64,000 nucleotides of DNA, from NCBI GenBank assembly GCA_041651055.1, contig JBAZJW010000001.1, positions 242,661-306,660 of the forward strand. The letters are read 5' to 3'. The stretch is from Minisyncoccota bacterium. GTDB lineage: Bacteria > Patescibacteriota > Minisyncoccia > Phycocordibacterales > UBA5272. Under the pieces are notes generated by a model. It worked only from the letters and a program-made list of their open reading frames with translations. It had not been told where the DNA came from and searched no databases. Positions within the stretch are counted from its first letter, which is position 1. The number at the start of each line of letters is the position of its first letter. The position numbers and the translations under genes are program-made. Shown here in pieces: positions 1 through 64,000 of this stretch.

Positions 1-118
1 TCGCTCCTTCTGTTTTTCTCCAATACGGAATCCATACTGCCTTATCAAAAGGAATCGTTGCAGCAAAAGCCACCTCACATAAAGAGACGACAAGAAACGT
101 ACTAATAAAAAGTTTTTT
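1..118 (-). CDS. N-terminal fragment of a secreted/membrane protein continuing past the window edge (MKKLFISTFLVVSLCEVAFAATIPF...)
   Basis: Reverse-complement ATG at 116-118 followed by a signal-peptide-like hydrophobic stretch; only 39 codons in window. Confidence 0.3.
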
Positions 119-162
119 CATTCTACTTAGTATAACAGACGAACGAGCGCCTCTGTGACAAA

Positions 163-1575
163 CTATTTCTTAGTAACTTCGATATGTAATTCTTTTAATG
201 TCTTTTCTGGTGCAGGACTTGGCGCTTGCATAAGAACATCTTTTCCTTCCCCTGTCTTTGGGAAAGCGATTACTTCACGAATGTTCGGCTCGTTTAAGAG
301 AAGCATAAGAAATCTATCTAATCCCCATGCGATGCCGCCGTGTGGTGGTGTGCCAGCTGCGAGTGCACGAAGCATATGACCGAAATTAGTTTCGATTCTT
401 TCTGGAGAATATCCCATGATTTCAAAAACATTTTTAAGTTGTTCAGATTTGTGAATTCGTACTCCTCCTCCACCTATCTCATATCCGTTCATAGCGATGT
501 CGTACTGTGTTGAAAGTATACTGCCAATATTTTTCTTTTCCATAAAATCAGCAAGATAGTCTGCCTGAACACCTGTGAAAGGATTGTGTGTAAATGTCCA
601 CTCTCCTGTACCGTCGACGTTGTCCTCCCCTGTTCTTTCGAATGCTGGAAAATCAATCACCCAACAAAATGCGAGCAAGTTCGGATCATTTTTATCTTCG
701 CGGATATCTGGCTTATCAGAATTATATTTCTCCATCGCATCTTTGTAGGCAATGCGTGGGAAAGGAATACTCTGAATTCTTTTCTCTGGGAAAAGTTCTG
801 TTACAATCTTAATAAGTAAATCTTCATTCACTTTCATAACATCTTCACGAGCAACAAAACTCATTTCCATGTCGAGCTGTGTGAATTCTGGCTGACGATC
901 ACCACGAGTGTCTTCATCTCGCATACATTTCGCAATCTGGAAATATCTTTCGAACCCTCCAGCCATGAGAAGCTGCTTGTACTGCTGTGGTGACTGAGGA
1001 AGTGCATAAAAACTTCCTGGGTACAATCGTGCAGGTACGAGATAACTTCGTGAACCTTCTGGAGTAGGATTGGTAAGGAGAGGAGTCTCAACTTCGATGA
1101 AGCGCTGTGTATCCAAATAATCACGAATGTATTTCACAACCTTGTGACGTGTAATGATGTTTTTCTGAATACGAGCGCGGCGTTGATCCAAGTATTTATA
1201 TTCGAGACGAACTTCTTCGCCGACTTCGTAGCCGTCGGTAGAAATGTCGAAGCTTGGCGTCGTCGCTTCATTCAAAATTTCAATTGCCAAAACTTCGAGC
1301 TCTACATCACCGTTTATTACACCGGCTTTCATATTCTTTTCAGGGCGCTTGTTCACAATACCCTTTACAGTCACAACCCACTCAGGACGGACCTTTTGTG
1401 CCACCTCGAGGGCTTCTGTGTGATTAGGGAGCACGACAGCCTGAACCTTACCGGTGACATCACGAAGATCGAGAAATACCATTTTCCCTTGATCACGACG
1501 AACATCAATCCAGCCTTTAACGAGAATCTCCTCTCCCACACGCTCAGCAATATCTTTAATATAAATTCTTGGCAT
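163..1575 (-). CDS. aspS: aspartyl-tRNA synthetase, short archaeal/eukaryote-type form
   Basis: Class II aaRS motifs (FYALPQSPQ, GGGGVRIH, GLDRF). Start trimmed to MPRIYIKD at 1575; the upstream 48 codons of the ORF are non-protein-like. Confidence 0.9.
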   Translation of the reverse strand: MPRIYIKDIAERVGEEILVKGWIDVRRDQGKMVFLDLRDVTGKVQAVVLPNHTEALEVAQKVRPEWVVTVKGIVNKRPEKNMKAGVINGDVELEVLAIEILNEATTPSFDISTDGYEVGEEVRLEYKYLDQRRARIQKNIITRHKVVKYIRDYLDTQRFIEVETPLLTNPTPEGSRSYLVPARLYPGSFYALPQSPQQYKQLLMAGGFERYFQIAKCMRDEDTRGDRQPEFTQLDMEMSFVAREDVMKVNEDLLIKIVTELFPEKRIQSIPFPRIAYKDAMEKYNSDKPDIREDKNDPNLLAFCWVIDFPAFERTGEDNVDGTGEWTFTHNPFTGVQADYLADFMEKKNIGSILSTQYDIAMNGYEIGGGGVRIHKSEQLKNVFEIMGYSPERIETNFGHMLRALAAGTPPHGGIAWGLDRFLMLLLNEPNIREVIAFPKTGEGKDVLMQAPSPAPEKTLKELHIEVTKK

Positions 1576-1824
1576 AAAGTTAACCGTAAACAAATAGACA
1601 TACGAAATTCTATCTGTGTACGGACGATTACGGGAACCGTGGTGCCACCATACATTGCTACTTATTGTAGCCACTCGATTATTAAAATAGTAAGGCTCCG
1701 AAGTTGTTAATTTCATCAATACCTTAGTTTTATACTAACACAAAGAAGACAAAGGATACAAGAAAAATAAAAAACAATACTGACAAAAGTCTGTATTTCG
1801 TACTCCCTGCTTCCTGCTTCTTTC

Positions 1825-2805
1825 TTATTGCAATCCAACCTGAGTACGAACAAGACTCATAGTTTCTTGTGCTTTTACTTGCGCCTTTTTCCCTCCTTCC
1901 GCCAGAATAGCTTTAATTTTTTCTGGATTACCCATGAGGTCATCAAAAGTTTCTTTCTTCCCCTCTCGCCATTGTGTAATCGTTGCAAGAAGATCATCTT
2001 TTGCCTGCTTGTAACCATAACCACCGTCTTCAAACTTCGCACGCAACGCAGCGTCTTCTTCTGTACTCAAAAAAAGTTTATGGATAGCATATACATTATT
2101 CGTATCAGGATTTTTCTTTTCTTCTGGGGTAGCACTATCTGTCACAATACTCATCACCGCTTTCTTTACTTCTTCGTCACTTCCAAAAAGAGAAATAACA
2201 TTTCCTTTACTCTTGCTCATTTTTTCGCCATCTATTCCTGGAACAGTCGCCACGTCTGGGACGATATATTCTTTCGGAAGTTTGAACTGTTCAACATTCC
2301 ATGCTCGATTATAGAATCCAGCAATATCACGTGCGTATTCTACATGCTGCTTCTGATCAGAACCAACAGGAACGATGTCCGCTTGGTACATCAAAATATC
2401 AGCTGCCATAAGAACAGGATAATCAAAGAGTCCCGCGTTAACTTCTTTACTTTTTGCTTCATGATCTTTGAAAGCGTGTGCCCGCATAAGATACGGGACA
2501 GTTACAATATTATTTAAAATGACACAGAGTTCTGTATGTGCGGGCACGTCTGATTGTTTGAACAAAATTGCTTTACTAAGATCAAGACCACATGCGACAT
2601 ATGCTGCGACAATTTCATGTGTTGATCGGCGAAGATCTTCGGCATTCTTCACCGTTGTAAGAGCATGATAATCTGCAATAAAGATGTACGGCTCAAATTC
2701 ATCACCATTGGCAAGTTCTATGTTTGGTTTTACAACTGCAAAATAATTACCAAAATGAAGGCGTCCGGAAGCTTGTATACCTGATACGAGAATTTTCTTT
2801 GACAT
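1825..2805 (-). CDS. trpS: tryptophanyl-tRNA synthetase
   Basis: HFGNY (HIGH-like) and KMSKS motifs. Start trimmed to MSKKILVSGIQ at 2805. Confidence 0.9.
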   Translation of the reverse strand: MSKKILVSGIQASGRLHFGNYFAVVKPNIELANGDEFEPYIFIADYHALTTVKNAEDLRRSTHEIVAAYVACGLDLSKAILFKQSDVPAHTELCVILNNIVTVPYLMRAHAFKDHEAKSKEVNAGLFDYPVLMAADILMYQADIVPVGSDQKQHVEYARDIAGFYNRAWNVEQFKLPKEYIVPDVATVPGIDGEKMSKSKGNVISLFGSDEEVKKAVMSIVTDSATPEEKKNPDTNNVYAIHKLFLSTEEDAALRAKFEDGGYGYKQAKDDLLATITQWREGKKETFDDLMGNPEKIKAILAEGGKKAQVKAQETMSLVRTQVGLQ

Positions 2806-2825
2806 GCGTAGTAGTATATCAAACA

Positions 2826-2866
2826 AATGAGTTGCCACGAAGTGGCCGCTCATTTGTTCTTACTCT
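2826..2866 (-). terminator. hairpin ACAAATGAG..CTCATTTGT followed by TTTGAT on the minus strand, downstream of dnaJ and R1 copy A
   Basis: 9-bp stem with nested GGCCAC/GTGGC hairpin then a U-rich tract. Confidence 0.55.
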
Positions 2867-2895
2867 ATACCATAAAGCAATTTGTAAGTTAAAAA

Positions 2896-3005
2896 TTGCT
2901 TCAGATACGAGGCGGAAGAAATTTTTACGACCAAGACGTACGCATAGTACGTCGCGTGGAGGAAAAATTTCTTCCAACGAAGTAGATGGAGTGATTTTGA
3001 GCTTA
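2896..3005 (-). repeat. R1 structured repeat, copy A, between dnaJ stop and the trpS promoter
   Basis: Shares AGATACGAGG 5' flank, outer stem GGAAGAAATTTTT/AAAAATTTCTTCC, inner hairpin GACGTACGCATAGTACGTC and CGAAGTAGATGGAGTGATTTT 3' flank with copies at 7654, 14148, 39664. Confidence 0.7.
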
Positions 3006-4097
3006 CAAGCCCTCTTCTTTTAACCCGTCAATGTGAGTTAGAGCTTTCTTCGAAAGCTTCTTCGGCATATGAATATCCAATTTCACAAGAACATCTCCTC
3101 TCTTTCCTTTTTCATGAATATACGGAACACCTCGAGAACGCACACGGAGTATTTCTCCTGTAGCTGCACCGGATGGAATGTCGATATCAATAGAACCATC
3201 GAGTCCATCAATCGTATGCTTCACACCGAGTAAGGCATCAGTGAGTTTGATACTGTGCGTAATACTCAAATCGTTTCCTTCACGCTTCCACACTTTGTGT
3301 GGTGTAACATTTATTTTTACATACAAATCCCCGGTCGTTCCACCTGAGACAGCTTCTCCCATTTGTGACATACGAATCATTTCGCCATTTGCGATTCCTG
3401 CCGGAATCGCAATATTCACTTCTTCACGAGAGTTCACAATACCGTTGCCCTTACAATCATGACACTTCTCTTCAGGAACTTTCCCTGTACCACGACATGC
3501 ATCACACGTATGTACGGTCTGGAAATTACCCATGAATGTTTTCTTCACATCATGCACTTTTCCTTGACCATTACAGGTCGTACAGGTTTTCATTTTTGTT
3601 CCAACTTTTGCCCCCGTGCCTGTACATGTCTTACATGTATTTACTTTCGATAGCAAAACGTTTCTCTCTGTACCAAAGATGGCTTCTGCAAATGGGATGT
3701 CAATTTCAAGTGAAATGTCTCGTCCGCGTTTAGGGCGTGATCCGAAACCGTTGCCTCCTTGTCCACCAAATATATCTCCGAATATATCTCCGAGATCACC
3801 AAAATCAAATTCCATACCCTGGAAGTCTGATTGATTGAATCCACCACCGAACCCTCCGAAGCCTCCCGCTTGTGGTCCTTGACCATTGAATGTCTGACCG
3901 TACGTATCGTATTCTTTTCGCTTCTTTTCGTCAGAGAGTGTTTGATAGGCTTCGTTTATTTCCTTAAACTTCGCTTCATCCCCTCCCTTTTTGTCAGGAT
4001 GATACTTGGCCGCAAGTTTATAGAACGCCTTTTTTATATCGTCTTTTGACGCCCCCTTATCTACCCCAAGCACGTTGTAATAGTCTTTAGTTGCCAT
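3003..4097 (-). CDS. dnaJ: chaperone DnaJ
   Basis: J domain with HPD, G/F-rich linker, four CxxCxGxG zinc-finger repeats. Confidence 0.95.
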
Positions 4098-4230
4098 ATA
4101 GTTTGTTAGTATCTTTATACCATAATAGATGAAGGCTACGCAAGTAGTATCTTTGACAATTTATTGAAAAGTTGTAGTATAAGGTTCAATTGTACACGTC
4201 TTCTAAATCTTACACGAAAGGACTTTACCC

Positions 4231-4716
4231 ATGAAAACAACACTTGAGGGGTTGCGGTCGGAGCAAGAGACATTTGAGTTGAATCTGCCACGCAGTTACC
4301 CCGACTGCCTGAAGCGGTTGAACAAGCCGTTCCATCTACCGAATAAAAACGGATTTTGGTACAAGGGTGCTCCGATTGTGGTAGTTAGGTGCTTTGACTC
4401 TCGCTACTCTGCATCGATGTACCGACTTTGCGGAGTAATGGATGCCCACATGCTCTTACCGTTCCCAAAGTTGTTGCCAGCTGAGGCGGAAGAAATAGTT
4501 TGGCAGATCGCAGTAAAGAACGAGCTGTTCCGACATCATGGATACATCATCACCACCCGGTTCCATGATGAAGTCTTTGGCTACAGGTACAGTTTTGCTG
4601 ACGGAGAGCGGAGAACTTTGAAAGTCGATAAACACAAAACTCTTCTTCCAAACATCATCCCCCTTGGGGAAGATATCATTTTCTTTAACCTCGGACTGAA
4701 ACGCCTGAACGGTTAA
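4231..4716 (+). CDS. hypothetical protein (ORFan P1) on the opposite strand between dnaK and dnaJ
   Basis: 161-aa ORF with AAAGGA SD 9 nt upstream, own terminator, appears more GC-rich than its neighbours by eye. Confidence 0.6.
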   Translation: MKTTLEGLRSEQETFELNLPRSYPDCLKRLNKPFHLPNKNGFWYKGAPIVVVRCFDSRYSASMYRLCGVMDAHMLLPFPKLLPAEAEEIVWQIAVKNELFRHHGYIITTRFHDEVFGYRYSFADGERRTLKVDKHKTLLPNIIPLGEDIIFFNLGLKRLNG

Positions 4717-4749
4717 GGACTGGCCGTAAAAAAGTCAAAAGCACAACAA

Positions 4750-4790
4750 AAAGCTGGATAGCCCTCTCGGGTTATCCAGCTCTTTTTATT
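4750..4790. terminator. bidirectional intrinsic terminator (GCTGGATA...TATCCAGC with T/A runs either side)
   Basis: 8-bp stem with GC-rich loop and flanking T runs on both strands; serves the 4231 gene and dnaK. Confidence 0.7.
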
Positions 4791-4798
4791 TCTACTAT

Positions 4799-6685
4799 TT
4801 ACGCCTGTGGTTCGTCTTTCTTTTCTTCTGTATCTGTATTTTCTGTTGTCTGTTCACTGTTTTCTGTTGGCTTTACTTGATCATTAGCAGACTTCATCGC
4901 CTCCCCTATTTTCATCATTTTTTCAGAGAGTGATTCTGTCGCCTTTTTGACTGCTTCTATCTCTCCACCTTCACGAACTTTTTTCACTTCATCGATTGCA
5001 TCAGTAACTTCTTTCTTAATATCATCACTGATTTTTCCTTCAGCATCTTTGAGTGCCTTCTCTGCAGTATGAACCATCGCGTCTGCCATATTTTTAGCTT
5101 CCACATGTTCCATCTTTTTCTTATCCTCATCAGCATGAGCTTCCGCATCCTGCTGCATACGCTTGATATCTTCATCAGAGAGACCACTTGAAGCTTCGAT
5201 ACGAATAGACTGAGCCTTACCGGATGTTTTGTCCAAGGCTTTCACATTCAAGATTCCATTGGCATCCACATCGAAGGTCACTTCCACCTGTGGCATACCG
5301 CGTGGTGCTGGAGGAATACCATCCAAGATAAATCTACCGAGCGACTTGTTGTCTGCTGCGAGTGGTCGTTCACCTTGTGTGATGTGAATCTCCACTGATG
5401 TCTGATTATCCGCTGCCGTCGAGAATGTCTGAGACTTCGATGTTGGAATAGTCATATTCTTTTCTACAAGCTTCGTCGCGACACCTCCCATTGTCTCGAT
5501 ACCAAGAGAAAGTGGAATCACATCGAGCAAGAGAACATCCTTCACATCACCTTGTAGCACACCAGCCTGTACAGCCGCACCGAGTGCCACCACTTCGTCT
5601 GGGTTAATCGTTCGGTTCGGTTCTTTACCAAAGAGTGCCTTCACCGCCTCCACAATCATAGGCATGCGCGTCTGACCTCCAACCATAATAATTTCATTAA
5701 TTTCTTCTTTCTTAAATGGTGAAGCGTCAATTGCGCGCTTTGTGATTTCGATAGAACGATCAACGAATTCTTTTGAAAGTTCTTCAAGCTTTGCACGAGT
5801 TACCTTTACAACTAAGTGCTTTGGTCCGTCTACACCTGAAGTGATGAATGGAAGGTTTATTTCCGTTTCCATTTGAGATGAAAGTTCGTGCTTTGCTTTT
5901 TCTGCAGCCTCATCGAGACGCTGAAGAGCGAGTGCATCGGTCGACACATCAATACCTTGATCCTTCTTGAATTCATCCGCAATGTATCTCACAAACATCT
6001 GATCGATATCACGACCACCCAAGTGTGAGTCTCCATCTACTGACTTCACTTCCACCACACCATCACCCACTTCGAGAATAGAGATGTCGAATGTTCCTCC
6101 TCCGAAGTCATACACGGCAATCTTTTCATTCTTCTGTGAATTGAATCCATACGCAAGAGCAGCGGCTGTTGGTTCTGGAATAATACGCATCACTTCAAGT
6201 CCGGCAATTTTTCCAGCAGCGATTGTCGCCTGACGCTGTACGTCGTTGAAATATGCGGGCACGGTAATAACAGCCTGTGTGATTGTCTCACCGAGCTTCG
6301 CTTCTACATCTGCTTTTATTTTCTGAAGAATCATCGCAGAAATTTCTTCTGGACGAGAATCCTTACCTCCGAGAGAAATGAGCACGCCACCATTGTCACT
6401 CGCTTTTATTTTGTATGCTACACGAGGAATGTCATTCTGTACTTCTTTATCAGCAAATGAATGACCCATGAAGCGCTTCACACCGTACACAGTGTTTTCT
6501 GGATTGGTTACTGCCTGACGCTTTGCAATCTGGCCGACAGCACGTTCACCATTTTTGTTCACTGAAACAACCGACGGAGTCGTACGGTTCCCTTCGAGGT
6601 TCTCGATGATTTTTGGCTGTCCAGCTTCGATGATTGCGACAGCACTGTTTGTTGTTCCCAAGTCAATTCCGATTATTTTTGCCAT
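4799..6685 (-). CDS. dnaK: chaperone DnaK (Hsp70)
   Basis: [18 protein letters not shown], IVLVGGxTRMP-type motifs over the full length. Confidence 0.97.
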
Positions 6686-6749
6686 ATTTTAAATAGTAAT
6701 TAGTTAGTAGTAATTCGTAATTAGTTAAATTCAAATTCAATTTCTGTGT

Positions 6750-6826
6750 GCTTCTAGCTTCTAGCTTTCAGTTTTTAACTTCCCCTTCTTCGCTTCTAGC
6801 TTCCGGCCTTAAGCTTCTAGCTTCTC
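6750..6826. promoter_or_regulatory. cluster of 3-4 direct repeats of GCTTCTAGCTTC between grpE stop and dnaK start
   Basis: gcttctagcttctagc, cgcttctagcttcc, aagcttctagcttctc. The last copy overlaps the grpE TAG stop. No CIRCE element present. Confidence 0.4.
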
Positions 6827-7485
6827 TCTTCCAGATGCCCTACATGCACTCGAGCGGGACGTAAAATTGTATCGTGCATGCGGTATCCACTCTGTAAGAT
6901 ACGTACAAGCGTATCATTTTCTTTCTCATTGGTAACAGGAACCATTTCCATACTTTCATGAAGATTCGGATCAAAGGTATCTCCAACGTTTCCGAATTGC
7001 GTGACACCTTCATTCTCAAGCACTGTTCTCAGTTGCCCAAAGATGTACTCAATACCGATTCTCCAATTCTGGTCTACCTTTTCCCATGCTTCCACATTCC
7101 CTTTTGCCATATCGTATGAATCAAGAACGGGAAGCAATTCTTCAATAAATCGTTTGGTGGAAAACTTTCTTTCAGAGAGACGGTTCGCATCTACTTCTTT
7201 TTTGAAGTTCATGTAATCCGCTCGTGTGCGCTGAGAAAGATCGAGATACTCCTGCTTCTCCCCTTCTAGCTTTTTAATTTTCTCTCGCAACTTTTTGATG
7301 GTACTACGAGCGTCTACTTCACCCTCCTCGTTTACATCCTCGAACGAAACATCATCAACTTCTGACTCGTTCTTCGTTCTTCGTTCTTCGTTAGGAGTTT
7401 CTCGCTCTGCACTTCTTACTTCTTGCTGTTCCTTGTTTTCTTCTTCATTATTCATATTGTTCAGTGTTCTAAGTTTAATAAACAC
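6817..7485 (-). CDS. grpE: nucleotide exchange factor GrpE
   Basis: GrpE C-terminal signature (DPNLHESMEMVP, ILRPARV) with an acidic N-terminal tail; start could be the internal Met at 7455. Confidence 0.9.
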   Translation of the reverse strand: MFIKLRTLNNMNNEEENKEQQEVRSAERETPNEERRTKNESEVDDVSFEDVNEEGEVDARSTIKKLREKIKKLEGEKQEYLDLSQRTRADYMNFKKEVDANRLSERKFSTKRFIEELLPVLDSYDMAKGNVEAWEKVDQNWRIGIEYIFGQLRTVLENEGVTQFGNVGDTFDPNLHESMEMVPVTNEKENDTLVRILQSGYRMHDTILRPARVHVGHLEERS

Positions 7486-7653
7486 GGTCTCTTTATCTAT
7501 TGCAGTTCTATCGTTACTATCGTGTCTTTCGTGTCAGCAGTATACCATTTTCCCTCACTCTCTGTTTATAGATTATTTAAGAAAATAAGTCAAGAAAAAA
7601 GCCTCCTTTCGGAGACTTTTTACGATTAACGCTTTGATAAACGGTATAAATAT

Positions 7654-7780
7654 TGAGATGAATGCAAGGCGTGAGAAATTTTTGCGACCAACAAATCTAT
7701 TTTGGTCCAAGACCTGAATTTGCTAATTCAGATGCGTGGAGGAAAAATTTCGAGAAACGCAGCAGTCGCTCAATATTTTA
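7654..7780 (-). repeat. R1 structured repeat, copy B (divergent core) between rpsI and grpE
   Basis: Keeps flanks GAGAAATTTTTGCGACCAA and GCGTGGAGGAAAAATTTC (outer stem GAAATTTTT/AAAAATTTC) but carries a different inner hairpin CTGAATTtgctAATTCAG. Confidence 0.6.
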
Positions 7781-7840
7781 TCGTTTAGACCACCCATTCG
7801 ACTCGCCTAAGGCAGACAAGGCTCGCTCAGGGTGTCGTAA

Positions 7841-7884
7841 GCGATAATAATAAAATCCCCTTTCGGGGATTTTATTATTATCGC
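7841..7884. terminator. perfect 20-bp palindromic hairpin GCGATAATAATAAAATCCCC-TTTC-GGGGATTTTATTATTATCGC overlapping the rpsI stop codon
   Basis: Seen directly; the rpsI stop codon lies inside the 3' arm. Confidence 0.7.
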
Positions 7885-8285
7885 TTACTCCAAGTTGGTG
7901 CCTTTCGAGCTTTCTTAAGCCCGAACTTCTTTCGTTCCACCTGACGTGAATCACGCTTTAGGAATCCAAGTTTCTTAAGGGTATTCTTGATATCTTCATC
8001 ACGAAGAACAAGTGTGCGAGAAATACCATGACGAACAGATTCTGCTTGTGCATGAATACCTCCACCAGAAACGTGTACGGTGATAGTAAATTTTTCCGCA
8101 ACTTCACTCTTTGTGATTGCTTCCTGTGCGATCATTTGAAGTTCTTCTGTTACGAAGTAATCCTTCATTTCTTTATCGTTTACCGTAAACGAAGTCTTTG
8201 TCGCAGGAGTAATGCGAACACGAGCAGTTGCTGTCTTTCTGCGTCCTACGGCTTCAATGTAACGGTTTTTTGTATCTGCTGACAT
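7878..8285 (-). CDS. rpsI: 30S ribosomal protein S9
   Basis: Ends ...KKARKAPTWSKR; S9 signature throughout. Confidence 0.95.
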   Translation of the reverse strand: MSADTKNRYIEAVGRRKTATARVRITPATKTSFTVNDKEMKDYFVTEELQMIAQEAITKSEVAEKFTITVHVSGGGIHAQAESVRHGISRTLVLRDEDIKNTLKKLGFLKRDSRQVERKKFGLKKARKAPTWSKR

Positions 8286-8300
8286 ATATTATATAAATTA

Positions 8301-8645
8301 TTATTCCTCAATCGTGAGATTCTTCAAACGAATACCTTGAAGCTTGTTCTTTGGAAGCATTCCATTCACTGCATGTGAAATGAGTTCACTGTATCCTTTC
8401 TTTTCTACGACATAACTAAGAGGCATCTCTGTGAGTCCTCCAGGAAATCCTGAGTATGACTTATGAACACTCTCTTTCATTTTGTTACCAGAAACTTTAA
8501 CCTTAGAAGCGTTGATCACCTTCACAGATACATCTGCAACTCGGTTCTTCATGAAGTGAATACTGTCTTTTGCATTAAGAAGTGCAGCGACTTCTGATGC
8601 GAGTCGTCCGAGAGCTTTATCTGTTGCGTCAATTGTGTAGTTCAT
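8301..8645 (-). CDS. rplM: 50S ribosomal protein L13 (short form)
   Basis: IDATDKALGRLAS...YSGFPGG pattern typical of L13. Confidence 0.85.
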   Translation of the reverse strand: MNYTIDATDKALGRLASEVAALLNAKDSIHFMKNRVADVSVKVINASKVKVSGNKMKESVHKSYSGFPGGLTEMPLSYVVEKKGYSELISHAVNGMLPKNKLQGIRLKNLTIEE

Positions 8646-8662
8646 AAAAGTAAGGTTAAAGA

Positions 8663-9016
8663 TTATACGAATTCGATGATAGCCTTCTCAGCACCATCAG
8701 AAAGACGTGTAGGAAGTTTGAGAATACGAGTATAGCCACCTGTTACCGTTTTATACTTTGGAGCGTACTCTGAGAAAAGTTTGATTGTTTCAGAATCCTG
8801 ATTCATGATTCGAGACATGATCAAGCGACGACGTGCTACCGTGTCTTCTTTTGCAAGTGTTACAAGCTTTTCTACATGAGGACGGATTTCTTTTGCGCGA
8901 GCAAGTGTCGTCTCAATGCGTCCATGACGAATGAGATTGACCAAGAGACCACGAATAAAGGCTTTACGCTCGTTCTTTTCTCTTCCGAATTTTCTGAATG
9001 CTTTATGGTGTTTCAT
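8663..9016 (-). CDS. rplQ: 50S ribosomal protein L17
   Basis: L17-like sequence (RKLGRxxxHR, GRIETT) and position after rpoA. Confidence 0.9.
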   Translation of the reverse strand: MKHHKAFRKFGREKNERKAFIRGLLVNLIRHGRIETTLARAKEIRPHVEKLVTLAKEDTVARRRLIMSRIMNQDSETIKLFSEYAPKYKTVTGGYTRILKLPTRLSDGAEKAIIEFV

Positions 9017-9059
9017 AGGTTTCTAGATTCTCTACTATATCATGCCGACAGGTATATTG

Positions 9060-10031
9060 CTATGCCTTTAGGGAAAGATTCAAGTCTGAGAGTGCTTTCT
9101 TAATTTCAGTAATACCTTTCTCTCCAAGTCCGTCTGTAGAGAGTAGGTCGGCTTCAGTCTTGCGAGCGAGGCCTCCAGCTGTACGAACAGCTGCAGCAAC
9201 GAGTGCATTTTCGGTGCGTGTAGAAAGACCAAGATCTTCAATCTTCACCTTTGTCGCATCCGTTGTATCAAGTGCATCTCCAGCATCCATAATTGGAGCA
9301 TGTACTGATTCCTTTGGCATATCGACAACTTGTTCACGGAAGCCTACAACAGCCTGAAGCTGTGTAATCATCGTGTGAATAGCATCTTCGAGTGCTTCAT
9401 GTGGAGTAATAGTACCATCTGTTTCAATAGAAACACGAAGACGGTTATTGTCTGTACGATCACCAACACGCATGTTTTCTACTTCGTAACTAGCGCGACG
9501 AATAGGAGTAAATGAAGCGTCGAGAACGATTGTTCCGATATCAGCCTTTTCCTTCACAAGCACTTCACGTGGTACATAACCAAGCCCCTTTTCAACAGTG
9601 ATTTCAATTGCAATATCAACATCCTTTGCCGTTGATTCACAGATGTACTGATCCTTGTTCATGATTTCAAGCTGTGTAGGAAGTGTAATATCCTTGGCAG
9701 TTGTTGTCTTTGCACCCTTGATGTGAAGTGTTGCTTTCTGAGCGTCATCACCGTGTAGCTTAAAACGAGTCTTCTTAAGGTTAAGAATAATTGCGATCAC
9801 ATCTTCTTTGATACCATCAATAGCAGAAAATTCATGCTTTACACCATCAATAGAGAGTGATGTAATTGCAGCGCCAGGGATTGATGAAAGAATAATACGA
9901 CGAAGAGAGTTTCCGAGTGTATGTCCGTATCCTGGGTAAAGTCCGTCAATTTCGTAAACGCCTGAAGTGGCGTCTTCTTTAACAATTCTTGGCTTTGATG
10001 GCAAAATAATAGAATGTGAAGACATATGCAA
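9060..10031 (-). CDS. rpoA: DNA-directed RNA polymerase alpha subunit
   Basis: NTD motifs (GxGxTLGNSLRRILLSS) and a C-terminal helix-hairpin-helix domain. Confidence 0.95.
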   Translation of the reverse strand: MHMSSHSIILPSKPRIVKEDATSGVYEIDGLYPGYGHTLGNSLRRIILSSIPGAAITSLSIDGVKHEFSAIDGIKEDVIAIILNLKKTRFKLHGDDAQKATLHIKGAKTTTAKDITLPTQLEIMNKDQYICESTAKDVDIAIEITVEKGLGYVPREVLVKEKADIGTIVLDASFTPIRRASYEVENMRVGDRTDNNRLRVSIETDGTITPHEALEDAIHTMITQLQAVVGFREQVVDMPKESVHAPIMDAGDALDTTDATKVKIEDLGLSTRTENALVAAAVRTAGGLARKTEADLLSTDGLGEKGITEIKKALSDLNLSLKA

Positions 10032-10159
10032 TTAAGGTCTTAAGTTTTGGTTAATAGGTAGCAGCTACAGAAACACGTGACGAGAACCCTTATCAATAAA
10101 GTTCTCCTATTCTAACCCGAAATTGCAAAATATGCAAGTGTGTGGTAGTGGATACGGAG

Positions 10160-10252
10160 ACAGTTATTAATAATTAGTTATTGGTGGAATCAACACAATT
10201 TAATTGCGAATTTTCCGTATTAACTAATAACTAATTACCAATAACTAATTAC
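10160..10252. promoter_or_regulatory. long inverted repeat (TAATTAGTTATTGG ... CCAATAACTAATTA, 14 bp arms) in the rpsD-rpoA intergenic region
   Basis: Arms at 10170-10183 and 10237-10250 with nested extra copies of TAATTAGTTA; would form a large hairpin in the polycistronic mRNA. Confidence 0.45.
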
Positions 10253-10260
10253 TTTATCTT

Positions 10261-10881
10261 TTATCTTGAGTAATACTCGAGAACCTTCTGTGTGTCGAAC
10301 ATTGGCTCAACCTCACGAGGCATACCGACAACTGTCGATGAAAGAGTCTGAGGATTCACGGTAACGATATGACTTGGCGTCATTCCCATTAACTTTTCAG
10401 CTAAACCAAGGAAAACCTTTGCAGACTTACTACCCTCACGGATAGAAATAATGTCTCCAATTTTCACCTGGTGAGATGAAATGTTTATACGACGGCCGTT
10501 TACTAAAATGTGTCCATGAGATACAAGCTGACGTGCGAGCGCACGAGTGTTTGCAAAACCTGAACGATACACCATGTTGTCGAGTCGTGATTCAAGCTCA
10601 CGTGCAAGTTTGAGCGCTGGAGTAACAGATCCGTCCCCAGACTCATGTGACGCAGTCGCACGCTTAACATACATAGAAAACTGCTTTTCCATGAGACCGT
10701 AGGTAATACGCATCTTCTGCTTAGCTTTCAACTGTTCTCCATATTCTGAAGAATTAGAACGGTGCTTACGTTCACTATCGAGCTTTCCAGGAGCATATGG
10801 ACGCTTTTTGAAGGCGCACTTCTCACGGCCACATAGTGACTCCCCTAGACGACGGCAACTTTTACAGGTGATTCTACTCAT
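10261..10881 (-). CDS. rpsD: 30S ribosomal protein S4
   Basis: Start trimmed to MSRITCKSCRRLGESLCGREKCA, the S4 zinc-ribbon-like N-terminus; S4 domain follows. Confidence 0.9.
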   Translation of the reverse strand: MSRITCKSCRRLGESLCGREKCAFKKRPYAPGKLDSERKHRSNSSEYGEQLKAKQKMRITYGLMEKQFSMYVKRATASHESGDGSVTPALKLARELESRLDNMVYRSGFANTRALARQLVSHGHILVNGRRINISSHQVKIGDIISIREGSKSAKVFLGLAEKLMGMTPSHIVTVNPQTLSSTVVGMPREVEPMFDTQKVLEYYSR

Positions 10882-10885
10882 AATT

Positions 10886-11320
10886 TTATACGTGACGAGG
10901 CTTACGTGCCTTTGGTCCATTGTGTGGAACCGGTGTCTTATCAATAATTGAAACAATCTCTACACCAAAGGTAGAAAAACCTCGGATAGCTGACTCACGG
11001 CCAGATCCAACTCCTTTCACAATAACATTGACTTCTTTGAGGCCAACCTGCTGTGCTTTCTCACCAATAAGCTCACCAATCTTTGATGCAGCAAACGGTG
11101 TTCCTTTCTTTGCCCCCTTGAATCCAAGAGAACCAGATGAAGACCACGCAAGAATGTTTCCAAATCTATCTGAGAGAGAAAGACGAGTGTTGTTGTATGA
11201 AGACTCAACATAGAGTGTTCCTTCAACAATCTTCTTCTTGATTACTTTTGCAAGTGATCGTGCCTTAAGAGCGCTATCAACGCCTGAGCTATTCTTTTTT
11301 ACGATTCGTTTTTTTCCCAT
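10886..11320 (-). CDS. rpsK: 30S ribosomal protein S11
   Basis: S11 signature (GVAHIxxSFNNT-like; ends PHNGPKARKPRHV). Confidence 0.93.
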   Translation of the reverse strand: MGKKRIVKKNSSGVDSALKARSLAKVIKKKIVEGTLYVESSYNNTRLSLSDRFGNILAWSSSGSLGFKGAKKGTPFAASKIGELIGEKAQQVGLKEVNVIVKGVGSGRESAIRGFSTFGVEIVSIIDKTPVPHNGPKARKPRHV

Positions 11321-11336
11321 AGGTTTATATTAAATT

Positions 11337-11717
11337 TTATGTCTTCTCTGTCTTACGGCGACCACTTCCCATCGTACGGCGTACGTTTCCACGGACAGTG
11401 CGACTGTTGGTCTTGGTACGCTGTCCACGAGCTGGTAGATGACGGATGTGACGGATACCTCGGTAAGCTTTGATATCCTTCAAGCGTTTGATGTTTTGCT
11501 GTGTCTCACGCTTTAGATCTCCTTCTGTCTTGAAAAGTTCAATTTCGCGACGGATGAGGTTTTCCTGGTCTGCAGTGAGTTCTGTAGTCTTCATGCCGAC
11601 ATCAAGACCGAGTTTCTCGATAATTGTCTTAGCACGAGGACGTCCCACACCATACACTGCCGTGAGGGCAATTTCGAGACGCTTATTTTCTGGGAGGTTG
11701 ATACCGGAGATACGCAT
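11337..11717 (-). CDS. rpsM: 30S ribosomal protein S13
   Basis: MRISGINLPENKR...YRGIRHIRHLPARGQRTKTNSRT. Confidence 0.95.
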   Translation of the reverse strand: MRISGINLPENKRLEIALTAVYGVGRPRAKTIIEKLGLDVGMKTTELTADQENLIRREIELFKTEGDLKRETQQNIKRLKDIKAYRGIRHIRHLPARGQRTKTNSRTVRGNVRRTMGSGRRKTEKT

Positions 11718-11772
11718 GGTGGATAGATGTTTAGATTAGACTTTTGAAAATCAGATACGGATACTTTATTAG

Positions 11773-11886
11773 CTAGCCCTGAGCTTGCTTATGCTTAGGA
11801 TTCTCACAAATAACACGAAGAACTCCGCCTCGTTTAAGCATTTGGCACTTGGCGCAAACTTTCTTTACTGATGATCGTACTTTCAT
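11773..11886 (-). CDS. rpmJ: 50S ribosomal protein L36 (37 aa: [37 protein letters not shown])
   Basis: Hand-translated from the minus strand; not in the ORF track because under 60 aa. Canonical CxxC...C...H zinc ribbon and synteny between infA and rpsM. Confidence 0.85.
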
Positions 11887-12015
11887 GAGAAATGTGGTTG
11901 ATATTATACTATATTCTTAAAAACTTTGCAAATTACAAGACCTGTTTAAGTATTGAGAGATAGCGGTTGGGTGTTAAGTGTTACCTAACTCCTAACCGTT
12001 AACCCTCAAAAATGT

Positions 12016-12228
12016 CTACAGTCTCTTAATAATTCGCCCCTTTCCTCCATAAGGATCCACTTGAACGGTAACCTTGTCACCGACAAGTACTTTTATCTTA
12101 TGGACACGCATACGGCCACCAAGATATGAAATAAGAACCTTTCCATCTGGCCCCTCCACACGAAAGAGTGTGCTAGGGAGCGCTTCAATTACGCGACCGT
12201 CAAATGTTTCGATATCTTTTTCATCCAT
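12016..12228 (-). CDS. infA: translation initiation factor IF-1
   Basis: S1-like OB fold sequence (GxVxEALPxxxFRVEL.G..VLAxISGKMR). Confidence 0.93.
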   Translation of the reverse strand: MDEKDIETFDGRVIEALPSTLFRVEGPDGKVLISYLGGRMRVHKIKVLVGDKVTVQVDPYGGKGRIIKRL

Positions 12229-12267
12229 AAAGTAGAGAACCCAGTGTATCAGAGATTACCTTTTATA

Positions 12268-13668
12268 TCAACGCTTTGGCAAAGATTCTACGACACGTAT
12301 CTTCGAAACCTCACTTGGAAAACGAGAAAGCCATAAAGGTGAGAAGCTTATCTCCCCTCCTTCGACAGATTCTACTGTTCTCATGAGTGGCTGGAATTCA
12401 TCACGCTTCTTTCCTGCAAGCATTTCTTTGATGGCGTCATTCGGTGTAACCCATGTGATACGTGGAGATCCGACGACGAGAACTTCGACACTCGCATCCG
12501 TCGCTACGTTCGCAGTATCTTTGATGGTATAGGTGAGCGTATCTTCATATCCTAGACGTACCGACTCACCTTTGTAATCCCGCACATCTTCCGCCAATTC
12601 TTTTGCAAAGAGTGCACTGTCTGCAAACATCAAATACCCCGTAGCAGTGACCGTATACGTAGCTGTAGCACCTTGTAAGACGTCTTGTTCGTTATCGGTG
12701 TAAACAACACTTACCGCAGAATAGAGTCCTGTATAGCCTTCCTTTTTCGTTTTTGCAAGGTCTGCTTTTACTTCTTGAGCGAGTTCAAGAGCGAATTCAT
12801 CTTTGGCAGCATTGATATCAGAAAGAGACGCCAGAGAGACATTACCTGAAGATCCTCCTGTGATAGCGCCATTTCCTCGTGCATAAAATCCCGTAAAGCG
12901 AGGTGAGCCCTTAAAGCCTGGAATAGTGAAGTCTGTTGCGGCGCTATTGTAGTCTGCTCCATAACTATCTGCATACACCGTGACTTCTATACTTCCAGGA
13001 ACATCACCTTTCATACCTGGAACAGTGATCGACTGACTGATACGGTAAATCTTTCCAGAAGCAGATTCAAAACGAGTGTTCTTAATAAGCTTCTGAGGCG
13101 CGCTGTCGAATTTGTTGTAAATAATAATTCTACCGGAAGCTTTTGCTTCTACTTTTTTGGTTTCAGAAAGTGTAAGTGTTTTTGATTTTGTAACGGACGA
13201 TGTAGCGACAACAAAAGGCACACCACTGCTTTCTCTACTGAAAACAACAGTCTTGTGCACCTCGATATCTTGATGCTTCGGAATAATTGTCGCTGTCGCT
13301 CTATCAAAAACATACGTGAGAAGTCCAGCACCGCCAGCTACGATGACAATAGTCGTAATGAATGCCCATGTTCCGAAAGAACTCTGTCGTCGTACATACT
13401 GAGTACGAGGGTCACGATATTCTACATCCGGTCGCACACGTTCACGAGGATATTCTTCTTGTTCTAGCTCTTCTCCATGCCGGCGAGGGTACATTTCCAT
13501 TTGATCTACATTTCTACGTGAACGAAAAGCTCGCGAAGGAATAACGACGGGTTCTTCTTCATACTCGTCACGAGAAGAAGCGTATGAGTTGGACTCAAAC
13601 TGAGCCACGCGTGATGGTAAGTCGCGATTAGATTTTGAACGAGTGTATGGTTTGCGAATGTCTTGCAT
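12268..13668 (-). CDS. hypothetical membrane-anchored protein (charged disordered N-terminus, one TM helix, large extracytoplasmic domain)
   Basis: TM segment WAFITTIVIVAGGAGLLTYVF; no recognisable catalytic motifs. Confidence 0.6.
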   Translation of the reverse strand: MQDIRKPYTRSKSNRDLPSRVAQFESNSYASSRDEYEEEPVVIPSRAFRSRRNVDQMEMYPRRHGEELEQEEYPRERVRPDVEYRDPRTQYVRRQSSFGTWAFITTIVIVAGGAGLLTYVFDRATATIIPKHQDIEVHKTVVFSRESSGVPFVVATSSVTKSKTLTLSETKKVEAKASGRIIIYNKFDSAPQKLIKNTRFESASGKIYRISQSITVPGMKGDVPGSIEVTVYADSYGADYNSAATDFTIPGFKGSPRFTGFYARGNGAITGGSSGNVSLASLSDINAAKDEFALELAQEVKADLAKTKKEGYTGLYSAVSVVYTDNEQDVLQGATATYTVTATGYLMFADSALFAKELAEDVRDYKGESVRLGYEDTLTYTIKDTANVATDASVEVLVVGSPRITWVTPNDAIKEMLAGKKRDEFQPLMRTVESVEGGEISFSPLWLSRFPSEVSKIRVVESLPKR

Positions 13669-14011
13669 AAGAGAGAGGAACGTTCTGTGTCCCCTCTAGT
13701 GTAACACTTACTGGTACTCCGTCTGTATAAAACTGTGCATAAGAACCGCCTTCAAGTGTTTCACCTATCCATGTCGCGTAGCGTGATGCTGTGAGATGAA
13801 AGTTTGTTGGTATGCGATCTTGTAAAGAAATAAATTCGAGCGTATAGAGAACACCATCGAGAAGTTTTGAACCTGCGATAACATTCATACCTTCTGCTTC
13901 GATATGTTTGAATCCTATTGGGTGCGTGTGCGAGACGAGAACCTTTCCGTCGACAACATAATTAACAAGCGTAGCAGAATCTCCGACAGCAATAGAGAGG
14001 TATGGGGTCAT
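13628..14011 (-). CDS. hypothetical protein with a HTHP motif (weak JAB/RadC-like resemblance); 3' end overlaps the next ORF by 40 nt
   Basis: 127-aa ORF; VSHTHPIGF motif only, no full JAMM signature. Confidence 0.45.
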   Translation of the reverse strand: MTPYLSIAVGDSATLVNYVVDGKVLVSHTHPIGFKHIEAEGMNVIAGSKLLDGVLYTLEFISLQDRIPTNFHLTASRYATWIGETLEGGSYAQFYTDGVPVSVTLEGTQNVPLSYARHSQTIHSFKI

Positions 14012-14070
14012 GAGTACAGTTTATAGTTTATAGGTGATAGTTACTAGTGGACAAATACGTATAGGCTTCT

Positions 14071-14100
14071 AAATATTCAATGAAACAATATTCAAAAAAA
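14071..14100. repeat. R2 AT-rich repeat copy (AAATATTCAATGAAACAATATTCAAAAAAA)
   Basis: Matches the AAATATTCAATAAA/ATATTCAA units at 33575, 34942, 58211, 59241, 59268. Confidence 0.55.
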
Positions 14101-14147
14101 CACAAAATACTTCGAACCAACTACTCAGAATCACTTTGTTCTAAAAT

Positions 14148-14252
14148 TATTTTAGATGCGAGGCACGGAGAAGCGAAAGAGGAGACGTAGTTAATGCTAC
14201 GTTGACGAATGAGAGAGGCTCCGTAACGAAGCAGATGAAATAATTTTAAGAC
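14148..14252 (-). repeat. R1 structured repeat, copy C, abutting the alaS stop codon
   Basis: TTAGATGCGAGG flank, outer stem ACGGAG/CTCCGT (a different sequence at the same position as in other copies), inner hairpin GACGTAGTTAATGCTACGTTGACG identical to copy D, 3' flank CGAAGCAGATGAAATAATTTTAAG. Confidence 0.7.
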
Positions 14253-16195
14253 AAAGCTGCTTTTATGCGGCGGACACCGGCCGACACAGCCTCTTCTTTT
14301 ACGATTTTGAATGGTCCACTTGTGCTATTTGAGTCGTGCCCTTGGTTGCTACCAAGTGCATCTCGAGTACCAACGGCGAGTACGCCTGTACTCTCGACAT
14401 GCGGCCCACCACACATTTCAATTGAGAATAGATCAGCATCACCACGAGACTTTCCTTCACCTATTCTATAAATACTCACCTTGTCACCATACTTATCACT
14501 AAAGAGGCCCATTGCTCCGCGAGCCTTTGCTTCTTCGATAGATATTTCTTCGCGAATCACTGGAAGATTTTCTTGTATCTTAGCATTGATGATATCTTCA
14601 ACCTGTTTTTTCTGTTCATCGGTCATCTTTTCTCCGTATGCAAAGTCGAAACGTAAGCGCTCAGGTGTAATGTTGGAACCTTTCTGTACAACACTCGGAC
14701 CGAGTACTGTCTGAAGCGCCTGATGAAGCATGTGAGTCGCTGTGTGATACTTAGTTTCCATTTCTCCGTCACCTCCCAATCCACCTTTGAACTTTCCAGC
14801 AGATGCCGTACGAGAACTTTCTGAATGTTTATTTTTTTCTTCCGCAAAACTTACCATATCAACCGCCAACCCTTTTTCTTTTGCCAATTCTTCTGTGAGT
14901 TCAATTGGAAATCCATACGACTGCAGTAAATCAAAAGCATCAACACCAGAAATATTTCCACCCGTCAGCTTTTCGAACTGCTTAATACCCTTTTCAAGCG
15001 TTGCCCTGAATTTAGTTTCCTCTTTATCGAGTTCATTCAAAATTACTTCTCGTTTTTCTTCGAGGTTCTTGTATTCATCTTTGTAGACGTCGATAAACGA
15101 AGCTCCGATTTCTTTGGTGAAATTTTCAGTCACACCCAAGTTACGAGCAAAGCGCACCGCTCGACGAATAAGACGACGCACGAAATACATCTGATCTTTA
15201 TTTCCTGGCATCACACCATCACTAATGAGAAATGTCGCTGAACGAATATGATCAAGTACGACACGGTATGCATACACTTCAATATCACTTGTACCATATA
15301 CTTTCCCTGAAAGTCTCTCGATTGTTTTCTTTGGTGCATCGAATACATCGATATTAAACATGTCAGGGTCATTACGAAGCGCTGCAGCATATCGCTCAAG
15401 CCCACTACCATGATCCACGTTCATTTGAGGAAGCTCTTCAAAGCCTGTGCCTACTTTCTTGTATTGCATGAACACATTGTTTCCTATTTCGAGGAAACGT
15501 CCACAGTCACAGTTCACATGACAAGGCGAGGCCTTGTAAGCACTGTTCTCGTGCATCTTTTTCTCAAGCGTCGGATCAAAATCATAAAACATTTCAGAGT
15601 CCGGTCCGCCTGGTTCACCTTCAGGCATATTTGCTGGCACACCACTTCGTGACCACCAATTCTTCTTCTCACTGTAATAAAAAATCTTTTCGCCGTCATA
15701 TATCCCTCCTTCTGGATTTTCATTTATCTTCGCAGCTATCCCCTTCTCCGCGAAAAGCTTCTGCCACAACTCTGCTGAATAGGTATCTCGTGGCACACCA
15801 AGCGCGTCATTACCTGCAAAACAGGTTACATAAAAATTATTCGGATCGAGTTTAAGTTCATCGATAAGAAATGTCCACATCCATGTAATTTCTTCTTCTT
15901 TGAAATAATCTCCGAATGACCAGTTGCCGAGCATCTCAAAGAATGTCGTATGACGATTGTCCCCCACCTCTTCTATATCTCCAGAACGAAACGCTTTCTG
16001 TGAGTCAGCAATACGAAGCCCGAGCGGGTGAGGTTGACCAAGAAGATATGGAAGCATCGGTTGCATTCCACTGCCCGTAAAGAGTGTCGTTGGGTCATTT
16101 TCTGGTACAAGAGAAGCGCTCGGGACAATGGCGTGTCCTTTCTCTTTCATATATTCAAGAAACTTGGAACGGATTTGGTTGACAGTAAGTAGCAT
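14246..16195 (-). CDS. alaS: alanyl-tRNA synthetase, truncated form (catalytic plus editing domains, no C-Ala domain)
   Basis: Class II catalytic core and editing-domain HxxxH (HTATHMLHQAL), CGGPH; only 649 aa. Confidence 0.9.
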   Translation of the reverse strand: MLLTVNQIRSKFLEYMKEKGHAIVPSASLVPENDPTTLFTGSGMQPMLPYLLGQPHPLGLRIADSQKAFRSGDIEEVGDNRHTTFFEMLGNWSFGDYFKEEEITWMWTFLIDELKLDPNNFYVTCFAGNDALGVPRDTYSAELWQKLFAEKGIAAKINENPEGGIYDGEKIFYYSEKKNWWSRSGVPANMPEGEPGGPDSEMFYDFDPTLEKKMHENSAYKASPCHVNCDCGRFLEIGNNVFMQYKKVGTGFEELPQMNVDHGSGLERYAAALRNDPDMFNIDVFDAPKKTIERLSGKVYGTSDIEVYAYRVVLDHIRSATFLISDGVMPGNKDQMYFVRRLIRRAVRFARNLGVTENFTKEIGASFIDVYKDEYKNLEEKREVILNELDKEETKFRATLEKGIKQFEKLTGGNISGVDAFDLLQSYGFPIELTEELAKEKGLAVDMVSFAEEKNKHSESSRTASAGKFKGGLGGDGEMETKYHTATHMLHQALQTVLGPSVVQKGSNITPERLRFDFAYGEKMTDEQKKQVEDIINAKIQENLPVIREEISIEEAKARGAMGLFSDKYGDKVSIYRIGEGKSRGDADLFSIEMCGGPHVESTGVLAVGTRDALGSNQGHDSNSTSGPFKIVKEEAVSAGVRRIKAALS

Positions 16196-16231
16196 AATTA
16201 TTTGATTATACCGTAAAATTTACAATAAAAA

Positions 16232-16440
16232 AACCGAAGCTGATTGCTTCAGTTGACCCCCGACAACAGCATAACTTCCACAAGTCTTGTCGTTGTCGGG
16301 GTATCTCACATAACAGTATTGTTATGCATAGTCTTGAAGCCGGACATCGTCCTATAACTTCATCAAGTCACTTTCTCTCTTACTTTTCCCTGTTATGTCG
16401 AAGTTCAGATACCTATGTGACTATAGTTTTCTTAACGGAA
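16232..16440 (-). ncRNA. candidate small structured RNA between ychF and alaS
   Basis: Minus-strand TGTATAAT box near 16430, several hairpins (CATAACA/TGTTATG; 10-bp CCCCGACAAC/GTTGTCGGGG), then a GAAGC..GCTTC+T7 terminator just upstream of the alaS -10. Confidence 0.3.
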
Positions 16441-16462
16441 AACAGCAATGATTTTGATTATA

Positions 16463-16497
16463 CATGAATACACCCAAAAAAACACCTGTATCCAGGG
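16463..16497 (-). terminator. ychF intrinsic terminator (CTGTATGCCCTGGATACAG + T7)
   Basis: Hairpin followed by GTGTTTTTTT on the minus strand right after the ychF stop. Confidence 0.65.
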
Positions 16498-16525
16498 CAT
16501 ACAGAAACACTACCTGAGCCCTTTA

Positions 16526-17677
16526 TTAAATCTTAAACTCAATCACATCCCCATCTTTCACTATATATTCCTTCCCTTCCGTTCTTAGCACTCCTTTCGC
16601 TTTTGCTTCTGCATAATTTCCACACGCGACCAAGTCATGATACGCCACCACTTCTGCTCGGATGAATTTCGTTTCAAAATCAGAATGTATTGCCGCAGCC
16701 GCACGTGGCGCTGTTGAACCCTTTTTGATTGTCCACGCACGAGTCTCCATTTCCCCTGTTGTTAAATATGTCTCAAGACCGAGCAAGTCATACCCCGCTT
16801 TGATGAGTCCATCGATACCACTGTCATCTTTTTCTTTTCCCTCGACTCCAGTTGAATTCTTTGGTTCGACTCGGGACACATTCGAAAGAAGCATGCTTCG
16901 CATCTCTTCTTTCTCTGTGCCTTCGAATTCTTTCAATTCATCCTCTATCTTCGCATCGACAATTACATACGTGCATTTATTTTCTTTAAAATATGTAATG
17001 AGTTTTGCAAAGCGCTCATCATTCATCTCGTCCAAATTCTTCCCACCTGACTGCTTATTCAAAACATACAAAAACGGCTTCATAGTAATGAGGTGCAAAT
17101 CACGCACAAGCTTCGCCTCCTCCTGATCAAAAGAAAGTGTGTTGGCGAGCTTCTCTGCTTCCAAATGTTTCTGCAATATTTCAAGCAAGCCTTGCAACTT
17201 GATAGCATCTTTATCTCCACGTTTTACATCTCTACCAATAGTCTGACTTCGCTTCTCCACCGTCTGCATATCCGCTAGAATAAGTTCCATGTTAATGATC
17301 TCAATATCTCGAAGTGGGTCCACGGTACCCTCCACGTGAATAAGTTCACTGTTTTCATAAATACGCACCACTTCTGCGATAGCATCTGTCTCACGAATAT
17401 GTGAGAGGAATGCGTTACCGAGTCCTTCACCACTTGATGCCCCTTTCACGAGCCCTGCGATATCCACGAATTCCACAATAGCGGGAATCAATTTCTTTGA
17501 ACCAGAAATTTTGGAAAGCACAGCGAGACGTGCATCAGGTACAGGAACTACACCCACCGATGGATCGATAGTACAAAAAGGATAATTATCCGCAGGTACC
17601 GACTTATTCGTAATGGCGTTAAAGAGTGTCGACTTACCAACGTTTGGCAGTCCGACGATTCCGATAGATAAAGACAT
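16526..17677 (-). CDS. ychF: ribosome-binding ATPase YchF
   Basis: GIVGLPNVGKSTLFNA P-loop, TGS-like C-terminus (VKDGDVIEFKI). Confidence 0.9.
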   Translation of the reverse strand: MSLSIGIVGLPNVGKSTLFNAITNKSVPADNYPFCTIDPSVGVVPVPDARLAVLSKISGSKKLIPAIVEFVDIAGLVKGASSGEGLGNAFLSHIRETDAIAEVVRIYENSELIHVEGTVDPLRDIEIINMELILADMQTVEKRSQTIGRDVKRGDKDAIKLQGLLEILQKHLEAEKLANTLSFDQEEAKLVRDLHLITMKPFLYVLNKQSGGKNLDEMNDERFAKLITYFKENKCTYVIVDAKIEDELKEFEGTEKEEMRSMLLSNVSRVEPKNSTGVEGKEKDDSGIDGLIKAGYDLLGLETYLTTGEMETRAWTIKKGSTAPRAAAAIHSDFETKFIRAEVVAYHDLVACGNYAEAKAKGVLRTEGKEYIVKDGDVIEFKI

Positions 17678-17695
17678 AGTAAAAACTACTATAAC

Positions 17696-17726
17696 AAAAA
17701 AGAGTAGCTTTTACTACTCTTTTTTG
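17696..17726. terminator. bidirectional terminator AGAGTAG-cttttа-CTACTCT with T runs
   Basis: 7-bp stem and T5-6 on both strands. Confidence 0.6.
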
Positions 17727-17730
17727 TTAT

Positions 17731-17961
17731 TTAATCTTGGAATAACCCTTGCAGTTCTTTTTGGTACTTTTTCATCACATCGAGGGAGGCATACATTTCT
17801 GGTTTGCCTTGCTTGGTAAGAACTTCGATTTCCTTAGCAATCTTCGAAAAAAGTTCAGGATTCTTTTCTACTGCTTTCGCGAGAAGTTCCTGCTGATCTT
17901 TCGGAAGACCTTTCGTTCCATGCTTTACCGCCTGCTTTACAAAAAAATCACGAATAGACAT
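17731..17961 (-). CDS. small hypothetical protein (76 aa from MSIRDFF)
   Basis: Start trimmed to avoid overlap with the DsbA-like gene; lysine-rich helical protein of unknown function. Confidence 0.4.
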   Translation of the reverse strand: MSIRDFFVKQAVKHGTKGLPKDQQELLAKAVEKNPELFSKIAKEIEVLTKQGKPEMYASLDVMKKYQKELQGLFQD

Positions 17962-17962
17962 A

Positions 17963-18619
17963 CTATTTTGCCGCTGCTTTAATAAGTGCATCGAAGGCTT
18001 CAACGGTCTGTGGACTTTCGATCATTTTGCCATTAATGAAAAAGGTTGGGGTACCTTGAATGCCAAGCTTTATCCCCTCTTGGTATTCCGCGAAAATCTT
18101 TTCTTCAACAGCCTTACTATTCATATCGTCAGAAAACTTCTTAATATCAAGTCCAAGTGTTGTTGCGTACGTCATAATAAAGTCACGTGCATTAAGTCCT
18201 GTTGACCATTCTGTTTGCTTTGCATACAAGATGTCATGCATTTCCCAAAACTTCCCTTGGATACCAGCTGCTTCTGAGGCCTTCGCTGAAAGAAGCGCAT
18301 TCTGGTGAATCTGCATAAGTGGAAAATGACGGAATACCACTTTAAGTGTTGCAGGATTTTGAATGAGCATTGTCTGAACAAGTTTTTCATATGCGCTACA
18401 TGCAGGACACTGGAAATCTCCGAATTCTACAAGTGTAACCTTACCATCCTGTGCTCCGCGGACATGGTCTGTTTCTGAAATAACCACTTCTTTTACCGCC
18501 TGTACTTGCCCTTTACTCATTGCGTAAAAATAGTATGCAAATAAAAGCACAATGATTGCAGCAAGCCCAGCAATAAATTTCCCCTGTGTTGTTTTTAGAA
18601 AGTGTTGTAGTTTTTTCAT
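17963..18619 (-). CDS. DsbA-family thiol:disulfide oxidoreductase, membrane-anchored
   Basis: N-terminal TM helix; thioredoxin-fold CPAC active site (FGDFQCPACSAYEK). Confidence 0.85.
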   Translation of the reverse strand: MKKLQHFLKTTQGKFIAGLAAIIVLLFAYYFYAMSKGQVQAVKEVVISETDHVRGAQDGKVTLVEFGDFQCPACSAYEKLVQTMLIQNPATLKVVFRHFPLMQIHQNALLSAKASEAAGIQGKFWEMHDILYAKQTEWSTGLNARDFIMTYATTLGLDIKKFSDDMNSKAVEEKIFAEYQEGIKLGIQGTPTFFINGKMIESPQTVEAFDALIKAAAK

Positions 18620-18663
18620 AATATGAGAAACAGTATACCAGTTTACAGCTTACAGTCTACAGA

Positions 18664-18700
18664 AAACAAAGAGCGGCGCCTACGGCGCCGCTCTTTGTTT
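18664..18700. terminator. GC-rich palindromic terminator AAAGAGCGGCGCC-TAC-GGCGCCGCTCTTT
   Basis: 13-bp perfect stem, T run on the minus side after the methyltransferase gene. Confidence 0.75.
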
Positions 18701-18728
18701 TCTATCTCTCTCCTTTATGCTCTCCCCT

Positions 18729-19868
18729 CTAAACTATCTTTTTCCCTTCTATACACATAAACAATGGGATTTCCTTTCGAGCTTTGTCCTCTGCTTGCTT
18801 CTTCGGACCACGTTCACTTTCGCGATGACTTACCCATTCTTCGAGATGCGTGATAGCGAAGCCTTGTTTTGCTATTGCTTTCACATACACCTGTAGTGGG
18901 CGATGGAATGATACGGTGAACTTTTTATCTTTTACACTTCCAGGTGTCATATCGATACGCACGTGCGACTCTGACATGTATTCGTCAACTCTGCGATACT
19001 GCACACCGGACTCTTCGTTGTACCCCCAGTAAGTTTGCTTTGGGTTTCGGTATGATGGATGGTTAAGTACAAAAATAAAGGAACCAGAAGAAGTAAGTAC
19101 ACGGGACACTTCTGCAATTGTTTTTTGAAGATTTTCAATATTCTGAAGTGCAAGCACACAGACAACAATATCAAACGTGACGTCTTTCAACATATACAAA
19201 TCATCAGCCGATGTGACCAAAAAGGCAACTTTATGTGTTCCTTTTTCTTTAATGGTTTCATTCTTTTCTTCGGCGAACTTAATGAGCTCTTTGCTTACAT
19301 CAACACCAGTTACATGTGCACCTTTATCACGAAGCTGTTGTGAGAAAATCCCCTGACCACACGCAAGATCAAGAACTTTTTTGCCTTCAATATCTCCAAG
19401 AAGACGGAGAAGATTCGGGAAAATAACTTGTGAGTGATACGTATCATCACCTTTTTCAAGATGCTTGTTATACCAATCGGCAACGCCACCCCAGGAAGTG
19501 TCGGGAACAGCCGGAAGCTTGGAGCTTCCAGCTGGAAGCTTTGATTCAAAGGTAGATGCTTTGTGTGCACGAGGAAGAGGTGCAGACTGTGGTTTGGAAT
19601 ATGAACGTGGTGCGCGAGCGGAGTATCCAGAATACACACGTGTTTCATTTCGTGTTGCGCCGGCTAGGCGTGATTCCTTTCCTTTGTATACGGGCTTTTC
19701 AGTACGAGCCGCGTATGGTGCTTTCTCAACGTAGAGAGCGGGAGTATTTTTATTTTTGTATGGATGACGAAGTGTCGCCTTTTCAGAACGTGGAGCGCGT
19801 TCGAAGTTGTTACGCTTGCCGCCTGATTTGGAATTAGAATACGATTTTTTTGAATCTGGTTTTTTCAT
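18729..19868 (-). CDS. class I SAM-dependent methyltransferase with a ~120-aa basic K/R-rich N-terminal tail
   Basis: Motif I VLDLACGQGIFS, motif II-like DIVVCVLAL; the basic tail suggests nucleic-acid binding. Confidence 0.75.
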   Translation of the reverse strand: MKKPDSKKSYSNSKSGGKRNNFERAPRSEKATLRHPYKNKNTPALYVEKAPYAARTEKPVYKGKESRLAGATRNETRVYSGYSARAPRSYSKPQSAPLPRAHKASTFESKLPAGSSKLPAVPDTSWGGVADWYNKHLEKGDDTYHSQVIFPNLLRLLGDIEGKKVLDLACGQGIFSQQLRDKGAHVTGVDVSKELIKFAEEKNETIKEKGTHKVAFLVTSADDLYMLKDVTFDIVVCVLALQNIENLQKTIAEVSRVLTSSGSFIFVLNHPSYRNPKQTYWGYNEESGVQYRRVDEYMSESHVRIDMTPGSVKDKKFTVSFHRPLQVYVKAIAKQGFAITHLEEWVSHRESERGPKKQAEDKARKEIPLFMCIEGKKIV

Positions 19869-20015
19869 AGATGGAGTATTTACGTTGTTGAAAATAATTA
19901 TACCATATTTTACAAAAAAGTACAGTTTCCCACGACTGAATTCATCTATCTTTACTTTTCATACTGTGGTGGTAGTATTCATGCATATCGTTTTTTCAAC
20001 CAAGGAGAATGAATC

Positions 20016-20309
20016 ATGAAGCTTCAATTTGTGGCCGGTTTGCGTGGAGTCTTTGGGACTCCAACGAAACACAACACTCTTGAGATCTTGCAGGATCAAG
20101 ATGGAAACTACCTTCTGGTCATCCAAGAATCCTGCGGTGATATGGGGGACATGCGCTCAGGAAGCATCAGAATCGAGTCGCCGAGTGGTGATATCTTGCA
20201 GCGCGAAACCTACAAATACATCGCCGGTCTTGCGGCACACATCCACGAGATGCATACAAAGCATCCTGACCATCCGGCATACCGGGTTACCGAAGACCCT
20301 TCAGCATGA
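20016..20309 (+). CDS. hypothetical protein (ORFan P2)
   Basis: 97 aa; canonical AAGGAG SD 8 nt upstream; appears more GC-rich than neighbours by eye; own GC-rich terminator. Confidence 0.6.
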   Translation: MKLQFVAGLRGVFGTPTKHNTLEILQDQDGNYLLVIQESCGDMGDMRSGSIRIESPSGDILQRETYKYIAGLAAHIHEMHTKHPDHPAYRVTEDPSA

Positions 20310-20315
20310 GCCCCC

Positions 20316-20352
20316 GCCGCGGCAGTCGTTTACGACTGCCGCACTTTTTTTA
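20316..20352 (+). terminator. intrinsic terminator GCGGCAGTCG-TTTA-CGACTGCCGC + T8
   Basis: 10-bp GC stem and a T8 run directly after the P2 stop. Confidence 0.8.
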
Positions 20353-20506
20353 TTGTGTACACAAAGAAGCGAAGTGTTTTACCTCAAGATTGATACGAGG
20401 TCAGCATTAGAGACACTGGATCCTCGATAGTCCCTTCAACTTCGTTCAGGATAAATAGTCGAGAATAACACAGGATTCCTAAAAACTATAAACCAGTGAC
20501 TAATAA

Positions 20507-22258
20507 CTATCTATCGGGAGGGACTTCGTAATAGGAAATCAGAAACTTAACCAACTTAAAAAACGGATCCGTAAGTGTCGCTGACGCATACTCTGCCCCT
20601 TTCGGATACGTGTGGAATAAGAAAATAATATACTTTGGTTCATACGCTGGGAAATAACCGAAGAACGAATGCAGATACCGATCATCGTAATATCCTCCTC
20701 CCGGCTTTACCATCTGCGCAGTACCAGTCTTCGCAGCAATCGTATAGTGATCCATTTTACGCGCACCTTTGGCGAGAGCTGTATCAACCACATGCACAAG
20801 CATACGAGAAATACGCTCACTCGCATCTGCGCTTATGACTTGCTCTGGCGCATCTGCTACTATTTTCTTGGTATCACCATTTTGATAAATGATACTGTCC
20901 ACCACATGAGGTGTCACAAGCTTGCCACCATTACCAAGTGCTGCGAGTGCGCGAATCGTTTGAATAGGCGTAATGGCGATACCTTGCCCGAATCCAGCAG
21001 TTGCACTATCAACAAATACTTTACTGTCCAAGTTCTTGGTGAGACCGCTTGCCTCACTCGGTAAGTCGATACCTGTCTCACTGCCGATGCCGAACTTTTT
21101 GAAATACTCCTGAAAATGCTTTGCTCCGAGCTGTTCAACAAGGAATACAATACCAACGTTCAGAGACTGGTCGAGAATCGCCTGCATCGAAGTATTCGGT
21201 CCACGCGCTCTACTATCAAAGTTTTTCACTTTGTAACCATTTAGATCACGGAATCCCGTGTCCGTGTAGACTGTGCTTGTTTCGTTTACTGCATTAGAAT
21301 CTATCGCAGAGGCCATAGTGATAGGTTTAATAATACTTCCCATTTCGTATACACCGGAAATATTTTGATTACTAAAAGCACTCGCATCCTTCACGTCAGC
21401 AAATTGATTCGGATCAAAAGAAGGAAGACCGTCCATCGCAATAATGGCACCAGTCTGTGGATCCATGATAATGCCACCAATGGTTTCTGATTGCCACTGG
21501 GATTTCGTTTCAACGAGAATATTGTGAAGGACGCGCTCTGCCTCACTATCTATCGTGAGCACGATATCCCCTTCTTCTTTATCTTTATTTGAAACAACAG
21601 TCTTCTCGATGTTAGCAAAAAGCTCTGCAAAGAAATTCACTGTCTGATCGCTACTATTTCGTGCGAGCACATCATCGTAGTATCGTTCAAGCCCATATTG
21701 CCCCTTCACTCGCGTACCATCATTTCCTACAAAGCCGAGAACCTTCGAGCCAACAGTCTCTTGCGGATATGCGCGTTTATTATCTTTGACAAACGATACC
21801 CCTGGGTACTTCATGGCTTTTATTTGTGCAACAATGTCACCATTCACATCTTTGGCTATTTCTTCATAGGGATCATTTTTCTTCGTAGCCTTTGCCATGA
21901 AGACATCTTTATCAAGAGGAATATAGGCATTTAATTTTGTATATAAAATCTCAGCGTTCGTAATAGCGCTCGGATCAAGCGCGATGCGATACGTGGTGCG
22001 GAGTTCAGCGGCCAAAATAGGTTCACCGTGAAAATGAGAAAAGAAAATAGTCCCTCTATCAAAATTGATTGGGGTAGTCGATATGTATTGTTTGTCTGCA
22101 AGTGCTGTGTAGGCATCATGCTTCACTACTTGTATATAAAATGCCTTACCCACGATCACAGAAGCAAGTACGAACCACACAAAGATAACAAGATGCGCCC
22201 GATATTCTGAGCGCAGCTTCTGGTCTTCGGTTATGGTTGTATCACTACTAGTGCGCAT
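20507..22258 (-). CDS. ftsI: peptidoglycan D,D-transpeptidase FtsI / PBP3-like
   Basis: N-terminal TM, SxxK (GSIIKP), SxN-like and KTGT motifs; dcw cluster position after ftsL. Confidence 0.85.
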   Translation of the reverse strand: MRTSSDTTITEDQKLRSEYRAHLVIFVWFVLASVIVGKAFYIQVVKHDAYTALADKQYISTTPINFDRGTIFFSHFHGEPILAAELRTTYRIALDPSAITNAEILYTKLNAYIPLDKDVFMAKATKKNDPYEEIAKDVNGDIVAQIKAMKYPGVSFVKDNKRAYPQETVGSKVLGFVGNDGTRVKGQYGLERYYDDVLARNSSDQTVNFFAELFANIEKTVVSNKDKEEGDIVLTIDSEAERVLHNILVETKSQWQSETIGGIIMDPQTGAIIAMDGLPSFDPNQFADVKDASAFSNQNISGVYEMGSIIKPITMASAIDSNAVNETSTVYTDTGFRDLNGYKVKNFDSRARGPNTSMQAILDQSLNVGIVFLVEQLGAKHFQEYFKKFGIGSETGIDLPSEASGLTKNLDSKVFVDSATAGFGQGIAITPIQTIRALAALGNGGKLVTPHVVDSIIYQNGDTKKIVADAPEQVISADASERISRMLVHVVDTALAKGARKMDHYTIAAKTGTAQMVKPGGGYYDDRYLHSFFGYFPAYEPKYIIFLFHTYPKGAEYASATLTDPFFKLVKFLISYYEVPPDR

Positions 22259-22565
22259 AGAGCACAGTATAACTTGCTATCGCATCTTTTCGCACGGCAA
22301 ATGTCGTACTATCAATACGCGTGTAATTATTTGAAGCCAGTGTTGATTCATTGATTGATGCAACACGGTTCGCGTAGGTTGTTTCAAGTGCACTCATCTC
22401 AGATGTAAGGTCGCGACTAGCAATCGTATTTTGCTTTCGTTCAATGACAGAAAAAACGAGGGAAAGCAAAATAACACAGTACGCGAGAGCGAGTACCAAG
22501 AGTGTACCGAACATCGTGTGTACTGTTCGCTGATAGAGTGTGAGTGATTGATAGTTTGGTGACAT
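22248..22565 (-). CDS. ftsL: cell division protein FtsL-like (single TM plus coiled coil)
   Basis: 105-aa bitopic protein between rsmH and ftsI. Confidence 0.6.
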   Translation of the reverse strand: MSPNYQSLTLYQRTVHTMFGTLLVLALAYCVILLSLVFSVIERKQNTIASRDLTSEMSALETTYANRVASINESTLASNNYTRIDSTTFAVRKDAIASYTVLYAH

Positions 22566-22570
22566 AATGG

Positions 22571-23464
22571 TTATATTTTTTCTACGATTCGTAACTGGGC
22601 ACTGCGAGCACGTGGGTTGTTGTGTAATTCTTCTGACTGAGGCACGATAGCTTTTTTGTTAATCATTTTCAAACTGTCCCCTTGTGCACGTAATCCTTGT
22701 TTTACAATTCTGTCTTCCGTGCTATGAAAAGTAATGAATGATGCACGGCCGTGTGTGTGTAAAATAATTGGAAGTGATTCGATGAGGTCGTTGATACTTC
22801 CCAACTCATCGTTCACCGCCATTCGAAGTGCTTGAAATGTTTTGGTAGCAAAGTGCGTCTTCTTGTGACGATACATGGTAGGCACTGCGCCGGCAATGAT
22901 ATCCACAAGTGCAAGCGTGGTCGTAATAGGCTTTGACTTGCGGGCTTCTACAATGGCACGAGCGATACGGCCTCGATATGTCTCATCTGCAAACGCAAAG
23001 AGAATATCAGCGATGGTCGACTCACTCCACGAATTTACAATCTCGTATGCGGTCGTCATGTCATCTGAAGGATTGGCATCAAAAGTCATCGTAAGTGGCT
23101 CATCAAAGCGAAATGAAAATCCTCTCCCTGACTCATCGAGCTCCTGTGAAGAAAGACCGAGGTCAGCGAGCACTCCATCTACCTGCGTAATCTTCAGGTT
23201 ATGAAGTACTGCTTTGATATATCTAAAATTTGAATGAACGAAATGAATTGTTGGTGCCGGCTTCACAGTCTTCAATAAGACTTCTGCTTCAGCGAGTGCT
23301 TCTTGGTCAAGATCGATACAAATAAGTGTGCCGTCTTTTCCAAGTAACTTCGCTATCTCGAATGAATGCCCGCCTCGATTGGTTGTACAGTCGACGTAGA
23401 CGCCGCCCTTCTTGATTGCGAGGCCTTCGAGCGATTCATGTAAAAGTACGGGAATGTGGGACAT
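22571..23464 (-). CDS. rsmH: 16S rRNA (cytosine1402-N4)-methyltransferase RsmH (MraW)
   Basis: HIPVLL, VDCTTNRGGHS, DLGLSS motifs. Confidence 0.92.
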   Translation of the reverse strand: MSHIPVLLHESLEGLAIKKGGVYVDCTTNRGGHSFEIAKLLGKDGTLICIDLDQEALAEAEVLLKTVKPAPTIHFVHSNFRYIKAVLHNLKITQVDGVLADLGLSSQELDESGRGFSFRFDEPLTMTFDANPSDDMTTAYEIVNSWSESTIADILFAFADETYRGRIARAIVEARKSKPITTTLALVDIIAGAVPTMYRHKKTHFATKTFQALRMAVNDELGSINDLIESLPIILHTHGRASFITFHSTEDRIVKQGLRAQGDSLKMINKKAIVPQSEELHNNPRARSAQLRIVEKI

Positions 23465-23520
23465 ACCTAGTTGAAAGTCTTAAAGTCCATAAAGTCAAAA
23501 GGAGATACCATACAGAGAGA

Positions 23521-23955
23521 CTATAAGATGCCGAGGTCGCTTAACTTTCCAGCGAGAACATCGGCCTCACCACTTACCTTAGTCGTGAAAGACTTCCATG
23601 CCTCTTCATCCCAGATTTCTACTCGTGAATGCATTCCCGCAATAACAACTTTGTTTGAAAGCTTGGCAAATTCTTTTAACGTGTCAGGGATAACGATACG
23701 ACCCGCAGCATCAACGTCAGTTTCAAATGCATTTCCTAAAATGAAGCGATTGAAGTCACGGGTGTCTTTGTTACCAAAACCTGATTGCGATAATTTTTCT
23801 GCCACCTTCTCCCATTCTTTGATAGGAAAAACAAACAACGAGCTATCGAGACCATTGGTTACCACAACTTTCTTTCCCAAATCCGCGCGCCACTTTGATG
23901 GTAGCGTGAGTCGTTTTTTTGGATCGAGATCGTGTTTGTATTGGCCAATTAACAT
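23521..23955 (-). CDS. mraZ: transcriptional regulator MraZ
   Basis: Two tandem MraZ repeats with DxxxR; first gene of the dcw cluster. Confidence 0.9.
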   Translation of the reverse strand: MLIGQYKHDLDPKKRLTLPSKWRADLGKKVVVTNGLDSSLFVFPIKEWEKVAEKLSQSGFGNKDTRDFNRFILGNAFETDVDAAGRIVIPDTLKEFAKLSNKVVIAGMHSRVEIWDEEAWKSFTTKVSGEADVLAGKLSDLGIL

Positions 23956-24056
23956 AGTTGATAGTTATTCGTTGGTCGTTGGTCGTTATTCGTTAAACAC
24001 GAATATAAATCAACTAAAAGCAGAGAAAGTGACTCCCACCACTTTGCCCCACTAGC
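23956..24056 (-). promoter_or_regulatory. mraZ upstream region with five tandem heptads (AACGAAT AACGACC AACGACC AACGAAT AACTATC on the mraZ strand) and GTGGG-N5-GTGGT-GGG direct repeats 70-95 nt upstream
   Basis: Seen directly; GTGGG/GTGGT repeats at ~10-bp period resemble known MraZ operator architecture. Confidence 0.45.
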
Positions 24057-24159
24057 AACCATTATACTCCACTTTTGTTCTACAGCACTAGGAAATGAAG
24101 TGGATAAGTCGAGAAACAGTTTATAGTTACTAGTTTTTAGTTTCTAGTAAATACCTCAA

Positions 24160-24199
24160 TACATAAAAAGCGCGTCCTTCGGACGCGCTTTTTATGTAT
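24160..24199. terminator. perfect palindromic bidirectional terminator ATACATAAAAAGCGCGTCC-TTC-GGACGCGCTTTTTATGTAT
   Basis: 18-bp arms with A/T runs on both sides. Confidence 0.8.
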
Positions 24200-24209
24200 A
24201 CTTAATATA

Positions 24210-24722
24210 TTACAAAAACTTATTATATAAATCAAAAACTTCTTCTGAATACGCAATAAAATGAACCTCTTCAAAAGAGTAATCTTTTTCCAGATAATTT
24301 TTTATTGTTTTAACGGCTATTTGTGTTGCCTCTTCTTTTGGATACCCAAATATACCAATTGAAAGTGCTGGGAATGCAATTCTTTTTATTCCATGTTCTT
24401 TTGCCTTATCTAAAACATTTTTATATGTTAATTTCAGAAGTTCTTTTTCCTTCCCATCTTCTTGGCCATATCGTGGAGCAACTGTATGTAAAATATATTT
24501 TGCTGGAAGTTTATATCCTCTAGTTACTTTAACCTCAGCTTTTTTGCAACCACCGAGTCTTGCACACTCTGAAGATAACTCTTGCCCTGCGGCATAATGA
24601 ATAGCCCCATTTACACCACTACCACCACATAAATACTCATTTGAAGAGTTAACAATTGCTTCTACATTAAATTTAGTTATGTCTCCCAAATAAACTTTTA
24701 TTCTCTTCATTTTAATAATCAA
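24210..24722 (-). CDS. macro-domain protein (ADP-ribose-binding / O-acetyl-ADP-ribose deacetylase, YmdB-like)
   Basis: GDITK...EAIVNSSNEYLCGGSGVNGAIHYAAG macro signature; very AT-rich gene. Confidence 0.8.
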   Translation of the reverse strand: MIIKMKRIKVYLGDITKFNVEAIVNSSNEYLCGGSGVNGAIHYAAGQELSSECARLGGCKKAEVKVTRGYKLPAKYILHTVAPRYGQEDGKEKELLKLTYKNVLDKAKEHGIKRIAFPALSIGIFGYPKEEATQIAVKTIKNYLEKDYSFEEVHFIAYSEEVFDLYNKFL

Positions 24723-25023
24723 GACCCTTTTCTAACATACAAGCTTTATATTCTGATTCATACGACTTAAAATTGTTACTAAAATCGTAATGTTCTCTTG
24801 AAAGAAGTTTATAACAATCTTTTCTAATTTCTGATGGTCTATACTGAAACCAATAAAATAACAAAATAAACACTATAAAAATAGTAATCAATTTAATATT
24901 TTGTCTCAAAAATTTGCCTGTAATTATTTTAATTCTATGCTCTACTGGAAATAAATGCATAACATCATCCATTGTGGTCTCATGTATAGAATTCCCTTTT
25001 TCATCTGTATAAGTTCTTCCCAT
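24712..25023 (-). CDS. small single-TM membrane protein (103 aa from MGRTYTDEK)
   Basis: Start trimmed to avoid lysS overlap; TM LITIFIVFILLFYWF; very AT-rich. Confidence 0.5.
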   Translation of the reverse strand: MGRTYTDEKGNSIHETTMDDVMHLFPVEHRIKIITGKFLRQNIKLITIFIVFILLFYWFQYRPSEIRKDCYKLLSREHYDFSNNFKSYESEYKACMLEKGLDY

Positions 25024-25027
25024 AAAT

Positions 25028-26485
25028 TTAATTTGTTTTTGGTTTAACAAGAGGAAAGAGGTGTACCTCTCGTATTGGTCTATCCGAAAGAAACGCAAAG
25101 ACTCTTTCACCGAATCCGAAGCCACATGTCGGAGGCATACCATGCTCGAGCATTTCCACGAATGAATCATCAACCATCATCGCCTCTTCATCCCCTCCTG
25201 CGAGCAATTCTTGCTGCTTTGCGAATCTCGCTGCCTGATCTACAGGATCATTTAATTCACTGTATCCTTTTCCTAATTCACTACCAGCTAAAATCGGCTG
25301 AAATATCTGCGCGGTCTCACTGCCGATATTCTTCTTGGCAAGTGGCGCCACGATAAGTGGGTGATTGATGAGGAATGCAGGTCCGGCAATATTCTTACGA
25401 CAATATTTCCACAATGTATCGATGAGACGCTCACGATTCGCACCTTCATACTTTACATGCGAAGCTTCGAGTTTCTTTTTTATGTCATCATCTGTCGCCG
25501 TTGTAATATCAATACCTGTTTGACGCATAATCTCATCAACATAATCTATTTTCGTCCATTCATCGGCGAGATCGAAGGTATGTCCACGTGTGGTAAATAC
25601 CGTCGTCCCGAAAACTTCCTTAGCAATCGTACGATATAATTCCTGAACAAGTGTCATGCCGTCTTCATAATCAGCGTAGGCCATATAAAATTCACAGTTT
25701 GTAAATTCTTGAAGATGGTCCGGTGACGAGCCCTCATTTCTATATGCACGACCGATTTCGAAAGTACGAGGAAATCCAGCAGCCATGAGACGCTTCTGCC
25801 ACAACTCACCGACAGAGATACGCATGAAGACATCAAGGTCAAAATCATTGTGATGCGTTGCAAATGGTCTCGCCTCAGCTCCACCTGTTGTCACTTCAAT
25901 ACTCGGAGTCTCCACTTCCAAGAATTTCTTTTCTTTCAAAAATGCACGGACGGTGTCCCAAAACTTGGCCTTCTTCTCGAAAAGTTCGCGGAGTTCTGGG
26001 TCTGTGAGAATGTCCAAGTATCTTTCACGCATACGAAGTTCTTCATCGACAATACCGTGATACTTATCAGGAAGTGGAAGCAGTGCTTTCGAAAGCATTG
26101 CCACATTTGAAACAAGGACACTTTCTTGACCGGACTTCGTGATGAACAATGTTCCTGTCACTTCGATGAAATCTCCGGTGTCTACGTAGTTTGTAAAGAA
26201 AGAGTGAGCATCTTCCCCTGATTCTGGTAACTTAATCACCGCTTGAAGTTTCGCAGTACCATCGTAGAGATCAATAAAGATAAGTGCACCTTGTCCACGA
26301 GATACCATCACTCGACCAGCGACAATCACTTGTACTTCATCTGTCACAAGCTTGGTAAAATTACGCACCACGTCACTTAATTCATGTGTACGACGAGAAA
26401 CACTCGGGTAGCCTGATTTGCCAGTGCTTTCTAGTGCTGCTAATTTCTTGAGGCGCTCTGCGCGAAGTTCTTCGATGGAAGCCAT
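25028..26485 (-). CDS. lysS: lysyl-tRNA synthetase (class II)
   Basis: OB anticodon-binding domain plus class II motifs (FRNEG, GGxGxGIDR-like). Confidence 0.92.
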   Translation of the reverse strand: MASIEELRAERLKKLAALESTGKSGYPSVSRRTHELSDVVRNFTKLVTDEVQVIVAGRVMVSRGQGALIFIDLYDGTAKLQAVIKLPESGEDAHSFFTNYVDTGDFIEVTGTLFITKSGQESVLVSNVAMLSKALLPLPDKYHGIVDEELRMRERYLDILTDPELRELFEKKAKFWDTVRAFLKEKKFLEVETPSIEVTTGGAEARPFATHHNDFDLDVFMRISVGELWQKRLMAAGFPRTFEIGRAYRNEGSSPDHLQEFTNCEFYMAYADYEDGMTLVQELYRTIAKEVFGTTVFTTRGHTFDLADEWTKIDYVDEIMRQTGIDITTATDDDIKKKLEASHVKYEGANRERLIDTLWKYCRKNIAGPAFLINHPLIVAPLAKKNIGSETAQIFQPILAGSELGKGYSELNDPVDQAARFAKQQELLAGGDEEAMMVDDSFVEMLEHGMPPTCGFGFGERVFAFLSDRPIREVHLFPLVKPKTN

Positions 26486-26573
26486 AATGAATAGTTTTTA
26501 GTTTACAGTTCTTAGTTTACAGTATACATGCGTATATACATACAATACTAACAAATCACACACTATTCGTCGA

Positions 26574-26612
26574 TAAAAGAAAGAAGGAAACTTGATTGCT
26601 TCCTTCTTTCTA
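26574..26612 (-). terminator. greA terminator AGAAAGAAGGAA-N10-TTCCTTCTTTCT
   Basis: 12-bp perfect stem followed by TTTTAT on the minus strand. Confidence 0.7.
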
Positions 26613-26629
26613 AAAACTAAAAACTATCC

Positions 26630-27091
26630 CTATGCTGTTCCTTTGATTGTGTACGATACGTCACCTTTTGGTGTTGTAACGGTAATCGTATCCCCCTTCT
26701 TCTTGCCGAGAAGAGCAGACCCGAGAGGAGATTCGTTTGAAATCTTTCCTGAAATTGAGTCAGCTTCTTCACTCCCTACAAGCGCAAATGTCTTTTCTGC
26801 TTTATCGCCTTTCTTAAGAACCGTAACCGTTGATCCAACATGAATCACACCGACGGCTGCGGTATTTGTTTCCATAATAACCGCATTCTTAAGAATCTGT
26901 TCAACGTGATTAATACGATCTTCACAGTTTGCCTGATCTTCACGTGCCTGATGATATTCAGCATTTTCTGAAAGATCACCAAGAGACTTCGCATACTCAA
27001 GAGCATCCGCAATCTCTTTGCGACGAACCGTTTTCAATTGATTGAGCTCATTTTCGAGCTCTGTTTTCTTTTCAAGTGTTAAATATTCCAT
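26630..27091 (-). CDS. greA: transcription elongation factor GreA
   Basis: N-terminal coiled coil with D..E acidic tip (DLSENAEY), C-terminal FKBP-like domain. Confidence 0.93.
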   Translation of the reverse strand: MEYLTLEKKTELENELNQLKTVRRKEIADALEYAKSLGDLSENAEYHQAREDQANCEDRINHVEQILKNAVIMETNTAAVGVIHVGSTVTVLKKGDKAEKTFALVGSEEADSISGKISNESPLGSALLGKKKGDTITVTTPKGDVSYTIKGTA

Positions 27092-27212
27092 AGTTTTGTT
27101 GCAAAATTATACCACCAAAGGTGTCTTTTTTGTAGATTGACAAAGGTCTTTATTTGTTACATAATACGATTCTCTTTAACGGTTCTTTTTTATTTTCTGG
27201 AGGCACCCCATC

Positions 27213-27743
27213 ATGGTTCGTTTTCTCATTGCCATTCTTACAAGCCTTGTGCTTGCTCCCGCTTTCGCTGAGGAGGTCAGCATCTACCGCGTGAGAAACC
27301 TTCTCAACGGAACCGAACGATGTGAACAACATGTTCGAGACGGAATGACACGAGTCGTGAGCGAGTGCCAGACGAATCGCTGGCTGAGTACTGTCAAGGG
27401 AAGCATGGACGGTAAAACCGAAGTTGCCATGTCACCTGATGGAATCATCTCCAGCATGGGATTCTCGGTTGCTCCGAGAGACCTTCTCCCTGGCATGAAA
27501 GCCTATGGTCTTTCCGTGACCACAGTGAACGGCAAGACTGCCGAACTCGAATTTTCTTTGAGCGCAAGAAGAGAAGGACCCTACACCGTGGTCGAAATTG
27601 TTTCAGCTGGTGGAGCACTGGTCTCCGTCTGCGGTTACACCACAGACTACGACAACCCTGAATGGGTTGACTCCATCATTCAAGACGGCAGAAAAAAGCT
27701 CTCTCACGAGAGCGCTATCCGAATGCTGTTTGTACACCGGTAA
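27213..27743 (+). CDS. secreted hypothetical protein (ORFan P3) with a signal peptide
   Basis: GGAGG SD 9 nt upstream; signal peptide MVRFLIAILTSLVLAPAFA; appears more GC-rich than neighbours by eye; own terminator. Confidence 0.65.
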   Translation: MVRFLIAILTSLVLAPAFAEEVSIYRVRNLLNGTERCEQHVRDGMTRVVSECQTNRWLSTVKGSMDGKTEVAMSPDGIISSMGFSVAPRDLLPGMKAYGLSVTTVNGKTAELEFSLSARREGPYTVVEIVSAGGALVSVCGYTTDYDNPEWVDSIIQDGRKKLSHESAIRMLFVHR

Positions 27744-27769
27744 GACCTGACCAACCGGCCGACTAAACA

Positions 27770-27797
27770 AAACCACCGCAACGGTGGCTTTTTTATT
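27770..27797 (+). terminator. intrinsic terminator CCACCG-CAA-CGGTGG + T7
   Basis: Immediately after the P3 stop. Confidence 0.75.
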
Positions 27798-27896
27798 TCT
27801 CAAAACTCTCCCTTTTTGTCTAGGTCTTGCCTATACAATGTGAATCATTTTATTTTAATAGTGAAAATTGTTTCATTAAATATTTCCACCAAATGT

Positions 27897-29612
27897 CTAC
27901 TTCATATACGAAGTATTATCTCTCATCCACTCGAATGTCTCACGCGCAGCAAAGACAGAGCCATAAAGATTATGTCTATCCCCTTTTTCCATAACAACTA
28001 CAAATGCGTACTTTGGATTTTCATATGGGAAGTATCCGGTGATAAGTGAATTCACGAATTGCTTACTCACACCGAGCTCAGCTGTTCCTGACTTTGCAGC
28101 AATATCAACACCTGCGATATCCAGTGCTCGCCCTGTTCCATTTTCTGCATGCACTACCATATGCATTCCTTCACGAATAACATTCAAATCTTTTTCTGGT
28201 AATGAAATAGCAATACTTGATGTTGCAGCCCCAGCTAAAACATGAGGTCGCACCAGCTGCCCTCCGTTTGCAAGAGCTGCGACAGCTCGGACAAGTTCAA
28301 GAGGTGTAAGCTGAAACCCATATTGACCGATTGATGTGTGGTACGTATCTCCCACAAGCCAGTCTTCATTAAACACTTTTTTCTTCCATGCTGGATTCGG
28401 GACAACACCGTATTCTTCAGCTGGTAGATCAATACCTGTCGTCGTACCAAAACCGAAAAGCTTCGCGTACGTATTGATACGATCAATACCTAAACCTGGC
28501 TGGCCCTGAAACCCTCCACCGACCTGATAAAAATATTCATCAGATGATTCAGCTAATGCTTTTCGCATATCTGTATACCCATGAGCTTTCCAGTCTTTAA
28601 AAACAGTATCTGGTCCACCGTATTTATTTTTTACCACAAGCTGTCCAGAACTATAAATATTTTTCTCTGGTGTGATAACTCCTTCCATAAGCGCAGCAAG
28701 TGCAACAAATGGCTTCACGGTAGATCCCGGCGTAAAAAGACCACTCACTGCTCTATCCAAAAAAGTGCGACGCTTATCTAAAAGATCTTTACTCACCTGA
28801 GCATTCTCTTCTTTTGTTTTTGCATTCGTCATCAAATTATTATTATACTGAGGATAGCTCGTGATAGCCAAAATTTCTCCAGAATGGATATCCATAATCA
28901 CACCAGCACCGGATGTAAATCCAGCTTTTGCTGAGAGTGCTTCCATGCGCTCGTAGAGTTTTGCTTGCACACCTTTATCGATAGTAAGTTTTATATTTTC
29001 CCCATTACTTGGGTCAATGTTTACGTTTTCTGCCTCAATCTGATGAAGCGCGTTGATGGCAATCACTCTCTCTCCTGGCACACCTTGCAATGTATCTTGA
29101 TACTCTTTCTCAAGACCATCTTTTCCGATGTATGACTCTTGCCAAAAAATACCACTCTGATCTTTTTTTGGATAACTCACATACCCAAGCACATGGGAGA
29201 ACCCTCCTTCTGTAATATATGCACGCTTTGGAATCTCATCGATAGCAGTCGATGTACCTATCGTATTCCATGCGAGCAAGACTCCATTTCTATCCGAGAT
29301 GGTTCCACGAAGAGCAAAGAGTGGCGTCGTTTTCAAATGATTTCTATCAGCCTTAACTGTATACGCTTCCCCGTTCACAATTTGCATACTAAACAATCGA
29401 TAGGAAAACGAAGAGATGAGAATCGTAATAACAATGATGGCTCCATAAAAAACATTTCTCCCAAGCGGACGCTCGAGCTGCCCTTCCATTTGATCGAGAT
29501 TGAGTTTTGAAATATTCTGAGAATCCAAAAACACATCTTCTGGCAAGATTTCATGCGCTGACGCTTTTCTAGCGCGCCGTGTAAATGTACGGTGAAACAA
29601 TTTCATATACAA
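27897..29612 (-). CDS. mrdA: penicillin-binding protein 2 (elongasome transpeptidase)
   Basis: STVKPF (SxxK), SGS/SxN region, KSGTAE; follows mreB-mreC. Confidence 0.85.
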   Translation of the reverse strand: MYMKLFHRTFTRRARKASAHEILPEDVFLDSQNISKLNLDQMEGQLERPLGRNVFYGAIIVITILISSFSYRLFSMQIVNGEAYTVKADRNHLKTTPLFALRGTISDRNGVLLAWNTIGTSTAIDEIPKRAYITEGGFSHVLGYVSYPKKDQSGIFWQESYIGKDGLEKEYQDTLQGVPGERVIAINALHQIEAENVNIDPSNGENIKLTIDKGVQAKLYERMEALSAKAGFTSGAGVIMDIHSGEILAITSYPQYNNNLMTNAKTKEENAQVSKDLLDKRRTFLDRAVSGLFTPGSTVKPFVALAALMEGVITPEKNIYSSGQLVVKNKYGGPDTVFKDWKAHGYTDMRKALAESSDEYFYQVGGGFQGQPGLGIDRINTYAKLFGFGTTTGIDLPAEEYGVVPNPAWKKKVFNEDWLVGDTYHTSIGQYGFQLTPLELVRAVAALANGGQLVRPHVLAGAATSSIAISLPEKDLNVIREGMHMVVHAENGTGRALDIAGVDIAAKSGTAELGVSKQFVNSLITGYFPYENPKYAFVVVMEKGDRHNLYGSVFAARETFEWMRDNTSYMK

Positions 29613-29733
29613 TCACTATACCACAAAGCACTAAGGTGAAAACTGGTACACGAGAAAGTCCTAAAATGATATCAAAAAAGAATGTCATTAGAAAAGAAAC
29701 ACTTATGAGTACATAATAACGAGATACGGGCAT
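29569..29733 (-). CDS. possible tiny MreD-like membrane protein
   Basis: 54-aa hydrophobic ORF in the mreD position between mreC and mrdA; overlaps the mrdA start, so uncertain. Confidence 0.25.
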   Translation of the reverse strand: MPVSRYYVLISVSFLMTFFFDIILGLSRVPVFTLVLCGIVIVYEIVSPYIYTAR

Positions 29734-29737
29734 GGAA

Positions 29738-30523
29738 TTATTTTTGTACATAAAATACAGATGACGTAACAGGGTTATAGGCTCCGCGTACATATACACG
29801 CCATGCGACGGCTTGATCATCACGTATCACATTAGACACTGTTCCGAGAGTCATACTCGGATCGCTTTTCAAAAAAATAGATTCACCTTGAGCAATTACC
29901 GTATCACGAGGTACATCACCCACAAAAGTTCCCCCGCCGTCTCCTTTCAAAGAAATATTCAGTGTCGATGAGGCGGTAACACCCTCTGTCACTTCGCCAC
30001 TTGAGGTCATCAACTTACAAAGTGATGTGCGATCATATACTTCGACAATGATACATACTGGCTTGCGACCATGAATGAAAACAAGGTCTTGTGTTACGAT
30101 TCCATCCTTAAACCCTTTTGAAAGAATGAGCGACGAATAAATCGTGGTGAGATCTCGTATCAAAGGATACATTGCAATCGTTGTCTCACCAACTTTCATG
30201 CCATCTGTTTCGATTAATTCTTTTTCTTTAAGGAGAGCATTCTTTTCCGCGAGTTCATTTTCTAGTCGCTCAACTGTGAGCGACAATGTGCTCGCACGCA
30301 AAATAAGTTCTCTACGTGACTGGAAGTATGTATAGATAATAGAAGGTGTACGAATAATCGAATTCTTCGATGTCCCTGTTGAAATAATAAATGATTCAAG
30401 GTGAGGATATATCGATGTGCGGATGTGTGGCCAAAAGTATGTCATGCCTGCGAGCACCACAAAAACAGCAATGTAATATCGATACTGTTTGCGATTACGT
30501 TTTCTATCGGAAAGATATGTCAT
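29738..30523 (-). CDS. mreC: rod shape-determining protein MreC
   Basis: N-terminal TM, coiled coil (LENELAEKNALLKEKE), C-terminal beta domains. Confidence 0.8.
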   Translation of the reverse strand: MTYLSDRKRNRKQYRYYIAVFVVLAGMTYFWPHIRTSIYPHLESFIISTGTSKNSIIRTPSIIYTYFQSRRELILRASTLSLTVERLENELAEKNALLKEKELIETDGMKVGETTIAMYPLIRDLTTIYSSLILSKGFKDGIVTQDLVFIHGRKPVCIIVEVYDRTSLCKLMTSSGEVTEGVTASSTLNISLKGDGGGTFVGDVPRDTVIAQGESIFLKSDPSMTLGTVSNVIRDDQAVAWRVYVRGAYNPVTSSVFYVQK

Positions 30524-31553
30524 CAGTGTTTTCTACGAGTACATCTCTGTACGCGTCTATGTCTTCTAGTATAACGCCTGCTCCGCGAGCAACAGCCGTG
30601 AGAGGATCATCAGCGACCGTAACAGGAACCTTGAGTTGCATCTCGAGTAACTGTGGAAGATTTTTGATAAGCGCTCCACCACCTGAAAGTGTCATTCCTT
30701 TGTGCATGATGTCTGCGAGTACTTCTGGTGGCGTCGTCTCTAACACTTCACGTATTGCATCCACGAGTTGCGCGATAGACGCATACATCGCTTCACGAAT
30801 ATCGACATCAGTGATAATCGCTTCACGAGGAAGTCCTGTGACTAAGTCACGCCCCTTCACACTTAACTCTTCGCCGTGTTCATCGGGAAGCGCAGAACCG
30901 ATAGTGACCTTGATATGCTCACCTGTTTTTTCTCCAATCAACATTTTGAATTCATCGCGCATATAACTGATGATGTCTTGGGTAAGTTTGTCTCCTGCAA
31001 CTTTCAAACTTTTTGCACGCACGACACCTGAAAGCGCGATGACGGCGATGTCTGTCGTACCACCACCGATATCCACCATCATGCTTCCGACTGGATCGTG
31101 TACCGGCATATGCACGCCGATTGCTGCCGCCATCGGCTCCTCAACAATGTACACTTCGCGCGCACCAGCAGACTTCGCAGCGTCATACACCGCACGCATT
31201 TCTACATTCGTGATTCCTACCGGAATCCCGATCACCACTCTCGGACGAAATAATTTCTTGTCTGTATCGTTTGCTTTGTTGATGAGATACGAAAGCATCT
31301 CTTCTGTAACTTCGTAATCTGAAATCACACCGTCGACAAGTGGTCGTACGATACGAATGTGTGATGGTGTGCGCCCCATCATGTCTTTGGCTTCTGTACC
31401 AACAGCGACGACACGATTTGTTTTCGTGTTGAGTGCGACGACAGATGGCTCATTGATAACTATTCCTCTCCCACGAAGATACACGAGTGTATTTGCAGTA
31501 CCCAAATCTATACCAATATCATTTGAAAAGTGTCGGTAAAATCGCTCGAACAT
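30504..31553 (-). CDS. mreB: rod shape-determining protein MreB
   Basis: Actin-fold motifs (IGIDLGTANT, DIGGGTTD), 349 aa. Confidence 0.93.
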   Translation of the reverse strand: MFERFYRHFSNDIGIDLGTANTLVYLRGRGIVINEPSVVALNTKTNRVVAVGTEAKDMMGRTPSHIRIVRPLVDGVISDYEVTEEMLSYLINKANDTDKKLFRPRVVIGIPVGITNVEMRAVYDAAKSAGAREVYIVEEPMAAAIGVHMPVHDPVGSMMVDIGGGTTDIAVIALSGVVRAKSLKVAGDKLTQDIISYMRDEFKMLIGEKTGEHIKVTIGSALPDEHGEELSVKGRDLVTGLPREAIITDVDIREAMYASIAQLVDAIREVLETTPPEVLADIMHKGMTLSGGGALIKNLPQLLEMQLKVPVTVADDPLTAVARGAGVILEDIDAYRDVLVENTDDISFR

Positions 31554-31751
31554 TGTACTATTCTATCACAAATACAGATGTTAGACATTAGATTTTGGAT
31601 TTTAGATAATGCGAAATAATGCTTTATTTGAAGGCTTTTTACAATATTTTAAAAAACAATTTTTAGTAGACAAAAGGGTGAATTTGTTGTAGAGTTGTAC
31701 GGAAAGTTCATAACCATCACGCGGTGAAATAGTCCGCAAAGAAAGACAGTC

Positions 31752-32111
31752 ATGATCACAACTGATCCGACAATACTTGATCAGGTACTCAAAATCCTTG
31801 AACTGAAATGTCAGCAAGACTTTCAAGGAAAACATCTCGAAATACACGAGGGCAACGACTGCTTCACCTACACGATAGACCACACCCATTTCATGGAGGG
31901 GTTAGAGGGGCGAAATGGGCGAGAAGGCCCATCCTTATATCTTTACCTCTCGTGTTCAGACGACGGGCCAGTCATCCGTATTGATAAAAAATATGGAGTG
32001 GTTTTCAGAATGAAGCCTCGTGAGGCTTACGATTCTGTTTGTGTCTTTTTTGGCACAAGACCCCATCGACTCAGTCATGTAGGAGGAAGACTCTGCAACC
32101 CTCCCGCGTGA
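31752..32111 (+). CDS. hypothetical protein (ORFan P4)
   Basis: 119 aa on the opposite strand between mreB and proS with its own terminator; weak purine-rich RBS. Confidence 0.5.
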   Translation: MITTDPTILDQVLKILELKCQQDFQGKHLEIHEGNDCFTYTIDHTHFMEGLEGRNGREGPSLYLYLSCSDDGPVIRIDKKYGVVFRMKPREAYDSVCVFFGTRPHRLSHVGGRLCNPPA

Positions 32112-32134
32112 AAAAGCACTAGCCGTCCGACACA

Positions 32135-32168
32135 AAAACCCCGTATACATGCGGGGCCTTTTTATTTT
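32135..32168 (+). terminator. intrinsic terminator CCCCG-TATACAT-GCGGGG + T5
   Basis: After the P4 stop. Confidence 0.7.
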
Positions 32169-32218
32169 GTGTTTTATCTCCTAACCCCTAACTGTTAGCT
32201 CCTAACTATGAATTTTAT

Positions 32219-33499
32219 TTATTCGCAATTCTTCTGATACGTCGCGAGCAATTCTTCAATCGTAACGATTTCACTTTCTTCTTGTGTTCGTTCTTTTATT
32301 TCTACACCACCTTTTTCAAGTGACTTATCTGAAATAACCACACGCATCGGAATACCAATCAAATCACTATCGGCGAATTTACTTCCAGCCCCTTCTTCAC
32401 GATCATCAAACAAAACTTCTACATGTGCAGCCATAAGTTTCTTGTAAAGTTCTTCGGCCTTCTTCCCCGTCTCACTGTCCTTATCCTTTGCAAGAGAAAT
32501 TAAATGCACAGAGAATGGTGCGATAGCTGCAGGCCACACGAGACCTTTTTCATCGGCAAACTTTTCTGTAATCACACCCATAAGTCGCGATGGGCCAATA
32601 CCATAGCATCCCATATGTACTTCTTGCTTTTCGCCCGCTTCATTGATGTACGTATAATCAAATGCTTTTGTAAACTTAGTGCCGAGCGGGAAAATATTTC
32701 CCACTTCGCATGCTTTTACTTGTTCGAGACTTTCAAAGTCTACATTGAGACGCTTCGAGTTCTCTTCTGTCACAACTTCTTTGTTATATGCGATGTTATT
32801 TTTACGATCAAGATAAATAATGTCTTCCCCCGCATCCACTACAGTCTGAAACTCATGAGAAAATTCTTTTGTAAAGTCTCCGCCACCAGCAAGTGTAATG
32901 AATGTATCATCACCAAGACCAATCTCACGATAAATATTCATATATACTTTCTTTGCTTCTTCGTAATATGTTTTCAGATCAGCTTCATCGCGATGGAAAC
33001 TGTACAAATCTTTCATACGAAACTCACGACCACGGAGAAGTCCAGACTTAGCTCGGGCTTCATTTCGGAATTTTGTTTGTATTTGATAAAACGCAACAGG
33101 TAAGTCTTTATATGAACGAGCATAGAGTGCTGCGATAGGAGTAATCAATTCTTCATGTGTCGGATTCAAAATATATGAGTTTGAGGACTTTTCAAGAGAA
33201 ACAGCGTTTGCCGCTTCTGTCTTCATGAGTACATCGACAGTATCTAATCTTCCTGTCTTTTCCCAATTCTCACGTGGAGAGAGTGATGACATTACAAGTT
33301 CATTTCCAATAGCATCCATATGGCGACGAATAACATTTTCGATTTTTGTAAGAACACGAAGACCGAGCGGTAAAAAGGTATACACTCCCGCCATCTCCTT
33401 ATGAATAAATCCAGCACGAGTAAGGAGTATCGCGTTCTTTGACACTTCATCTTTCGGAGCTTCCTTTTGTGTTTTTGTATAGAGTTGTGATTGTCGCAT
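32219..33499 (-). CDS. proS: prolyl-tRNA synthetase (short form without INS editing domain)
   Basis: Class II catalytic motifs and a C-terminal anticodon-binding domain; 426 aa. Confidence 0.88.
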   Translation of the reverse strand: MRQSQLYTKTQKEAPKDEVSKNAILLTRAGFIHKEMAGVYTFLPLGLRVLTKIENVIRRHMDAIGNELVMSSLSPRENWEKTGRLDTVDVLMKTEAANAVSLEKSSNSYILNPTHEELITPIAALYARSYKDLPVAFYQIQTKFRNEARAKSGLLRGREFRMKDLYSFHRDEADLKTYYEEAKKVYMNIYREIGLGDDTFITLAGGGDFTKEFSHEFQTVVDAGEDIIYLDRKNNIAYNKEVVTEENSKRLNVDFESLEQVKACEVGNIFPLGTKFTKAFDYTYINEAGEKQEVHMGCYGIGPSRLMGVITEKFADEKGLVWPAAIAPFSVHLISLAKDKDSETGKKAEELYKKLMAAHVEVLFDDREEGAGSKFADSDLIGIPMRVVISDKSLEKGGVEIKERTQEESEIVTIEELLATYQKNCE

Positions 33500-33574
33500 A
33501 TTCTTAGTATACAGGAGCTAATGAGCTGTGTATAGAATATATTTATTGATGTAAATTAAATGAGAATTTAAAAA

Positions 33575-33662
33575 AAATATTCAATAAAATAATAATCAAT
33601 ATTCAATAAATACACTTCTGAATGAATCCGTTTAAATATTGAGTATTACGTTATTGAATATT
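33575..33662. repeat. R2 AT-rich repeat: inverted pair (AAATATTCAATAAAATAATAATCAATATTCAATAAA ... GTTTAAATATTGAGTATTACGTTATTGAATATT)
   Basis: 14-mer (A/C)AATATTCAATAAA appears twice at 20-nt spacing, then an inverted copy; lies between proS and rseP. Confidence 0.6.
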
Positions 33663-33670
33663 ACGTTTCC

Positions 33671-34852
33671 CTACCCTCTCACATCGTGCACCGTTACAAT
33701 CACAAGAAGAAGCATTAAAGCAAAAAATCCAACGATGTTCACCCATGAATAATACTTGTGCGGAACCTTTCTTCGTGCGATTGCTTCTATCGTCACCACA
33801 ACCATACGACCACCATCAAGTGCAGGAAGTGGAAGAATATTGAATATCGCCAAGTTAATAGACAACACTGCAATGAGCGTGAGCAATGCCTCGTAGCCAT
33901 GTTCATTTGTTTGACCAACTATTTTTGCAATACCTATCGGACCAGAAAGAGACGAAAGAACATTCTTACCTTGTGTAAGAGATGTCACAAGCGAACCAAG
34001 CCCTTCAAGAGTCATTGCTGTCATATCATAGGTGCGAATACTTCCGATTTTTATAGCATCAAAAACATTCGCATGCATGTATCCAACACGTTCCACCGAA
34101 ACACCTATCGCCTTCTTGTCTTCCACAATGCCATACACAGCAGCAATAGTCGTACTCTCAAGCTTACCGTCAGCACGTTTATAGGTAATCGTAAAAGGAT
34201 CATTGTTGTGTGCTGCAATAAATGAGATAAGCGATGTCGCATTATCCAGGTTCGCTTGAGACTTCCCTGCTGTCACTTTGACAAGAACAGACCCCGGAAC
34301 AATGCCGGCCAAGTATGCAGGAGATGTCGGAGCTGCGTCTACTACCATGAGTTCAGTATTCTTTACGCGTGCACCATATACTTCGTCACTTGCGCTCATT
34401 TGTACATTTCCATAAGAGATTCCAATGAAAACAAAAAGAGCGAGAAGCATGTTCATGGTTACACCAGCAACGAGTACGAGTAGCTGTGCCCACCATGGAC
34501 GATTACCAAAAGCACGAGGGTGATTTTTCGCAACATCATCCGGCTCACCATTTTCTCCCCAAATAGAAACATAACCTCCAAGAGGAAGTGCATTGATAGC
34601 GTAGGTTGTCTCCCCTACTTTCTTTGCGAAAATTCTCGGAGGAAAACCAAAAGCAAATTCGTCCACGCGCATATTCACCCACTTAGCAACGATAAAGTGT
34701 CCGAATTCATGCACCGCAACCAAAAGCAAAAGTATGAGAACGAAAAGCACTACGGTATTGTGACGAAACCATACGACGAGAAAAAGTGTTGACAAGAGGA
34801 AAAGAAAATCAAAACGAGTGAATAATTTTTTGATACGTGGAGATAATGACAT
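33671..34852 (-). CDS. rseP: site-2 protease RseP (M50 zinc metalloprotease)
   Basis: HEFGH zinc motif, PDZ region, LDGG motif (LPLPALDGGRMVVV). Confidence 0.9.
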   Translation of the reverse strand: MSLSPRIKKLFTRFDFLFLLSTLFLVVWFRHNTVVLFVLILLLLVAVHEFGHFIVAKWVNMRVDEFAFGFPPRIFAKKVGETTYAINALPLGGYVSIWGENGEPDDVAKNHPRAFGNRPWWAQLLVLVAGVTMNMLLALFVFIGISYGNVQMSASDEVYGARVKNTELMVVDAAPTSPAYLAGIVPGSVLVKVTAGKSQANLDNATSLISFIAAHNNDPFTITYKRADGKLESTTIAAVYGIVEDKKAIGVSVERVGYMHANVFDAIKIGSIRTYDMTAMTLEGLGSLVTSLTQGKNVLSSLSGPIGIAKIVGQTNEHGYEALLTLIAVLSINLAIFNILPLPALDGGRMVVVTIEAIARRKVPHKYYSWVNIVGFFALMLLLVIVTVHDVRG

Positions 34853-34941
34853 GGGGAAAAGTATACCATAGGAAAGTTCAAGCAGCTCGGCTACGAAGAT
34901 AACGATAAAATAGAAAAATAACTATCTACAAAACAGTTTGT

Positions 34942-34976
34942 AAATATTCAATAAAATAATATTCAATATTCAAACG
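34942..34976. repeat. R2 AT-rich repeat copy AAATATTCAATAAAATAATATTCAATATTCAAACG
   Basis: Near-identical to 33575-33610; the two copies flank rseP. Confidence 0.6.
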
Positions 34977-35102
34977 AATTAGTTGTAGTAGATATTGGGT
35001 CATGATTTTTATCAAGGTCACAATGGTCCTCAATTTGACACAGGTAAGACAGTAACGCATAATACTTTTGGATCATTAACGTTTTTTGAACTGGAGTTCA
35101 AT

Positions 35103-35615
35103 GTGACATACCAAAAAACAGGCTTTCTGAAGAGAGGGCTTTGGGGAATTATCAGCGGCATCGCTGGAGCGCTTTTCATTGGACTTGCCCTCTGGGCCGT
35201 GTTCCGTGCGAACAATGCAAACGCAGCATCAAGCGTAACCACAAACGGCTACTTTGCACAAAAAGCAGCCTTCGGACCACTGAACTGTATGCGAGTGGTA
35301 ACACCCGAAGCGGTCTATTTCATGGCATCAGCGCTCACACAAGATGCCTTGGTACTGAAAAATGTCCGAACATGTCTCGAGCGCGCCCAAAGAAGTCGCA
35401 CCAAACTGGTCGACAAAAAAGAAGGACAAATGACCGCTCGCATACACGCGAGCATCGGAGATCTTCATTGTCTTCAGACAGATATATATGTAATCGTCTT
35501 CGAAAACCGCATACATCCGAAACTCGACGCCATACTTCCTATCTGTTTCGACGCTGCCCGGGAGGGTCACGATAACGTGAGGATGAAAAGGGAATGGTTC
35601 ATGCACTGGATTTGA
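35103..35615 (+). CDS. hypothetical membrane protein (ORFan P5); GTG start chosen
   Basis: GGAG 7 nt upstream of GTG at 35103 (the ORF is open from 34995); TM helix GLWGIISGIAGALFIGLALWAVF; appears more GC-rich than neighbours by eye. Confidence 0.5.
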   Translation: MTYQKTGFLKRGLWGIISGIAGALFIGLALWAVFRANNANAASSVTTNGYFAQKAAFGPLNCMRVVTPEAVYFMASALTQDALVLKNVRTCLERAQRSRTKLVDKKEGQMTARIHASIGDLHCLQTDIYVIVFENRIHPKLDAILPICFDAAREGHDNVRMKREWFMHWI

Positions 35616-35632
35616 ATAATGAAAAACCAATG

Positions 35633-35676
35633 CAAAAAAAACGGCGACAACCTCTAAAGGTTCGCCGTTTCTCTAT
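35633..35676. terminator. imperfect bidirectional hairpin ACGGCGACAACC...GGTTCGCCGT flanked by A8 and T-rich tracts
   Basis: Between the convergent P5 and frr. Confidence 0.5.
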
Positions 35677-35756
35677 TTTGTATCAGCCGTTTCTTTCTCT
35701 TCGTGTTTAATAAAAAATTAAAATTTATCATTATCAACTCAATGGTAATCCGTTGA

Positions 35757-36311
35757 TTATTCTCCTAACACTTCTTTTTCTTTTCTCTGGAACATTTCTT
35801 CAAGTGCAGCATTTGTAGAGTCTACATGCTTTTGGTTTTCTTCTCGATAGCGATGCTGTTCATCTTCACCGTATTCACCTTCTTTCGCACGAGCATCGAT
35901 ATCTTTATTTGCTTCTTCACGCATAGAACGCACACGAACACGTGCATCTTCTAATCTATCTTTCAAAAGCTTTACCATCTTTTGTCTTGTCTCTGTAGTG
36001 AGTGCTGGGAAATGTACACGTAACCCTTCAGCATCTGACGAAACAGAAAGTCCGAGGTCTGCATCATTGATAGCCTTTTCCATCATGCCAACAATAGACT
36101 TATCCCACGGTGCGACACGCAGTGTACGAGGGTCTTCGATATTCACACTCGCGGCATGCGCGATAGCAGTACGTGAACCATACAAATCGATACACACAAG
36201 ATCGAGGACCTGTGGTGATGCTCGTCCTGTCTGAATAGAACGATACTCGTTCGCAAGCCATTCGAGAATTTCTTGTTTTTTTGTTTCAACGTTTGAAAAG
36301 TTGTAAGGCAT
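35757..36311 (-). CDS. frr: ribosome recycling factor
   Basis: RRF signature over the full length (184 aa). Confidence 0.93.
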   Translation of the reverse strand: MPYNFSNVETKKQEILEWLANEYRSIQTGRASPQVLDLVCIDLYGSRTAIAHAASVNIEDPRTLRVAPWDKSIVGMMEKAINDADLGLSVSSDAEGLRVHFPALTTETRQKMVKLLKDRLEDARVRVRSMREEANKDIDARAKEGEYGEDEQHRYREENQKHVDSTNAALEEMFQRKEKEVLGE

Positions 36312-36360
36312 GGGGGCAGTTATTAGTAATTAGTAATTAGTTGATACATACAATTCTATA

Positions 36361-37023
36361 CTAGTTCTTGTGTTGCGGCAATAAAAGAGACAGATACTCG
36401 AGGAGGGCTTTTCCTGAAGCTGAAGGGTCAGATGCATAGGAGGCAGTTTCTAAGGTTTCGAGTACGTATCGTGATTCTATTTTTTCTTGCGAAAGAACTT
36501 CGACGAGCGAGAGTATGAAGTTTCGTACACCTTCTCTGTCCTTTCTCCCCTCTTCATCCATGCGAGCAAGAAGTTCTATGACAAAAGGTAACTTCATGCG
36601 CGCACCATACGGCGCGTGCATGAATTCTTCTGCATGTGCATCACTCTTACTTCCTTCTTCTTTCTCCGTACTCCTCATTTCAAGTACTCTTGAAATGACT
36701 GTCCCAATGAGACTTGTTTTATTACTCGTCAGTAAAATAAATCGCACACCAGTTCGTGGCTCTTCCAACAATTTAAGCATTGCATTTTGTGCTGGAATCG
36801 TCGCAGTATGAAAAGAAATGAGTGCGATCTTTTCTTCATTATAGGGAGTGTTCGTCCACGAAGTTAGCGCCCGTGCTGTTTCGATATCAAGTACGGTTTG
36901 GTCGAAAAATTTGTGTGCAGGAGAAAGAGCTTGAAGTTCGTTCCAGAGCGCGAGGCCTACGGCCTCGCGCTCACCATGCACGACAAGCACCGCATGATGA
37001 AGAGGTAAATCAGAGAGTTTCAT
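36361..37023 (-). CDS. holB: DNA polymerase III delta-prime-like clamp-loader subunit (AAA+ fold, degenerate P-loop)
   Basis: SFHTATIPAQNAMLKLLEEPRTGVRFILLTSN sensor-1/box motif; start trimmed to MKLSDLPLHHAVLVVHG. Confidence 0.7.
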   Translation of the reverse strand: MKLSDLPLHHAVLVVHGEREAVGLALWNELQALSPAHKFFDQTVLDIETARALTSWTNTPYNEEKIALISFHTATIPAQNAMLKLLEEPRTGVRFILLTSNKTSLIGTVISRVLEMRSTEKEEGSKSDAHAEEFMHAPYGARMKLPFVIELLARMDEEGRKDREGVRNFILSLVEVLSQEKIESRYVLETLETASYASDPSASGKALLEYLSLLLPQHKN

Positions 37024-37163
37024 ATGCTTCAAGTATAGCAAAGAATTAGCCTTGCGAGAGATTATGTATTTAAGTAGAATACGCACCAGACTGCTCTTTT
37101 ACAGAAAGAGCTCCTCATATCACCAGTTCTTGGCACATCAACCCTTTTAAAAGAGAGAACGTC

Positions 37164-38330
37164 ATGAAACCAGATCATTCATCTCTTGCAAAAGAGAGAA
37201 GTCGCACGGGTATAGGTACGTTTACTGAAGGTGGAACGGTAGGGAAAGCTATCCGTGACGCAGAAGTCATGGAAAGACGAGCAATGTACGTTATCAAACT
37301 TGATGATAAAGGAAATGTTCGTGAACATTACCGCAACCCCCCTTTTGAAACACTTCTTGATTGCATCGTTGTCCTCGCACCTGCAATATTCCAAGGTGTA
37401 AGAATAGAAGAAGCTGTCGCAATGGAAATTGGCCTGAGTCGTACGGCACCAGGAAAGGCGATTGAAATTAAAGCGGATAGACCTGACTGTAAAAAACAGA
37501 AGGAGGTCATTCAGCAAAGACTACACATCGGAATCCTTCCCTGGCACGTCGTCGAAAAGCTACTACCAACCCTTTGGATCGCAATACAGCAATGTATTGA
37601 TAAAAAAATGGAAGGGTGGACAAGAGCGCGGTTCATTCAGAGCCCAGATTCAGGCAGCGAAAATCGTAACAAGAAACGTCTTTGTGTTTACGAGTCATGG
37701 ATGACAATTCGTGTTCCAAAAGAATATGCGTTGGTCTATACCATACTGCGACTCAAGGACGAATCCGACAAACTGAAGCCTGGAAAAAACTACGCCGAGG
37801 TAGCAGAGTCTGTTTCTCGAGAGCTTAATCTCTTTCGAAATCTTAACCCATCTCATCATGAAAGGTATTCAGATGAAGTCTTAAAAAGATCTGGCACTCT
37901 AAGATGGATGGCTGATTGGATGAAAAAGAAAGTCGAGTTTCATGGTTACACCATGCGCTCGCTTAAAGCTGTGCGGAAATTATTGAAGGAAAGAAGTCCA
38001 CAAGACCTCGCTCTCTTTAATACCGTGTGTCGAGTGTTTAGGGTTCCAGAAGCCCCGCCTGACATTTTTCTTGATGTCCACGAGCCACTGTTGGGTAACA
38101 AGAAAAAACAGCTACTCCTTGAGTGTCCACTCAGACCACATCGGGTGTACAAGTATGAAAAGCGCAGAAAGCTCACTCATGCACACGCACCTGATTGCTT
38201 CACCATTGCTATCGTCGGCAGTCATGCTCATTTGGAGAAGCTTGATGCTCGTAACACTCTCAACCGTATCAAAACAGCCAGAGAAACGAGAAAGTTCGTT
38301 CCCGACGACGACTCAGACATCCCCTTCTAA
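37164..38330 (+). CDS. hypothetical 388-aa protein, first gene of a two-gene plus-strand module
   Basis: No motif recognised by eye; several HxH/His-rich patches near the C-terminus (THAHAPDC, GSHAHLEKL); weak purine-rich RBS. Confidence 0.6.
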   Translation: MKPDHSSLAKERSRTGIGTFTEGGTVGKAIRDAEVMERRAMYVIKLDDKGNVREHYRNPPFETLLDCIVVLAPAIFQGVRIEEAVAMEIGLSRTAPGKAIEIKADRPDCKKQKEVIQQRLHIGILPWHVVEKLLPTLWIAIQQCIDKKMEGWTRARFIQSPDSGSENRNKKRLCVYESWMTIRVPKEYALVYTILRLKDESDKLKPGKNYAEVAESVSRELNLFRNLNPSHHERYSDEVLKRSGTLRWMADWMKKKVEFHGYTMRSLKAVRKLLKERSPQDLALFNTVCRVFRVPEAPPDIFLDVHEPLLGNKKKQLLLECPLRPHRVYKYEKRRKLTHAHAPDCFTIAIVGSHAHLEKLDARNTLNRIKTARETRKFVPDDDSDIPF

Positions 38331-38349
38331 ACATTAAAAAGGAGCTCCC

Positions 38350-39558
38350 GTGAAAATAGCACATCTGTCCGTAGCAGGACTCAACACTTGTAGACAACAG
38401 GTGATCGCTGTTCCTCGCGGGGCACCAATCACCAGCACTCGCTTCTTCGCATCTCACGATGTGTTTGAAAACGACAACATGATCATGCATCTGGCGAAAG
38501 CAGAGGAGCTCATCCTTGCATTAACCGGTGCATACAGACGCGGTGAGTCTATGTTTCAAAGCGTTCGCGCTGAGACGCATGGACCACAGTACACCTATGT
38601 GCCAGGATACGAGCTCGGAAGAATTCGTGCTCGTCGAATGGACTACCTGCCAGGTGTTGAAGGTCCAGATATCAGAGTCATTAAAAAAGGAAGTCCGAGG
38701 CATCTCCTGTTCCTTTTCTTCGCGACACTTACAGACAGAAGGACGAAGAGTGGCGGCGACTTCGGTGTCTATGCTTCACACTGCAAAATCTACCACAAAC
38801 ATCCTGAGCTTTACACCTCATCTGCCATCTCTTGGAACAAGGGCGACCTTGGAAAACTCTTGAGTCGGTACAAAATTGGTGTCCCAAACCAATCCGCAGA
38901 ATATTGGATACGTTGTGCCGAGACACTTTTTGGAAATTATGGGGGAAACCCTGTACGTCTCTACGAAGAACACGGGAGTAACGTGGAAGGTATTCTGAAA
39001 TTCAAAGAAGCAGGAAAAAGGCTTGGCAAAAAAAATGGCGACAAGGAAAGTGGAGACCCTCTCCCTGGATATGGTCCCAAAATTGCCTCGCTATACGCTT
39101 TGTTTCTGGATGCGTTCGGCGCCTTGCCGTTTCCTGAGGATGCCTTTCCTGTTGATGTCCAGGTGCAGAGACTTTTCATTCAGTACGGTGCAATAACCAT
39201 GAAGACAAGAGTGTCAAATGCACTGATGGAAAAAACTATTAGACCCCTCGTGTGTCTTTTGGCCAAATTCCACGGACTGGATAAACAGGACATATCACAT
39301 GCGTTTTGGCTTTTGGGAAGCCAAGGATGCACCTCCTGTTCCCGAAGACTTAATGCACCAACGATATGCCCAATCTACTCGAAGTGCCTCGGTTGTCAGA
39401 ACACCGCGAACTACTTTGCGAAAGGTCTATGGGACCCCGCAGACGAACCAATGAAAAAAGGTGCTGCTACGGTTACGTTTGGAATGCTCGCAGAGCGCCC
39501 CACACGGTACAGCCGGAATCCGACAAAAAGCACCCAGATGCATTTGTTCACTGAATAG
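38350..39558 (+). CDS. HhH-GPD superfamily DNA-glycosylase-like protein with a C-terminal 4-Cys cluster and an N-terminal ~130-aa unknown domain
   Basis: GTG start with AAGGAG 5 nt upstream. HhH motif LPGYGPKIASLYALFLDAFGALPFPEDAFPVDVQVQRL (compare EndoIII LPGVGRKTA...FPVDTHV) with Lys and Asp positions conserved. Cys cluster CTSCSRRLNAPTICPIYSKCLGC. Confidence 0.65.
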   Translation: MKIAHLSVAGLNTCRQQVIAVPRGAPITSTRFFASHDVFENDNMIMHLAKAEELILALTGAYRRGESMFQSVRAETHGPQYTYVPGYELGRIRARRMDYLPGVEGPDIRVIKKGSPRHLLFLFFATLTDRRTKSGGDFGVYASHCKIYHKHPELYTSSAISWNKGDLGKLLSRYKIGVPNQSAEYWIRCAETLFGNYGGNPVRLYEEHGSNVEGILKFKEAGKRLGKKNGDKESGDPLPGYGPKIASLYALFLDAFGALPFPEDAFPVDVQVQRLFIQYGAITMKTRVSNALMEKTIRPLVCLLAKFHGLDKQDISHAFWLLGSQGCTSCSRRLNAPTICPIYSKCLGCQNTANYFAKGLWDPADEPMKKGAATVTFGMLAERPTRYSRNPTKSTQMHLFTE

Positions 39559-39574
39559 AAGGCATACTCAGTGC

Positions 39575-39625
39575 CCACAGACTGCTCATCCTCCCCCCAA
39601 GGCTCTGAGCGGTTTTTTTTATTTC
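39575..39625 (+). terminator. weak hairpin (GCTCA...TGAGC) followed by T8
   Basis: T8 run at 39613-39620 after the glycosylase-like gene. Confidence 0.4.
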
Positions 39626-39663
39626 ATAAAATAAATCCATTCAACATACCAAACACTAAAAAT

Positions 39664-39766
39664 TGTTTTAGATACGAGGAGCCTAGGAATTTTTCTAGGA
39701 GACGTAGTTAATGCTACGTTGACGAAGAAAAATTCCGTAGCGACAAAGTAGATGAAATAATTTTTA
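39664..39766 (-). repeat. R1 structured repeat, copy D, abutting the stop codon of the second mreB
   Basis: TTTTAGATACGAGG, outer stem GGAATTTTT/AAAAATTCC, inner hairpin GACGTAGTTAATGCTACGTTGACG, 3' flank CAAAGTAGATGAAATAATTTTTAG. Confidence 0.7.
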
Positions 39767-40777
39767 GCGTTTGGCAAAGATACTGCGTTTGTAAGTATCG
39801 AGATGTTCAAGAGCTATACCTGTCCCCTTCGCCACACAATAGAACGCATCCTCTGCGAGAACCGCTTTGACCCCCGTACGTCTCTCTACTAAGTCTGGGA
39901 AATGACGCAACATCGATGTCCCCCCTGACATAATAATTCCATTATCAATAATATCTGACGCGAGTTCAGGAGGAGTCTCTTGAAGCACATCTTTGATTGC
40001 TTTAATCATTAAACGAAGTTCTTTATCGATCGCCTTTACAATTTCATTCGTTCGAATCTCTACAGTGCGTGGAAGCCCTGCAATAAAATCTCGCCCCTTC
40101 ACTTTCATGGAAAGCTCTTCTTCAACAGGCAGAGCACTTCCTATTTTTATTTTTATTTCTTCAGCAGTCTGGTCTCCAATCGCGAGGTTATATGTCTTTT
40201 TAATGTAATCAATAATTGCCTGATCAATTTTGTTGCCCGCGCATTTCACCGAAGTACTACAAACAATACCGCCAAGAGAAATAACCGCCACGTCTGTCGT
40301 ACCTCCTCCGATATCGACAATCATTCTTCCTTGCGCCTCATGAATAGGAATACCTGCACCGATAGCAGCCAAGATAGGCTCCTTCACCACGTATGCATTT
40401 CGTGCACCTGCCTTTAATGCCGCTTCAATAACCGCACGACGTTCCGTTGAGGTCACTCCTGCCGGCACAGAGACCATCACATCTGGTTTGAAAAAAGTAA
40501 ATCCACCGAGCGCTTTGTGAATATAATACCGAAGCATCGCTTCTGTCACACGATAGTCCGCGATCACACCATCACGCATCGGACGATATGCAATAATCGA
40601 GTCCGGTGTCTTTCCGATCATGTCTTTGGCTTCTGTTCCCACTGCCATAATCTTATTATCAATTTCAGACACCGCGACGACAGATGGCTCCACAAGGACA
40701 ACGCCCTTTCCTGGGACATACACAAGCGTGTTGGCCGTTCCTAAATCGATACCTAGTTTCTTGGAGAAAAATCCCAT
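39764..40777 (-). CDS. mreB: second MreB-family actin homolog (Mbl-like paralog)
   Basis: LGIDLGTANTLVY, DIGGGTTD; 337 aa; distinct from the copy at 30504. Confidence 0.9.
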   Translation of the reverse strand: MGFFSKKLGIDLGTANTLVYVPGKGVVLVEPSVVAVSEIDNKIMAVGTEAKDMIGKTPDSIIAYRPMRDGVIADYRVTEAMLRYYIHKALGGFTFFKPDVMVSVPAGVTSTERRAVIEAALKAGARNAYVVKEPILAAIGAGIPIHEAQGRMIVDIGGGTTDVAVISLGGIVCSTSVKCAGNKIDQAIIDYIKKTYNLAIGDQTAEEIKIKIGSALPVEEELSMKVKGRDFIAGLPRTVEIRTNEIVKAIDKELRLMIKAIKDVLQETPPELASDIIDNGIIMSGGTSMLRHFPDLVERRTGVKAVLAEDAFYCVAKGTGIALEHLDTYKRSIFAKR

Positions 40778-40825
40778 AATGGGTGAATTATAGCATAAAA
40801 AGTGGAAGTAAGGATTCCCTTAATT

Positions 40826-40945
40826 TTTAATTTTTAGTTCTTAGTTCTTAATGTAATACCAATAATTTAAAGGTCTTTTTGGAATTTTTACATAAAAATT
40901 AAAAATTTAAAACTAAAAATTAACGCTGCCTACAAGGCAGCGTTT
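40826..40945. promoter_or_regulatory. AT-rich divergent promoter region with inverted repeat TTAATTTTTAGTT / AACTAAAAATTAA and hairpin AACGCTGCC-TTGTA-GGCAGCGTT
   Basis: Inverted arms about 70 nt apart; a 9-bp GC hairpin immediately upstream of the priA-like start. Confidence 0.35.
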
Positions 40946-40962
40946 ACTGCTATACTACCCTC

Positions 40963-42825
40963 ATGAAAGTGCTCACCGTCGCCCCACTTGCAAATGGGAT
41001 TCCCTATGAGGAACTTTCCTATTTTTCAAAAGACGACGTGAATCCTGGTGACCTCGTAGAAATAACCATCAAGCGACGTGTATGTAAAGCACTTGTATTA
41101 GACGGACATGACGCACAAGAAGAACGCCAATCGCTTCGTCACGCTTCATTTAATTTGAAAAAAATATCAAAGGTCGTCACCAAACAATTTCTTCCTCCAA
41201 AATTATGGAATGCACTTTCCTTTTCTGCATCCTATCTCGTACGGCCACTCGGCACACTTATCTACGACCTTCTCTCAGAAAGATCTTTCGAAACATTAAC
41301 CCCTGTCACGGTACAGACAGAAGCGAAAGGCTTCGAATTACTCTTGCTTGAACAAAGTTATGAAAATAGAATCACGAGGTACAAGACAACGATACGAGAA
41401 TCATTTTCAAAAAAATATTCTCTGGTACTTTTTTTTCCCACCATCACCGACCTCGAATACGCTCGTGCAGAACTCATAAAAGGAATCGATGAGTATGCCG
41501 TCACCCTCCACAGTGGATTAACCGAGAAACAATACAAGGAAGCACAAAAACAAATCACCGAGAATCCTCATCCACTTCTCATTCTTTCGACACCGTCACT
41601 CTTGCCGTGGATACGCAACGATTTAGGACTTGTTATTATAGAACGTGAACACAGTCACTACTACTACACTCACGGTACACAAGGATACGATATGCGATTC
41701 GTTATAGAGCAGCTCGCTCGTGGAAGCGGTATCCCCTGCTTACTCGGATCGCACATGCTCACCCTTCGCGCGCACATGCTCTACAAAACAAAAGACGCAC
41801 ACGAAGTTATGCCGCTGCAATTTCGAAACGATGCGTCTATTTCTGTTATACCAATGATTGATGAAAATAAAAGCGCCAGTCCATATCTCTCACGAGCCGC
41901 ACTCTCTATGCTTCATACTGCAAAAGTCGCCGAGCATGGACACTTCTTTCTCTATGCACACAGAAAAGGAATGTATCCGACAACGGTCTGTTCTGACTGC
42001 GGAACACTCTTTACATGCATCACGTGTAATCGTCCGTATGTCCTTCACAAAATAGCTGGCATGCGTACCTACGTGTGTCATGGTTGTGAAAATATCGTAC
42101 AACTAAATGATGACACGACACTCGCTTGTAAACATTGTGGTGGCTGGCGTATGCAAACACTCGGCATCGCGACCAGTGGCGTCGAAGAAGAACTGCGTCG
42201 TCTCGGTCTTCCACTTTTTGTAATTGATGGAGAAAACACTCCCACACGTGCCAAAGTAAAAAAGGTATACAAAGAGTGGCAAGAGTCCGTGTATGGCGTT
42301 TTGATCGGAACAGAAATGGCACACAATATCATACAAGAGTGTGATGGCATTATTATTCTGTCGCTTGATTCTCTTTTTTCACTGCCAGAATATCGTACCG
42401 ATGAAAAGATTCTCAACCTCGTCACAGAAATGGCGGAGAAGGTAATTCCTGGTGCGGAATATGGAGGCAAACTTATTCTTCAAACACGCCTCAAAAACAT
42501 GCCCGTAATTAAGCAGCTCACCGCGCCAAGCTTTAGAGAAGTGTTCGACACACTTCTCAAAGAGCGAGAGCAGTTTCTTTTACCGCCATACTATACCGTC
42601 ATCAAAGCATCGTTTGATAATTTGGAAGACGCTCTTCGTAGCCGTATGGAACAAGAACTTGAACCATATGTCGTCGAATGGTTCGAGCAAGGTCGTGGGG
42701 TTACCCTTCTTTTTATTCACGTGAAAGAAACTGAGTGGGCCAACAACCCTTCTGTACGTGATCGTGTACGACGTATCGTGTATGACGGGCACCCTCAGGT
42801 TAACCCTCTACACTTCTTCATCTAA
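40963..42825 (+). CDS. priA: primosomal protein N' (PriA)-like with degenerate helicase motifs
   Basis: N-terminal 3'-DNA-binding domain pattern and Cys-rich zinc region (CSDCGTLFTCITCNRP...CHGCEN...CKHCGG), but no GxGKT Walker A and EREH in place of DEEH. Confidence 0.65.
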   Translation: MKVLTVAPLANGIPYEELSYFSKDDVNPGDLVEITIKRRVCKALVLDGHDAQEERQSLRHASFNLKKISKVVTKQFLPPKLWNALSFSASYLVRPLGTLIYDLLSERSFETLTPVTVQTEAKGFELLLLEQSYENRITRYKTTIRESFSKKYSLVLFFPTITDLEYARAELIKGIDEYAVTLHSGLTEKQYKEAQKQITENPHPLLILSTPSLLPWIRNDLGLVIIEREHSHYYYTHGTQGYDMRFVIEQLARGSGIPCLLGSHMLTLRAHMLYKTKDAHEVMPLQFRNDASISVIPMIDENKSASPYLSRAALSMLHTAKVAEHGHFFLYAHRKGMYPTTVCSDCGTLFTCITCNRPYVLHKIAGMRTYVCHGCENIVQLNDDTTLACKHCGGWRMQTLGIATSGVEEELRRLGLPLFVIDGENTPTRAKVKKVYKEWQESVYGVLIGTEMAHNIIQECDGIIILSLDSLFSLPEYRTDEKILNLVTEMAEKVIPGAEYGGKLILQTRLKNMPVIKQLTAPSFREVFDTLLKEREQFLLPPYYTVIKASFDNLEDALRSRMEQELEPYVVEWFEQGRGVTLLFIHVKETEWANNPSVRDRVRRIVYDGHPQVNPLHFFI

Positions 42826-43014
42826 CAGAATTTGCATACGTGGCGATCTTCTTTGTCAAAACTCATTATTTCCTCGTCACTGTACTATTCGTACACCTTC
42901 TTGAAAAGAATGGTTTTTCCTCGAATCTCATCCACGTATACAAATCCTAATACACAAAGAAATGAATTGCTGTGTACTCTTTTTGCTTTAAGCCCTTCGT
43001 GGTAGAGTATAATC

Positions 43015-43557
43015 ATGAAGGTTAAAGACATCATTATCCAAATAGACGAAAAGGAAGATAATCCTCTTCGTGCGGAAGCTCGCATCATTAGAGAGGAAGA
43101 GTTTGGCACGCCATATCTCAAAGAAGTCGTAGCGACAATGCAAGAAGCTCTCGCCCGTGAATCAGACGGTGTGGCTTTGGCTGCTCCTCAAATAGCCCTA
43201 TCGCTTCGCATTTTTGTCATAGCTCCATCTGCCTACCCAGAAGATGCGAAATCAAAACCTCTCGTATTCATCAATCCAAAAATAACCAAGTCATCCAAAA
43301 AAACAGCCAACATGCAAGAAGGATGTCTCTCTGTCAGATGGGTGTACGGTACGACAACTCGCTCCACGTCAGCAACCGTCGAGGCGTACGATATCGAAGG
43401 TAAAAAGTTTAGCTATGGAGGATCGGGACTCATTGCTCACATTTTCCAACACGAGGTAGACCACTTGAATGGTACTCTTTTCATTGACCACGGTTTTGAT
43501 TTTGAAGAATACACAGAAGAAGAGGTAAAGGCCGGAGAAAAGAAAAATAAAAACTAA
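43015..43557 (+). CDS. def: peptide deformylase
   Basis: EGCLS and QHEVDHLNG metal-binding motifs. Confidence 0.93.
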   Translation: MKVKDIIIQIDEKEDNPLRAEARIIREEEFGTPYLKEVVATMQEALARESDGVALAAPQIALSLRIFVIAPSAYPEDAKSKPLVFINPKITKSSKKTANMQEGCLSVRWVYGTTTRSTSATVEAYDIEGKKFSYGGSGLIAHIFQHEVDHLNGTLFIDHGFDFEEYTEEEVKAGEKKNKN

Positions 43558-43559
43558 GT

Positions 43560-44462
43560 ATGGATAAAGATTTGTCTTATGTATTCTTCGGAACAGGGCC
43601 CCTTGCAGAAAGTGTACTTGCCGCGCTCGTGCGAAATGGATACACCCCATCACTTCTCGTAACAAAACCAGATGCACCACAGGGTCGCCACATGCAACTC
43701 ACTGCACCACATATAAAAACATGGTGCGAAATGAAAGGTATCCCTGTTCTTCAGCCAGCAAAATTAGATTCCGAATTTATCTCTCAACTCTCACCTCTCA
43801 CCTGTGACCTATTTATTGTTGCGAGTTACGGGAAAATAATTCCAGAAGCAATTTTAAATATTCCGGAACATGGAGTTCTTAATGTACACCCATCCATGTT
43901 GCCCCTCTATCGTGGCCCTTCCCCTATCGAGTCCGCGTTGCTTGATGGTGTCGTAACAACAGGGGTATCCATTATGAAACTCGATAGCGGCATGGACCAC
44001 GGCCCGATTCTCATTCAGAATGCTTTCTTAATTAATGGAGAAGCGACCGCACAAACACTTGAAGTAGAATGTGGTCAAATAGGTGGAGAACTTTTATCCC
44101 AAGTACTTCCTCACTATCTAGAAGGAACACTCATCCCGAAAGAACAAGATCACACCAAAGCAACTGTGTGTAAAAAAATCACAAAAGAGTTGGGAGAAAT
44201 CACACTCGAAACACGCGGTGATGAGGTACAGAGAAAGTTCCGTGCGCTCACTCCGTGGCCAGGACTTTATTTTTTTATACAACATGGTTCGAATGACTCA
44301 CCACAGACACCTAAAAAGATTCGTGTAAAAGTAACCTCAGTAGCACTTCTTTTATCAGGAGCAGAAACACTCACTGCAAGTGATGTCATAGAAAAAGTAG
44401 TACCTGAAGGAAAACATGAAATCTCGTGGGAAGATTTTAGGAGAGGATATTTACATAGTTAA
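43560..44462 (+). CDS. fmt: methionyl-tRNA formyltransferase
   Basis: Formyltransferase N-domain (HPSMLPLYRGPSPI) plus C-terminal domain; def-fmt operon. Confidence 0.92.
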   Translation: MDKDLSYVFFGTGPLAESVLAALVRNGYTPSLLVTKPDAPQGRHMQLTAPHIKTWCEMKGIPVLQPAKLDSEFISQLSPLTCDLFIVASYGKIIPEAILNIPEHGVLNVHPSMLPLYRGPSPIESALLDGVVTTGVSIMKLDSGMDHGPILIQNAFLINGEATAQTLEVECGQIGGELLSQVLPHYLEGTLIPKEQDHTKATVCKKITKELGEITLETRGDEVQRKFRALTPWPGLYFFIQHGSNDSPQTPKKIRVKVTSVALLLSGAETLTASDVIEKVVPEGKHEISWEDFRRGYLHS

Positions 44463-44487
44463 CAGTCGAGAGTTGAGAGTTTACAGA

Positions 44488-44524
44488 TATTACAAAAGCG
44501 GTGCTGAAGGCACCGCTTTTGTAA
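44488..44524. terminator. bidirectional terminator AAAAGCGGTGC-TGAAG-GCACCGCTTTT
   Basis: 11-bp stem and flanking A/T runs between fmt and the PPIase gene. Confidence 0.8.
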
Positions 44525-44554
44525 TATTCATTTAGAAGTAGTTCGCCAGAATTT

Positions 44555-45265
44555 TTACTTTACTTCAATTTTTTCCACAACCACATCCTGCAAAGGCCTA
44601 TCCGCACCGTCTGTTTGCATATCATTGATGAGAAGGGCAATATCAAGACCGCGTGTTACATGTCCGAATACTGTATGCTTCCCTGCGAGCCATGGTGTTC
44701 CGGCTATCGAGGTCACAATAAAGAACTGACTACCGTTTGTGTTCGGTCCAGAGTTTGCCATAGCGAGTACTCCTTGTGAAAATACATCACTCGGAGATGT
44801 CTCATCTTCAAAAGAATATCCTGGCCCCCCTGTTCCCCATGCGGCTTTCTTTGTAATATCCTTTGAAAGCGGATCCCCTCCTTGAATCATAAAGTCACGG
44901 ATCACACGATGGAATCGTGTACCATTGTAAAATCCTTCACTTGAAAGCTTCGCGAAGTTCGCGACAGTTACTGGAGTGCTCGTTGAAAAGGTGACCTCAA
45001 TAATTCCTTTGTTTGTGGTAATAACTGCTTTGGTTACCTTTTCTGGCACAGGTGATGTTGTTGTACTCATAGTGCTTGTCGCGTTAGTGATAATTTTTAC
45101 AGGCGCTTGTGCCGTATTTTTCTTTACCGTCTCTGTACTTGTTGAAACTGTCCCAACTTTTACTTGAGGAAGATCGATGGTATCTTGCAAAAAATATGCA
45201 AGCCCTCCCATAAGAACAATCAGTACAGCGATGACAGAGTACGTTACTTTAATGTCGTTATCCAT
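44555..45265 (-). CDS. cyclophilin-type peptidyl-prolyl cis-trans isomerase, membrane-anchored with a Thr-rich linker
   Basis: N-terminal TM helix; RFHRVIRDFMIQGGDP and GYSFEDE cyclophilin motifs. Confidence 0.88.
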   Translation of the reverse strand: MDNDIKVTYSVIAVLIVLMGGLAYFLQDTIDLPQVKVGTVSTSTETVKKNTAQAPVKIITNATSTMSTTTSPVPEKVTKAVITTNKGIIEVTFSTSTPVTVANFAKLSSEGFYNGTRFHRVIRDFMIQGGDPLSKDITKKAAWGTGGPGYSFEDETSPSDVFSQGVLAMANSGPNTNGSQFFIVTSIAGTPWLAGKHTVFGHVTRGLDIALLINDMQTDGADRPLQDVVVEKIEVK

Positions 45266-45274
45266 ACCAAAGGG

Positions 45275-45637
45275 TTAGATCAATCGTTTAAACAATGCCT
45301 TAACCTGATGAGCTCCACGACGAAACACAGATCTCTCCTTGTCTTTATGTTGTGCAAGTTCACGTGTTAACATATCTTTCAAAATATCGATCGCCTTATA
45401 CAAATCATCTTGTGTTGTTCGAACCACGGTTTCTTTTCCTCTGATGTGAAGCTGTGCCTCTGCCTGAAATACATCCCCATGAGCATGGTGATTTGTTGTC
45501 TTTGAAAGACCAACAGAAAGCTTCGCACTCGTATCCCCTTCCGGAACATACTTTTCAAGAGATCGCATTTTTTCTAATGCATATTCTCTGATAGCGTCTG
45601 TCATTTCCATATGAACTCCTGTGATTGTGATGTGCAT
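45275..45637 (-). CDS. hpf: ribosome hibernation promoting factor (HPF/RaiA family)
   Basis: Sigma-54 modulation protein / S30EA-fold sequence, 120 aa. Confidence 0.85.
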   Translation of the reverse strand: MHITITGVHMEMTDAIREYALEKMRSLEKYVPEGDTSAKLSVGLSKTTNHHAHGDVFQAEAQLHIRGKETVVRTTQDDLYKAIDILKDMLTRELAQHKDKERSVFRRGAHQVKALFKRLI

Positions 45638-45753
45638 AGATGTGTATGATTAGTAAGTATGTATTCAGTATATACCAAAAACAGCATATACGGATATACA
45701 CATTCACTATCCTACAAAGTACCTTTTTCTCCTCTTTTTGATATACTTACCTC

Positions 45754-46365
45754 ATGACTACACACAATTTTACATTTAAAGAAATATTCAGTTCAGCCTG
45801 GGGGCTCACCAAGAAAAATGCTTGGTATCTCCTTTGTGTCCTCCTTGCAGGAGCTATTATTATGGGTGCCGTTGATCATATTAAGGTTCTCGGCGCTATC
45901 GTCGGACTCTTTTTAGGTGTCGCTGTCATTACCGTATCCCTTATTATTGTAGAAGGTAAAACACCAACCTTCTCTGACCTTTTTTCAAGCTTCAAGAGCT
46001 ATACAATTATCTGGAAGTACCTCCTCGCTTCTGTTCTCTATGGCATTATTATTTTTGTCGGGCTACTCCTTCTTATTATCCCTGGTGTCTACCTCGCTGT
46101 TCGTCTTCAGTTCTACAAATTCCTTATTATAGAAAATGAGAATATTAAGGTTATGGATTCACTCACACAGAGTATGAATATGTCACGTGGACATTTCTGG
46201 AAACTTTTTGGTTTCATTGTTACTCTTCTTGTAGTTAACACTATTGCAGCCATTCCTTTTGGTCTAGGTCTTATTGTGACAGTTCCTGTTTCTGTATTAG
46301 CAAGCACAATTCTCTACAAGAAACTTCTTCCACACGCTCACACGCACGCACACGTACAAGCGTAA
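45754..46365 (+). CDS. hypothetical polytopic membrane protein with a His-rich C-terminus (HAHTHAHVQA)
   Basis: 4-5 predicted TM helices; TATACT -10 box 7 nt upstream of the ATG. Confidence 0.6.
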   Translation: MTTHNFTFKEIFSSAWGLTKKNAWYLLCVLLAGAIIMGAVDHIKVLGAIVGLFLGVAVITVSLIIVEGKTPTFSDLFSSFKSYTIIWKYLLASVLYGIIIFVGLLLLIIPGVYLAVRLQFYKFLIIENENIKVMDSLTQSMNMSRGHFWKLFGFIVTLLVVNTIAAIPFGLGLIVTVPVSVLASTILYKKLLPHAHTHAHVQA

Positions 46366-46380
46366 GTATTCTATACACAG

Positions 46381-46421
46381 AAAAGGCCGTACACTGTAAT
46401 CTTGCAGAGTACGGCCTTTTC
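46381..46421 (+). terminator. terminator AAAAGGCCGTAC...GTACGGCCTTTTC
   Basis: 8-bp GC stem then a T run. Confidence 0.7.
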
Positions 46422-46455
46422 TTGTATGATTGTATACATCATTTCAATGTTTAGC

Positions 46456-46530
46456 TCCGCGGTAGCTCAGCGGTAGAGCAGCTCGCTGTTAACGAGTTGG
46501 TCGTAGGTTCGATCCCTACCCGCGGAGCCA
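46456..46530 (+). tRNA. tRNA-Asn (anticodon GUU), CCA encoded
   Basis: Hand-folded cloverleaf: acceptor TCCGCGG/CCGCGGA, D arm GCTC-AGCGGTA-GAGC, anticodon arm GCTCG-CTGTTAA-CGAGT, variable loop TGGTC, T arm GTAGG-TTCGATC-CCTAC, discriminator G, CCA. Confidence 0.9.
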
Positions 46531-46537
46531 AGCATTG

Positions 46538-46577
46538 AAAACTAAAATACCCCTTTCATGGGGGTATTTTAGTTTTC
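46538..46577 (+). terminator. perfect hairpin AAAACTAAAATACCCC-TTTCATG-GGGGTATTTTAGTTTT after the tRNA
   Basis: 16-bp arms. Confidence 0.7.
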
Positions 46578-46593
46578 AACAGTTTCCCAGCGG

Positions 46594-46695
46594 GTAGGGA
46601 TCGAACCGAAGGTCCACATTTTTAATGACTGAAAGGAATATAAAAATGTAGGATCCCGACCAACGGGAGGGGCGATCCCTACCCTGAAAAATAAA
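46594..46695. other. structured segment built from inverted and direct partial copies of the tRNA-Asn T-arm/acceptor 3' end
   Basis: CGGGTAGGGATCGAACC (reverse complement of the tRNA 3' half) and GGGGCGATCCCTACCC (direct copy) enclose an inner hairpin CCACATTTTTA...TAAAAATGTAGG. Confidence 0.5.
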
Positions 46696-46748
46696 ACACC
46701 TACCCCACAACCCTTGCATAATAAAAAAAATTATTCTAGTATAAAAAC

Positions 46749-47139
46749 GTGTTCATTGGTATAGCGGATGTCAAAACGGCAGGTCAGAGCATGCGAAAAT
46801 ATTGCTCCAGAGGTCATCCCAGGTGGCAACATTTGAGAGCCTTTGCAGAATGCTTCTTGTGAGGACAAGGAGCCGACACTGTGTGGTTCGACCCCACAAC
46901 CTAACGAAAACTATAGGTTTTGATGCGCACTAATAGGATGGAGACTGCGACGTTGTACTTCCGGGTACGATCGAGTCAACCCTGAGAGACATCCCTTCAA
47001 AACTGATAAAAGCGAAATCTATAGGGTGCTAATTTGGTGGAGGTTCACTCCTTGCCATAAGAGGCCCGATACCTGAGGTCACTAACCCCGAGACCAGAGA
47101 GTAGCTTTAGTCGGTAGTCATCCAAGTACCAATGAACAC
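46749..47139 (+). ncRNA. candidate ~390-nt structured ncRNA of unresolved identity
   Basis: Ends pair over 13 bp (GTGTTCATTGGTA / TACCAATGAACAC). No ORF of 60 aa or more in any frame. Internal T-arm-like GTGTGGTTCGACCCCACA. Followed at once by a terminator. Confidence 0.4.
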
Positions 47140-47147
47140 ACACTTAC

Positions 47148-47176
47148 CAAACCGCCTCCAGCGGTTTTTCTTTTTC
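47148..47176 (+). terminator. terminator AACCGC-CTCCA-GCGGTT + T-rich run
   Basis: Directly follows the 3' strand of the closing helix of the candidate ncRNA. Confidence 0.6.
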
Positions 47177-47234
47177 CCCATATAATAAAGTTACCACCAT
47201 CTACTTACTTAAAAAAGATTACTTCCTTGCACCA

Positions 47235-47252
47235 ATACCCCCTAGGGGGTAT
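47235..47252. promoter_or_regulatory. candidate CsoR operator: perfect 18-bp GC-core palindrome ATACCCCCTAGGGGGTAT overlapping the csoR -10 (TATACT)
   Basis: Palindrome ends 9 nt before the csoR ATG; CsoR-family operators are TACCC-type GC-rich palindromes. Confidence 0.6.
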
Positions 47253-47261
47253 ACTATTTTC

Positions 47262-47525
47262 ATGAACCAAGATATTCCAAAACTCATACGTCGCCTTAAA
47301 ATTATAGAAGGACAAGTTCGTGGCTTACAAGAAATGTTAGAAAAGAAAACATACTGTATCGACGTCATCACACAAACCTCTGCCATCAAACAGGCCCTCT
47401 CCACCATAGAAGACGCCCTCATGGAAGGACACCTCGAGCACTGCGTCGTCGACCAAGCAAAAAAAGGTCAACTAGAAAAAATAAAAAGTGAAGTTCTTAA
47501 AGTGTATCGTCTAAAAAGAAAATAA
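47262..47525 (+). CDS. csoR: CsoR/RcnR-family metal-sensing transcriptional repressor
   Basis: 87 aa; C-x(n)-H-x3-C-type ligand pattern (YCIDV ... HLEHC); four-helix-bundle family size. Confidence 0.8.
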   Translation: MNQDIPKLIRRLKIIEGQVRGLQEMLEKKTYCIDVITQTSAIKQALSTIEDALMEGHLEHCVVDQAKKGQLEKIKSEVLKVYRLKRK

Positions 47526-47526
47526 T

Positions 47527-48732
47527 ATGAGCTGTACATTATGCGCCGAGGGAGGTATCAAAAACTTTAAAGACTTCAATGAATCATGCTTTTGTAGTAC
47601 AAAAGACCAAGAATCTCCCTATGGCAATTTCTCTTCACATTCGGCCGTCTTTCTCTCTCATGCCATTGTAGAAAATATACATGCAAGTATTACTGTTCTA
47701 GAAAAAACAATACGAAGCAGCTATTTTGCAGACTTAGTATCCGCCGAAGGCGATCCTATTTCATCAAATACAAATGGAGGACTACTCATGTCGTACGATT
47801 TTCACCTTGACGAAGAAACGCCAAAGCTTATTGAAATAAATACAAACGCTGGCGGATTTTTCCTTAGCTACGAATTATTGAAGGCTTCAAAAAACTGCTG
47901 TACTCATGCCAAGGCTCAAGATATTGAAACCATGGAAGAAACTATCGTGGCAATGTTTCGAAACGAATTCAAAAAAATAAGCGACAAACCATTAGGAACT
48001 GTCGCAATTGTCGACGAGAATCCAAGTGGACAATTTTTGTATCCAGAATTCCAAATTTGCAAAGACATTTTAGAAAAACATGGAATAACGACATACATCC
48101 TAAGCCCCGAAGAAATCACAGTAGAGCATGAGATGGCATACTATGAAGGAAAAGTCATAGACCTCATCTACAATAGACTCACCGATTTTTATTTCAACGA
48201 AGAAAAGAATGCAAAGTTTATTCCCCTTCTCAGAAATACAAAAACGCTCATCTCACCAAGCCTGGATGACCACAAGCTCTTTGCCGATAAAATTAATTTT
48301 ATACACTTTCAAAACCCCGCCACCTATAAAGACACACTCTCCCTAGATGAGATAACAACCCTTACCACCAGTATCCCTGAAACAAAATTAGTAACCCTTG
48401 AAAATAAAGACACACTGTGGGAAGGCCGAAAAAAATATTTCTTTAAACCTCTAAATAGCTACGGAAGCAAAGGTGCCTATAATGGCAAAGGGTTAACCAA
48501 AAAAGTATGGGAATCTATAATTACGCAACCATACATCGCTCAAGAGATCGTCAAACCAAATACAAAAATAAAAGAAATTGATGGTGCAGAAGAACCTTTC
48601 AAGTTCGACATAAGGGCATATACCTACAATGGAAAAGTATTACTCTTGGGCGCACGAATATACCGAGGGCAAACAACAAATTTCAGAACGGTTGGTGGCG
48701 GATTCGCCCCCATCTTTCTGACAGAGAATTAA
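47527..48732 (+). CDS. glutathionylspermidine-synthase-like ATP-grasp ligase (YgiC/YjfC family) with an N-terminal Cys-rich extension
   Basis: C-terminal KPLNSYGSKGAYNG ... IRAYTYNGKVLLLGARIY...GGGFAPIF resembles the YgiC/YjfC ATP-grasp core; CxxC/CxC pair at the N-terminus; 1-nt gap after csoR. Confidence 0.55.
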   Translation: MSCTLCAEGGIKNFKDFNESCFCSTKDQESPYGNFSSHSAVFLSHAIVENIHASITVLEKTIRSSYFADLVSAEGDPISSNTNGGLLMSYDFHLDEETPKLIEINTNAGGFFLSYELLKASKNCCTHAKAQDIETMEETIVAMFRNEFKKISDKPLGTVAIVDENPSGQFLYPEFQICKDILEKHGITTYILSPEEITVEHEMAYYEGKVIDLIYNRLTDFYFNEEKNAKFIPLLRNTKTLISPSLDDHKLFADKINFIHFQNPATYKDTLSLDEITTLTTSIPETKLVTLENKDTLWEGRKKYFFKPLNSYGSKGAYNGKGLTKKVWESIITQPYIAQEIVKPNTKIKEIDGAEEPFKFDIRAYTYNGKVLLLGARIYRGQTTNFRTVGGGFAPIFLTEN

Positions 48733-48764
48733 TCATTTAGAAAGAAACATACCTAAACACCATT

Positions 48765-49373
48765 ATGGAAACCACAACAAACAAACCAATCTGCGAGCAG
48801 TGCAAAATGGAATCTACACATACAGAAAAAGACGAAGTGGGTGTAGATCGTTTTTTCTGTGATCATCACTCTCTCACCCTTGCAAACAAAAAGAATGTAA
48901 CTACATTTCAAAAACTTGTACCACTTCTTTATGTCTTTGCAGTAATATTCTTCCTTTCTTCTGTTAGACAATTTGCAACGGGAATAAATCCGTTTCTTTT
49001 CATGATGGATTTTATGGGAATATTCTTTATTGTGTTCGGACTTTTTAAACTCGTCGACTTACGTGGGTTCGTTGAAGGATTTAAGAGTTATGACTTTATT
49101 GCCAAGAGATATACAGCATATGGCTATGCGTATCCTTTTATTGAAATCGCTTTAGGGGTTCTCTACATACTCGGTTTTATGTTCGTATGGCAAACACTGC
49201 TCGTACTATTCTTGTCCGCAATGGGAATATACACTGCATATATAGCGATTAAACACGAAGATGAGATACCATGTGTTTGTCTCGGTACACTTTTTGATTT
49301 CCCTATGACATGGGTCACCTTTACGGAAAATACGATTATGTTTCTTATGGCACTTTTTATGATGGTCATGTGA
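48765..49373 (+). CDS. membrane protein with an N-terminal Cys/His metal-binding motif (CEQC...CDHH) and a MauE/DoxX-like 4-TM domain
   Basis: Four hydrophobic helices after a cytoplasmic CxxC...CxHH segment; internal CVCLG. Confidence 0.55.
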   Translation: METTTNKPICEQCKMESTHTEKDEVGVDRFFCDHHSLTLANKKNVTTFQKLVPLLYVFAVIFFLSSVRQFATGINPFLFMMDFMGIFFIVFGLFKLVDLRGFVEGFKSYDFIAKRYTAYGYAYPFIEIALGVLYILGFMFVWQTLLVLFLSAMGIYTAYIAIKHEDEIPCVCLGTLFDFPMTWVTFTENTIMFLMALFMMVM

Positions 49374-49410
49374 TCTTCATAAAAGAAAAAAATTACTCGC
49401 AAAAACTCCT

Positions 49411-49818
49411 ATGAAAAATAATATACTTTTTGTTTCAAGTCTCTTGGCTCTCGCTGTCGGATTACTTATCGGATATTCTGTCTGGGGTACACGTGCCAAT
49501 GAAAACAACGTAATGTCTTCATCAACATTTGGACACAGAATGCCAAACGGACAAATGATGAACACCTACAGCGGAATGGATATGACAACGACAATGAACG
49601 GAATGATGCAGGAATTGCAGGGTAAAAATGGAGACGCTTTTGATCAAGCATTTTTATCACAGATGATCGTGCATCATCAGGGTGCTGTCGTTATGGCAGA
49701 AGCTGTGCTTAAGACATCAAAAAGGCCAGAGCTTCTTAAGCTTGCGAAGGATATTATCACAGCACAAACTAAAGAGATTGAGATGATGCAAGGTTGGGAG
49801 AGGACATGGTTTAAATAG
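49411..49818 (+). CDS. DUF305-family secreted protein with a Met-rich segment (copper-resistance-associated family)
   Basis: Signal/TM anchor; MPNGQMMNTYSGMDMTTTMNGMM Met-rich motif; DUF305 signature FDQAFLSQMIVHHQGAVVMAE. Confidence 0.7.
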   Translation: MKNNILFVSSLLALAVGLLIGYSVWGTRANENNVMSSSTFGHRMPNGQMMNTYSGMDMTTTMNGMMQELQGKNGDAFDQAFLSQMIVHHQGAVVMAEAVLKTSKRPELLKLAKDIITAQTKEIEMMQGWERTWFK

Positions 49819-49832
49819 TTTTTGTACAACAA

Positions 49833-49860
49833 TAAAAGCGCCCGGCAGGGCGCTTTTATT
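49833..49860 (+). terminator. terminator AAAAGCGCCC-GGCA-GGGCGCTTTT
   Basis: 10-bp GC stem with flanking A/T tracts after the DUF305 gene. Confidence 0.8.
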
Positions 49861-49879
49861 GTTGCCTCATCACTTTACC

Positions 49880-50521
49880 ATGATAGGGCCCTCAAAAAAC
49901 TATACGTATAAGGCTATAAAAGACCTTTACAAGCCAATCTATATGTGGAACTATAAAGGTATGATACCTACCCCACCCATTCTTCCACCCAATATCCCTA
50001 ACGTGCCTTTTTATTCTCAGTTCCATGATATACAACCACTTGCATGGCAAAAGGTTGGTTGTGGCGTTGCAAGCTTGGCCATGGTTATCGAATACTACAA
50101 ACCAGAAACGGTTTCAGTAAATACACTTCTAGAACAGGCATTAAAAAGTGGAGCATACAATAAGAATGCTGGATGGGTACACAAAGACCTTGTCCTCTTG
50201 TCAAACAAATACGGCTTAAAAGGAACGACCCATGATCTTTCGAAAGAAAGCAAAGATAAAGCTTTTATACAATTCAAAAAATCTTTGAAAGATGGGCCAG
50301 TAATCACGTCAATCTTCTATAAATTTAATCCAAAAAGTCCAATACCCCACCTTATTGTTATCGACGGTATCGATGGAGACACCGTGTACTATAATGACCC
50401 CGCATCAAAGGAGGGGGAACAAACAATTTCGGTAGACCTCTTTCTGAAAGGCTGGAAAAAGAAGTTCATTGTTCTTCGTCCATCTTCAGAAAAAGAAAAG
50501 GTGATTCTCGCTAAAAAATAG
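49880..50521 (+). CDS. C39-like (papain-fold) peptidase domain protein; start uncertain
   Basis: Cys motif QKVGCGVASLAMV and downstream His (PHLIVIDG); the ORF is open from 49859, which lies inside the terminator, so the start is moved to MIGPSK. Confidence 0.55.
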   Translation: MIGPSKNYTYKAIKDLYKPIYMWNYKGMIPTPPILPPNIPNVPFYSQFHDIQPLAWQKVGCGVASLAMVIEYYKPETVSVNTLLEQALKSGAYNKNAGWVHKDLVLLSNKYGLKGTTHDLSKESKDKAFIQFKKSLKDGPVITSIFYKFNPKSPIPHLIVIDGIDGDTVYYNDPASKEGEQTISVDLFLKGWKKKFIVLRPSSEKEKVILAKK

Positions 50522-50582
50522 TTACCCTCAAACTAAAGAGTCTTCCCTTTGACAAACATCTTCGTGATACACTTAATGACAT

Positions 50583-51227
50583 ATGCCATTCTTTTATCAA
50601 TTACCAAAAAATGTGCGTGCATGTTTTTCAGGTAAAAATCTTCTTCTACAGGTTACAGCTATTATTCTTACCTATATCATCGTCATTTCCGGTTTTGATT
50701 GGCTGTATTTCACATCAGTACAAGGTCCCTATTTCCATACATACCTTTTCCCAGCCGTTATTATCGGAGGACTTCTTCCTATTTTTGGAACTGGAGCCTT
50801 ATATCTTTTTTCAAAATATACAAAGAACAAATCTCTCACGAATACTTCCTGGGCTCTTGCTCAAGCAAGCTTCCTTGGATGGTTCATTTCTTCTTTTTAC
50901 AAAGCCTTCACAGGAAGAATAGAGCCGGACCTTCATAGCGGAATGTTGTTAGACATTAGCCGAGAATGGAACTTTGGATTTCTCAAGCACGGCATTTTCT
51001 GGGGATGGCCGTCGTCTCATACGGCTGTCGCTTTCGCTATGGCTTTCACGCTCATAATGCTCTATCCGAAAAAGAAAACCATTACCGTTCTCGTTCTCCT
51101 CTATGCTTTTTATATCGGCTTCGGTGTATCAATCGGCATTCATTGGTTCTCCGAATTCATCGCAGGAGCAATTATCGGATCACTCATTGGAACGGTTGTA
51201 GGTAAAAGTTTTCGTACAAGAAAATAA
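50583..51227 (+). CDS. PAP2-superfamily membrane phosphatase
   Basis: KxxxxxxRP-like (TGRIEPD), PSSHT (PSGH) and a downstream H motif; 5-6 TM helices. Confidence 0.65.
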   Translation: MPFFYQLPKNVRACFSGKNLLLQVTAIILTYIIVISGFDWLYFTSVQGPYFHTYLFPAVIIGGLLPIFGTGALYLFSKYTKNKSLTNTSWALAQASFLGWFISSFYKAFTGRIEPDLHSGMLLDISREWNFGFLKHGIFWGWPSSHTAVAFAMAFTLIMLYPKKKTITVLVLLYAFYIGFGVSIGIHWFSEFIAGAIIGSLIGTVVGKSFRTRK

Positions 51228-51315
51228 AACCAAAAAAGAAACGTGTAAGAATTTATCCCTTTGCTACGTCATAGATGGCATACTGGACAGCTTTATTTAA
51301 ATACATAATTTCACC

Positions 51316-52284
51316 ATGAACACTCGCTCAGCAATCATTACTCTTATAGCAGGCCTCGCATTCATTTCTCTTGGTATATTCTGGTATACCCGTGAACAAG
51401 CATACCTTTCCATAACAACGTTTGATGAGTGTGTTGCTGCGGGCTACCCTATTCTCGAAACCTATCCAGAACAATGTCAGACTCCGGATAAACGCCTCCT
51501 TGTAAACAAGAAGCAGATTCCTTCACAAACCATTTCCACTTCAACTGTCACAGGAAAAGAGAACCTCATATATCTCGACAATCTCTCATCAGGCCAGACA
51601 GTAACCAGTCCCGTTACCATTTCTGGGTCTGCTCGTGGCAACTGGTATTTCGAAGCATCCTTCGGTGTCGAAGTTGTTGATGGAAATGGCACTCGTTTAA
51701 CAATGCAACCAGCACAAGCGAAGTCTGATTGGATGACGGAAAACTTTGTGCCTTTTTCGGTAACACTCACTTTTCCGCAACCCCTCACTGCAACAGGGGC
51801 AATTGTTTTCCATAAAGATAATCCGAGCGGGATACCTTTAAACGATGATGAGCTACGTATTCCGGTGCTTTTCAAGCAAGCAGAACGCACTGTGAAGCTC
51901 TACTATTACAACAGTGCTCTTGATAAAGATTCAAAAGGAAATATTCTCTGCTCTGCGAAAGGTCTTATGCCTGTAACCCGCACTATCAAAGTATCGAAGA
52001 CCCCTCTACAAGATACACTTCGTCTCTTCTTGTTAGGAGACATATCTCAAGAAGAAAAAATAGAAGGTGTTTCGAGTGAATTCCCTCTTTTAGGAGTTTC
52101 ACTCGCTTCCGCCACTATTACAGGAAGTGGTCTCACCACGATTACGTTACTTGACCCAAATAACAAAACAAGCGGAGGGTCCTGCAGAGTAAACATTCTC
52201 CGTGCACAATTAGAAGCAACAGCAAAACAATTCGAAACCGTAAAGAAAATCATTATAGTACCTGAAACTATTTTCCAACCATAA
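51316..52284 (+). CDS. Gmad2 / GerMN-domain lipoprotein-like protein
   Basis: N-terminal TM helix, Ig-like middle, GerMN-like C-terminus (LYYYNSALDKD...). Confidence 0.55.
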   Translation: MNTRSAIITLIAGLAFISLGIFWYTREQAYLSITTFDECVAAGYPILETYPEQCQTPDKRLLVNKKQIPSQTISTSTVTGKENLIYLDNLSSGQTVTSPVTISGSARGNWYFEASFGVEVVDGNGTRLTMQPAQAKSDWMTENFVPFSVTLTFPQPLTATGAIVFHKDNPSGIPLNDDELRIPVLFKQAERTVKLYYYNSALDKDSKGNILCSAKGLMPVTRTIKVSKTPLQDTLRLFLLGDISQEEKIEGVSSEFPLLGVSLASATITGSGLTTITLLDPNNKTSGGSCRVNILRAQLEATAKQFETVKKIIIVPETIFQP

Positions 52285-52307
52285 ACAATACCACTATTGA
52301 AAAAAAG

Positions 52308-52333
52308 AAAAAGAGCGCTTAAGCGCTCTTTTT
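52308..52333. terminator. bidirectional terminator AAAAAGAGCGCTTAAGCGCTCTTTTT
   Basis: Perfect palindrome between the convergent 51316 and 52353 genes. Confidence 0.8.
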
Positions 52334-52352
52334 CTTTATGAATGATTTTCTC

Positions 52353-52541
52353 TTAACGAGGCCAAACCATTTTAACTGCGGCAAGACCTACAAGAACATA
52401 AACTACCGCTTCTAGTGTTGGCACTGAACCGAGAATCATGTTGACGACATTCCAATTACCGCCCGCAAGCATTCCTAAACCGACAAGACCCCAGTTCACC
52501 CCACCTACTATTACCAAGACACGCGTGACTTGTGAAAGCAT
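52353..52541 (-). CDS. DUF378-family small membrane protein
   Basis: 62 aa, two TM helices, GGVNWGLVGL signature. Confidence 0.7.
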   Translation of the reverse strand: MLSQVTRVLVIVGGVNWGLVGLGMLAGGNWNVVNMILGSVPTLEAVVYVLVGLAAVKMVWPR

Positions 52542-52686
52542 ATATGTTGTTTATTAGTAAACCCAGGAATCGTAGACTTGCCGACCCTGTTACTATAAGT
52601 ATAGCGAGCCTGAAAGGCCCTGCCAGTGGATAACTATTCTATAAAAGGATTACAAAATAAGAGTTTTAAGCATCCTTATCCCTTTT

Positions 52687-53151
52687 CTATTGCACTGACT
52701 TTGTAAAAACCGGTTTTACGAGATCAGTATATTGCTTTGCATTGAAAATATATCGAGATAGCGTACTTGTTCCGATGGACTGAATAAGAAATGCATGAGG
52801 TGGGTCATAGGAGCCAGCAGATGAGCCATTAATCGTAAGTGCGAGCAATCCTCCTGATTTGAATACCCATGTTCCGTATTCTTTGAGAACATCAATTGCG
52901 TCTTTACGTTCAATATCAACCTGAGCCACACCGTCTTCTGTAAGCGTCATCATGTACGGATTCTTGCATCCTGATGTTTCATTGCATCTGTAGACCCCAG
53001 AGACTTCTTCTGCGGTTGGTAATTTTGCAAAAGGTTCTGGTTTTCCTGCAATAGAAACACCTAAGACACCGTGATCATTCGCTTTAGTAATAAAATACCC
53101 CCCACCAACAATAAGCACAAGTCCGAGAGCTAGTACGATGAATTGATACAT
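52687..53151 (-). CDS. hypothetical membrane-anchored protein
   Basis: N-terminal TM helix; no motif recognised. Confidence 0.55.
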   Translation of the reverse strand: MYQFIVLALGLVLIVGGGYFITKANDHGVLGVSIAGKPEPFAKLPTAEEVSGVYRCNETSGCKNPYMMTLTEDGVAQVDIERKDAIDVLKEYGTWVFKSGGLLALTINGSSAGSYDPPHAFLIQSIGTSTLSRYIFNAKQYTDLVKPVFTKSVQ

Positions 53152-53308
53152 GAATAAAGTATAACATCAGACCATCCCCACAAGCTGACTTTCTGTGCAT
53201 ACCGCAAAAACTTGCATATTCATCTCCAGTTCCGTATACTGAGTCTACCTTGATAGTTAGCTTGCTAACTATCAGCGTGCGAACTAATAACCCAAATCTC
53301 ACACCCCT

Positions 53309-53941
53309 ATGAAAACAATCACAGAAGCACTTATGTGGCGCTATGCTACAAAACAATTCGATGCGACCAAAATCGTACCAGAAGAAACCATACACCAGAT
53401 CCTCGAAGCTGGACGCTTGTCCCCTTCTTCATTCGGCCTCCAACCATGGAAATTTATTCTCGTTGAAAATAAAGATCTCCGTTTGAAACTTAAAGAAGCT
53501 GCATATAATCAGCCGCAAGTAATCGATGCATCACACATGCTTGTACTCGCATACAAAAATACTGTCGATGAAGCATATATCGATACGTACATGCAATCAG
53601 TAGCAGAAGCAAGAAGTATTTCTGTTGAAGACCTTGCTGGATTTAAAGGTGCTATCATGGGGTCCATTGCTGGTAAACCTTCTGATGCCCTCGCTGTATG
53701 GAATTCACGACAAGTATACCTACCTCTTGGTATTATGCTTGAGGCAGCGGCACTGCTTGAAGTAGATGCCTGCCCGATGGAAGGATTCGATACTGCGAAG
53801 TTCAACGAGATTCTTGGATTAAATGAAATCGGCTATTCAAGTGTAGCCATGATGACTATTGGTTATCGTGCGGACACAGATACGACAGCTGGAGCAGCAA
53901 AAAGTAGATTCCCCCTTGGTGAAGTCGTAATCAGGAAATAG
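53309..53941 (+). CDS. NAD(P)H nitroreductase family protein
   Basis: Nitroreductase-fold signatures (RYATKQF, SSFGLQPW); 210 aa. Confidence 0.85.
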   Translation: MKTITEALMWRYATKQFDATKIVPEETIHQILEAGRLSPSSFGLQPWKFILVENKDLRLKLKEAAYNQPQVIDASHMLVLAYKNTVDEAYIDTYMQSVAEARSISVEDLAGFKGAIMGSIAGKPSDALAVWNSRQVYLPLGIMLEAAALLEVDACPMEGFDTAKFNEILGLNEIGYSSVAMMTIGYRADTDTTAGAAKSRFPLGEVVIRK

Positions 53942-53978
53942 GTTTTAGTTTATAGGTTACAGGTTTTAGAAAATATGA

Positions 53979-54016
53979 AAACAAAGAGCGGCCATGAAGT
54001 GGCCGCTCTTTGTTTT
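53979..54016. terminator. terminator AAACAAAGAGCGGCC-ATGAAGT-GGCCGCTCTTTGTTT
   Basis: 15-bp stem between the convergent nitroreductase and nrnA genes. Confidence 0.8.
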
Positions 54017-54039
54017 ACATAGGGTGGCCCTATGTATAC

Positions 54040-54960
54040 CTAAAGCCCTTCTTGTATATTCGGATTCTCGACAATTGTAAACGGGAATACTCCCTCTTCT
54101 GCCTTAATCGCAAACCCAGAAGATCCAGGATGTCCACTTCCACCAAATTTCCCTGCGAGCTCCGTACAGTCAAAGCTTCCATTACTTCGTAGTGAGCACT
54201 TCCACTCTCCATCATCATAACGATATGACAAAGCAACAGGAGGATACAACTCATACACTTTATGAAGAAGGTGAGACTTCTCATCAAGAGGAAGGGTGAC
54301 GTTCACCGCTGGCACAATAACCCCTTTCAAATCTATGAAATGAATACTATTCAGTGCTGGTTCTACAAGAATGTCGCGGTACCCCAACAACAGTTTTCCT
54401 TTTTCAATAACGAGACCCCTCTTACTTTCATCTTCCATTTCTTCATAGAGGGCGTCGAAGTCTGCAAAAGTTCGTGGACGAGTGAAGAGATAGACACAGA
54501 TGATGTGCGCGTCAGGAAGTGTGAAGGAGTAAATATCTGACTCACTGATGTATCGCAAAAATACAGGCACAGATATTTCTGGATGAAAATATTCCCATGC
54601 GAGATATGCTCCTGAATGTGCGAGATTAAAGACGAACTCCTTTCGGGCGGTCACATGCGCCTCCCCTCCCTTGTGGTGGTCAATCACAACGAGACGTTTT
54701 GCTTTTGATTCCAAATCCGAAAGTCTCGCTTCATCGTATGAAAAATCCACCACATACACTTCCTTTCCTTCTATTCCTTCTGGAATGAGATCTCCATAGG
54801 ACGCGGGAATATACGACGCCTCTTCACCAAACTTTTTCCATGCGGCCCAAGCGGCGCCGAATCCGTCTCCGCAATGCTTATGATAAATAACAACAATGTC
54901 TTTAAGGGGTTGAGTTGGTTCCATATGCATACATAGTACCATATCGGCATAATCGCCCAA
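54040..54960 (-). CDS. nrnA: DHH/DHHA1 phosphoesterase (NrnA-like oligoribonuclease / pAp phosphatase)
   Basis: DHH motif (VVIDHHKGG) and DHHA1 GGSGHPGSSG; the true start is probably an internal Met at ~54930. Confidence 0.8.
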   Translation of the reverse strand: MGDYADMVLCMHMEPTQPLKDIVVIYHKHCGDGFGAAWAAWKKFGEEASYIPASYGDLIPEGIEGKEVYVVDFSYDEARLSDLESKAKRLVVIDHHKGGEAHVTARKEFVFNLAHSGAYLAWEYFHPEISVPVFLRYISESDIYSFTLPDAHIICVYLFTRPRTFADFDALYEEMEDESKRGLVIEKGKLLLGYRDILVEPALNSIHFIDLKGVIVPAVNVTLPLDEKSHLLHKVYELYPPVALSYRYDDGEWKCSLRSNGSFDCTELAGKFGGSGHPGSSGFAIKAEEGVFPFTIVENPNIQEGL

Positions 54961-55119
54961 GAAAACACCTCTGTATCTATCGAATATTTTAAGATGAAAA
55001 CATTGAATATTCTACAAAATGTGTTATCATGCATACATCGCCCAATCGGGCACTTTATTTTGGCATCTCCAGTGTTGCATTGCTCTTAGCTGTAAACTGT
55101 AGACTGTCTACTATCTATT

Positions 55120-56595
55120 ATGGCTGTCGAAAAACAAATCCCTGCTGGAGGTGAAACCGTACTTCGTTTTGAAGACGTCACCTTTAATTACAGCGAAAAC
55201 AAACCAGTCTTATTCGAGACTAGTTTTGTTGTACGCAAAGGAATCAAGCTTACCTTAATGGGACCAAACGGCGCCGGCAAGTCAACACTCTTTTCTCTTA
55301 TCATGGGAGAAGCGAAGCCAGAAGAAGGCCGCATCATCGTCGGACAAGATTTACGTATCGCTATTGCAAAACAATTCATTCCTCATACACAATGGAAGCT
55401 TACGGTACGAGAATTCCTCGAACTTGGCTTTGATGAAAAAGTATACGACATCGACAAGCGCGCAAAGGTAGTATTTGAAACAGTAGAATTAAACGTCCCT
55501 CTTGATAAAACTATCAAAGAACTTTCTGGTGGACAAAAAGGGCGTCTCCTCATCGCGCAAGCACTTATTCAAAAGCCTGACATTCTTCTCCTCGATGAAC
55601 CGACAAACAATCTCGATAAAGCGGGTGTACAACTTCTCACCGATTTTATGAAGTCATATGAAGGAACGGTAATTGTTATCTCCCATGATGCAGACTTCCT
55701 TAACTCATTCACACACGGTGTTATCTATATCAATACACAGACATACCAAATCGAACAGTATGTCGGTAACTATTTCAAGGTGGTTGAAGAAATAAAACGA
55801 GAAGTAGAGCGAGCTGAACGTGCCAATTCACAGCTTGAAAAAGAAATTCAGAACAACAAAGATAAGGTAAACTTCTTCGCACTCAAAGGAGGAAAGATGC
55901 GTAAGCTTGCTGCGAAATTACGTGATGAAGTAGAAGAGCTCGAAGACAGTAAAGTGGATGTTCGCAAAGAAGATCAAACCATTAAGCCGTTTACCATTAC
56001 CTGCCAAGAAGATATCGGAAGTGTCATTGTAAAATTCGACTCTGTAGAAGTGCTTCATGATGGGGCACCGGTAAAGAGAAAAGTGAACGTTGAACTTCGT
56101 AAAGGAGACAAACTTCACATCATCGGACCAAACGGTATCGGTAAGACCACCCTTCTCGAAAAGATTGCCAACCGTAATGAAAAAGGTGTAACCATTCAAG
56201 ATGGTATTATCGTTGGTTACTATCGTCAGGATTTCTCAACACTTGATTTTGAAAAGAGTGCCTACCAAGAACTTGCAAAGGTATTGAAGCGACTCGACGA
56301 TCAATTGCTCCGTCGCACGGCAGCAAGCATGTTACTCGGTGCCTCCCAGCTCGCCGCGAAGATCGGGCTCTTGTCTGAAGGGCAGAAAGGATTGCTCATG
56401 TTTGCATACTTGAGACTTCTACAACCTGGACTACTTATCCTAGACGAACCGACGAACCACATCAATTTCCGACACATTCCAGTAATAGCCGAAGCACTCA
56501 AAGCATACACTGGTCCGATGATTATCGTATCCCACGTTCATGAATTCGTGAAAGAAATAGGTGTTACTCAAACACTTGATTTAGGAAAATTATAA
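55120..56595 (+). CDS. ABC-F family ATPase (tandem ABC domains, no TM domain)
   Basis: Two Walker A (GPNGAGKST, GPNGIGKTT), two LSGGQ-like signatures, coiled-coil linker. Confidence 0.9.
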   Translation: MAVEKQIPAGGETVLRFEDVTFNYSENKPVLFETSFVVRKGIKLTLMGPNGAGKSTLFSLIMGEAKPEEGRIIVGQDLRIAIAKQFIPHTQWKLTVREFLELGFDEKVYDIDKRAKVVFETVELNVPLDKTIKELSGGQKGRLLIAQALIQKPDILLLDEPTNNLDKAGVQLLTDFMKSYEGTVIVISHDADFLNSFTHGVIYINTQTYQIEQYVGNYFKVVEEIKREVERAERANSQLEKEIQNNKDKVNFFALKGGKMRKLAAKLRDEVEELEDSKVDVRKEDQTIKPFTITCQEDIGSVIVKFDSVEVLHDGAPVKRKVNVELRKGDKLHIIGPNGIGKTTLLEKIANRNEKGVTIQDGIIVGYYRQDFSTLDFEKSAYQELAKVLKRLDDQLLRRTAASMLLGASQLAAKIGLLSEGQKGLLMFAYLRLLQPGLLILDEPTNHINFRHIPVIAEALKAYTGPMIIVSHVHEFVKEIGVTQTLDLGKL

Positions 56596-56622
56596 ACCGC
56601 ACCCCTCCCTTGGTGCGGTTTA
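56595..56622. terminator. bidirectional terminator AAACCGCACC-CCTCCCTT-GGTGCGGTTT
   Basis: Overlaps the stops of both convergent genes. Confidence 0.75.
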
Positions 56623-56623
56623 T

Positions 56624-57118
56624 TCACTGCATTATTGATTTCTGTTTTACTTGAAATATGTCCACGCGGTAATACTCAGTACTATCTTTCCCTATAGAAG
56701 GGCAAAACGTAAAAAGATCACCATGACTATTGTAGATCTGAACAAGAAAAGCGAAATAACAGACCGCAAGAAGTATCACATCAGCATCCGTTAGTATTTC
56801 CCCTTTCTCTTTAAGGGTTCTAATCTTGGCAAGGAAAAGTGGTGGGGCAAGTCCAAGATCCATATCCATGGAACCAAAGGATTTACTTCTAACAGCTTGC
56901 ATAGCAAGAGGTCTACTAAAAAAGAACTCCTGATCTTGATTCATACCAAAGATGTAGACACCTGCATTGGAGAGGTCAAGATAATTTTCAAAAAGATCGA
57001 AGGCAAAATCCAGTATGGAAAAATCTGAATTATCCTCGTCGATCTCTTCCAAAAAAGCCTTTATCTCCTCTCTGAATTCGAGAACGCTTTTTGATAACGG
57101 AATGCTAAGCTTGGTCAT
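56624..57118 (-). CDS. hypothetical acidic protein
   Basis: 164-aa ORF, no motif recognised. Confidence 0.5.
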   Translation of the reverse strand: MTKLSIPLSKSVLEFREEIKAFLEEIDEDNSDFSILDFAFDLFENYLDLSNAGVYIFGMNQDQEFFFSRPLAMQAVRSKSFGSMDMDLGLAPPLFLAKIRTLKEKGEILTDADVILLAVCYFAFLVQIYNSHGDLFTFCPSIGKDSTEYYRVDIFQVKQKSIMQ

Positions 57119-57217
57119 GCTGAACTCCTTGTATTTGGGGTTTCTGAACTGCTTTCCTCTCTAAGGCTACCTAATTAAAGACATGTGCGCAACTTGTGTA
57201 CATTATTGTAGGTATGT

Positions 57218-57226
57218 GGTATAATA
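57218..57226 (+). promoter_or_regulatory. extended -10 promoter element TGGTATAAT about 90 nt upstream of the RRM protein gene
   Basis: TGnTATAAT consensus match; would give a long 5'UTR containing duplicated TGTAGGTATGTG. Confidence 0.4.
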
Positions 57227-57316
57227 GCAGATAAGTAAGCAACTCCACGTTTCTACGGTTTCTACACTTGTAGGTATGTGCTCAGGGCTTATGGTTAATA
57301 ATTAGTTTCTACATAA

Positions 57317-57598
57317 ATGAATTCAAAACTATACATTGGTGGTATTCCTTACACTTCTACTAACGAAGATCTAAAAGCTCACTTCAGTGGCGCTGGAACA
57401 GTTGTTTCAGCTCAGATCATCATCGACAAGATGACTAACCGTTCAAAGGGCTTCGGCTTTGTTGAAATGTCATCTGACGCAGAAGCTGAGAAGGCTATTG
57501 CTATGTTCCACGATCAAGAGTTCCAGGGTCGTCGTCTAACGGTAAACGTTGCACGTCCACTCGCTCCTCGCGAAGATCGTCCACGTCGCGCATTCTAA
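57317..57598 (+). CDS. RRM-domain RNA-binding protein
   Basis: RNP-2 (KLYIGGIPY) and RNP-1 (KGFGFVEM) motifs, Arg-rich C-tail. Confidence 0.9.
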   Translation: MNSKLYIGGIPYTSTNEDLKAHFSGAGTVVSAQIIIDKMTNRSKGFGFVEMSSDAEAEKAIAMFHDQEFQGRRLTVNVARPLAPREDRPRRAF

Positions 57599-57615
57599 TT
57601 TCGATTAGAATCACG

Positions 57616-57649
57616 AAAACAAAATCGCCCGAAAGGGCGATTTTGTTTT
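57616..57649. terminator. terminator AAAACAAAATCGCCC-GAAA-GGGCGATTTTGTTTT
   Basis: 15-bp stem, bidirectional. Confidence 0.8.
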
Positions 57650-57663
57650 GTGCGCTCAACCTC

Positions 57664-58470
57664 CTATTTTTTTTCACAGACAAGAAAGTACTCCTGATTC
57701 CCGTCCCCTCCTTGAATATGACACAGGAAAATCTGCACGGACGTCATTCCTTTTTCTTTCGCCAATATTTTGTAGTCATCGAGTATACCATTGACTAATT
57801 GCTCATCTTTCACAATTCCTTTCTTGGTATTCCCTTTTCCGACTTCAAACTGTGGCTTAATAAGTAAAAAATACAAAGCCCCCTTTGCGCCAAACCTCAC
57901 GATATCATCAAAGACATGTGTAAGAGGAATGAACGAAAGGTCGGCGACAATTATTTCATACGGTGTACTATTTTTGAAATTACGAATATCTGTATTCTCA
58001 AATACTGACACACGTGCATCATTTCTTATTTTCTCGTGCAACTGAAGTGTTCCCACATCAACAGCATCCACATGTGACACACCGTATGAGAGCAAGCAAT
58101 CTGTAAACCCTCCCGTAGAAGACCCTACATCAAGAGCAGTCTTCCCTTCCAACATTTCTCGTATTTTGCCTTCGTTTTTATTATCTAGATTTTCTGAATT
58201 TGCATTCTCATTAAATATTGAATGTTCATTTATTGAATATTTCTTTTCGGCATCCTTGATGTCAAAAAGCACTCCCTCCAACTTCTCCCCTCCTCTTGAA
58301 ACAAATTTCCTTCGCGCAGTAACCTCAATCACATCAATCTCAGCAACTTGTTTTGTCTGCTTTGTAGCAATAGAACCATTCACAAGGACGTTCCCGCTTT
58401 CAATAATTCCTTGTGCTTCAGTTCTACTTTCGCAAAGCCCCCTCTTTACCAACTCTTGATCTAATCGCAT
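57664..58470 (-). CDS. tlyA: TlyA-family rRNA 2'-O-methyltransferase (S4 domain plus FtsJ fold) carrying an in-frame insertion from an R2 repeat
   Basis: S4-like N-terminus, SRGGEKL, LDVGSSTGGFT. Between KLEGV and LDVG there is a ~25-aa insert (KKYSINEHSIFNENANSENLDNKNEG) encoded by the R2 repeat at 58211-58249. Confidence 0.8.
   Translation of the reverse strand: MRLDQELVKRGLCESRTEAQGIIESGNVLVNGSIATKQTKQVAEIDVIEVTARRKFVSRGGEKLEGVLFDIKDAEKKYSINEHSIFNENANSENLDNKNEGKIREMLEGKTALDVGSSTGGFTDCLLSYGVSHVDAVDVGTLQLHEKIRNDARVSVFENTDIRNFKNSTPYEIIVADLSFIPLTHVFDDIVRFGAKGALYFLLIKPQFEVGKGNTKKGIVKDEQLVNGILDDYKILAKEKGMTSVQIFLCHIQGGDGNQEYFLVCEKK
58211..58249. repeat. R2 AT-rich repeat copy inside the tlyA coding sequence
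   Basis: TTAAATATTGAATGTTCATTTATTGAATATTTCTTTTCG is about 36/39 identical to 59271-59309. Confidence 0.65.
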
Positions 58471-58517
58471 GCTTTAAATATTTACATCTTTAAATATGGG
58501 TATAGTTTCCTTGGAAA

Positions 58518-59213
58518 CTATACCCCCGCCCACCCTTTCACCGTGAGTGCCTTCTTGGCCGCAGATGTCTCTGCTTCCTGCTTACTCCTCCCTTCCCCTT
58601 CTGCGATTAATTCTTCTGCAAAATAAATACCAACCTTAAAAAGTTTGTCATGGTCTGGACCTTCTTCGTTGATCACACTGTATGATGGTGTCGTGTTGTA
58701 CAACTCCTGAGCTTTCTCCTGTACAAAACTCTTTGCATCCTTATATAATCCTTTCTTAATAATTTCTGCAGTCTTACCGAGAAGTGAACGTGTGACAAAG
58801 CCTTTTGTACTCTCATACCCCTGGTCGAGATAGAGCGCTCCGATGAATGCTTCGTATGCATCAGCCAAAATAGATGAACGTGCCCGTGTGATATCTTTTG
58901 CTTCTCCTTTTGAGAGCTTCATCATGTCATTAAAATGTAATCCACCAGCCACCTCGCCGAGCGTCACAGCGTTCACTAGCGCCGAACGATACGCCGTCAA
59001 ATCCCCTTCATTGTGATGTGGGTACGTCGCATAGAGATATTCTGTGACGATAAGCTCGAGCACCGCATCGCCCAAAAATTCGAGACGCTCATTGTGCTCA
59101 AATCCATTACGTGGATTTTCATTGATGAAGCTACGGTGAATAAACGCCTGCGCGAGCAAGTCGTTATTCTTAAACTGTACACCGGTATTGTGTTGAAACT
59201 GTTCGAGGGTCAT
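58518..59213 (-). CDS. rnc: ribonuclease III
   Basis: ERLEFLGDAVLELIVTEYLY catalytic signature, C-terminal dsRBD. Confidence 0.93.
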   Translation of the reverse strand: MTLEQFQHNTGVQFKNNDLLAQAFIHRSFINENPRNGFEHNERLEFLGDAVLELIVTEYLYATYPHHNEGDLTAYRSALVNAVTLGEVAGGLHFNDMMKLSKGEAKDITRARSSILADAYEAFIGALYLDQGYESTKGFVTRSLLGKTAEIIKKGLYKDAKSFVQEKAQELYNTTPSYSVINEEGPDHDKLFKVGIYFAEELIAEGEGRSKQEAETSAAKKALTVKGWAGV

Positions 59214-59240
59214 GTGTTTTTATATAAATAATCAATGTAA

Positions 59241-59309
59241 CAATATTCAATAAAAGGCTTTGTATTTTGTTTAAATATTGAATATTGATTTATTGAATAT
59301 TTTCTTTCG
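59241..59309. repeat. R2 AT-rich repeat copies (CAATATTCAATAAAAGG and GTTTAAATATTGAATATTGATTTATTGAATATTTTCTTTCG); the latter supplies the stop codon of the NusB-NUDIX gene
   Basis: The last codons KENIQ-stop of the 59290 ORF are the reverse complement of TTATTGAATATTTTCTTT. Confidence 0.65.
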
Positions 59310-60201
59310 CCTTCTCAAGAGCCTTTTCTACAAGAGGTTTGATGTCATCATACATGCGAAGGTCGAGCACCTCTTTCGCCTCGAACCACTTCGCATCGTC
59401 TAGGCCACCTTTGTTTTCTTTGTGTTCAAGGGTAAGCGGCAAATACTCAGCAGACGCCAAGTAATAACTCACATGCTTTACGATTTTACCCTGCTCTGGT
59501 TTGTTGGCAATGTATTCGTTCTCACCAAGCTTATCCAAAATGGTGACAGCAATGCCGATCTCTTCTTGTATTTCTCGTGCCGCTCCCTGCTGCTCATTTT
59601 CACCAGCTTCTATTTTTCCTTTTGGAAGTGTCCAGTAGCCGAAGACGTCGTGCACAAGTCCGATGTGAAGTTTATTGTCATGACGACTACATACGACAGC
59701 ACCTGCGAGAAGTTCACGCTTGCTCGTTTCGAAATGCTCCTTTTTACTTTTGGTGACCTGGCCTTTTTCTGGCTCACCCATTTCTTTGTAAATAGCCCCA
59801 AGCACGCCGTTGATAAACCTGCCGGATGTCTCACCTCCGAATGACTTGGCAAGTTCGATGGCTTCATCGATAGCTACCTTTGGTGGCACTTGTGCACGAT
59901 CACCGAACAAAAGCTCCGTGAGACCGATGCGAAGAATATTTCTGTCTACCATGCCGATTTTATCAAGTGGCCAGTCAGGTGCAGCACGAGTAATGATGTC
60001 ATCTAATGTGATGCGACGAGAAAGAGCGTTCACGACAATGTCTTTCGCAAAGGAAACGTCTTTGATCCCCTCACCGAATTCATCACGGTTACGCTCGAGT
60101 ATAGGCAAGAACACATCCATAGGAACACTCAAATCACCTTTCATGTCTAGTTCGAAAAGTGTTTGAAGTGCGAGTGTTCGTGCTATGTGCCGGGTACTCA
60201 T
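59290..60201 (-). CDS. nusB: NusB antitermination factor fused to a C-terminal NUDIX hydrolase domain
   Basis: NusB core (VAIDEAIELAKSFGGETSGRFINGVLGAI) in residues 1-140; canonical Nudix box GKIEAGENEQQGAAREIQEEIGI in the C-terminal half. Confidence 0.8.
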   Translation of the reverse strand: MSTRHIARTLALQTLFELDMKGDLSVPMDVFLPILERNRDEFGEGIKDVSFAKDIVVNALSRRITLDDIITRAAPDWPLDKIGMVDRNILRIGLTELLFGDRAQVPPKVAIDEAIELAKSFGGETSGRFINGVLGAIYKEMGEPEKGQVTKSKKEHFETSKRELLAGAVVCSRHDNKLHIGLVHDVFGYWTLPKGKIEAGENEQQGAAREIQEEIGIAVTILDKLGENEYIANKPEQGKIVKHVSYYLASAEYLPLTLEHKENKGGLDDAKWFEAKEVLDLRMYDDIKPLVEKALEKAKENIQ

Positions 60202-60240
60202 AGGGTTGTAAAGGAGCTGGTTGAGGAGAATTAGGAGAAG

Positions 60241-60444
60241 CTATGCTTTCGCGGCGCTTTTTGTGACTTTTGCCTTTACGTTAATAACTTTTTTGCCACG
60301 ATAATAACCACATGCATCACAGATGTGATGAGGGGCCTTCATAGCGCCACAGTTCTTGCAGGCAACGATATTAGCTGCTTTCAAGGCGTGGTGTGAGCGA
60401 CGGTTTGCCGTATGCGCTCGTGTGTGTCTCATTCGTACTACCAT
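60241..60444 (-). CDS. rpmF: 50S ribosomal protein L32 (zinc-ribbon form)
   Basis: RRSHHALK N-motif and CKNCG...CDACG zinc ribbon. Confidence 0.8.
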   Translation of the reverse strand: MVVRMRHTRAHTANRRSHHALKAANIVACKNCGAMKAPHHICDACGYYRGKKVINVKAKVTKSAAKA

Positions 60445-60512
60445 AGTTGTTATATTCTACAGTATTTTCTATCATCTTGCAAATGAAGTGTTGATAACCA
60501 TAATAATGACCA

Positions 60513-61276
60513 ACAAGGCGAGGCCTTGTAGCTACAAGGCCTCGCCTTGTTGGTGGCCAATCATAAGCCAAGAAAGAATACTTTCTGTAAAATGTTTAGG
60601 ACTTTCAAAATATATAGGAAACTGAGATGGAGATATAACTGAATTTTCCGAACGTACAATTCCACAATAATCATGAAAACTAGAGTACGGATATTGCCTT
60701 ACAAAATCAATCACCTCTTTTCTTTTACTGATTATTTTTTCTTTCCACAAAGGGTCAACCAGCTTCGCAGGGTTTAGATGTATATACGCATACAAATAAC
60801 GCATATATCTATCATTTCCAGCATGTTGAGATTTAAATGGGCCCTCAAATAATGCTCCCGTTCTTTTATACTTTTTATTAAAATACATTACATATGCAGT
60901 GCATACCTTTTGCATAAATAAAGTGACACCTTCCTCTTCTATCTGTTTAGCTAAAATATGAAAATGATTATCCATGAGTGCATAGGCACCGATGGCCACC
61001 AACGGAGAGTCCTTCTTTGAAAAAGCAAGATCAAGAGACGAAGCGTCTACACGAGAGCGGGGCACTTGATTTAAAAGGCCCAATAATTTTACAAACCGTC
61101 TCCTATCCTGATCATCTTTAAAGATAATTTGTTTACTGTTCCCTCGATTATATACGTGATAATACTCATTTACCGCCAAAACGACACTTCTTTTTGACAT
61201 AGTAAAAGTATATACCCAATACAAGGCGAGGCCTTGTAGTTTTCCCCCTTCCCTAACTACAAGGCCTCGCCTTGTA
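60513..61276. mobile_element. IS200/IS605-type or REP-associated (RAYT) Y1 transposase unit flanked by near-identical palindromic hairpins
   Basis: Left hairpin ACAAGGCGAGGCCTTGTAG/CTACAAGGCCTCGCCTTGT (60513-60550). Right hairpin has the same arms around a 15-nt loop (61221-61276). Confidence 0.75.
60532..61200 (-). CDS. Y1 (HuH) transposase, IS200-like / RAYT family
   Basis: HuH motif HFHIL, catalytic Tyr context YAYIHLNPAK. Start trimmed to MSKRSVVL; the C-terminus runs into the left hairpin, whose centre is the TAG stop. Confidence 0.75.
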   Translation of the reverse strand: MSKRSVVLAVNEYYHVYNRGNSKQIIFKDDQDRRRFVKLLGLLNQVPRSRVDASSLDLAFSKKDSPLVAIGAYALMDNHFHILAKQIEEEGVTLFMQKVCTAYVMYFNKKYKRTGALFEGPFKSQHAGNDRYMRYLYAYIHLNPAKLVDPLWKEKIISKRKEVIDFVRQYPYSSFHDYCGIVRSENSVISPSQFPIYFESPKHFTESILSWLMIGHQQGEAL

Positions 61277-61290
61277 AGATTCCTTTCTCT

Positions 61291-63420
61291 TTACTTCCCT
61301 CCCAGCTTATATAGAGAGTAGATTTCTGAAGCAGAGAGCGAGCGATTATATACTCGGACATCATCGAGAGACCCTGTCATTTTTCCTCTTATTCCACAAC
61401 CAGGATCTGCTCCAACTGACAGATTTTCTAAACTGTTCCAAGCAACACCTGTGGCACTTGTTGTGGTACTAAGATTACCGTTTATATACAAAGAAAGGGT
61501 CGAACCATTATATGTCCCTGCAACGTGTGTCCATTTATTGATTATAGCGTTTGAATCTGAAGAAATTCTCTTGTTTGCAGTTGTGTTACTAGTACCGAAC
61601 CCAAAAGAATATTTGTTAGGATATTCAGCACTTTCAGTACCACCTATTGATAGGTAATAACTTGCATACGTAGAACAACCAAGTCCGTGGTACATAAAAT
61701 TCTGATAAGTCGTTGTTGATGTATACACCCAAGCAGAAAGTGTCATAGGTCCACCAGTAAGACGAAGAGCTGCGCTATTTCCTGCAGTGAAATAATCATT
61801 CACCCCATCAAACCGAAGCCCCTGCCCGATCTTCCCTATAGCAACCGTTGGCCCATTCGTAAGTGTTCCATTATTTCCATTCCCACTTACATCTGTCGCG
61901 GTGGCGCTTGTCATATTCTTGCCATCAAATGTCCACCAACCGACGAGACCGGAGGTGAGGGTGAAGGTGGGAGAAACGTTAAGGCTACCAGCTTGAGATT
62001 TGTAGAGGGCGTAGATCTCTGTGGAGGAGAGTGCTCGGTTGTAGATGCGAAAATCATCTATCTTTCCATTTATATAACCATTATATCCATTTCCTATCCA
62101 CGTATAGGTTCCCGCGTCTGTACCAATAGAACCAACATAAGAGCCATCAGGAACTGAGTTTTTATATGCCCGCCAAGTCGTACCGTCGTAAGTAAGCACC
62201 ATATGATACCAAAGATTATCACTTACATTTTCTGTTATTGGATAACTATGATTCAGAAACCAATCAACTTGTGTTGGACTTGTTCTCTTCAATAAAATCC
62301 AAGGTGAAGTATCTGAAAGACTTCCAGCAATTTGCATTATTCCTTTTGTTGATTGTGCCCCTCTAAGATTCATCCAAAAAGAAATTGAAAGGGTGCTCCC
62401 TATAGCTGTTTTGTTAAGATTGCTTTTTACGTAATCGTCCACTCCGTCGAAATCCAAAGCTTGACCAATTTTACCAATAACTGCAGTTGTACCATTTGTA
62501 CGTGTCCCGTGATATCCACTACCACTCATATCCGTCGCGGTGGCGCTTGTCATATTCTTGCCATCAAATGTCCACCAACCGACGAGGCCAGAGGTGAGTG
62601 TGAAAGTGGGAGAAACGTTAAGGCTACCAGCTTGAGATTTGTAGAGAGTATAAATTTCTTGGGCAGAAAGTACGCGATTATATATACGAACATCGTCAAG
62701 AGTTCCGTCAAAGGGTCGTAGATTATCCCCTCGGTTACCGATTGTCATTCTCACTACACCTGCACCAGCATAGCCAGCTGCAGCAGACATTGTTTGAGGT
62801 ACACCATTAAGATAGACGCTTGAAAGCGTGGTTGTTCCGTCCCAAGTAACAACAGCGTGGTACCAAGTATTCAATTTATTCACACTATTATTAGGAATTT
62901 TTCTATACGATGTAACCCCTCCAATGACAATAGTTACTATAATTGAATTTTCGTCGGCGTTGCCAGTTTGAGGTATTCCAATAGCCCAATAATTTGATTG
63001 ATTAGCCGTAGAAGACTCTTCAAGCAAACGTGGTAAATTCGTTGTTAAAGAGTTACGTTTAAACCAAAATGACACAGTTTTAACATTACTCCCAGCAAAA
63101 CTACTGGCATCGGGCACAGAAACATAATCATTCGAACCGTCAAAATAAAGACCTTGTCCAATCTTCCCTTTTGTGACCAATGGCCCATTCGTACGTGTTC
63201 CATTATTTCCATTCCCACTCACATCTGTCGCGGTAGCATTCGTCATGTTCTTCCCATCAAATGTCCACCAACCAACAAGGCCGTTTGTAAGATTTTGACC
63301 GGCGGTATTTGTGGTGACCAACGCCCCCGCTTGTTGTGTATGAACAAATACCAGACATGCGAATACAACGCCGAATATCAGTACTTTATATTTTGTGAGT
63401 ATGATTTTAAGTTTGTTCAT
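61291..63420 (-). CDS. secreted protein with three tandem LamG / concanavalin-A-like lectin domain repeats
   Basis: Signal peptide; triplicated ~210-aa unit (LTSGLVGWWTFDGKNMT.ATATD.SGNGNNGT..NG...IGKIGQ.L.FDG..DY); adjacent units are nearly identical at the DNA level. Confidence 0.8.
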   Translation of the reverse strand: MNKLKIILTKYKVLIFGVVFACLVFVHTQQAGALVTTNTAGQNLTNGLVGWWTFDGKNMTNATATDVSGNGNNGTRTNGPLVTKGKIGQGLYFDGSNDYVSVPDASSFAGSNVKTVSFWFKRNSLTTNLPRLLEESSTANQSNYWAIGIPQTGNADENSIIVTIVIGGVTSYRKIPNNSVNKLNTWYHAVVTWDGTTTLSSVYLNGVPQTMSAAAGYAGAGVVRMTIGNRGDNLRPFDGTLDDVRIYNRVLSAQEIYTLYKSQAGSLNVSPTFTLTSGLVGWWTFDGKNMTSATATDMSGSGYHGTRTNGTTAVIGKIGQALDFDGVDDYVKSNLNKTAIGSTLSISFWMNLRGAQSTKGIMQIAGSLSDTSPWILLKRTSPTQVDWFLNHSYPITENVSDNLWYHMVLTYDGTTWRAYKNSVPDGSYVGSIGTDAGTYTWIGNGYNGYINGKIDDFRIYNRALSSTEIYALYKSQAGSLNVSPTFTLTSGLVGWWTFDGKNMTSATATDVSGNGNNGTLTNGPTVAIGKIGQGLRFDGVNDYFTAGNSAALRLTGGPMTLSAWVYTSTTTYQNFMYHGLGCSTYASYYLSIGGTESAEYPNKYSFGFGTSNTTANKRISSDSNAIINKWTHVAGTYNGSTLSLYINGNLSTTTSATGVAWNSLENLSVGADPGCGIRGKMTGSLDDVRVYNRSLSASEIYSLYKLGGK

Positions 63421-63424
63421 ATTT

Positions 63425-63979
63425 TTATGGAGTTACGACAGGAGCTGGATCAACTACTGGTGCGGGAACTGGGTCTACAACTGCCACAGGTGTAGGGTCA
63501 ATGACTGGAGCTGGTACTGGGTCAACTGGTACAGGTACAGGATCTACCGGTGCGGGCGCCGAAGTTGGATCTACGGGCAACGGATCAACTACCGGAGTTG
63601 TTGTCGCGGTATCTGCCGGTATAGTGGTAGTGGTCGTGGCTGTGTCTATTGGAGTAGCTGTTGTACTCGTACCCGCCACCGTGCCTGTCGTCCCTGTTGG
63701 CGCTGGAGCACTTTGTACTGAAGACTGATTCGAAGCGTTCAAGAGATTCGTAAGTGTCGTCTTGTCGATACATACATCTTCGAGACAGAGTGTCTTGGCA
63801 GTGATGCGACCGTTCTCATCGATTGACCATGTGCCGTTGGCTGATGCGAGTGACTTGATGTTTGTAATGGCGACACCGTTTGCATTTAAGTCTACGTTTC
63901 CTGTGGTGAGCATATTTGTCGTCGATGCATTTCTTCCTGCAAGATCAAGCTTCTGATTACCGTTTTCGATGAGCATCAT
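63425..63979 (-). CDS. surface-protein fragment with a Pro/Thr/Val-rich low-complexity C-terminal region; may extend beyond the window
   Basis: PVDP/PAPV repeat tract; the Met at 63979 may not be the true start. Confidence 0.45.
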   Translation of the reverse strand: MMLIENGNQKLDLAGRNASTTNMLTTGNVDLNANGVAITNIKSLASANGTWSIDENGRITAKTLCLEDVCIDKTTLTNLLNASNQSSVQSAPAPTGTTGTVAGTSTTATPIDTATTTTTIPADTATTTPVVDPLPVDPTSAPAPVDPVPVPVDPVPAPVIDPTPVAVVDPVPAPVVDPAPVVTP

Positions 63980-64000
63980 GACTCTGTCCTTACCTTGTAC

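Follow-up and report, generated by a model that had tools for sequence, protein, structure and literature searches.

The greA/PBP2 junction of the analyzed genome holds a small plus-strand gene, P3, that is preceded by a Shine-Dalgarno (SD) sequence, which raises the question of why such a gene carries its own complete set of expression signals amid conserved genes that lack SD sites. The window, i.e., the whole analyzed stretch of about 64 kb, comes from one Paceibacteria (CPR) MAG, and all window counts rest on that stretch. Two kinds of genes are found in it: conserved housekeeping genes without SD sequences, and small, fast-evolving accessory genes with a promoter, an SD, and a terminator. 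The same contrast holds across the related lineage. The accessory genes are listed here as six loci, P1 to P6. Each locus has a single plus-strand ORF, or the pair P6a/P6b, set between conserved operons on the minus strand, just as described in the initial annotation.

P3 in the greA/PBP2 Slot

The P3 promoter, TTGACA/17 nt/CATAAT (27137..27165, plus strand), has 11 of 12 consensus matches, and ATTGACA and TAnAAT are conserved in all P3 orthologs. The SD sequence GGAGG (27199..27203, plus strand), with a spacer of 9 nt, is kept in five of five orthologs. The CDS (27213..27743, plus strand) encodes a 176-aa protein with a signal peptide, indicative of secretion, and a predicted 12-strand β-barrel. 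It is followed by a terminator (27769..27794) that consists of an A run, a hairpin, and a T run and is convergent with PBP2; in the orthologs, the T run adjoins the PBP2 stop. The divergent core gene greA has an extended -10 element (TGGTATAAT; 27106..27114, minus strand), which illustrates how native promoters are built.

Positional orthologs of P3 were found in the greA/PBP2 slot of at least five other genomes. Their identity to P3 is only 19-32%, compared with 78-85% for greA. GC3 is raised in every ortholog, tracking the GC content of the host. The structural model has a confident fold (pLDDT 88), which matches 12-strand β-barrels, including the autotransporter β domain, KdgM porins, and LolA-like proteins. 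WD40 matches from an exhaustive search were short, spread over multiple stretches, and directed to repeat proteins; these were taken as spurious. Among 5.8 billion protein clusters, P3 retrieved only itself or its lineage-restricted family, and no donor homolog.

P5, P6, and hyp164

P5 is located in the rseP/frr slot. Its promoter, TTGACA/17 nt/CATAAT (35035..35063, plus strand), likewise has 11 of 12 consensus matches. Because this promoter sits within a longer, 206-aa reading from TTG, the GTG start at 35103 is supported, and the 170-aa form is also called by PGAP. A moderate SD core, GGAG (35093..35096, plus strand), precedes this GTG with a spacer of 6 nt. The CDS (35103..35615, plus strand; 170 aa) begins with an N-terminal membrane anchor or signal, and a terminator hairpin was found by folding at 35640..35669. 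A diverged ortholog of P5 probably exists in the related locus L092, with GGAG at a spacer of 6 nt and three aligned Cys residues.

The P6 operon has a promoter-like sequence, TTGCGA/17 nt/TAGAAT (37052..37080, plus strand), detected by the promoter scan. P6a (37164..38330, plus strand; 388 aa) has a weak AGAGAGA site and no assigned function; its positional orthologs show 26-43% identity. P6b (38350..39558, plus strand; 402 aa) starts with GTG, preceded by the SD sequence AAGGAG (38339..38344, plus strand) with a spacer of 5 nt, and belongs to a 57-member family with four invariant Cys residues, whose members are putative divergent HhH-GPD (endonuclease III-like) proteins. In the family profile, LPGyGpK...FPVDvhV is aligned to endonuclease III with a weak E-value of 0.06. 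PF00730 is matched weakly (E ≥ 7e-4) by 4 of 26 family members and not by the window protein, and a search of PDB by sequence with P6b gave no match. The P6a/P6b pair has positional orthologs in the same slot of L092 and L093. The operon ends with a terminator identified by folding (39581..39620, plus strand).

A further SD cassette, hyp164, had been overlooked in the initial annotation. It spans 56592..57130 on the minus strand and comprises AAGGAG at 57125-57130 (spacer 6 nt), a 164-aa ORF at 56624-57118, and a terminator at 56592-56623. The cassette is antisense to both neighbors, and its GC3 is not raised.

Singletons P1, P2, and P4

P1 is located in the dnaK/dnaJ slot. Its promoter, TTGACA/16 nt/TAGTAT (4153..4180, plus strand), is the best sigma-70 match of 1-20 kb. 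The weak SD-like AAAGGA (4217..4222, plus strand) lies 8 nt before the ATG, with a duplex energy of -5.3 kcal/mol. The CDS (4231..4716, plus strand; 161 aa; GC3 0.56) is a singleton ORFan that retrieved only itself from the 5.8 billion protein clusters. The gene is called as 161 aa by JGI and as 88 aa by PGAP, and its AF2 model, built without an alignment, is uninformative (pLDDT 34). The terminator (4748..4787) has a 13-bp stem with an A run on one side and a T run on the other. It converges with the dnaK stop and probably works in both directions. The same slot in relatives is either empty (32-92 bp) or occupied by other antisense ORFs.

P2 lies in a methyltransferase/PBP slot, whose length varies from 33 to 3004 bp across relatives. 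A promoter-like TTTACT/16 nt/TAGTAT (19951..19978, plus strand) was read from the sequence and is outside the top matches of the tool. It is followed by the SD sequence AAGGAG (20002..20007, plus strand; spacer 8 nt; -8.5 kcal/mol), the singleton CDS (20016..20309, plus strand; 97 aa; GC 0.51, GC3 0.55), and a leading terminator match (20319..20351, plus strand) with a T run and a 10-bp stem containing 8 GC pairs. No P2 homolog was found in 44 syntenic loci. P4, a singleton of 119 aa in the mreB/aaRS slot (31752..32111, plus strand; GC3 0.46), has no SD. The promoter scan gave TAGACA/17 nt/TAGAGT (31667..31695, plus strand) upstream of it, and both folding and the tool scan gave a terminator at 32134..32163.

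None of the syntenic relatives has P1, P2, or P4, and gene callers disagree on these three ORFs and on P5. The label of ORFan, applied by the initial annotation to all these genes, is appropriate for the three singletons but not for P3, which has a small family, or for P6b with its larger one. We infer that the three singletons have the same history as P3, P5, and P6.

SD Sites, Composition, and Terminators in the Window

An SD-type site was found in 5 of 7 listed ORFs vs. 3 of the 60 other genes (Fisher p = 1e-4). Among these 60, a duplex of -5 kcal/mol or stronger was found only for DHH (TTG start), hyp164, and csoR, and the SD-like signal of csoR is an operator palindrome. When the window was scanned for SDs first, none of those retrieved preceded a conserved gene, in agreement with the earlier statement that nearly all of the housekeeping genes checked lack a purine-rich ribosome-binding site. 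For the accessory ORFs, the strength of the upstream site (4-9 nt, CCUCC-complementary) is graded: strong for P2, P3, P6b, and hyp164, moderate for P5, weak for P1 and P6a, and none for P4. The textbook SD sequences previously reported are therefore present in P2, P3, and P6b, and in a moderate form in P5; that of P1, with AAAGGA only, is weaker than had been claimed.

The listed ORFs are also distinct in composition, confirming by computation what had been judged by eye. Their overall GC content is 0.45-0.51 vs. 0.425±0.025 for native genes, and their GC3 is 0.41-0.56 (mean 0.50) vs. 0.369±0.040 (Mann-Whitney p = 2e-7). P1, P2, P3, P5, and P6b exceed all 58 native genes in GC3. Since GC1 is equal between the ORFs and the natives, the GC3 excess reflects synonymous usage. 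A coding-type GC1 > GC2 (~0.55 and ~0.40) is present in all candidates, as in the natives. Strand was considered as a cause of the high GC3 and rejected, as co-oriented accessory ORFs are raised too.

In the first 40 kb, the listed ORFs account for the top-scoring matches to sigma-70 promoters and to terminators. The hairpin and T-run terminator formerly assigned to each ORF was recovered for every locus: the terminators of P1, P2, P3, and P4 lead the tool scan, while those of P5 and P6 are strong hairpins with a T run identified by folding. Signal peptides were predicted for 31% of the ORF class vs. 19% of natives, which is not a convincing enrichment. No match for P1-P6a was found in the Pfam, PHROGs, NCBIfam, and PADLOC profile libraries. 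An Rfam scan of the window gave one tRNA only and no RNA at the cassette loci.

Start Signals of the Core Genes

A strict TGnTAnnnT motif ending 6-20 nt before the ATG was found in 17 of 59 native genes, as compared with 2.9% by chance; in 10 natives, it ends 6-9 nt before the ATG. Of the -10 hexamers noted earlier, those of alaS and trpS are separated from the ATG by about 11 nt rather than 5-9 nt. No SD precedes the core genes inside operons (rpsK, rpsD, rplM, rpsI, fmt, and others) or the leadered dnaK and frr. In 44 related loci, none of 301 core starts has a duplex reaching -7 kcal/mol. The core starts in related loci have U at position -1 in 78% of cases, ATG in 99%, and G-poor leaders. 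In the SD-led ORFs, position -1 is C, T, A, or G in 35, 25, 22, and 18% of cases, respectively, and 69% start with ATG (chi-square vs. core, p = 1e-17). These signals suggest that the core genes are leaderless or near-leaderless, with transcription probably starting at or near the ATG. An extended codon-anticodon pairing of U at -1 with A37 of the initiator tRNA has reportedly been described. Such pairing would rationalize the 78% of U at -1 in the SD-less core starts, although this is only a lead.

Slots and SD-Led ORFs in Related Genomes

The same operon junctions in relatives are either empty or hold different small ORFs. Control junctions, by comparison, are constant. No hairpin like that of the P3 terminator was found at the empty slots. 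A duplex of -7 kcal/mol is reached by 36% of non-conserved slot ORFs, and one of -6 kcal/mol by 50%, vs. 4% of control antisense ORFs; start choice for the relatives' ORFs leaned to SD-bearing starts, which was controlled for, imperfectly. The GGAG spacer of these ORFs has a sharp peak at 6 nt and is 5-8 nt in 33 of 69. The SD was retained in all members of at least seven accessory families. Positional orthologs of P3, P6a/P6b, and probably P5 have 20-63% identity, compared with 58-95% for their neighbors, and they have retained the promoter, the SD, the terminator, and the raised GC3. The sole other assembly is 100% identical and hence gives no strain-level dN/dS signal.

Origin of the Accessory ORFs

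Judging from these sequences, the accessory ORFs look long-resident and lineage-specific rather than recently imported. The initial annotation had offered two options, namely donor-type horizontal genes and a separately regulated class. The first does not fit P3, P6a/P6b, and probably P5, which have positional orthologs in diverged genomes with conserved signals; a separately expressed class fits. Recent acquisition from an SD-using, GC-richer donor, with donor-type signals and codon usage not yet ameliorated, would account for the atypical composition of the listed ORFs, for the lack of P1, P2, and P4 in every syntenic relative, and for slots that are polymorphic for presence and absence. Clearly foreign-looking inserts do occur in some relatives (ORFs of L034 have GC 0.56-0.63 and GC3 0.8 against a background of 0.39-0.42), and the window itself has an AT-rich Macro island, indicating that the slots do take foreign DNA. 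However, the raised GC3 of every P3 ortholog argues against recent acquisition, because amelioration would erase it, and the tightly conserved SD spacing points in the same direction. The donor lineages suggested earlier did not emerge: among the 5.8 billion protein clusters, P1 and P3 have no homologs in other lineages, and searches of viral contigs with P1, P2, P4, P5, P6a, and the P6b profile found nothing. The cassettes have no genes for mobility, no tRNA as a target, and no direct repeats at their flanks. Recent transfer is therefore an unlikely origin for the class, although P1, P2, and P4 may have been acquired from an unsampled donor.

Some features of the singletons could also be read as those of non-genes, i.e., GC-richer intergenic inserts (ncRNA or element remnants) in which long ORFs arise by chance and SDs are coincidental, either for all the ORFs or for the singletons among them. 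Overlapping-frame ORFs exist in the GC-rich stretches (20029-20430 at P2; 35141-35575 and 35328-35630 at P5), and the disagreement of the callers on P1, P2, and P4, the low pLDDT of the single-sequence P1 model, and the empty profile searches are compatible with this. Such an explanation is nevertheless very unlikely, given the confident fold, family, and signal peptide of P3, the size of the P6b family, and the native-like order of GC1 and GC2 in all candidates. The signals of each locus, from the promoter and SD through the start and stop codons to the terminator, are correctly ordered and spaced, the loci are free of Rfam RNAs, and the spacer peak extends over 69 ORFs. Slightly less credible still is a dedicated mobile or recombination system (integron-like, MITE-like, or homing) that aims cassettes antisense at operon boundaries, and we assign it the lowest probability. 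All seven window cassettes are antisense to both neighbors and end with a hairpin, identical junctions are reused between genomes, and a weak IS200/Y1-transposase-like ORF is located at 60532-61224. Yet neither an adjacent integrase nor any repeat at the flanks, attC-like consensus, or target duplication common to the cassettes was found. The hairpins are ordinary terminators with a GC stem and a T run and have unrelated sequences, and the orientation of SD-led accessory ORFs in relatives is about 55:45.

Probable Coexistence of Two Expression Architectures

The reading we consider probable is that two expression architectures coexist, one for core genes and one for fast-turnover accessory genes, with functional SDs and a usable anti-SD. 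An accessory gene would be a self-contained unit with sigma-70 -35 and -10 elements, a 30-77 nt leader, in most cases an SD at 5-9 nt, and an intrinsic terminator, often bidirectional. Such units occupy open slots at conserved core operon boundaries, and these slots are turnover hot spots throughout the lineage, with lineage-restricted, very fast-evolving occupants. The start code of core genes consists of an extended -10 element 6-20 nt before the ATG or a G-poor leader, with U at -1 and no SD even inside operons. As the fast-evolving slot occupants keep all of these signals together with their raised GC3, the SD appears to be maintained and functional rather than a foreign relic, which would imply a usable anti-SD in the ribosome of the host and SD/anti-SD pairing in this organism. 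Conserved motifs of 16S, 23S, and 5S rRNA were sought in the window and 91 loci, and none were found; nor was a release-factor gene, whose prfB frameshift site would serve as an indirect anti-SD test, found in 1.26 Mb of loci.

Of the 16S sequences of Parcubacteria analyzed by Tsurumaki et al. (2022, PMC9297842), only 48% had a detectable anti-SD motif. The subgroup without a detectable anti-SD belongs to the same organism class and would explain the SD-less core; if the lineage analyzed here were among its members, the SD could not act by pairing. From that work, no SD helix would be expected, whereas the conserved, well-spaced accessory SDs found here argue that the SD is still used. GeneMarkS-2 group C genomes (e.g., Actinobacteria and Deinococcus) are rich in leaderless genes and require dual gene-start models (Lomsadze et al., 2018, PMC6028130). 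As in group C, first-in-operon starts have a Pribnow box at a distance of about 10 nt, and promoter-type and SD-type signals occur in one genome. In contrast to group C, where internal and leadered genes use the SD, such core genes have none here, and only non-conserved accessory genes carry it. In Bacteroidia, translation is SD-blind, and SD-led genes, rpsU among them, are rare (PMC3155529, PMC9976891, PMC13000453). The Bacteroidia type has an anti-SD sequestered by bS21, bS18, and bS6; the window contains none of the genes for these proteins, rpsU included, and no 16S gene. They share with the analyzed lineage a core generally without SD, G-poor upstream regions, and a minority of genes with a strong SD. 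Here, however, the SD set comprises many fast-evolving accessory genes rather than one autoregulated ribosomal gene, and U is found at -1. The accessory genes resemble genomic islets and atypical horizontally transferred genes in their atypical GC3, lack of homologs, variable presence, and location between core operons. Unlike islets, several have positional orthologs that keep the atypical composition, and they lack mobility genes, tRNA targets, repeats, and donor homologs.

A further-reaching and doubtful possibility is that two initiation codes exist in one CPR cell, a leaderless/U(-1)AUG code for the core and an SD-dependent accessory pool with its own codon usage. If so, anti-SD availability could act as an on/off switch for a regulon made up of all the accessory genes, through anti-SD sequestration or ribosome heterogeneity, comparable to bS21 in Flavobacteria. 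The requirement for a full promoter, SD, and terminator would also filter which new genes establish at operon junctions.

SD-poor bacteria are already known. An SD that is absent from conserved genes and kept at canonical spacing on an accessory class predicts an intact, selectively used anti-SD. Together, the SD, the -1 base, the promoter type, and GC3 provide a sequence rule for splitting core from accessory genes in CPR MAGs, which is relevant to gene calling, given the disagreement of the callers on several of the ORFs described above. The mapped operon junctions provide turnover slots, and their secreted and membrane occupants are candidates for host interaction in episymbionts.

SD Sites, Composition and Signals of the Window ORFs

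The six plus-strand loci described in the initial annotation were all found. P1 (4231-4716), P2 (20016-20309), P3 (27213-27743), P4 (31752-32111), P5 (35103-35615), and the pair P6a (37164-38330) and P6b (38350-39558) each occupy a gap of 0.5-2.7 kb between conserved minus-strand operons, and all but the paired P6a and P6b stand alone. For every gene, the 22 nt upstream were scored for pairing to the canonical anti-Shine-Dalgarno (anti-SD) sequence. P2 (AAGGAG), P3 (GGAGG), and P6b (AAGGAG) reach -8 to -9 kcal/mol, P5 reaches -5.9 kcal/mol (GGAG before GTG 35103), P1 -5.3 kcal/mol (AAAGGA), and P6a -4.9 kcal/mol, while no SD was found in these 22 nt for P4. Thus, the SD sites previously claimed are strong at P2, P3, and P6b and moderate at P5, but weak at P1. 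Only three of the 60 other window genes reach -5 kcal/mol: DHH, hyp164 (56624-57118, minus strand), and csoR (Fisher p = 1e-4 for the enrichment in the ORFs). The csoR signal comes from a perfect palindrome, ATACCCCCTAGGGGGTAT (47235-47252), which overlaps the csoR -10 box, is probably the CsoR operator, and imitates a strong SD in energy scans.

A scan for SD motifs with a start codon and an ORF behind them gave many matches within genes that are due to chance. True gene starts were recovered only for P1, P2, P3, P5, P6b, DHH, and hyp164, and for a 184-aa ORF without annotation that lies at the edge of the window (63425-63979, minus strand; AAGGA, spacer 7, local GC 0.465). This ORF has no Pfam match, and the protein collection has no entry with this start; possibly, it belongs to the SD-led class as a co-oriented member.

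The GC richness noted by eye was borne out at third codon positions: GC3 is 0.41-0.56 in the ORFs versus 0.369±0.040 in 58 native genes, and five ORFs exceed every one of these. GC1 is equal in both sets, and therefore the difference is synonymous. A consensus scan found perfect TTGACA promoters in the first 40 kb only upstream of P1, P3, and P5. Since the P5 promoter falls within a longer TTG-start reading, the 170-aa GTG start is favored. The terminators ascribed to the ORFs are also present: the strongest ones in the scan follow P1, P2, P3, and P4, and folding gave strong hairpins at P5 and P6.

Start Sites of the Core Genes

The window belongs to a 559-kb metagenome contig (ENA ERZ27247363) and has a 100% identical counterpart in a Logan assembly; its proteins appear at NCBI under 'MAG: Candidatus Paceibacterota bacterium' (locus tags WC444_*). 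Using the PBP2 gene adjoining P3 as a query, 44 syntenic loci (38-76% identity) were collected from Paceibacteria/Nomurabacteria-type MAGs; by this kinship, the host (GC ~42%) is a CPR (Patescibacteria) bacterium. The SD-less housekeeping background reported for the window extends to these relatives, where none of 301 core starts reaches -7 kcal/mol and 1.7% reach -6 kcal/mol. Operon-internal core genes likewise have no SD. An SD-less core agrees with prior knowledge, since Tsurumaki et al. (2022, PMC9297842) reported a detectable anti-SD motif in just 48% of the 16S genes of Parcubacteria.

In 17 of 59 native genes, a strict extended -10 element (TGnTAnnnT) has its 3' end 6-20 nt from the ATG, versus 2.9% expected by chance; ten of these genes have a distance of 6-9 nt, which is the geometry of leaderless mRNAs. 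The stretch from -13 to -1 is depleted of G at 356 core starts from the window and relatives; 99% of these starts use ATG, and 78% have U and 1% have G at position -1 (for example, greA 27092 and PBP2 29607). This is a distinct start-codon context of the core genes, which the SD-led genes do not share.

Junction Slots in the Related Genomes

The junctions that house the ORFs differ widely in length among the relatives: greA/PBP2, 37-1786 bp; methyltransferase/PBP, 33-3004 bp; mreB/aaRS, 14-1351 bp; rseP/frr, 9-726 bp; holB/mreB2, 65-2428 bp; and dnaK/dnaJ, 32-1625 bp. In contrast, the control junctions are constant. Most mreC/PBP2 junctions, for instance, measure 114-160 bp, with two loci at 261 and 547 bp, and most frr/holB junctions measure 20-82 bp, with two distant loci at 137 and 868 bp. 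In empty greA/PBP2 slots, just the extended -10 promoter of greA is present and a GC hairpin is missing; the terminator therefore belongs to the cassette.

Filled slots contain small ORFs, mostly unrelated to each other. These were chosen by greedy non-overlapping selection, and ORFs antisense to core genes, selected identically, served as controls. An SD of -7 kcal/mol or better was found in 36% of the slot ORFs and of -6 kcal/mol or better in 50%, versus 4% of the controls. Distances from GGAG to the start have a sharp maximum at 6 nt, and 33 of 69 fall within 5-8 nt, a peak much narrower than the 2-11 nt allowed by the selection. The SD-led slot ORFs do not have the U(-1) preference (C/T/A/G at -1, 35/25/22/18%; chi-square p = 1e-17) and start with ATG in only 69%. 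GC3 of the slot ORFs lies 0.11-0.14 above that of core genes in the same locus; the difference is positive in 92% of SD-bearing ORFs and holds for co-oriented ORFs too. All seven window cassettes are antisense to their neighbors; orientation of the relatives' SD-led ORFs is ~55:45. As the core/accessory dichotomy recurs across relatives, it is a property of the lineage rather than of the window.

Another variable slot (asnS/mraZ) holds an AT-rich, co-oriented island without SD (24210-24972, minus strand; GC 0.24-0.32, GC3 0.17-0.18), encoding a macro-domain (O-acetyl-ADP-ribose deacetylase-like) protein and a membrane ORF of 86 aa. None of the 44 relatives has this island, which looks like a real foreign insert, of another kind than the cassettes.

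Orthologs of the Window ORFs

A word-indexed search of 5.8 billion clusters returned only P3 itself, and an exhaustive HMMER search added a handful of secreted proteins of ~175 aa with 26-34% identity. All those with readable context lie between greA and PBP2, convergent with PBP2. These orthologs share 19-32% pairwise identity, while in the same genomes greA is 78-85%, asnS 80-85%, PBP2 67-76%, and mreB 91% identical. All of them nevertheless have an ATTGACA -35 and a TAnAAT -10 box spaced by 17 nt, a leader of ~40 nt, an SD (GGAGG, AAGGAGA, or GAGGAGA) 5-9 nt from the start, and a GC hairpin with a T run adjoining the PBP2 stop codon. GC3 of P3 is higher than that of flanking genes in every genome examined (0.54/0.33, 0.33/0.20, 0.75/0.61-0.67, and 0.70/0.33-0.35). 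P3 is predicted to be a secreted 12-strand closed beta-barrel, with porins, autotransporter barrels, and LolA-type lipid carriers as fold neighbors. Organisms of this kind are usually regarded as having no outer membrane.

The P6 unit, a basic protein of ~385 aa and a divergent HhH-GPD/endonuclease III-like protein, always lies between holB and mreB2 (37164-39558 in the window; 3809-6224 and 3735-6146 in relatives L092 and L093). In these two relatives, identity is 63 and 41% for P6b and 43 and 26% for P6a, against 95% for mreB2; SD-like sites are kept. The P6b family (57 members, JGI label endonuclease III) is spread through CPR metagenomes; it has four invariant cysteines, and its profile is a weak match to the HhH-GPD motif. 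P5 carries an anchor at its N terminus. The L092 rseP/frr slot contains a 163-aa ORF (GGAG, spacer 6; N-terminal hydrophobic segment) that is 21% identical to P5, and three cysteines align; by sequence, it is a probable diverged P5 ortholog. Every member of at least seven additional accessory families retains the SD.

P1 has no homolog in the 5.8 billion protein clusters, and its structure model, made without an alignment, was uninformative. Coding-type GC1 > GC2 and complete signal sets argue that P1, P2, P4, and P6a are genes. No relatives of P1, P2, P4, P5, P6a, or the P6b profile were found in viral contigs, and no flanking repeats common to the cassettes were found.

Two Proposed Expression Architectures

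The observation of two gene kinds is thus confirmed, and the SD-led accessory class is lineage-wide. These results fit the coexistence of two expression architectures in the host. Core genes would combine an extended -10 with no leader or a short G-poor one, and would start at U(-1)AUG without SD. Accessory genes would be transcribed from a -35/-10 promoter with a leader of 30-77 nt and would carry an SD and a terminator of their own; these genes also differ in synonymous usage, evolve very fast at the protein level, and occupy junction slots with gene gain and loss. The initial annotation offered either a separately regulated gene class or horizontally acquired genes with donor signals. This interpretation is partly supported: the distinct class stands; recent transfer does not where orthologs allow a judgment (P3, P6a/P6b), and the donor check led from P3 only to its small slot-bound family and from P1 nowhere. 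An old transfer is argued against by the GC3 excess of P3 in all genomes, as amelioration would have erased it. SD and spacing persist even though the proteins have drifted apart to 20-30% identity; the SD is therefore under selection, from which a usable anti-SD in the host may be inferred.

In leaderless-rich 'group C' genomes, internal genes use SD (PMC6028130), whereas the operon-internal core genes of the host do not. Bacteroidia have SD-blind ribosomes, and SD is kept by rpsU alone (PMC9976891, PMC13000453). Unlike both, the host splits SD use between core and accessory genes; no description of such a split in CPR was found in the literature searched.

Heptad Arrays and Other Repeats

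In place of SD, leadered core genes carry tandem 7-nt repeats (3-11 copies, G-poor on the mRNA strand) in leaders or intergenic regions. Arrays were found at 6686-6825, 10162-10253, 14012-14048, 18630-18662, 23956-23995, 24116-24148, 26486-26523, 31576-31607, 36312-36345, 40819-40923, and 55085-55119, at dnaK, the rpoA region, hyp127, DsbA, mraZ, asnS, mreB, frr, mreB2, and ABC genes (before asnS, AAACTAA GAACTGT AAACTAA AAACTAT); the SD-led cassettes have none. Similar arrays, of the heptamer TAACTGA, precede start codons in Beggiatoaceae, cyanobacteria, and Bacteroidetes (PMC4679880); the window arrays could form an SD-independent binding array for the ribosome or a protein.

A structured element of ~100 nt starts at the stop codons of alaS (14110-14260), mreB2 (39630-39780), and dnaJ (2900-3010) and contains a 30-nt stretch, AGGAGACGTAGTTAATGCTACGTTGACGAA, that occurs identically at 14180-14209 and 39697-39726. 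Candidate roles of the element are a repeated 3' UTR or terminator element and a REP-like element. The presence of this hairpin element lends interest to a 230-aa, TTG-start ORF (60532-61224, minus strand; GC 0.36), possibly a RAYT-like gene, with a weak IS200/Y1-transposase match (E = 1e-4, just short of the Pfam cut-off). Direct and inverted copies of an AT-rich repeat, AAATATTCAATAAAATAATATTCAATATTCAA, flank rseP and recur in two more intergenic regions (33575-33662, 34942-34980, 14071-14102, and 27862-27885); this repeat may be bound by a regulator.

Follow-up and report, generated by a model that had tools for sequence, protein, structure and literature searches.

Two adjacent genes, P1 and P2, constitute in our reading (probability about 0.55) a chromosomal, vertically inherited operon of Patescibacteria/CPR that encodes a base-excision enzyme dependent on a partner protein. 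They lie in a stretch of 64,000 nt from a Minisyncoccota bacterium, which is called the window below. The genomes of CPR bacteria are very small, and their DNA-repair repertoire is reduced and not well understood; the HhH-GPD superfamily would gain a new branch from a conserved module that joins a glycosylase-like protein to a partner of unrecognised fold. We know of no earlier case of an HhH-GPD enzyme genetically obligated to a partner.

The gene pair and its conservation

P1 (37164..38330, plus strand) starts with ATG and encodes a basic protein of 388 aa (pI 9.6); P2 (38350..39558, plus strand) starts with GTG and encodes a protein of 402 aa, with pI values of 9.4–9.6 for the two products. 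Direct reading of the 19-nt spacer between the genes gives a Shine–Dalgarno sequence of P2, AAGGAG (38339..38344, plus strand), 5 nt before the GTG. The P2 stop is followed by a probable intrinsic terminator of the operon (39579..39622, plus strand), a hairpin at 39579–39615 and then U8; the predicted RNA fold of the hairpin has an energy of −20.3 kcal/mol (z = −2.75 versus shuffled sequences). A simple terminator scan missed this hairpin because of its internal loop, and consensus scans for promoters and terminators produced nothing above the shuffled background. An initial interpretation made from the letters of the DNA (the sequence-only reading) had listed two ORFs with a short gap, the ribosome-binding site with a GTG start and an own terminator; all of these were present. 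Genetic code 25 was considered, since one homolog was labelled Gracilibacteria, and was rejected: five partner genes were unchanged under table 25, with the exception of terminal UGA stops in L005 and L008. With table 11, the P1 and P2 ORFs of the window are long and unbroken.

Of 36 non-redundant P2 loci, 30 have P1 upstream in the same orientation and the other six encode a ParB-like protein next to P2; there was no locus with both and no locus with neither. The 30 loci with P1 represent at least four different genomic contexts, and the two genes often overlap or else are separated by up to about 150 nt. No other recurrent neighbour of the pair was seen in the loci compared. Divergence of P1 correlated with divergence of P2 (Mantel r = 0.76, a value reached in 0 of 2000 permutations). 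Even a distant P2-like gene, with a product ending in QSDLF, has nearby a P1-like gene with a product ending in HVPF; this locus is beside gyrA. The proposal that the genes form a real module, described as a pair in no curated library, is borne out by their wide co-occurrence in other genomes as well as by their co-divergence.

P2 as a divergent member of the HhH-GPD superfamily

A confident AF2 model of P2 was obtained (pLDDT 88.7), and in a Foldseek search of PDB every match with probability ≥0.9 (ranks 1–21 and 23) had the HhH-GPD fold. These matches included QNG1, EndoIII-3, MutY, MUTYH and Ogg proteins of archaea and Thermotoga, with TM-scores on the target of 0.44–0.62; the model thus has the two-domain helical fold of EndoIII, MutY, Ogg and AlkA. 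The P2 family comprises 57 close clusters, 78 representatives at E ≤ 1e-30 and 724 at E ≤ 1e-3; all statements on invariance are based on the alignment of 57 homologs (A1).

Window P2 had no Pfam match even at E ≤ 1, hence the gathering score of PF00730 was not reached; sub-threshold HhH-GPD matches appeared in 13 of the 57 family members (best E = 6.6e-4). AGOG (PF09171) was matched neither by window P2 nor by A1 members, while distant relatives of P2 had AGOG or HhH-GPD matches, the AGOG ones being sub-threshold and seen in three representatives (E = 9e-4 to 5e-3). A single-sequence phmmer search of PDB with P2 gave no meaningful match. With both proteins, the curated libraries Pfam, NCBIfam, PADLOC and PHROGs returned only noise (EPS8, DUF6563 and, in the Cys region, a PHROG match of 33 residues).

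The best PDB match in the profile search was EndoIII, with E = 0.06 over 50 residues, which is below significance, and JGI annotation labels several P2 homologs ‘endonuclease III’. Both facts would suit an ordinary endonuclease III placed by chance next to an unrelated hypothetical gene. This explanation is extremely improbable: NCBIfam gave no match to P2, with the nth equivalog as well as the Nth, HhH-GPD and FES models all below threshold, the cysteine spacing differs (see below), and the recurrent, often overlapping position of P1 upstream of P2 already contradicts chance adjacency. Neither of the outcomes that the sequence-only reading had named as fatal to itself was observed; P2 is not an ordinary Nth/MutY protein and the genes do pair elsewhere.

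What the profile alignment of P2 with EndoIII covers is precisely the LPGxGxK...PVD segment. The hairpin PLPGYGPKIASL (residues 237–248; 39058..39093, plus strand), in which G240, G242 and K244 are invariant in A1, was aligned with the LPGVGVKTASL motif of Deinococcus radiodurans EndoIII; Asp269 of FPVDVQ (39154..39156, plus strand), which corresponds in position to the catalytic Asp of HhH-GPD enzymes, was aligned with the Asp of EndoIII PVDTH and is likewise invariant. P2 therefore has the complete signature (LPGYGPKIASL...FPVDVQ), i.e. the hPGxGxK/T hairpin, a Gly/Pro-rich stretch and the catalytic Asp, and the motif alignment made initially by eye was reproduced, with Lys244 and Asp269 conserved in all 57 homologs.

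Five cysteines follow, C327-x2-C330-x9-C340-x5-C346(-x2-C349) (39328..39396, plus strand). The pattern was present as first described; the first four cysteines are invariant in the 57 sequences, but C349 is variable. In the model they close the helical core on its C-terminal side, at a site that in EndoIII and MutY holds the cluster loop. The four invariant cysteines may form a metal cluster, with [4Fe-4S] or Zn predicted from the sequence; Zn is considered because the invariant spacing, C-x2-C-x9-C-x5-C, departs from the C-x6-C-x2-C-x5-C of the EndoIII iron–sulfur loop. At the other end of the protein, the idea of an extra N-terminal domain of ∼130 aa did not hold: residues 1–45 are specific for a subclade and the rest of the N-terminal region is conserved family-wide.

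The fold matches, conserved residues, profile alignment and sub-threshold Pfam matches support a deeply divergent, glycosylase/AP-lyase-like protein of the HhH-GPD superfamily with a C-terminal Cys4 motif, as had been supposed. With Nth and MutY it shares the all-helical two-domain fold, the hPGxGxK motif with the lyase Lys, the PVD Asp about 20–25 residues after the hairpin and the location of Cys4. It differs from them in sequence (identity 10–16%, no family-model match), in the cysteine spacing, in the extra conserved N-terminal region with an invariant TDRR..S..H motif and in a long disordered tail with a clamp-like end; moreover, Nth and MutY are stand-alone proteins, whereas P2 has an obligate genomic partner. 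Fold matches also connect P2 with AGOG and archaeal Ogg (PF09171; PDB 3knt, 3fhg), HhH-GPD enzymes of the bifunctional glycosylase/lyase type that use Lys and Asp; these have neither a partner nor a metal cluster of the kind predicted for P2, and the AGOG sequence matches, sub-threshold as they are, do not extend to window P2.

The best Foldseek E-value belonged to QNG1/DUF2419 (PDB 7u07, 7ugk), a queuosine-5′-monophosphate hydrolase acting on free nucleotides. It is similar in size to P2, about 335–390 columns were aligned, and the titles of the entries with mutants K199C and D231N indicate that QNG1, too, uses an Asp/Lys pair. The likeness is at the level of fold (E = 8e-4, TMq = 0.38): TM-score is just 0.38–0.52, identity 10–12%, and P2 has no DUF2419 Pfam match. 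To our knowledge, QNG1 has no Cys4 cluster and no partner gene. A point against the base-excision reading is that the protein closest to the P2 model in fold hydrolyses nucleotides and does not act on DNA. One could suppose that P2, like QNG1, hydrolyses free (modified) nucleotides at the glycosidic bond and feeds bases to auxotrophic cells; CPR bacteria depend on salvage, the QNG1 match extends over most of P2, and one distant P2 homolog is fused to thymidylate kinase. We consider such a role very unlikely, as the canonical DNA-binding hairpin hPGxGxK is invariant in P2 and Cys4 is placed where EndoIII and MutY have the cluster loop that contacts DNA; in addition, the clamp-like and SSB-like tails, along with neighbours such as holB, priA, gyrA and the ParB-like gene, point to DNA.

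P1, the tail motifs and the partner role

P1 was described at the outset as a partner without recognizable motifs, and this remained so in all searches: no match was found by sequence (curated libraries; PDB, single-sequence and profile) or by fold. The P1 model was built from 10 sequences (pLDDT 74), so the label ‘new fold’ is provisional. A word-indexed profile search for further P1 homologs added just three sequences. The P1 alignment contains no conserved 7-mer. The possibility that P1 is a cryptic ParB (‘LEIGxSR’ versus the ‘AGERR’ motif) was rejected, as an hhalign comparison of the ParB-like partners with the P1 family gave a probability of 0.2%; neither a ParB_N domain with a GxRR motif (no Pfam match) nor the OB-fold ssDNA-binding domain of SSB was found in P1.

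Both proteins of the pair end in tails with strong family-specific conservation, set within linkers that are otherwise unconserved and modelled with low confidence. The tip of P1, PDDDSDIPF (38301..38327, plus strand; low pLDDT), has an acidic stretch followed by xPF at the free C-terminus, as in the SSB C-terminal motif DDDIPF (PMC5872125). Such an ending was observed in 23 of 37 P1 family members and in 0 of 203 control ORFs; other P1 proteins end in DDDIPF (L033), NDDDIPF (L045) and EDDIPF (L046). No SSB gene for comparison of tails was found in the window or in the loci examined. P2 carries QMHLF (39535..39549, plus strand) two residues from its C-terminus, behind a linker with pLDDT 50–64; L399 and F400 are nearly invariant. 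By sequence resemblance, this putative motif in a disordered terminus is of the type of the beta-clamp-binding consensus QL(S/D)LF, and mycobacterial base-excision enzymes Nei2 and XthA are stimulated by the clamp (PMC9690074). Of 82 P2 family members, 53 have QxxL[FLW] or [PH]LF close to the C-terminus, versus 1 of 203 controls, and the distant homolog in L049 has a terminal QSDLF. Resemblance and conservation suggest that the two short tails are docking motifs. A functional analogy, no more than that, is offered by human UNG2, which is brought to forks by short motifs binding the sliding clamp (PCNA) and the ssDNA-binding hub (RPA). UNG2 has the UDG fold and bears both motifs on one polypeptide, whereas the putative motifs here are split between P1 and P2, and the SSB-type motif would imitate SSB, not bind it.

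We propose that P2, having retained the Lys of the hairpin and the Asp after it as in bifunctional glycosylase/AP-lyases (Nth, Ogg and AGOG types) in addition to Cys4, would flip out and excise a damaged or non-canonical base from DNA, while its flexible C-terminal tail would dock on DnaN, at or behind the replication fork. P1 would be the DNA-targeting or activating subunit, with its tip possibly occupying an SSB-Ct-type pocket; this could belong to P2 itself or to a fork protein, for example PriA, whose gene lies nearby. The occurrence of a ParB-like protein of CTPase fold beside P2 where P1 is missing suggests that the partner provides DNA loading or targeting and not chemistry. A more elaborate version remains tentative, and we would rather bet against it than for it: a CPR-restricted, replication-coupled base-excision machine of two subunits, in which a new HhH-GPD family sits on the beta clamp and its obligate new-fold partner, by mimicry of the SSB tip, enters the SSB network or captures the glycosylase, this partner being exchangeable for a ParB-type CTP-dependent DNA clamp. 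If such a machine existed, base excision by this DNA glycosylase would depend on a loader; a protein that is not SSB but mimics its tip would represent a novel way to wire a repair enzyme into the hub of the bacterial replisome.

The ParB-like protein has no IPF tail, and its gene also occurs next to SMC at sites without P2; rather than truly replacing P1, the protein may be a linked protein of the chromosome. Its alternation with P1 connects the pair with an emerging theme, ParB-fold proteins as activators of enzymes acting on DNA bases. The pair DpdA–DpdB, where DpdB supports DpdA, is a ParB-dependent base-modifying system. In the phage system 5mYOX–ParB, a protein of ParB/CTPase fold is needed as activator of the base-acting enzyme, a thymine dioxygenase, so that activation of this kind is documented experimentally (PMC13229309). 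P2 would resemble these systems in the six loci where it neighbours a ParB-like gene; it differs from them in having the HhH-GPD fold as opposed to that of a dioxygenase or TGT, in being paired mostly with P1, which is unrelated to ParB, and in a chromosomal, housekeeping setting as opposed to a phage or an island.

One could argue on these grounds for modification or exchange of bases, with P2 a transglycosylase or demodifying glycosylase that puts a non-canonical base into the cell's own chromosome or takes it out, and P1 or the ParB-like protein its DNA-loading activator. Repair glycosylases do not usually have an obligate partner, modification systems typically do, and the top fold match, QNG1, binds a hypermodified base. 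We regard this alternative as unlikely: genes for modified-base biosynthesis, methyltransferases or restriction-like functions do not recur nearby, the ParB-like gene exists beside SMC without P2, and the invariant Lys and Asp form the dyad of lyase-type repair enzymes.

Chromosomal setting of the pair

In the window the pair is flanked by minus-strand genes, a holB-like gene (DNA_pol3_delta2) and mreB, as already noticed on reading the flanks. The sequence-only reading had taken the module for an insertion, apparently acquired, and expected an anti-phage or similar function. The pair occupies the same slot among holB, mreB and priA in relatives with P2 identity of 41–69%, the order holB-pair-mreB-priA being seen in eight non-redundant GTDB/metagenome loci plus L046 and L047; due to this conserved synteny, the pair is not an acquired island. 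In other lineages it is located beside smpB/argS, rplL/rpsL or ftsZ/clpB, again among housekeeping genes.

A defence system, with modified phage DNA as the target of the glycosylase and P1 as sensor or regulator, is highly improbable. Glycosylase-based defences exist, the module does combine uncharacterized proteins with a DNA-attacking enzyme, and among the ORFs of the window P2 has the highest GC content, though it is only mildly rich (z = 2.3), with P1 normal (z = 0.8). Against this stand the fixed place among essential genes across deep divergence and the co-divergence of P1 and P2 with no sign of shuffling. Neither protein matched any family of PADLOC-DB 2.0 at E ≤ 1, the surroundings of the pair in the loci compared showed no genes of defence or mobile elements, and IMG/VR, phage and plasmid collections contained no copies of it; a patchy, island-like or mobile context was not seen. 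The pair looks like core DNA maintenance and not like a phage-defence island, a reminder that an enzyme encoded together with an unknown partner is not always an immune system. The P2 family is rare even within CPR (the 78 representatives at E ≤ 1e-30), which is odd for an essential housekeeping function and counts against our reading.

A 10-nt direct repeat, CAGACTGCTC, present at 37087 and 39578 on either side of the module, was dismissed as a chance-level feature (4 matches versus 2.95 expected). Another repeat, R1, had been seen as flanking the module on its 3′ side. It is a true repeat, with 30/30 identity between 39697–39726 and 14180–14209 and more copies near 2930 and 7710; it does not mark a module boundary, as it directly borders the stop of mreB and turns up again in other, unrelated intergenic regions.

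Linkage and genomic setting of the gene pair

Two co-directional plus-strand ORFs, P1 (37164-38330, ATG start, 388 aa) and P2 (38350-39558, GTG start, 402 aa), are separated by a 19-nt spacer with AAGGAG 5 nt upstream of the P2 GTG; N-termini of homologs align from both starts as called. In these elements, as well as in the terminator assigned to the module, the sequence-only reading proved accurate: a hairpin and then U8 follow the P2 stop, with folding stronger than in shuffles (z = −2.75). The 5′ flank is a holB-like gene (DNA_pol3_delta2) on the opposite strand, preceded by frr; the 3′ flank is mreB and a PriA-like gene. P2 has the highest GC content among the window ORFs (z = 2.3), regarded as gene-specific composition, and P1 is ordinary (z = 0.8). 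A 10-mer common to both flanks is within chance expectation and was dismissed as a meaningful repeat.

The holB-like ORF (36361-37086, minus strand) is listed as 241 aa with GTG start; its orthologs are ∼21 aa shorter (217–221 aa), and by this comparison the true start is probably an internal Met (MKLSDLP..., about 37023). With that start, the divergent holB/P1 intergenic region would widen to about 140 nt and include a promoter-like site at 37052-37080.

Homologous loci came from contig look-ups, GTDB species representatives and metagenomes, searched with iterated HMMs. Among GTDB species representatives P2 was present in 31 species, all of them Patescibacteria (CPR) MAGs. We compared partners in 36 non-redundant, evaluable loci selected by presence of P2: a P1 homolog was directly upstream on the same strand in 30, a ∼370-aa ParB_N-like protein with AG(E/H)RR motif adjoined P2 in 6, and no locus had both or neither. 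Genetic linkage of P2 to one or the other protein is strict in this set. Between the P1 and P2 genes there is either an overlap or a gap of no more than about 150 nt; no third recurrent family was seen in their neighbourhoods among the loci compared. In pairwise comparison, P1 identity correlates with P2 identity (Mantel r = 0.76, 0/2000 permutations), and P1 is the faster-evolving of the two. The two families do co-occur outside this genome, which contradicts the notion of an ordinary Nth beside an unrelated gene and leaves it hardly credible.

In one large clade the pair is always situated between holB and mreB-priA, down to about 40% P2 identity; other lineages have it beside smpB/argS, rplL/rpsL or ftsZ/clpB. 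The constancy of the slot means that the pair was not recently inserted, contrary to the initial description of an acquired module; P1–P2 is a real module, not an acquired one. Anti-phage defence, the role suggested along with acquisition, is very unlikely: PADLOC gave no match for P1 or P2, no P2 relatives were found in IMG/VR, phage genomes or plasmids, and the defence-island interpretation is thus not supported.

A distant P2-like gene adjoining gyrA also has a P1-like gene upstream (L049:1121-5245, a locus directly upstream of gyrA in a high-GC 361-kb contig). The P1-like product (E = 4e-16) ends with ...DLAHVPF and the P2-like product (E = 7e-34) with ...QSDLFSSECPFA; two unannotated genes (217 and 252 aa) lie between them, so that the module may here exist in a form with four genes.

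In the six loci without P1 beside P2 (L011, L012, L021, L022, L030, L047) the ParB-like proteins are mutually homologous (44–74% identity); as P1 relatives they were rejected (hhalign probability 0.2%). Their genes lie upstream of P2 in the same orientation, or else face away from it or towards it, in two cases (L011, L047) occupying the same holB-mreB slot, and the P2s so paired are scattered through the P2 tree. In the reciprocal search P2 was adjacent in one of three evaluable loci, the remaining two adjoining SMC, RNase R and rnc. The ParB-like protein probably serves in chromosome organisation and is recurrently linked to P2 where P1 is missing at the locus. This CPR family is distinct and barely at Pfam thresholds; a further member next to P2 is in L044, and those in L042 and L043 lie between RNase R and rnc, with SMC facing them in convergent orientation. 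In phages, experiments have established ParB-fold proteins as activators of enzymes that modify DNA bases (PMC13229309); by this analogy a loading or activating role is plausible for the partner of P2.

Fold and conserved residues of P2 and P1

No curated model in Pfam, NCBIfam, PADLOC or PHROGs matched P2, nor did any PDB sequence in a single-sequence search. Its close family is small (57 clusters at 90% identity, 0/57 with a Pfam domain). An exhaustive profile search with this family gave 724 representatives at E ≤ 1e-3, only 78 of them at E ≤ 1e-30. Invariant in the alignment are G240, G242 and K244 of the hairpin (LPGYGPK), D264 and D269 (FPVD), D129, R131, S134 and H144 (TDRR..S..H motif) and four cysteines, C327, C330, C340 and C346.

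The AlphaFold2 model built from the family alignment was confident (pLDDT 88.7, pTM 0.87). All its high-probability PDB neighbours were HhH-GPD-fold proteins (QNG1/DUF2419, D. radiodurans EndoIII-3, MutY/MUTYH, archaeal or Thermotoga Ogg), at low similarity (TM 0.38–0.62, 10–16% identity). The best match of the family profile to PDB sequences was EndoIII, a marginal one (E about 0.06), spanning exactly LPGxGxK...PVD, with K244 aligned to the lyase Lys and D269 to the catalytic Asp position. Sub-threshold HhH-GPD matches occurred in 13 of the 57 family members, and weak AGOG or HhH-GPD matches in remoter representatives. Since these lines agree, the HhH glycosylase signature with lyase Lys and Asp had been read correctly; judged by alignment and model, P2 is a glycosylase/AP-lyase-like HhH-GPD protein of a deep new branch and no ordinary Nth.

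EndoIII and MutY have a [4Fe-4S] cluster loop at the C-terminal end of the core. The proposed EndoIII-like loop of P2 was right as to the place of its Cys4 cluster, a predicted metal site; the spacing, C-x2-C-x9-C-x5-C, differs from theirs.

A distant homolog, P0208 (L048:254-1597), has thymidylate kinase fused at the N-terminus; it keeps the hairpin Lys and PVD Asp but is missing the Cys cluster and tail. The fusion hints that part of the wider P2 family acts in nucleotide metabolism. One could speculate that P2 is a nucleotide salvage hydrolase like QNG1, its top fold match; yet the invariant DNA-binding hairpin, the Cys cluster, the P1 and P2 tails and the neighbour genes all speak against it, in spite of the kinase fusion, and we consider it quite improbable. 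Resemblance to QNG1, together with the obligate partner and the ParB link, would also suit a system of self-DNA modification or base exchange; its neighbourhoods, however, are without any biosynthetic or modification genes, and this explanation appears unlikely.

The P1 model was moderate (pLDDT 74, from 10 sequences): the N-terminal unit is beta-rich, the body helical, and a pair of long basic loops have low confidence. P1 is basic (pI 9.6); conserved positions of its broad family are charged or aromatic (K28, D32, E88-x-G-x-x-R-x-x-P-Y, E101, R119, D199), which suggests an enzyme or nucleic-acid binder rather than a pure scaffold. We regard the pair as a predicted two-component HhH-GPD enzyme with a partner of unrecognised fold, the 'new fold' of P1 depending on that moderate model. 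The searchable literature yielded no account of the P1–P2 pairing or of a glycosylase partner that mimics the SSB tip; deposited sequences are labelled 'hypothetical protein' or, automatically, 'endonuclease III'.

Conserved tails and a possible link to replication

Both proteins have a conserved short terminal motif preceded by a non-conserved linker (...PDDDSDIPF-COOH in P1, ...QMHLFTE in P2). Acidic residues with xPF at the C-terminus were present in 23/37 P1 family members and 0/203 control ORFs taken from the same loci, and QxxL[FLW] or [PH]LF near the C-terminus in 53/82 P2 family members and 1/203 controls; as family sequences are related, the counts reflect conservation, not independent events. 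Among 129 long ORF segments of the window P1 alone ends with [ILVC]PF.

P1 relatives end with DDDIPF, NDDDIPF, EDDIPF, NEIPF or NECPF, in some cases in two copies. By resemblance and conservation this tail is like the SSB C-terminal tip, DDDIPF, which uses its acidic residues and the free carboxylate of its Phe to dock into basic pockets of PriA, chi, DnaG, ExoI, RecO and others (PMC5872125). The P2 tail (pLDDT 50–64; L399 and F400 nearly invariant) is QLHLF, QIHLF or QxLLF in close relatives, GPLF or TPLF in most others, and QSDLF, RQLVLF or RQLSLL in distant ones. It resembles the bacterial clamp-binding pentapeptide QL(S/D)LF, C-terminal as a rule; in mycobacteria the beta clamp stimulates the BER enzymes Nei2 and XthA (PMC9690074).

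The pair has a housekeeping context, and both tails are conserved. P2, with its predicted HhH-GPD fold, Lys/Asp dyad and Cys4 site, would be a bifunctional DNA glycosylase/AP-lyase acting on some lesion or base, tethered by its tail to DnaN (the beta clamp). P1 would be a DNA-targeting or activating subunit, whose SSB-like tip could engage an SSB-Ct pocket, either on P2 (among E. coli glycosylases, Ung is a client of SSB-Ct) or on fork proteins such as PriA, whose gene lies three genes away. In a logic analogous to that of human UNG2, which is tethered via PCNA and RPA, P1 and P2 together may tie base excision to replication or to transactions of the chromosome. To this overall reading we give a probability of roughly 0.55. 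The specific picture of a clamp anchor and SSB-tip mimic, drawn from tail sequences, is tentative and rather doubtful.

Repeats and other features of the window

R1 is an intergenic repeat of ∼100 nt (2930-3010, 7710-7790, 14150-14250, 39665-39770). The copy noticed 3′ of the module is real; however, it abuts the mreB stop, and further copies lie in unrelated intergenic regions, thus R1 is not a module boundary. The core, AGGAGACGTAGTTAATGCTACGTTGACGAA, is identical at 30/30 positions in two copies, the one 3′ of the module and one at 14180, and the internal hairpin has compensatory stem changes between copies (ACGTAG..CTACGT, ACGTAC..GTACGT, CTGAAT..TCAG). R1, which had no match in Rfam, could be either a structured RNA or an element with a regulatory role in this genome.

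A ∼275-nt unit occurs three times at 61793-63399 (family D1; 61–78% identity to the reference copy, spacing 639 and 693 nt); domain repetition or a set of small paralogous genes is the probable explanation. GC content drops sharply at 24001-25000 (0.31 versus a window mean of about 0.42). Near-identical GC-rich palindromes with A/T runs on either side (GAAAACAAAGAGCGGC...GCCGCTCTTTGTTTT; families D11 and D12), located at 18662-18701, 53977-54016 and 2816-2854, look like shared bidirectional terminators.

Follow-up and report, generated by a model that had tools for sequence, protein, structure and literature searches.

The locus under study, copy D of a small structured repeat, occupies positions 39649..39774 on the plus strand of the window, the whole 64,000-nt stretch of DNA analysed here, and adjoins the 3' end of an mreB gene (39764-40777) on the minus strand. 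It consists of a left arm, CTAAAAATTGTTTT, a core (39670-39754) and a right arm, AAATAATTTTTAG, which holds the mreB stop codon (39764-39766), and its outermost pairing, CCAAACAC/GCGTTTGG, spans the final mreB codons. A covariance model (CM) built from 78 aligned sequences of the family and then run on the window finds copy D with 90.1 bits (E 2e-27), with folding energies of -46.8 kcal/mol for the plus strand versus -29.3 kcal/mol for the minus strand. The MreB homologues are named Parcubacteria or Paceibacterota by their sources, and the host is therefore a bacterium of the CPR/Patescibacteria.

Two further intact copies are found on the plus strand, again at the ends of minus-strand genes. 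Copy A (2881..3009; 88.1 bits, E 7e-27; -47.4 kcal/mol for the plus versus -31.8 kcal/mol for the minus strand) comprises the left arm TTAAAAATTGCTTC, a core at 2903-2988 (AGATACGAGG...AACGAAGTAGATG) and the right arm GAGTGATTTTGAG, and is closed by a copy-specific outer pairing, TTTGTAAG/CTTACAAG, that takes in the stop codon (3003-3005) of dnaJ (3003-4097). In copy C (14135..14255; 93.8 bits, E 9e-29; -38.3 kcal/mol for the plus versus -23.5 kcal/mol for the minus strand), the core spans 14154-14237, the right arm, AAATAATTTTA, overlaps the stop codon (14246-14248) of a short alaS gene (14246-16195), and the outer pairing TTTGTTC/AGACAAA extends into the final alaS codons. The three copies align well and are clear homologues, and a 23-nt 3' motif, AACGAAGTAGATGAAATAATTTT, is matched at three places when up to 3 mismatches are allowed, compared with none in 100 shuffles. 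The preliminary description, which delimited these copies as 2896-3005, 14148-14252 and 39664-39766, was right to treat them as homologous, to report an inner hairpin identical in C and D (24 nt), and to place the TAA stop codons of dnaJ, alaS and mreB inside or within a few nucleotides of the element ends; its gene names (dnaJ, rpsI, alaS and mreB) agree with the NCBIfam assignments. The separate hairpin that it noted 3' of copy A on the gene strand lies at 2812..2868 on the minus strand (-24.0 kcal/mol, z -6.4) and is probably the terminator of the dnaJ operon.

The same description counted a fourth copy at 7654-7780 and held that the element always stands directly 3' of a minus-strand stop codon. 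Copy B (7648..7785, plus strand) is indeed related to copy A, with 75% column identity in a pairwise alignment, a middle stem in common and the shared segments GAAATTTTTGCGACCAA and GCGTGGAGGAAAAATTTC, but it is alignable only in part, its core loops are mutated (GAATGCAAGG; AACGCAGCAGTCG), a 23-nt longer insert takes the place of the apical hairpin, both strands fold weakly (z about -3.5), and the covariance model does not recover it at E<=10. This decayed relative adjoins no stop codon and lies beyond the terminator (7833-7891) of rpsI (7878-8285, minus strand). A fifth copy, E, had been overlooked. It occupies 42820..42954 on the minus strand (48.8 bits, E 8e-14; -51.7 kcal/mol for the minus versus -26.1 kcal/mol for the plus strand), has arms (CAGAATTTGCATACGTGG / CCACGTATACAAATCC) without A/T runs, and adjoins the TAA (42823-42825) of a plus-strand, 620-aa PriA-like ORF (40963-42825). 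This is the mirror image of the stop-codon arrangement in A, C and D, and the family is therefore not confined to minus-strand genes. The proposed family is thus real, with four intact copies (A, C, D and E) and the decayed B in 64 kb; the other, weak matches of the covariance model are long palindromic terminators of the kind usual in this genome, and these agree with its outer, arm part alone.

Every intact copy folds as one long imperfect hairpin, or rod, in which an outer stem, a G·A/G·A loop, a 3-bp URC/GYA helix, a GA/GAA loop, a variable helix and a CGUAC-loop-GUACG hairpin follow one another. On the folding strand, the 5' half consists of the outer arm (usually an A-run), A-GA-URC-GA-GG, the variable helix and GAG-GCGUAC-loop, and the 3' half of GUACGY-YGAG, the variable helix, AAC-RAA-GYA-GA-U and the outer arm (usually a U-run); the outer arms are lineage-specific. 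In the window copies, AAAATTGTTTT pairs with AAATAATTTT, and the UAC of AGAUACGAGG with the GUA of AAGUAGAUG, with GA/GA and GA/RAA (R = G or A) remaining as internal loops. The flanks that the preliminary description took for single-stranded instead form the outer stem and the 3-bp helix between the G·A loops. The stems that it listed, GGAAGAAATTTTT/AAAAATTTCTTCC, GGAATTTTT/AAAAATTCC and ACGGAG/CTCCGT, are present and pair, and correspond to the middle helix of the rod.

The rod is kept by compensatory changes. For 78 non-redundant members aligned with MAFFT, RNAalifold predicts 28 pairs, and compensatory double changes occur in 24 of them, so that the compensatory variation proposed from the window copies generalises to the family. 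The proportion of paired cells is 91.0%, versus 32-40% when the partners are slid by 1-3 columns, and the observed pairing values were reached by none of 500 shuffles. The R/Y positions of the search pattern covary as a base pair (GC 57, AU 20, other 1). MAFFT left the middle helix unaligned, and this helix was therefore excluded from the pair counts; its complementarity is visible in individual sequences. Resemblances to known ribozymes, the kink-turn, loop E/SRL and SRP were considered, and none appears to fit the covarying 3-bp helix.

The two strands of the element are not equivalent. The strand opposite the gene folds better in all four intact window copies, and the folding strand is the stabler one in 77 of the 78 members, both with RNA parameters (mean -67.6 versus -53.8 kcal/mol) and with DNA parameters. 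An A-C on the folding strand equals a G-U on the other strand; counted on the folding strand of the 78 members, G-U stands against A-C at 108 to 7 in the proximal outer stem and at 60 to 4 in the apical hairpin (168 against 11 for both), compared with 45 to 28 in the distal outer stem. A purely mutational cause is checked by the distal stem, which acts as an internal control, and the constraint on the conserved core is therefore confined to one strand. With G-U far above A-C, this strand is the one antisense to the gene whose stop codon the element touches, and the mRNA therefore carries a weakly folding, C/U-rich complement, in which the tandem G·A loops turn into C/U mismatches. The folding strand may act as RNA or as ssDNA.

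Scanning one genome per GTDB species (5.96e11 bases) with the pattern AGATRCGAGG-N(55-80)-ACRAAGYAGATG yielded more than 119 loci in public genomes, where about 14 would be expected by chance on our estimate (8/4^22 per start x 26 gap lengths x 2 strands x 5.96e11 bases). The search for further copies advised in the preliminary description thus returned both this set and, by covariance model, copy E in the window. Among the matches listed, the hosts include CPR lineages (Nomura-, Pacei-, Kaiser-, Peregrini- and Saccharibacteria), Rokubacteria/Methylomirabilota, many Deltaproteobacteria and Bdellovibrionota, Aminicenantes, Acidobacteria, Nitrospirota, Chloroflexi, Porticoccaceae (Gammaproteobacteria), Treponema (Spirochaetes), Clostridia, Sporomusa (Firmicutes) and Bacteroidales. 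The family is thus found in more than a dozen bacterial phyla among these matches, most hosts being MAGs, for which binning errors may underlie some assignments. Part of the conservation of the interior stems from the search pattern itself; complementary flanking arms, which the pattern does not demand, are present in nearly all matches listed.

No Rfam 15 family covers the element, either at gathering thresholds (the window and 29 loci) or in E-value mode (copy D), in keeping with the earlier failure to match it to a known family; in the window and the 29 loci, gathering scores were reached only by tRNA/rRNA and the TD-1/TD-2 motifs, all outside the element. A limited literature search by sequence words and concept did not find the family, and an earlier description is possible. 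A conserved small ORF is ruled out, as the AGATAC variants do not retain the ATG that AGATGC contains. When 1,777 ORFs from 8-kb pieces of the host genomes were clustered all-against-all, no transposase or other recurrent gene family emerged within 3.5 kb of about 120 copies, and a search for autonomous copies, in which a gene would part the two halves of the core, found none. With a single match in 2.9 million viral contigs and none among the plasmids of PLSDB, a phage or plasmid origin was rejected.

The position of the element relative to genes is nearly as constrained as its fold. When the element is oriented by its folding strand, the right-hand neighbour lies on the opposite strand in 82 of 103 cases among the matches listed, and the left-hand neighbour is unbiased (57 plus, 44 minus, likewise among the matches listed). 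Stop codons were counted at loci below 60% GC, where ORF calls are reliable, for ORFs of at least 100 aa within 80 nt. A convergent stop codon follows 3-24 nt past the 3' core motif (...CAGATG) in 50 cases, 39 of them with a stop at that end only, against 14 cases with a stop at the left end, of which 3 have none at the other; a 45-nt window gives 46 at the 3' end against 2, and high-GC loci are noisier (28 against 20). The abutting stop codons are TAA (30), TAG (26) and TGA (19). The geometry is tail-to-tail with the gene, the folding strand lies antisense, with few exceptions, to whichever gene has its stop codon at the 3' end of the element, and the stop-codon rule generalises across phyla. 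Equal numbers of copies in both orientations relative to genes, which the preliminary description had tied to plain MITE behaviour, are thus not seen; below 60% GC the bias is 39:3.

Two explanations of this bias were tried and set aside. Copy E points the other way from A, C and D without any change in the sign of the GC skew along the window, so that orientation follows the gene and not the replication fork; together with the unbiased left-hand neighbours, this rules out a replication-based orientation. A stop codon supplied by only one of the arms fits the Rokubacteria type but not the CPR type, in which both ends are alike. In Sporomusa rhizae (locus L013) and at a near-identical Sporomusa locus (L118), the core is sense-oriented inside an rRNA operon (16S-5S-element-23S), the element sitting 24 nt ahead of the 5' end of the 23S gene.

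In copies A, C and D, the hairpin runs past the conserved arms into copy-specific sequence with the gene's final codons and stop. In strain L003, mreB ends in AAG AGG TAG and not in AAA CGC TAA, and the far arm is altered to match; simple insertion does not explain an outer pairing with the last codons that tracks synonymous changes in this way. The rpsI terminator is a perfect 24-bp palindrome over AGU AAG CGA UAA, and since ordinary terminators likewise pair over the last codons, such pairing may be a genome-wide property. It may reflect selection for long stems, or quasi-palindrome correction.

The suggestion of a hairpin-forming MITE with a TAA/TTA target, made in the preliminary description, is supported by unrelated flanks, empty sites, degenerate copies and stop-restoring TA flanks. 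Seven Porticoccaceae loci carry near-identical elements in mostly unrelated flanks. Copy D is present in three closely related strains (L001, L002 and L003); in four relatives with 82-93% identical MreB (L124, L125, L127 and L128) no element stands after mreB, and holB follows within 0-67 nt. One relative in the same range of MreB identity also lacks copy E. At the empty site of copy E in the relative L131, the distance from the PriA-like gene to def is 61 nt, compared with 189 nt in the window, and the covariance model finds no copy in 11 kb of L131. The window reads ...ATC TA[A CAGAATTTGC...CAAATCC]TA ATACAC at copy E, with the element in brackets, which fits an insertion into the TA of the TAA stop codon, whereby the first base of the element would restore the stop and the TA would be duplicated. 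Insertion into a pre-existing terminator loop is unsupported for copy E, the empty site of L131 having no hairpin. Degenerate forms also occur: L020 has tandem partial copies, L017 has lost the core, L027 contains a nested insertion, L026 has hairpins with the same arms but no core, and further copies are truncated.

The element measures about 125-155 bp, has no coding capacity and carries, in nearly all copies, complementary arms of 14-22 nt that are constant within subfamilies and different between them. Its ends are mostly flanked by TA and begin with G or A, so that insertion at the TA of a TAA or TAG stop codon rebuilds the stop. Flanks of the form TAG-CAGG...CCTG-CTA (hyphens mark the element boundary) are common. 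In the Rokubacteria/delta type, a complete element includes a third arm, outermost on the left (CAGGATGCNGAAAAAC); TAG or TAA precedes 9 of 11 recognised outer left arms, and CTAG, CTAA, TTAG, TTAA or TAAG comes after 14 of 33 right arms, with resulting ends TA-GCAGG...CCTGC-TA. Direct TTAG...TTAG flanks occur at L020, L032 and L086. Some copies have no TA on one side, left-side TA flanks are irregular, and some CPR flanks are inverted rather than direct (TT...AA at L004, AA...TT at L006), so that target duplication is not proven. Ends resembling TA-CAG are seen in the Rokubacteria/delta type (TA-GCAGGCTG), in Porticoccaceae (TA-GCAGCTTG) and in copy E (TA-ACAGAATTTG), the termini also being written TA-GCAGGCTGCTC...; TA with CAG-type ends presumably recalls the ends of IS630/Tc1-mariner elements (Tc1/Himar1), a likeness that we take as a lead only. 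The CPR-type ends (TA-AAAATTG) do not fit CAG-type termini, no IS630-family transposase was found near the copies, and no parent IS with matching termini was found within 3.5 kb of about 120 copies or in PLSDB. In being small, non-coding and multi-copy, with terminal inverted repeats and presence/absence polymorphism, the element has the descriptive features by which MITEs are recognised, a proven target duplication and a known parent IS excepted.

In most subfamilies the arms take the order A-run, short GC stem, core, stem and T-run (e.g., CAAAAAGGTCC...GGCCTTTTTC; GAAAAGGTATC...ATACCTTTTC; TAAAAATTG...AATTTTTA), and from their sequence they resemble an intrinsic terminator working in both directions, with a sizeable structured segment inside. 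The GC-rich stem typical of this genome's terminators is missing from copies A, C and D. With folding limited to one strand of the core, hairpin closure is expected to be easier during transcription of that strand, and the predicted terminator would act more strongly on polymerases that approach the gene from its 3' side than on those that read through the gene itself, for which it would be weaker or leaky. A/T runs are absent from copy E and from the Sporomusa copy, and a terminator function therefore cannot be universal; the idea is further limited by the separate terminator downstream of copy A and by the position of copy D behind the left-hand gene's own terminator.

Among known systems, the TA-target MITEs RUP of S. 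pneumoniae, which is mobilised by IS630-Spn1, and the Correia elements of Neisseria are alike in being about 100-160 bp long, ORF-less, multi-copy, intergenic and presence/absence polymorphic, with TA at the flanks and a hairpin formed by the whole element. They differ in being restricted to one genus each, whereas the present family spans many phyla, its interior is conserved above its termini, its fold is strand-specific and covarying, its orientation to the abutting gene is nearly fixed, and no parent IS was found. The attC sites of integrons share the position directly 3' of an ORF and a folding (bottom) strand antisense to that ORF, structure being recognised there rather than sequence. 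Unlike attC, the element has no R''/R' boxes (RYYYAAC...GTTRRRY), no cassette arrays and no IntI integrase, and its neighbours are housekeeping genes (dnaJ, alaS, mreB, priA-like) in conserved synteny, not cassettes. The best Rfam resemblance, a weak one, is to the lactis-plasmid motif RF01742 (22.5 bits, E 0.15, against a gathering score of 70), which is likewise a long hairpin with two G·A-type loops around a 2-3-bp helix (xGAxACGAGx on the 5' strand); this motif sits about 90 nt upstream of mobC-relaxase genes on Lactococcus plasmids, not at chromosomal gene ends, and homology is ruled out by a reciprocal covariance-model search, which misses real RF01742 examples.

Mobile repeats at gene ends have been described before. 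SPRITE, a pneumococcal mobile repeat resembling an intrinsic terminator (AAAA/TTTT ends, long stem), is strongly enriched near CDS 3' ends, especially between convergent genes (2011, PMC3049150). The two have in common that they are mobile, terminator-like and located at CDS 3' ends; SPRITE differs in being a simple 18-bp duplex with a U-rich tract and no conserved structured core, in its confinement to mitis-group streptococci, and in having no sequence similarity to the present element. REPs are palindromes located 3' of genes, mostly between unidirectional and convergent ORFs (PMC3116915; PMC3733652), and REPINs, which are about 100 nt long, form hairpins that are recognised in the folded single-stranded state and persist in genomes (Bertels & Rainey 2011, PMC3116915; Di Nocera et al. 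2013, PMC3733652). A REP unit is 20-40 bp long and lineage-specific in sequence, with a terminal GTAG or CGTC tag, and a REPIN joins two inverted REPs. Neither the terminal tag nor the two-REP build is found in the element, the termini of which are lineage-specific (CAGG..., AAAATTG..., GGACTGTCG...); GTAG occurs only inside the 3' core loop, where it alternates with GCAG, and no RAYT gene was found near the copies in the 8-kb pieces of host genomes.

Whether the conserved rod serves as RNA or as DNA bears on several explanations of the family. We consider it unlikely that the folding strand specifies a functional RNA, i.e., an antisense or convergent sRNA or a terminator/insulator RNA ending at the T-run beside the stop codon, with tandem G·A loops that bind a conserved protein and a family spread by transposition or recombination. 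The G-U-rich pairing and covariation on the folding strand are what such an RNA would leave, a U-run follows the proximal stem in most lineages, the sense-oriented copy in the Sporomusa rRNA operon means that the folding strand is certainly transcribed there, and the terminator of the left-hand gene insulates copy D from it, as expected of an independent unit. Yet no conserved or recurrent promoter was found upstream of the copies, promoter-like matches being at chance level; the co-directional gene strings around A, C and E offer no plus-sense gene to supply transcription, the apical loops do not favour stable RNA tetraloops, and the asymmetry obtained with DNA parameters does not require RNA. 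Still less credible, and in our judgement improbable, is a cis-acting 3'UTR RNA on the gene's own strand, which the preliminary description had proposed as a stability, processing or protein-binding site and which might also be the gene's terminator. The fixed orientation directly after the stop codon would suit such an element, as would the co-transcription of copy A, which the dnaJ stop precedes and a separate terminator follows; even the gene-sense strand is more stably folded than its shuffled versions (z -4.7 to -6.6), the outermost pairing takes in the last codons, where copy D shows G·U in the mRNA and A·C in the opposite strand, and in the Rokubacteria/delta type, read in the gene's direction, the third arm places a U-run behind the complete hairpin. 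The strand asymmetry (-47 versus -29 kcal/mol at D) contradicts it nonetheless: the core pairing is selected on the opposite strand in the G-U to A-C counts and in 77 of 78 members, the G·A loops survive in the mRNA only as C/U mismatches, and close relatives do without the element after the same genes, which are thus not in need of it.

A structure-specific recombination or transposition site used as folded ssDNA, with attC, REP/REPIN-RAYT and oriT hairpins as analogues, is also rather unlikely, though less so than the 3'UTR element. It would account for a fold conserved rather than an arm sequence and for folding by one strand only; the geometry is that of attC, and the weak resemblance to RF01742 points to a motif that is itself in an oriT-like position. 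Set against this are the missing RYYYAAC/GTTRRRY boxes and terminal GTAG/CGTC tag, neighbours that are housekeeping genes and not cassettes, the lack of a Y1/HUH or integrase gene within 3.5 kb of about 120 copies, and the failure of the covariance model to match the lactis-plasmid motif. Moreover, for genes co-oriented with replication the folding strand would lie on the leading-strand template, which is rarely single-stranded, and copy E is inverted with no change of GC-skew sign, i.e., orientation follows the gene and not the fork. A broader proposal, which we regard as doubtful though somewhat more plausible than any of these three, is that the element is no ordinary DDE-type MITE but a cross-phylum structure-specific class, in which the rod would be read single-stranded by a conserved protein and the element delivered to translation stop sites in one orientation, antisense to the gene.

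On balance, and with modest confidence, we favour the reading of the element as non-autonomous, TA-targeting mobile DNA of the MITE/REPIN kind, with a strand-specific core, perhaps co-opted as a terminator. It counts against a plain MITE that DDE cut-and-paste transposition needs conserved termini, whereas here the termini vary and the interior is conserved; the DDE mechanism also predicts no orientation preference, and the 39:3 bias therefore needs an extra selective or mechanistic cause. For such mobile DNA, the strand-specific rod would be the element's own cis-acting structure, and some protein, either the mobilising enzyme or a host factor, may read it single-stranded, as ssDNA or antisense RNA. 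The A-run and T-run arms would make the element a bidirectional intrinsic terminator in most lineages, and asymmetric termination could explain why selection permits or prefers this orientation at the ends of genes and within operons.

The traits that set the family apart are its cross-phylum spread, its covarying strand-specific interior, its stop-restoring ends and its antisense, tail-to-tail position. Should the breadth indicated by the scan hold, the family is among the most broadly distributed small bacterial repeats. The covarying interior and near-fixed position hint at a targeting rule, or at strong selection via termination or antisense transcription; if the structure-specific class outlined above were true, the family would represent a new gene-end-coupled mechanism of transposition or recombination, or a widespread antisense RNA/insulator module. 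For genome annotation, the element marks the 3' ends of genes, supplies stop codons and can pass for a 3'UTR regulator. The cultured Sporomusa hosts open the family to experiment. Finally, selfish DNA that is active, or was so until recently, appears to be present even in the reduced genomes of CPR bacteria, with a copy roughly every 12 kb.

Two ORFs on the plus strand, 388 and 402 aa long (37164-39558) and without a Pfam or NCBIfam match, separate mreB, which copy D of the element adjoins, from holB and run in the opposite orientation. Because holB directly follows mreB in relatives, the ORF pair looks like an insertion adjoining copy D. The annotated lengths of several close MreB homologues (among P0001, P0007, P0010, P0013, P0015, and P0003) exceed 337 aa by 7-37 residues. 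No element is present 3' of the gene for P0001 (344 aa), and hence, at least in this protein, the extra residues are not repeat-derived.

In other genomes, the element occurs in several variant arrangements. In copies of the Rokubacteria/delta type, with CAGG-type ends, the left arm is preceded by a third one, TAG/TAA-CAGGATGCNGAAAAAC (L007 at 3856, L022, L029, L041, L061, L075, and L113), which is a better match to the right arm than the left arm is. A hairpin with the arms of this type and no core lies directly 3' of a TAA at position 6353 of L026, and in a Bdellovibrionales MAG (L020, 2010-2330), a tandem of two 5'-truncated partial copies is directly followed by a full copy. In the two Sporomusa loci (L013, 1971-7176, and L118), the genes of the rRNA operon are ordered 16S-5S-23S, and one core copy lies in sense orientation 24 nt upstream of the 23S 5' end. 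Within the window, the left arm of copy A, at dnaJ, has an inverted copy upstream (AAGCAATTT ... AAATTGCTT, 2866-2902), with which it could form a small alternative hairpin.

Different repeat families seem to cluster together: in Treponema MAGs, the Rfam motifs TD-1 and TD-2 lie near copies of the element (L114, 595-868; L096, 5036-5135), and in L114, TD-1 is present twice, ending 90 nt upstream of it. The lactis-plasmid RNA, the only Rfam family with a weak resemblance to the element, is found in 252 plasmid records; in 2 Lactococcus mobilizable plasmids (L129 and L130, both 2501-2589), mobC and the relaxase gene follow ~90 nt downstream of it, which places it where an oriT is expected.

The ordinary terminators of this genome are long (17-24 bp), perfect bidirectional palindromes with an A-run and a T-run (in the window, 7833-7891, 17684-17736, 18653-18710, 24151-24206, 44479-44536, 46529-46586, 49818-49872, 52295-52345, and 53967-54027), and some of them extend into the gene upstream, taking up its final codons and stop. 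In that of rpsI (7833-7891; -39.9 kcal/mol), the pairing takes in AGU AAG CGA UAA. The gene preceding grpE-dnaK-dnaJ is rpsI, with no hrcA upstream (6817-8285), and AlaS is of the short form, about 650 aa (NF002436; 14246-16195). Both the hrcA-less gene cluster and the short AlaS fit a reduced CPR genome.
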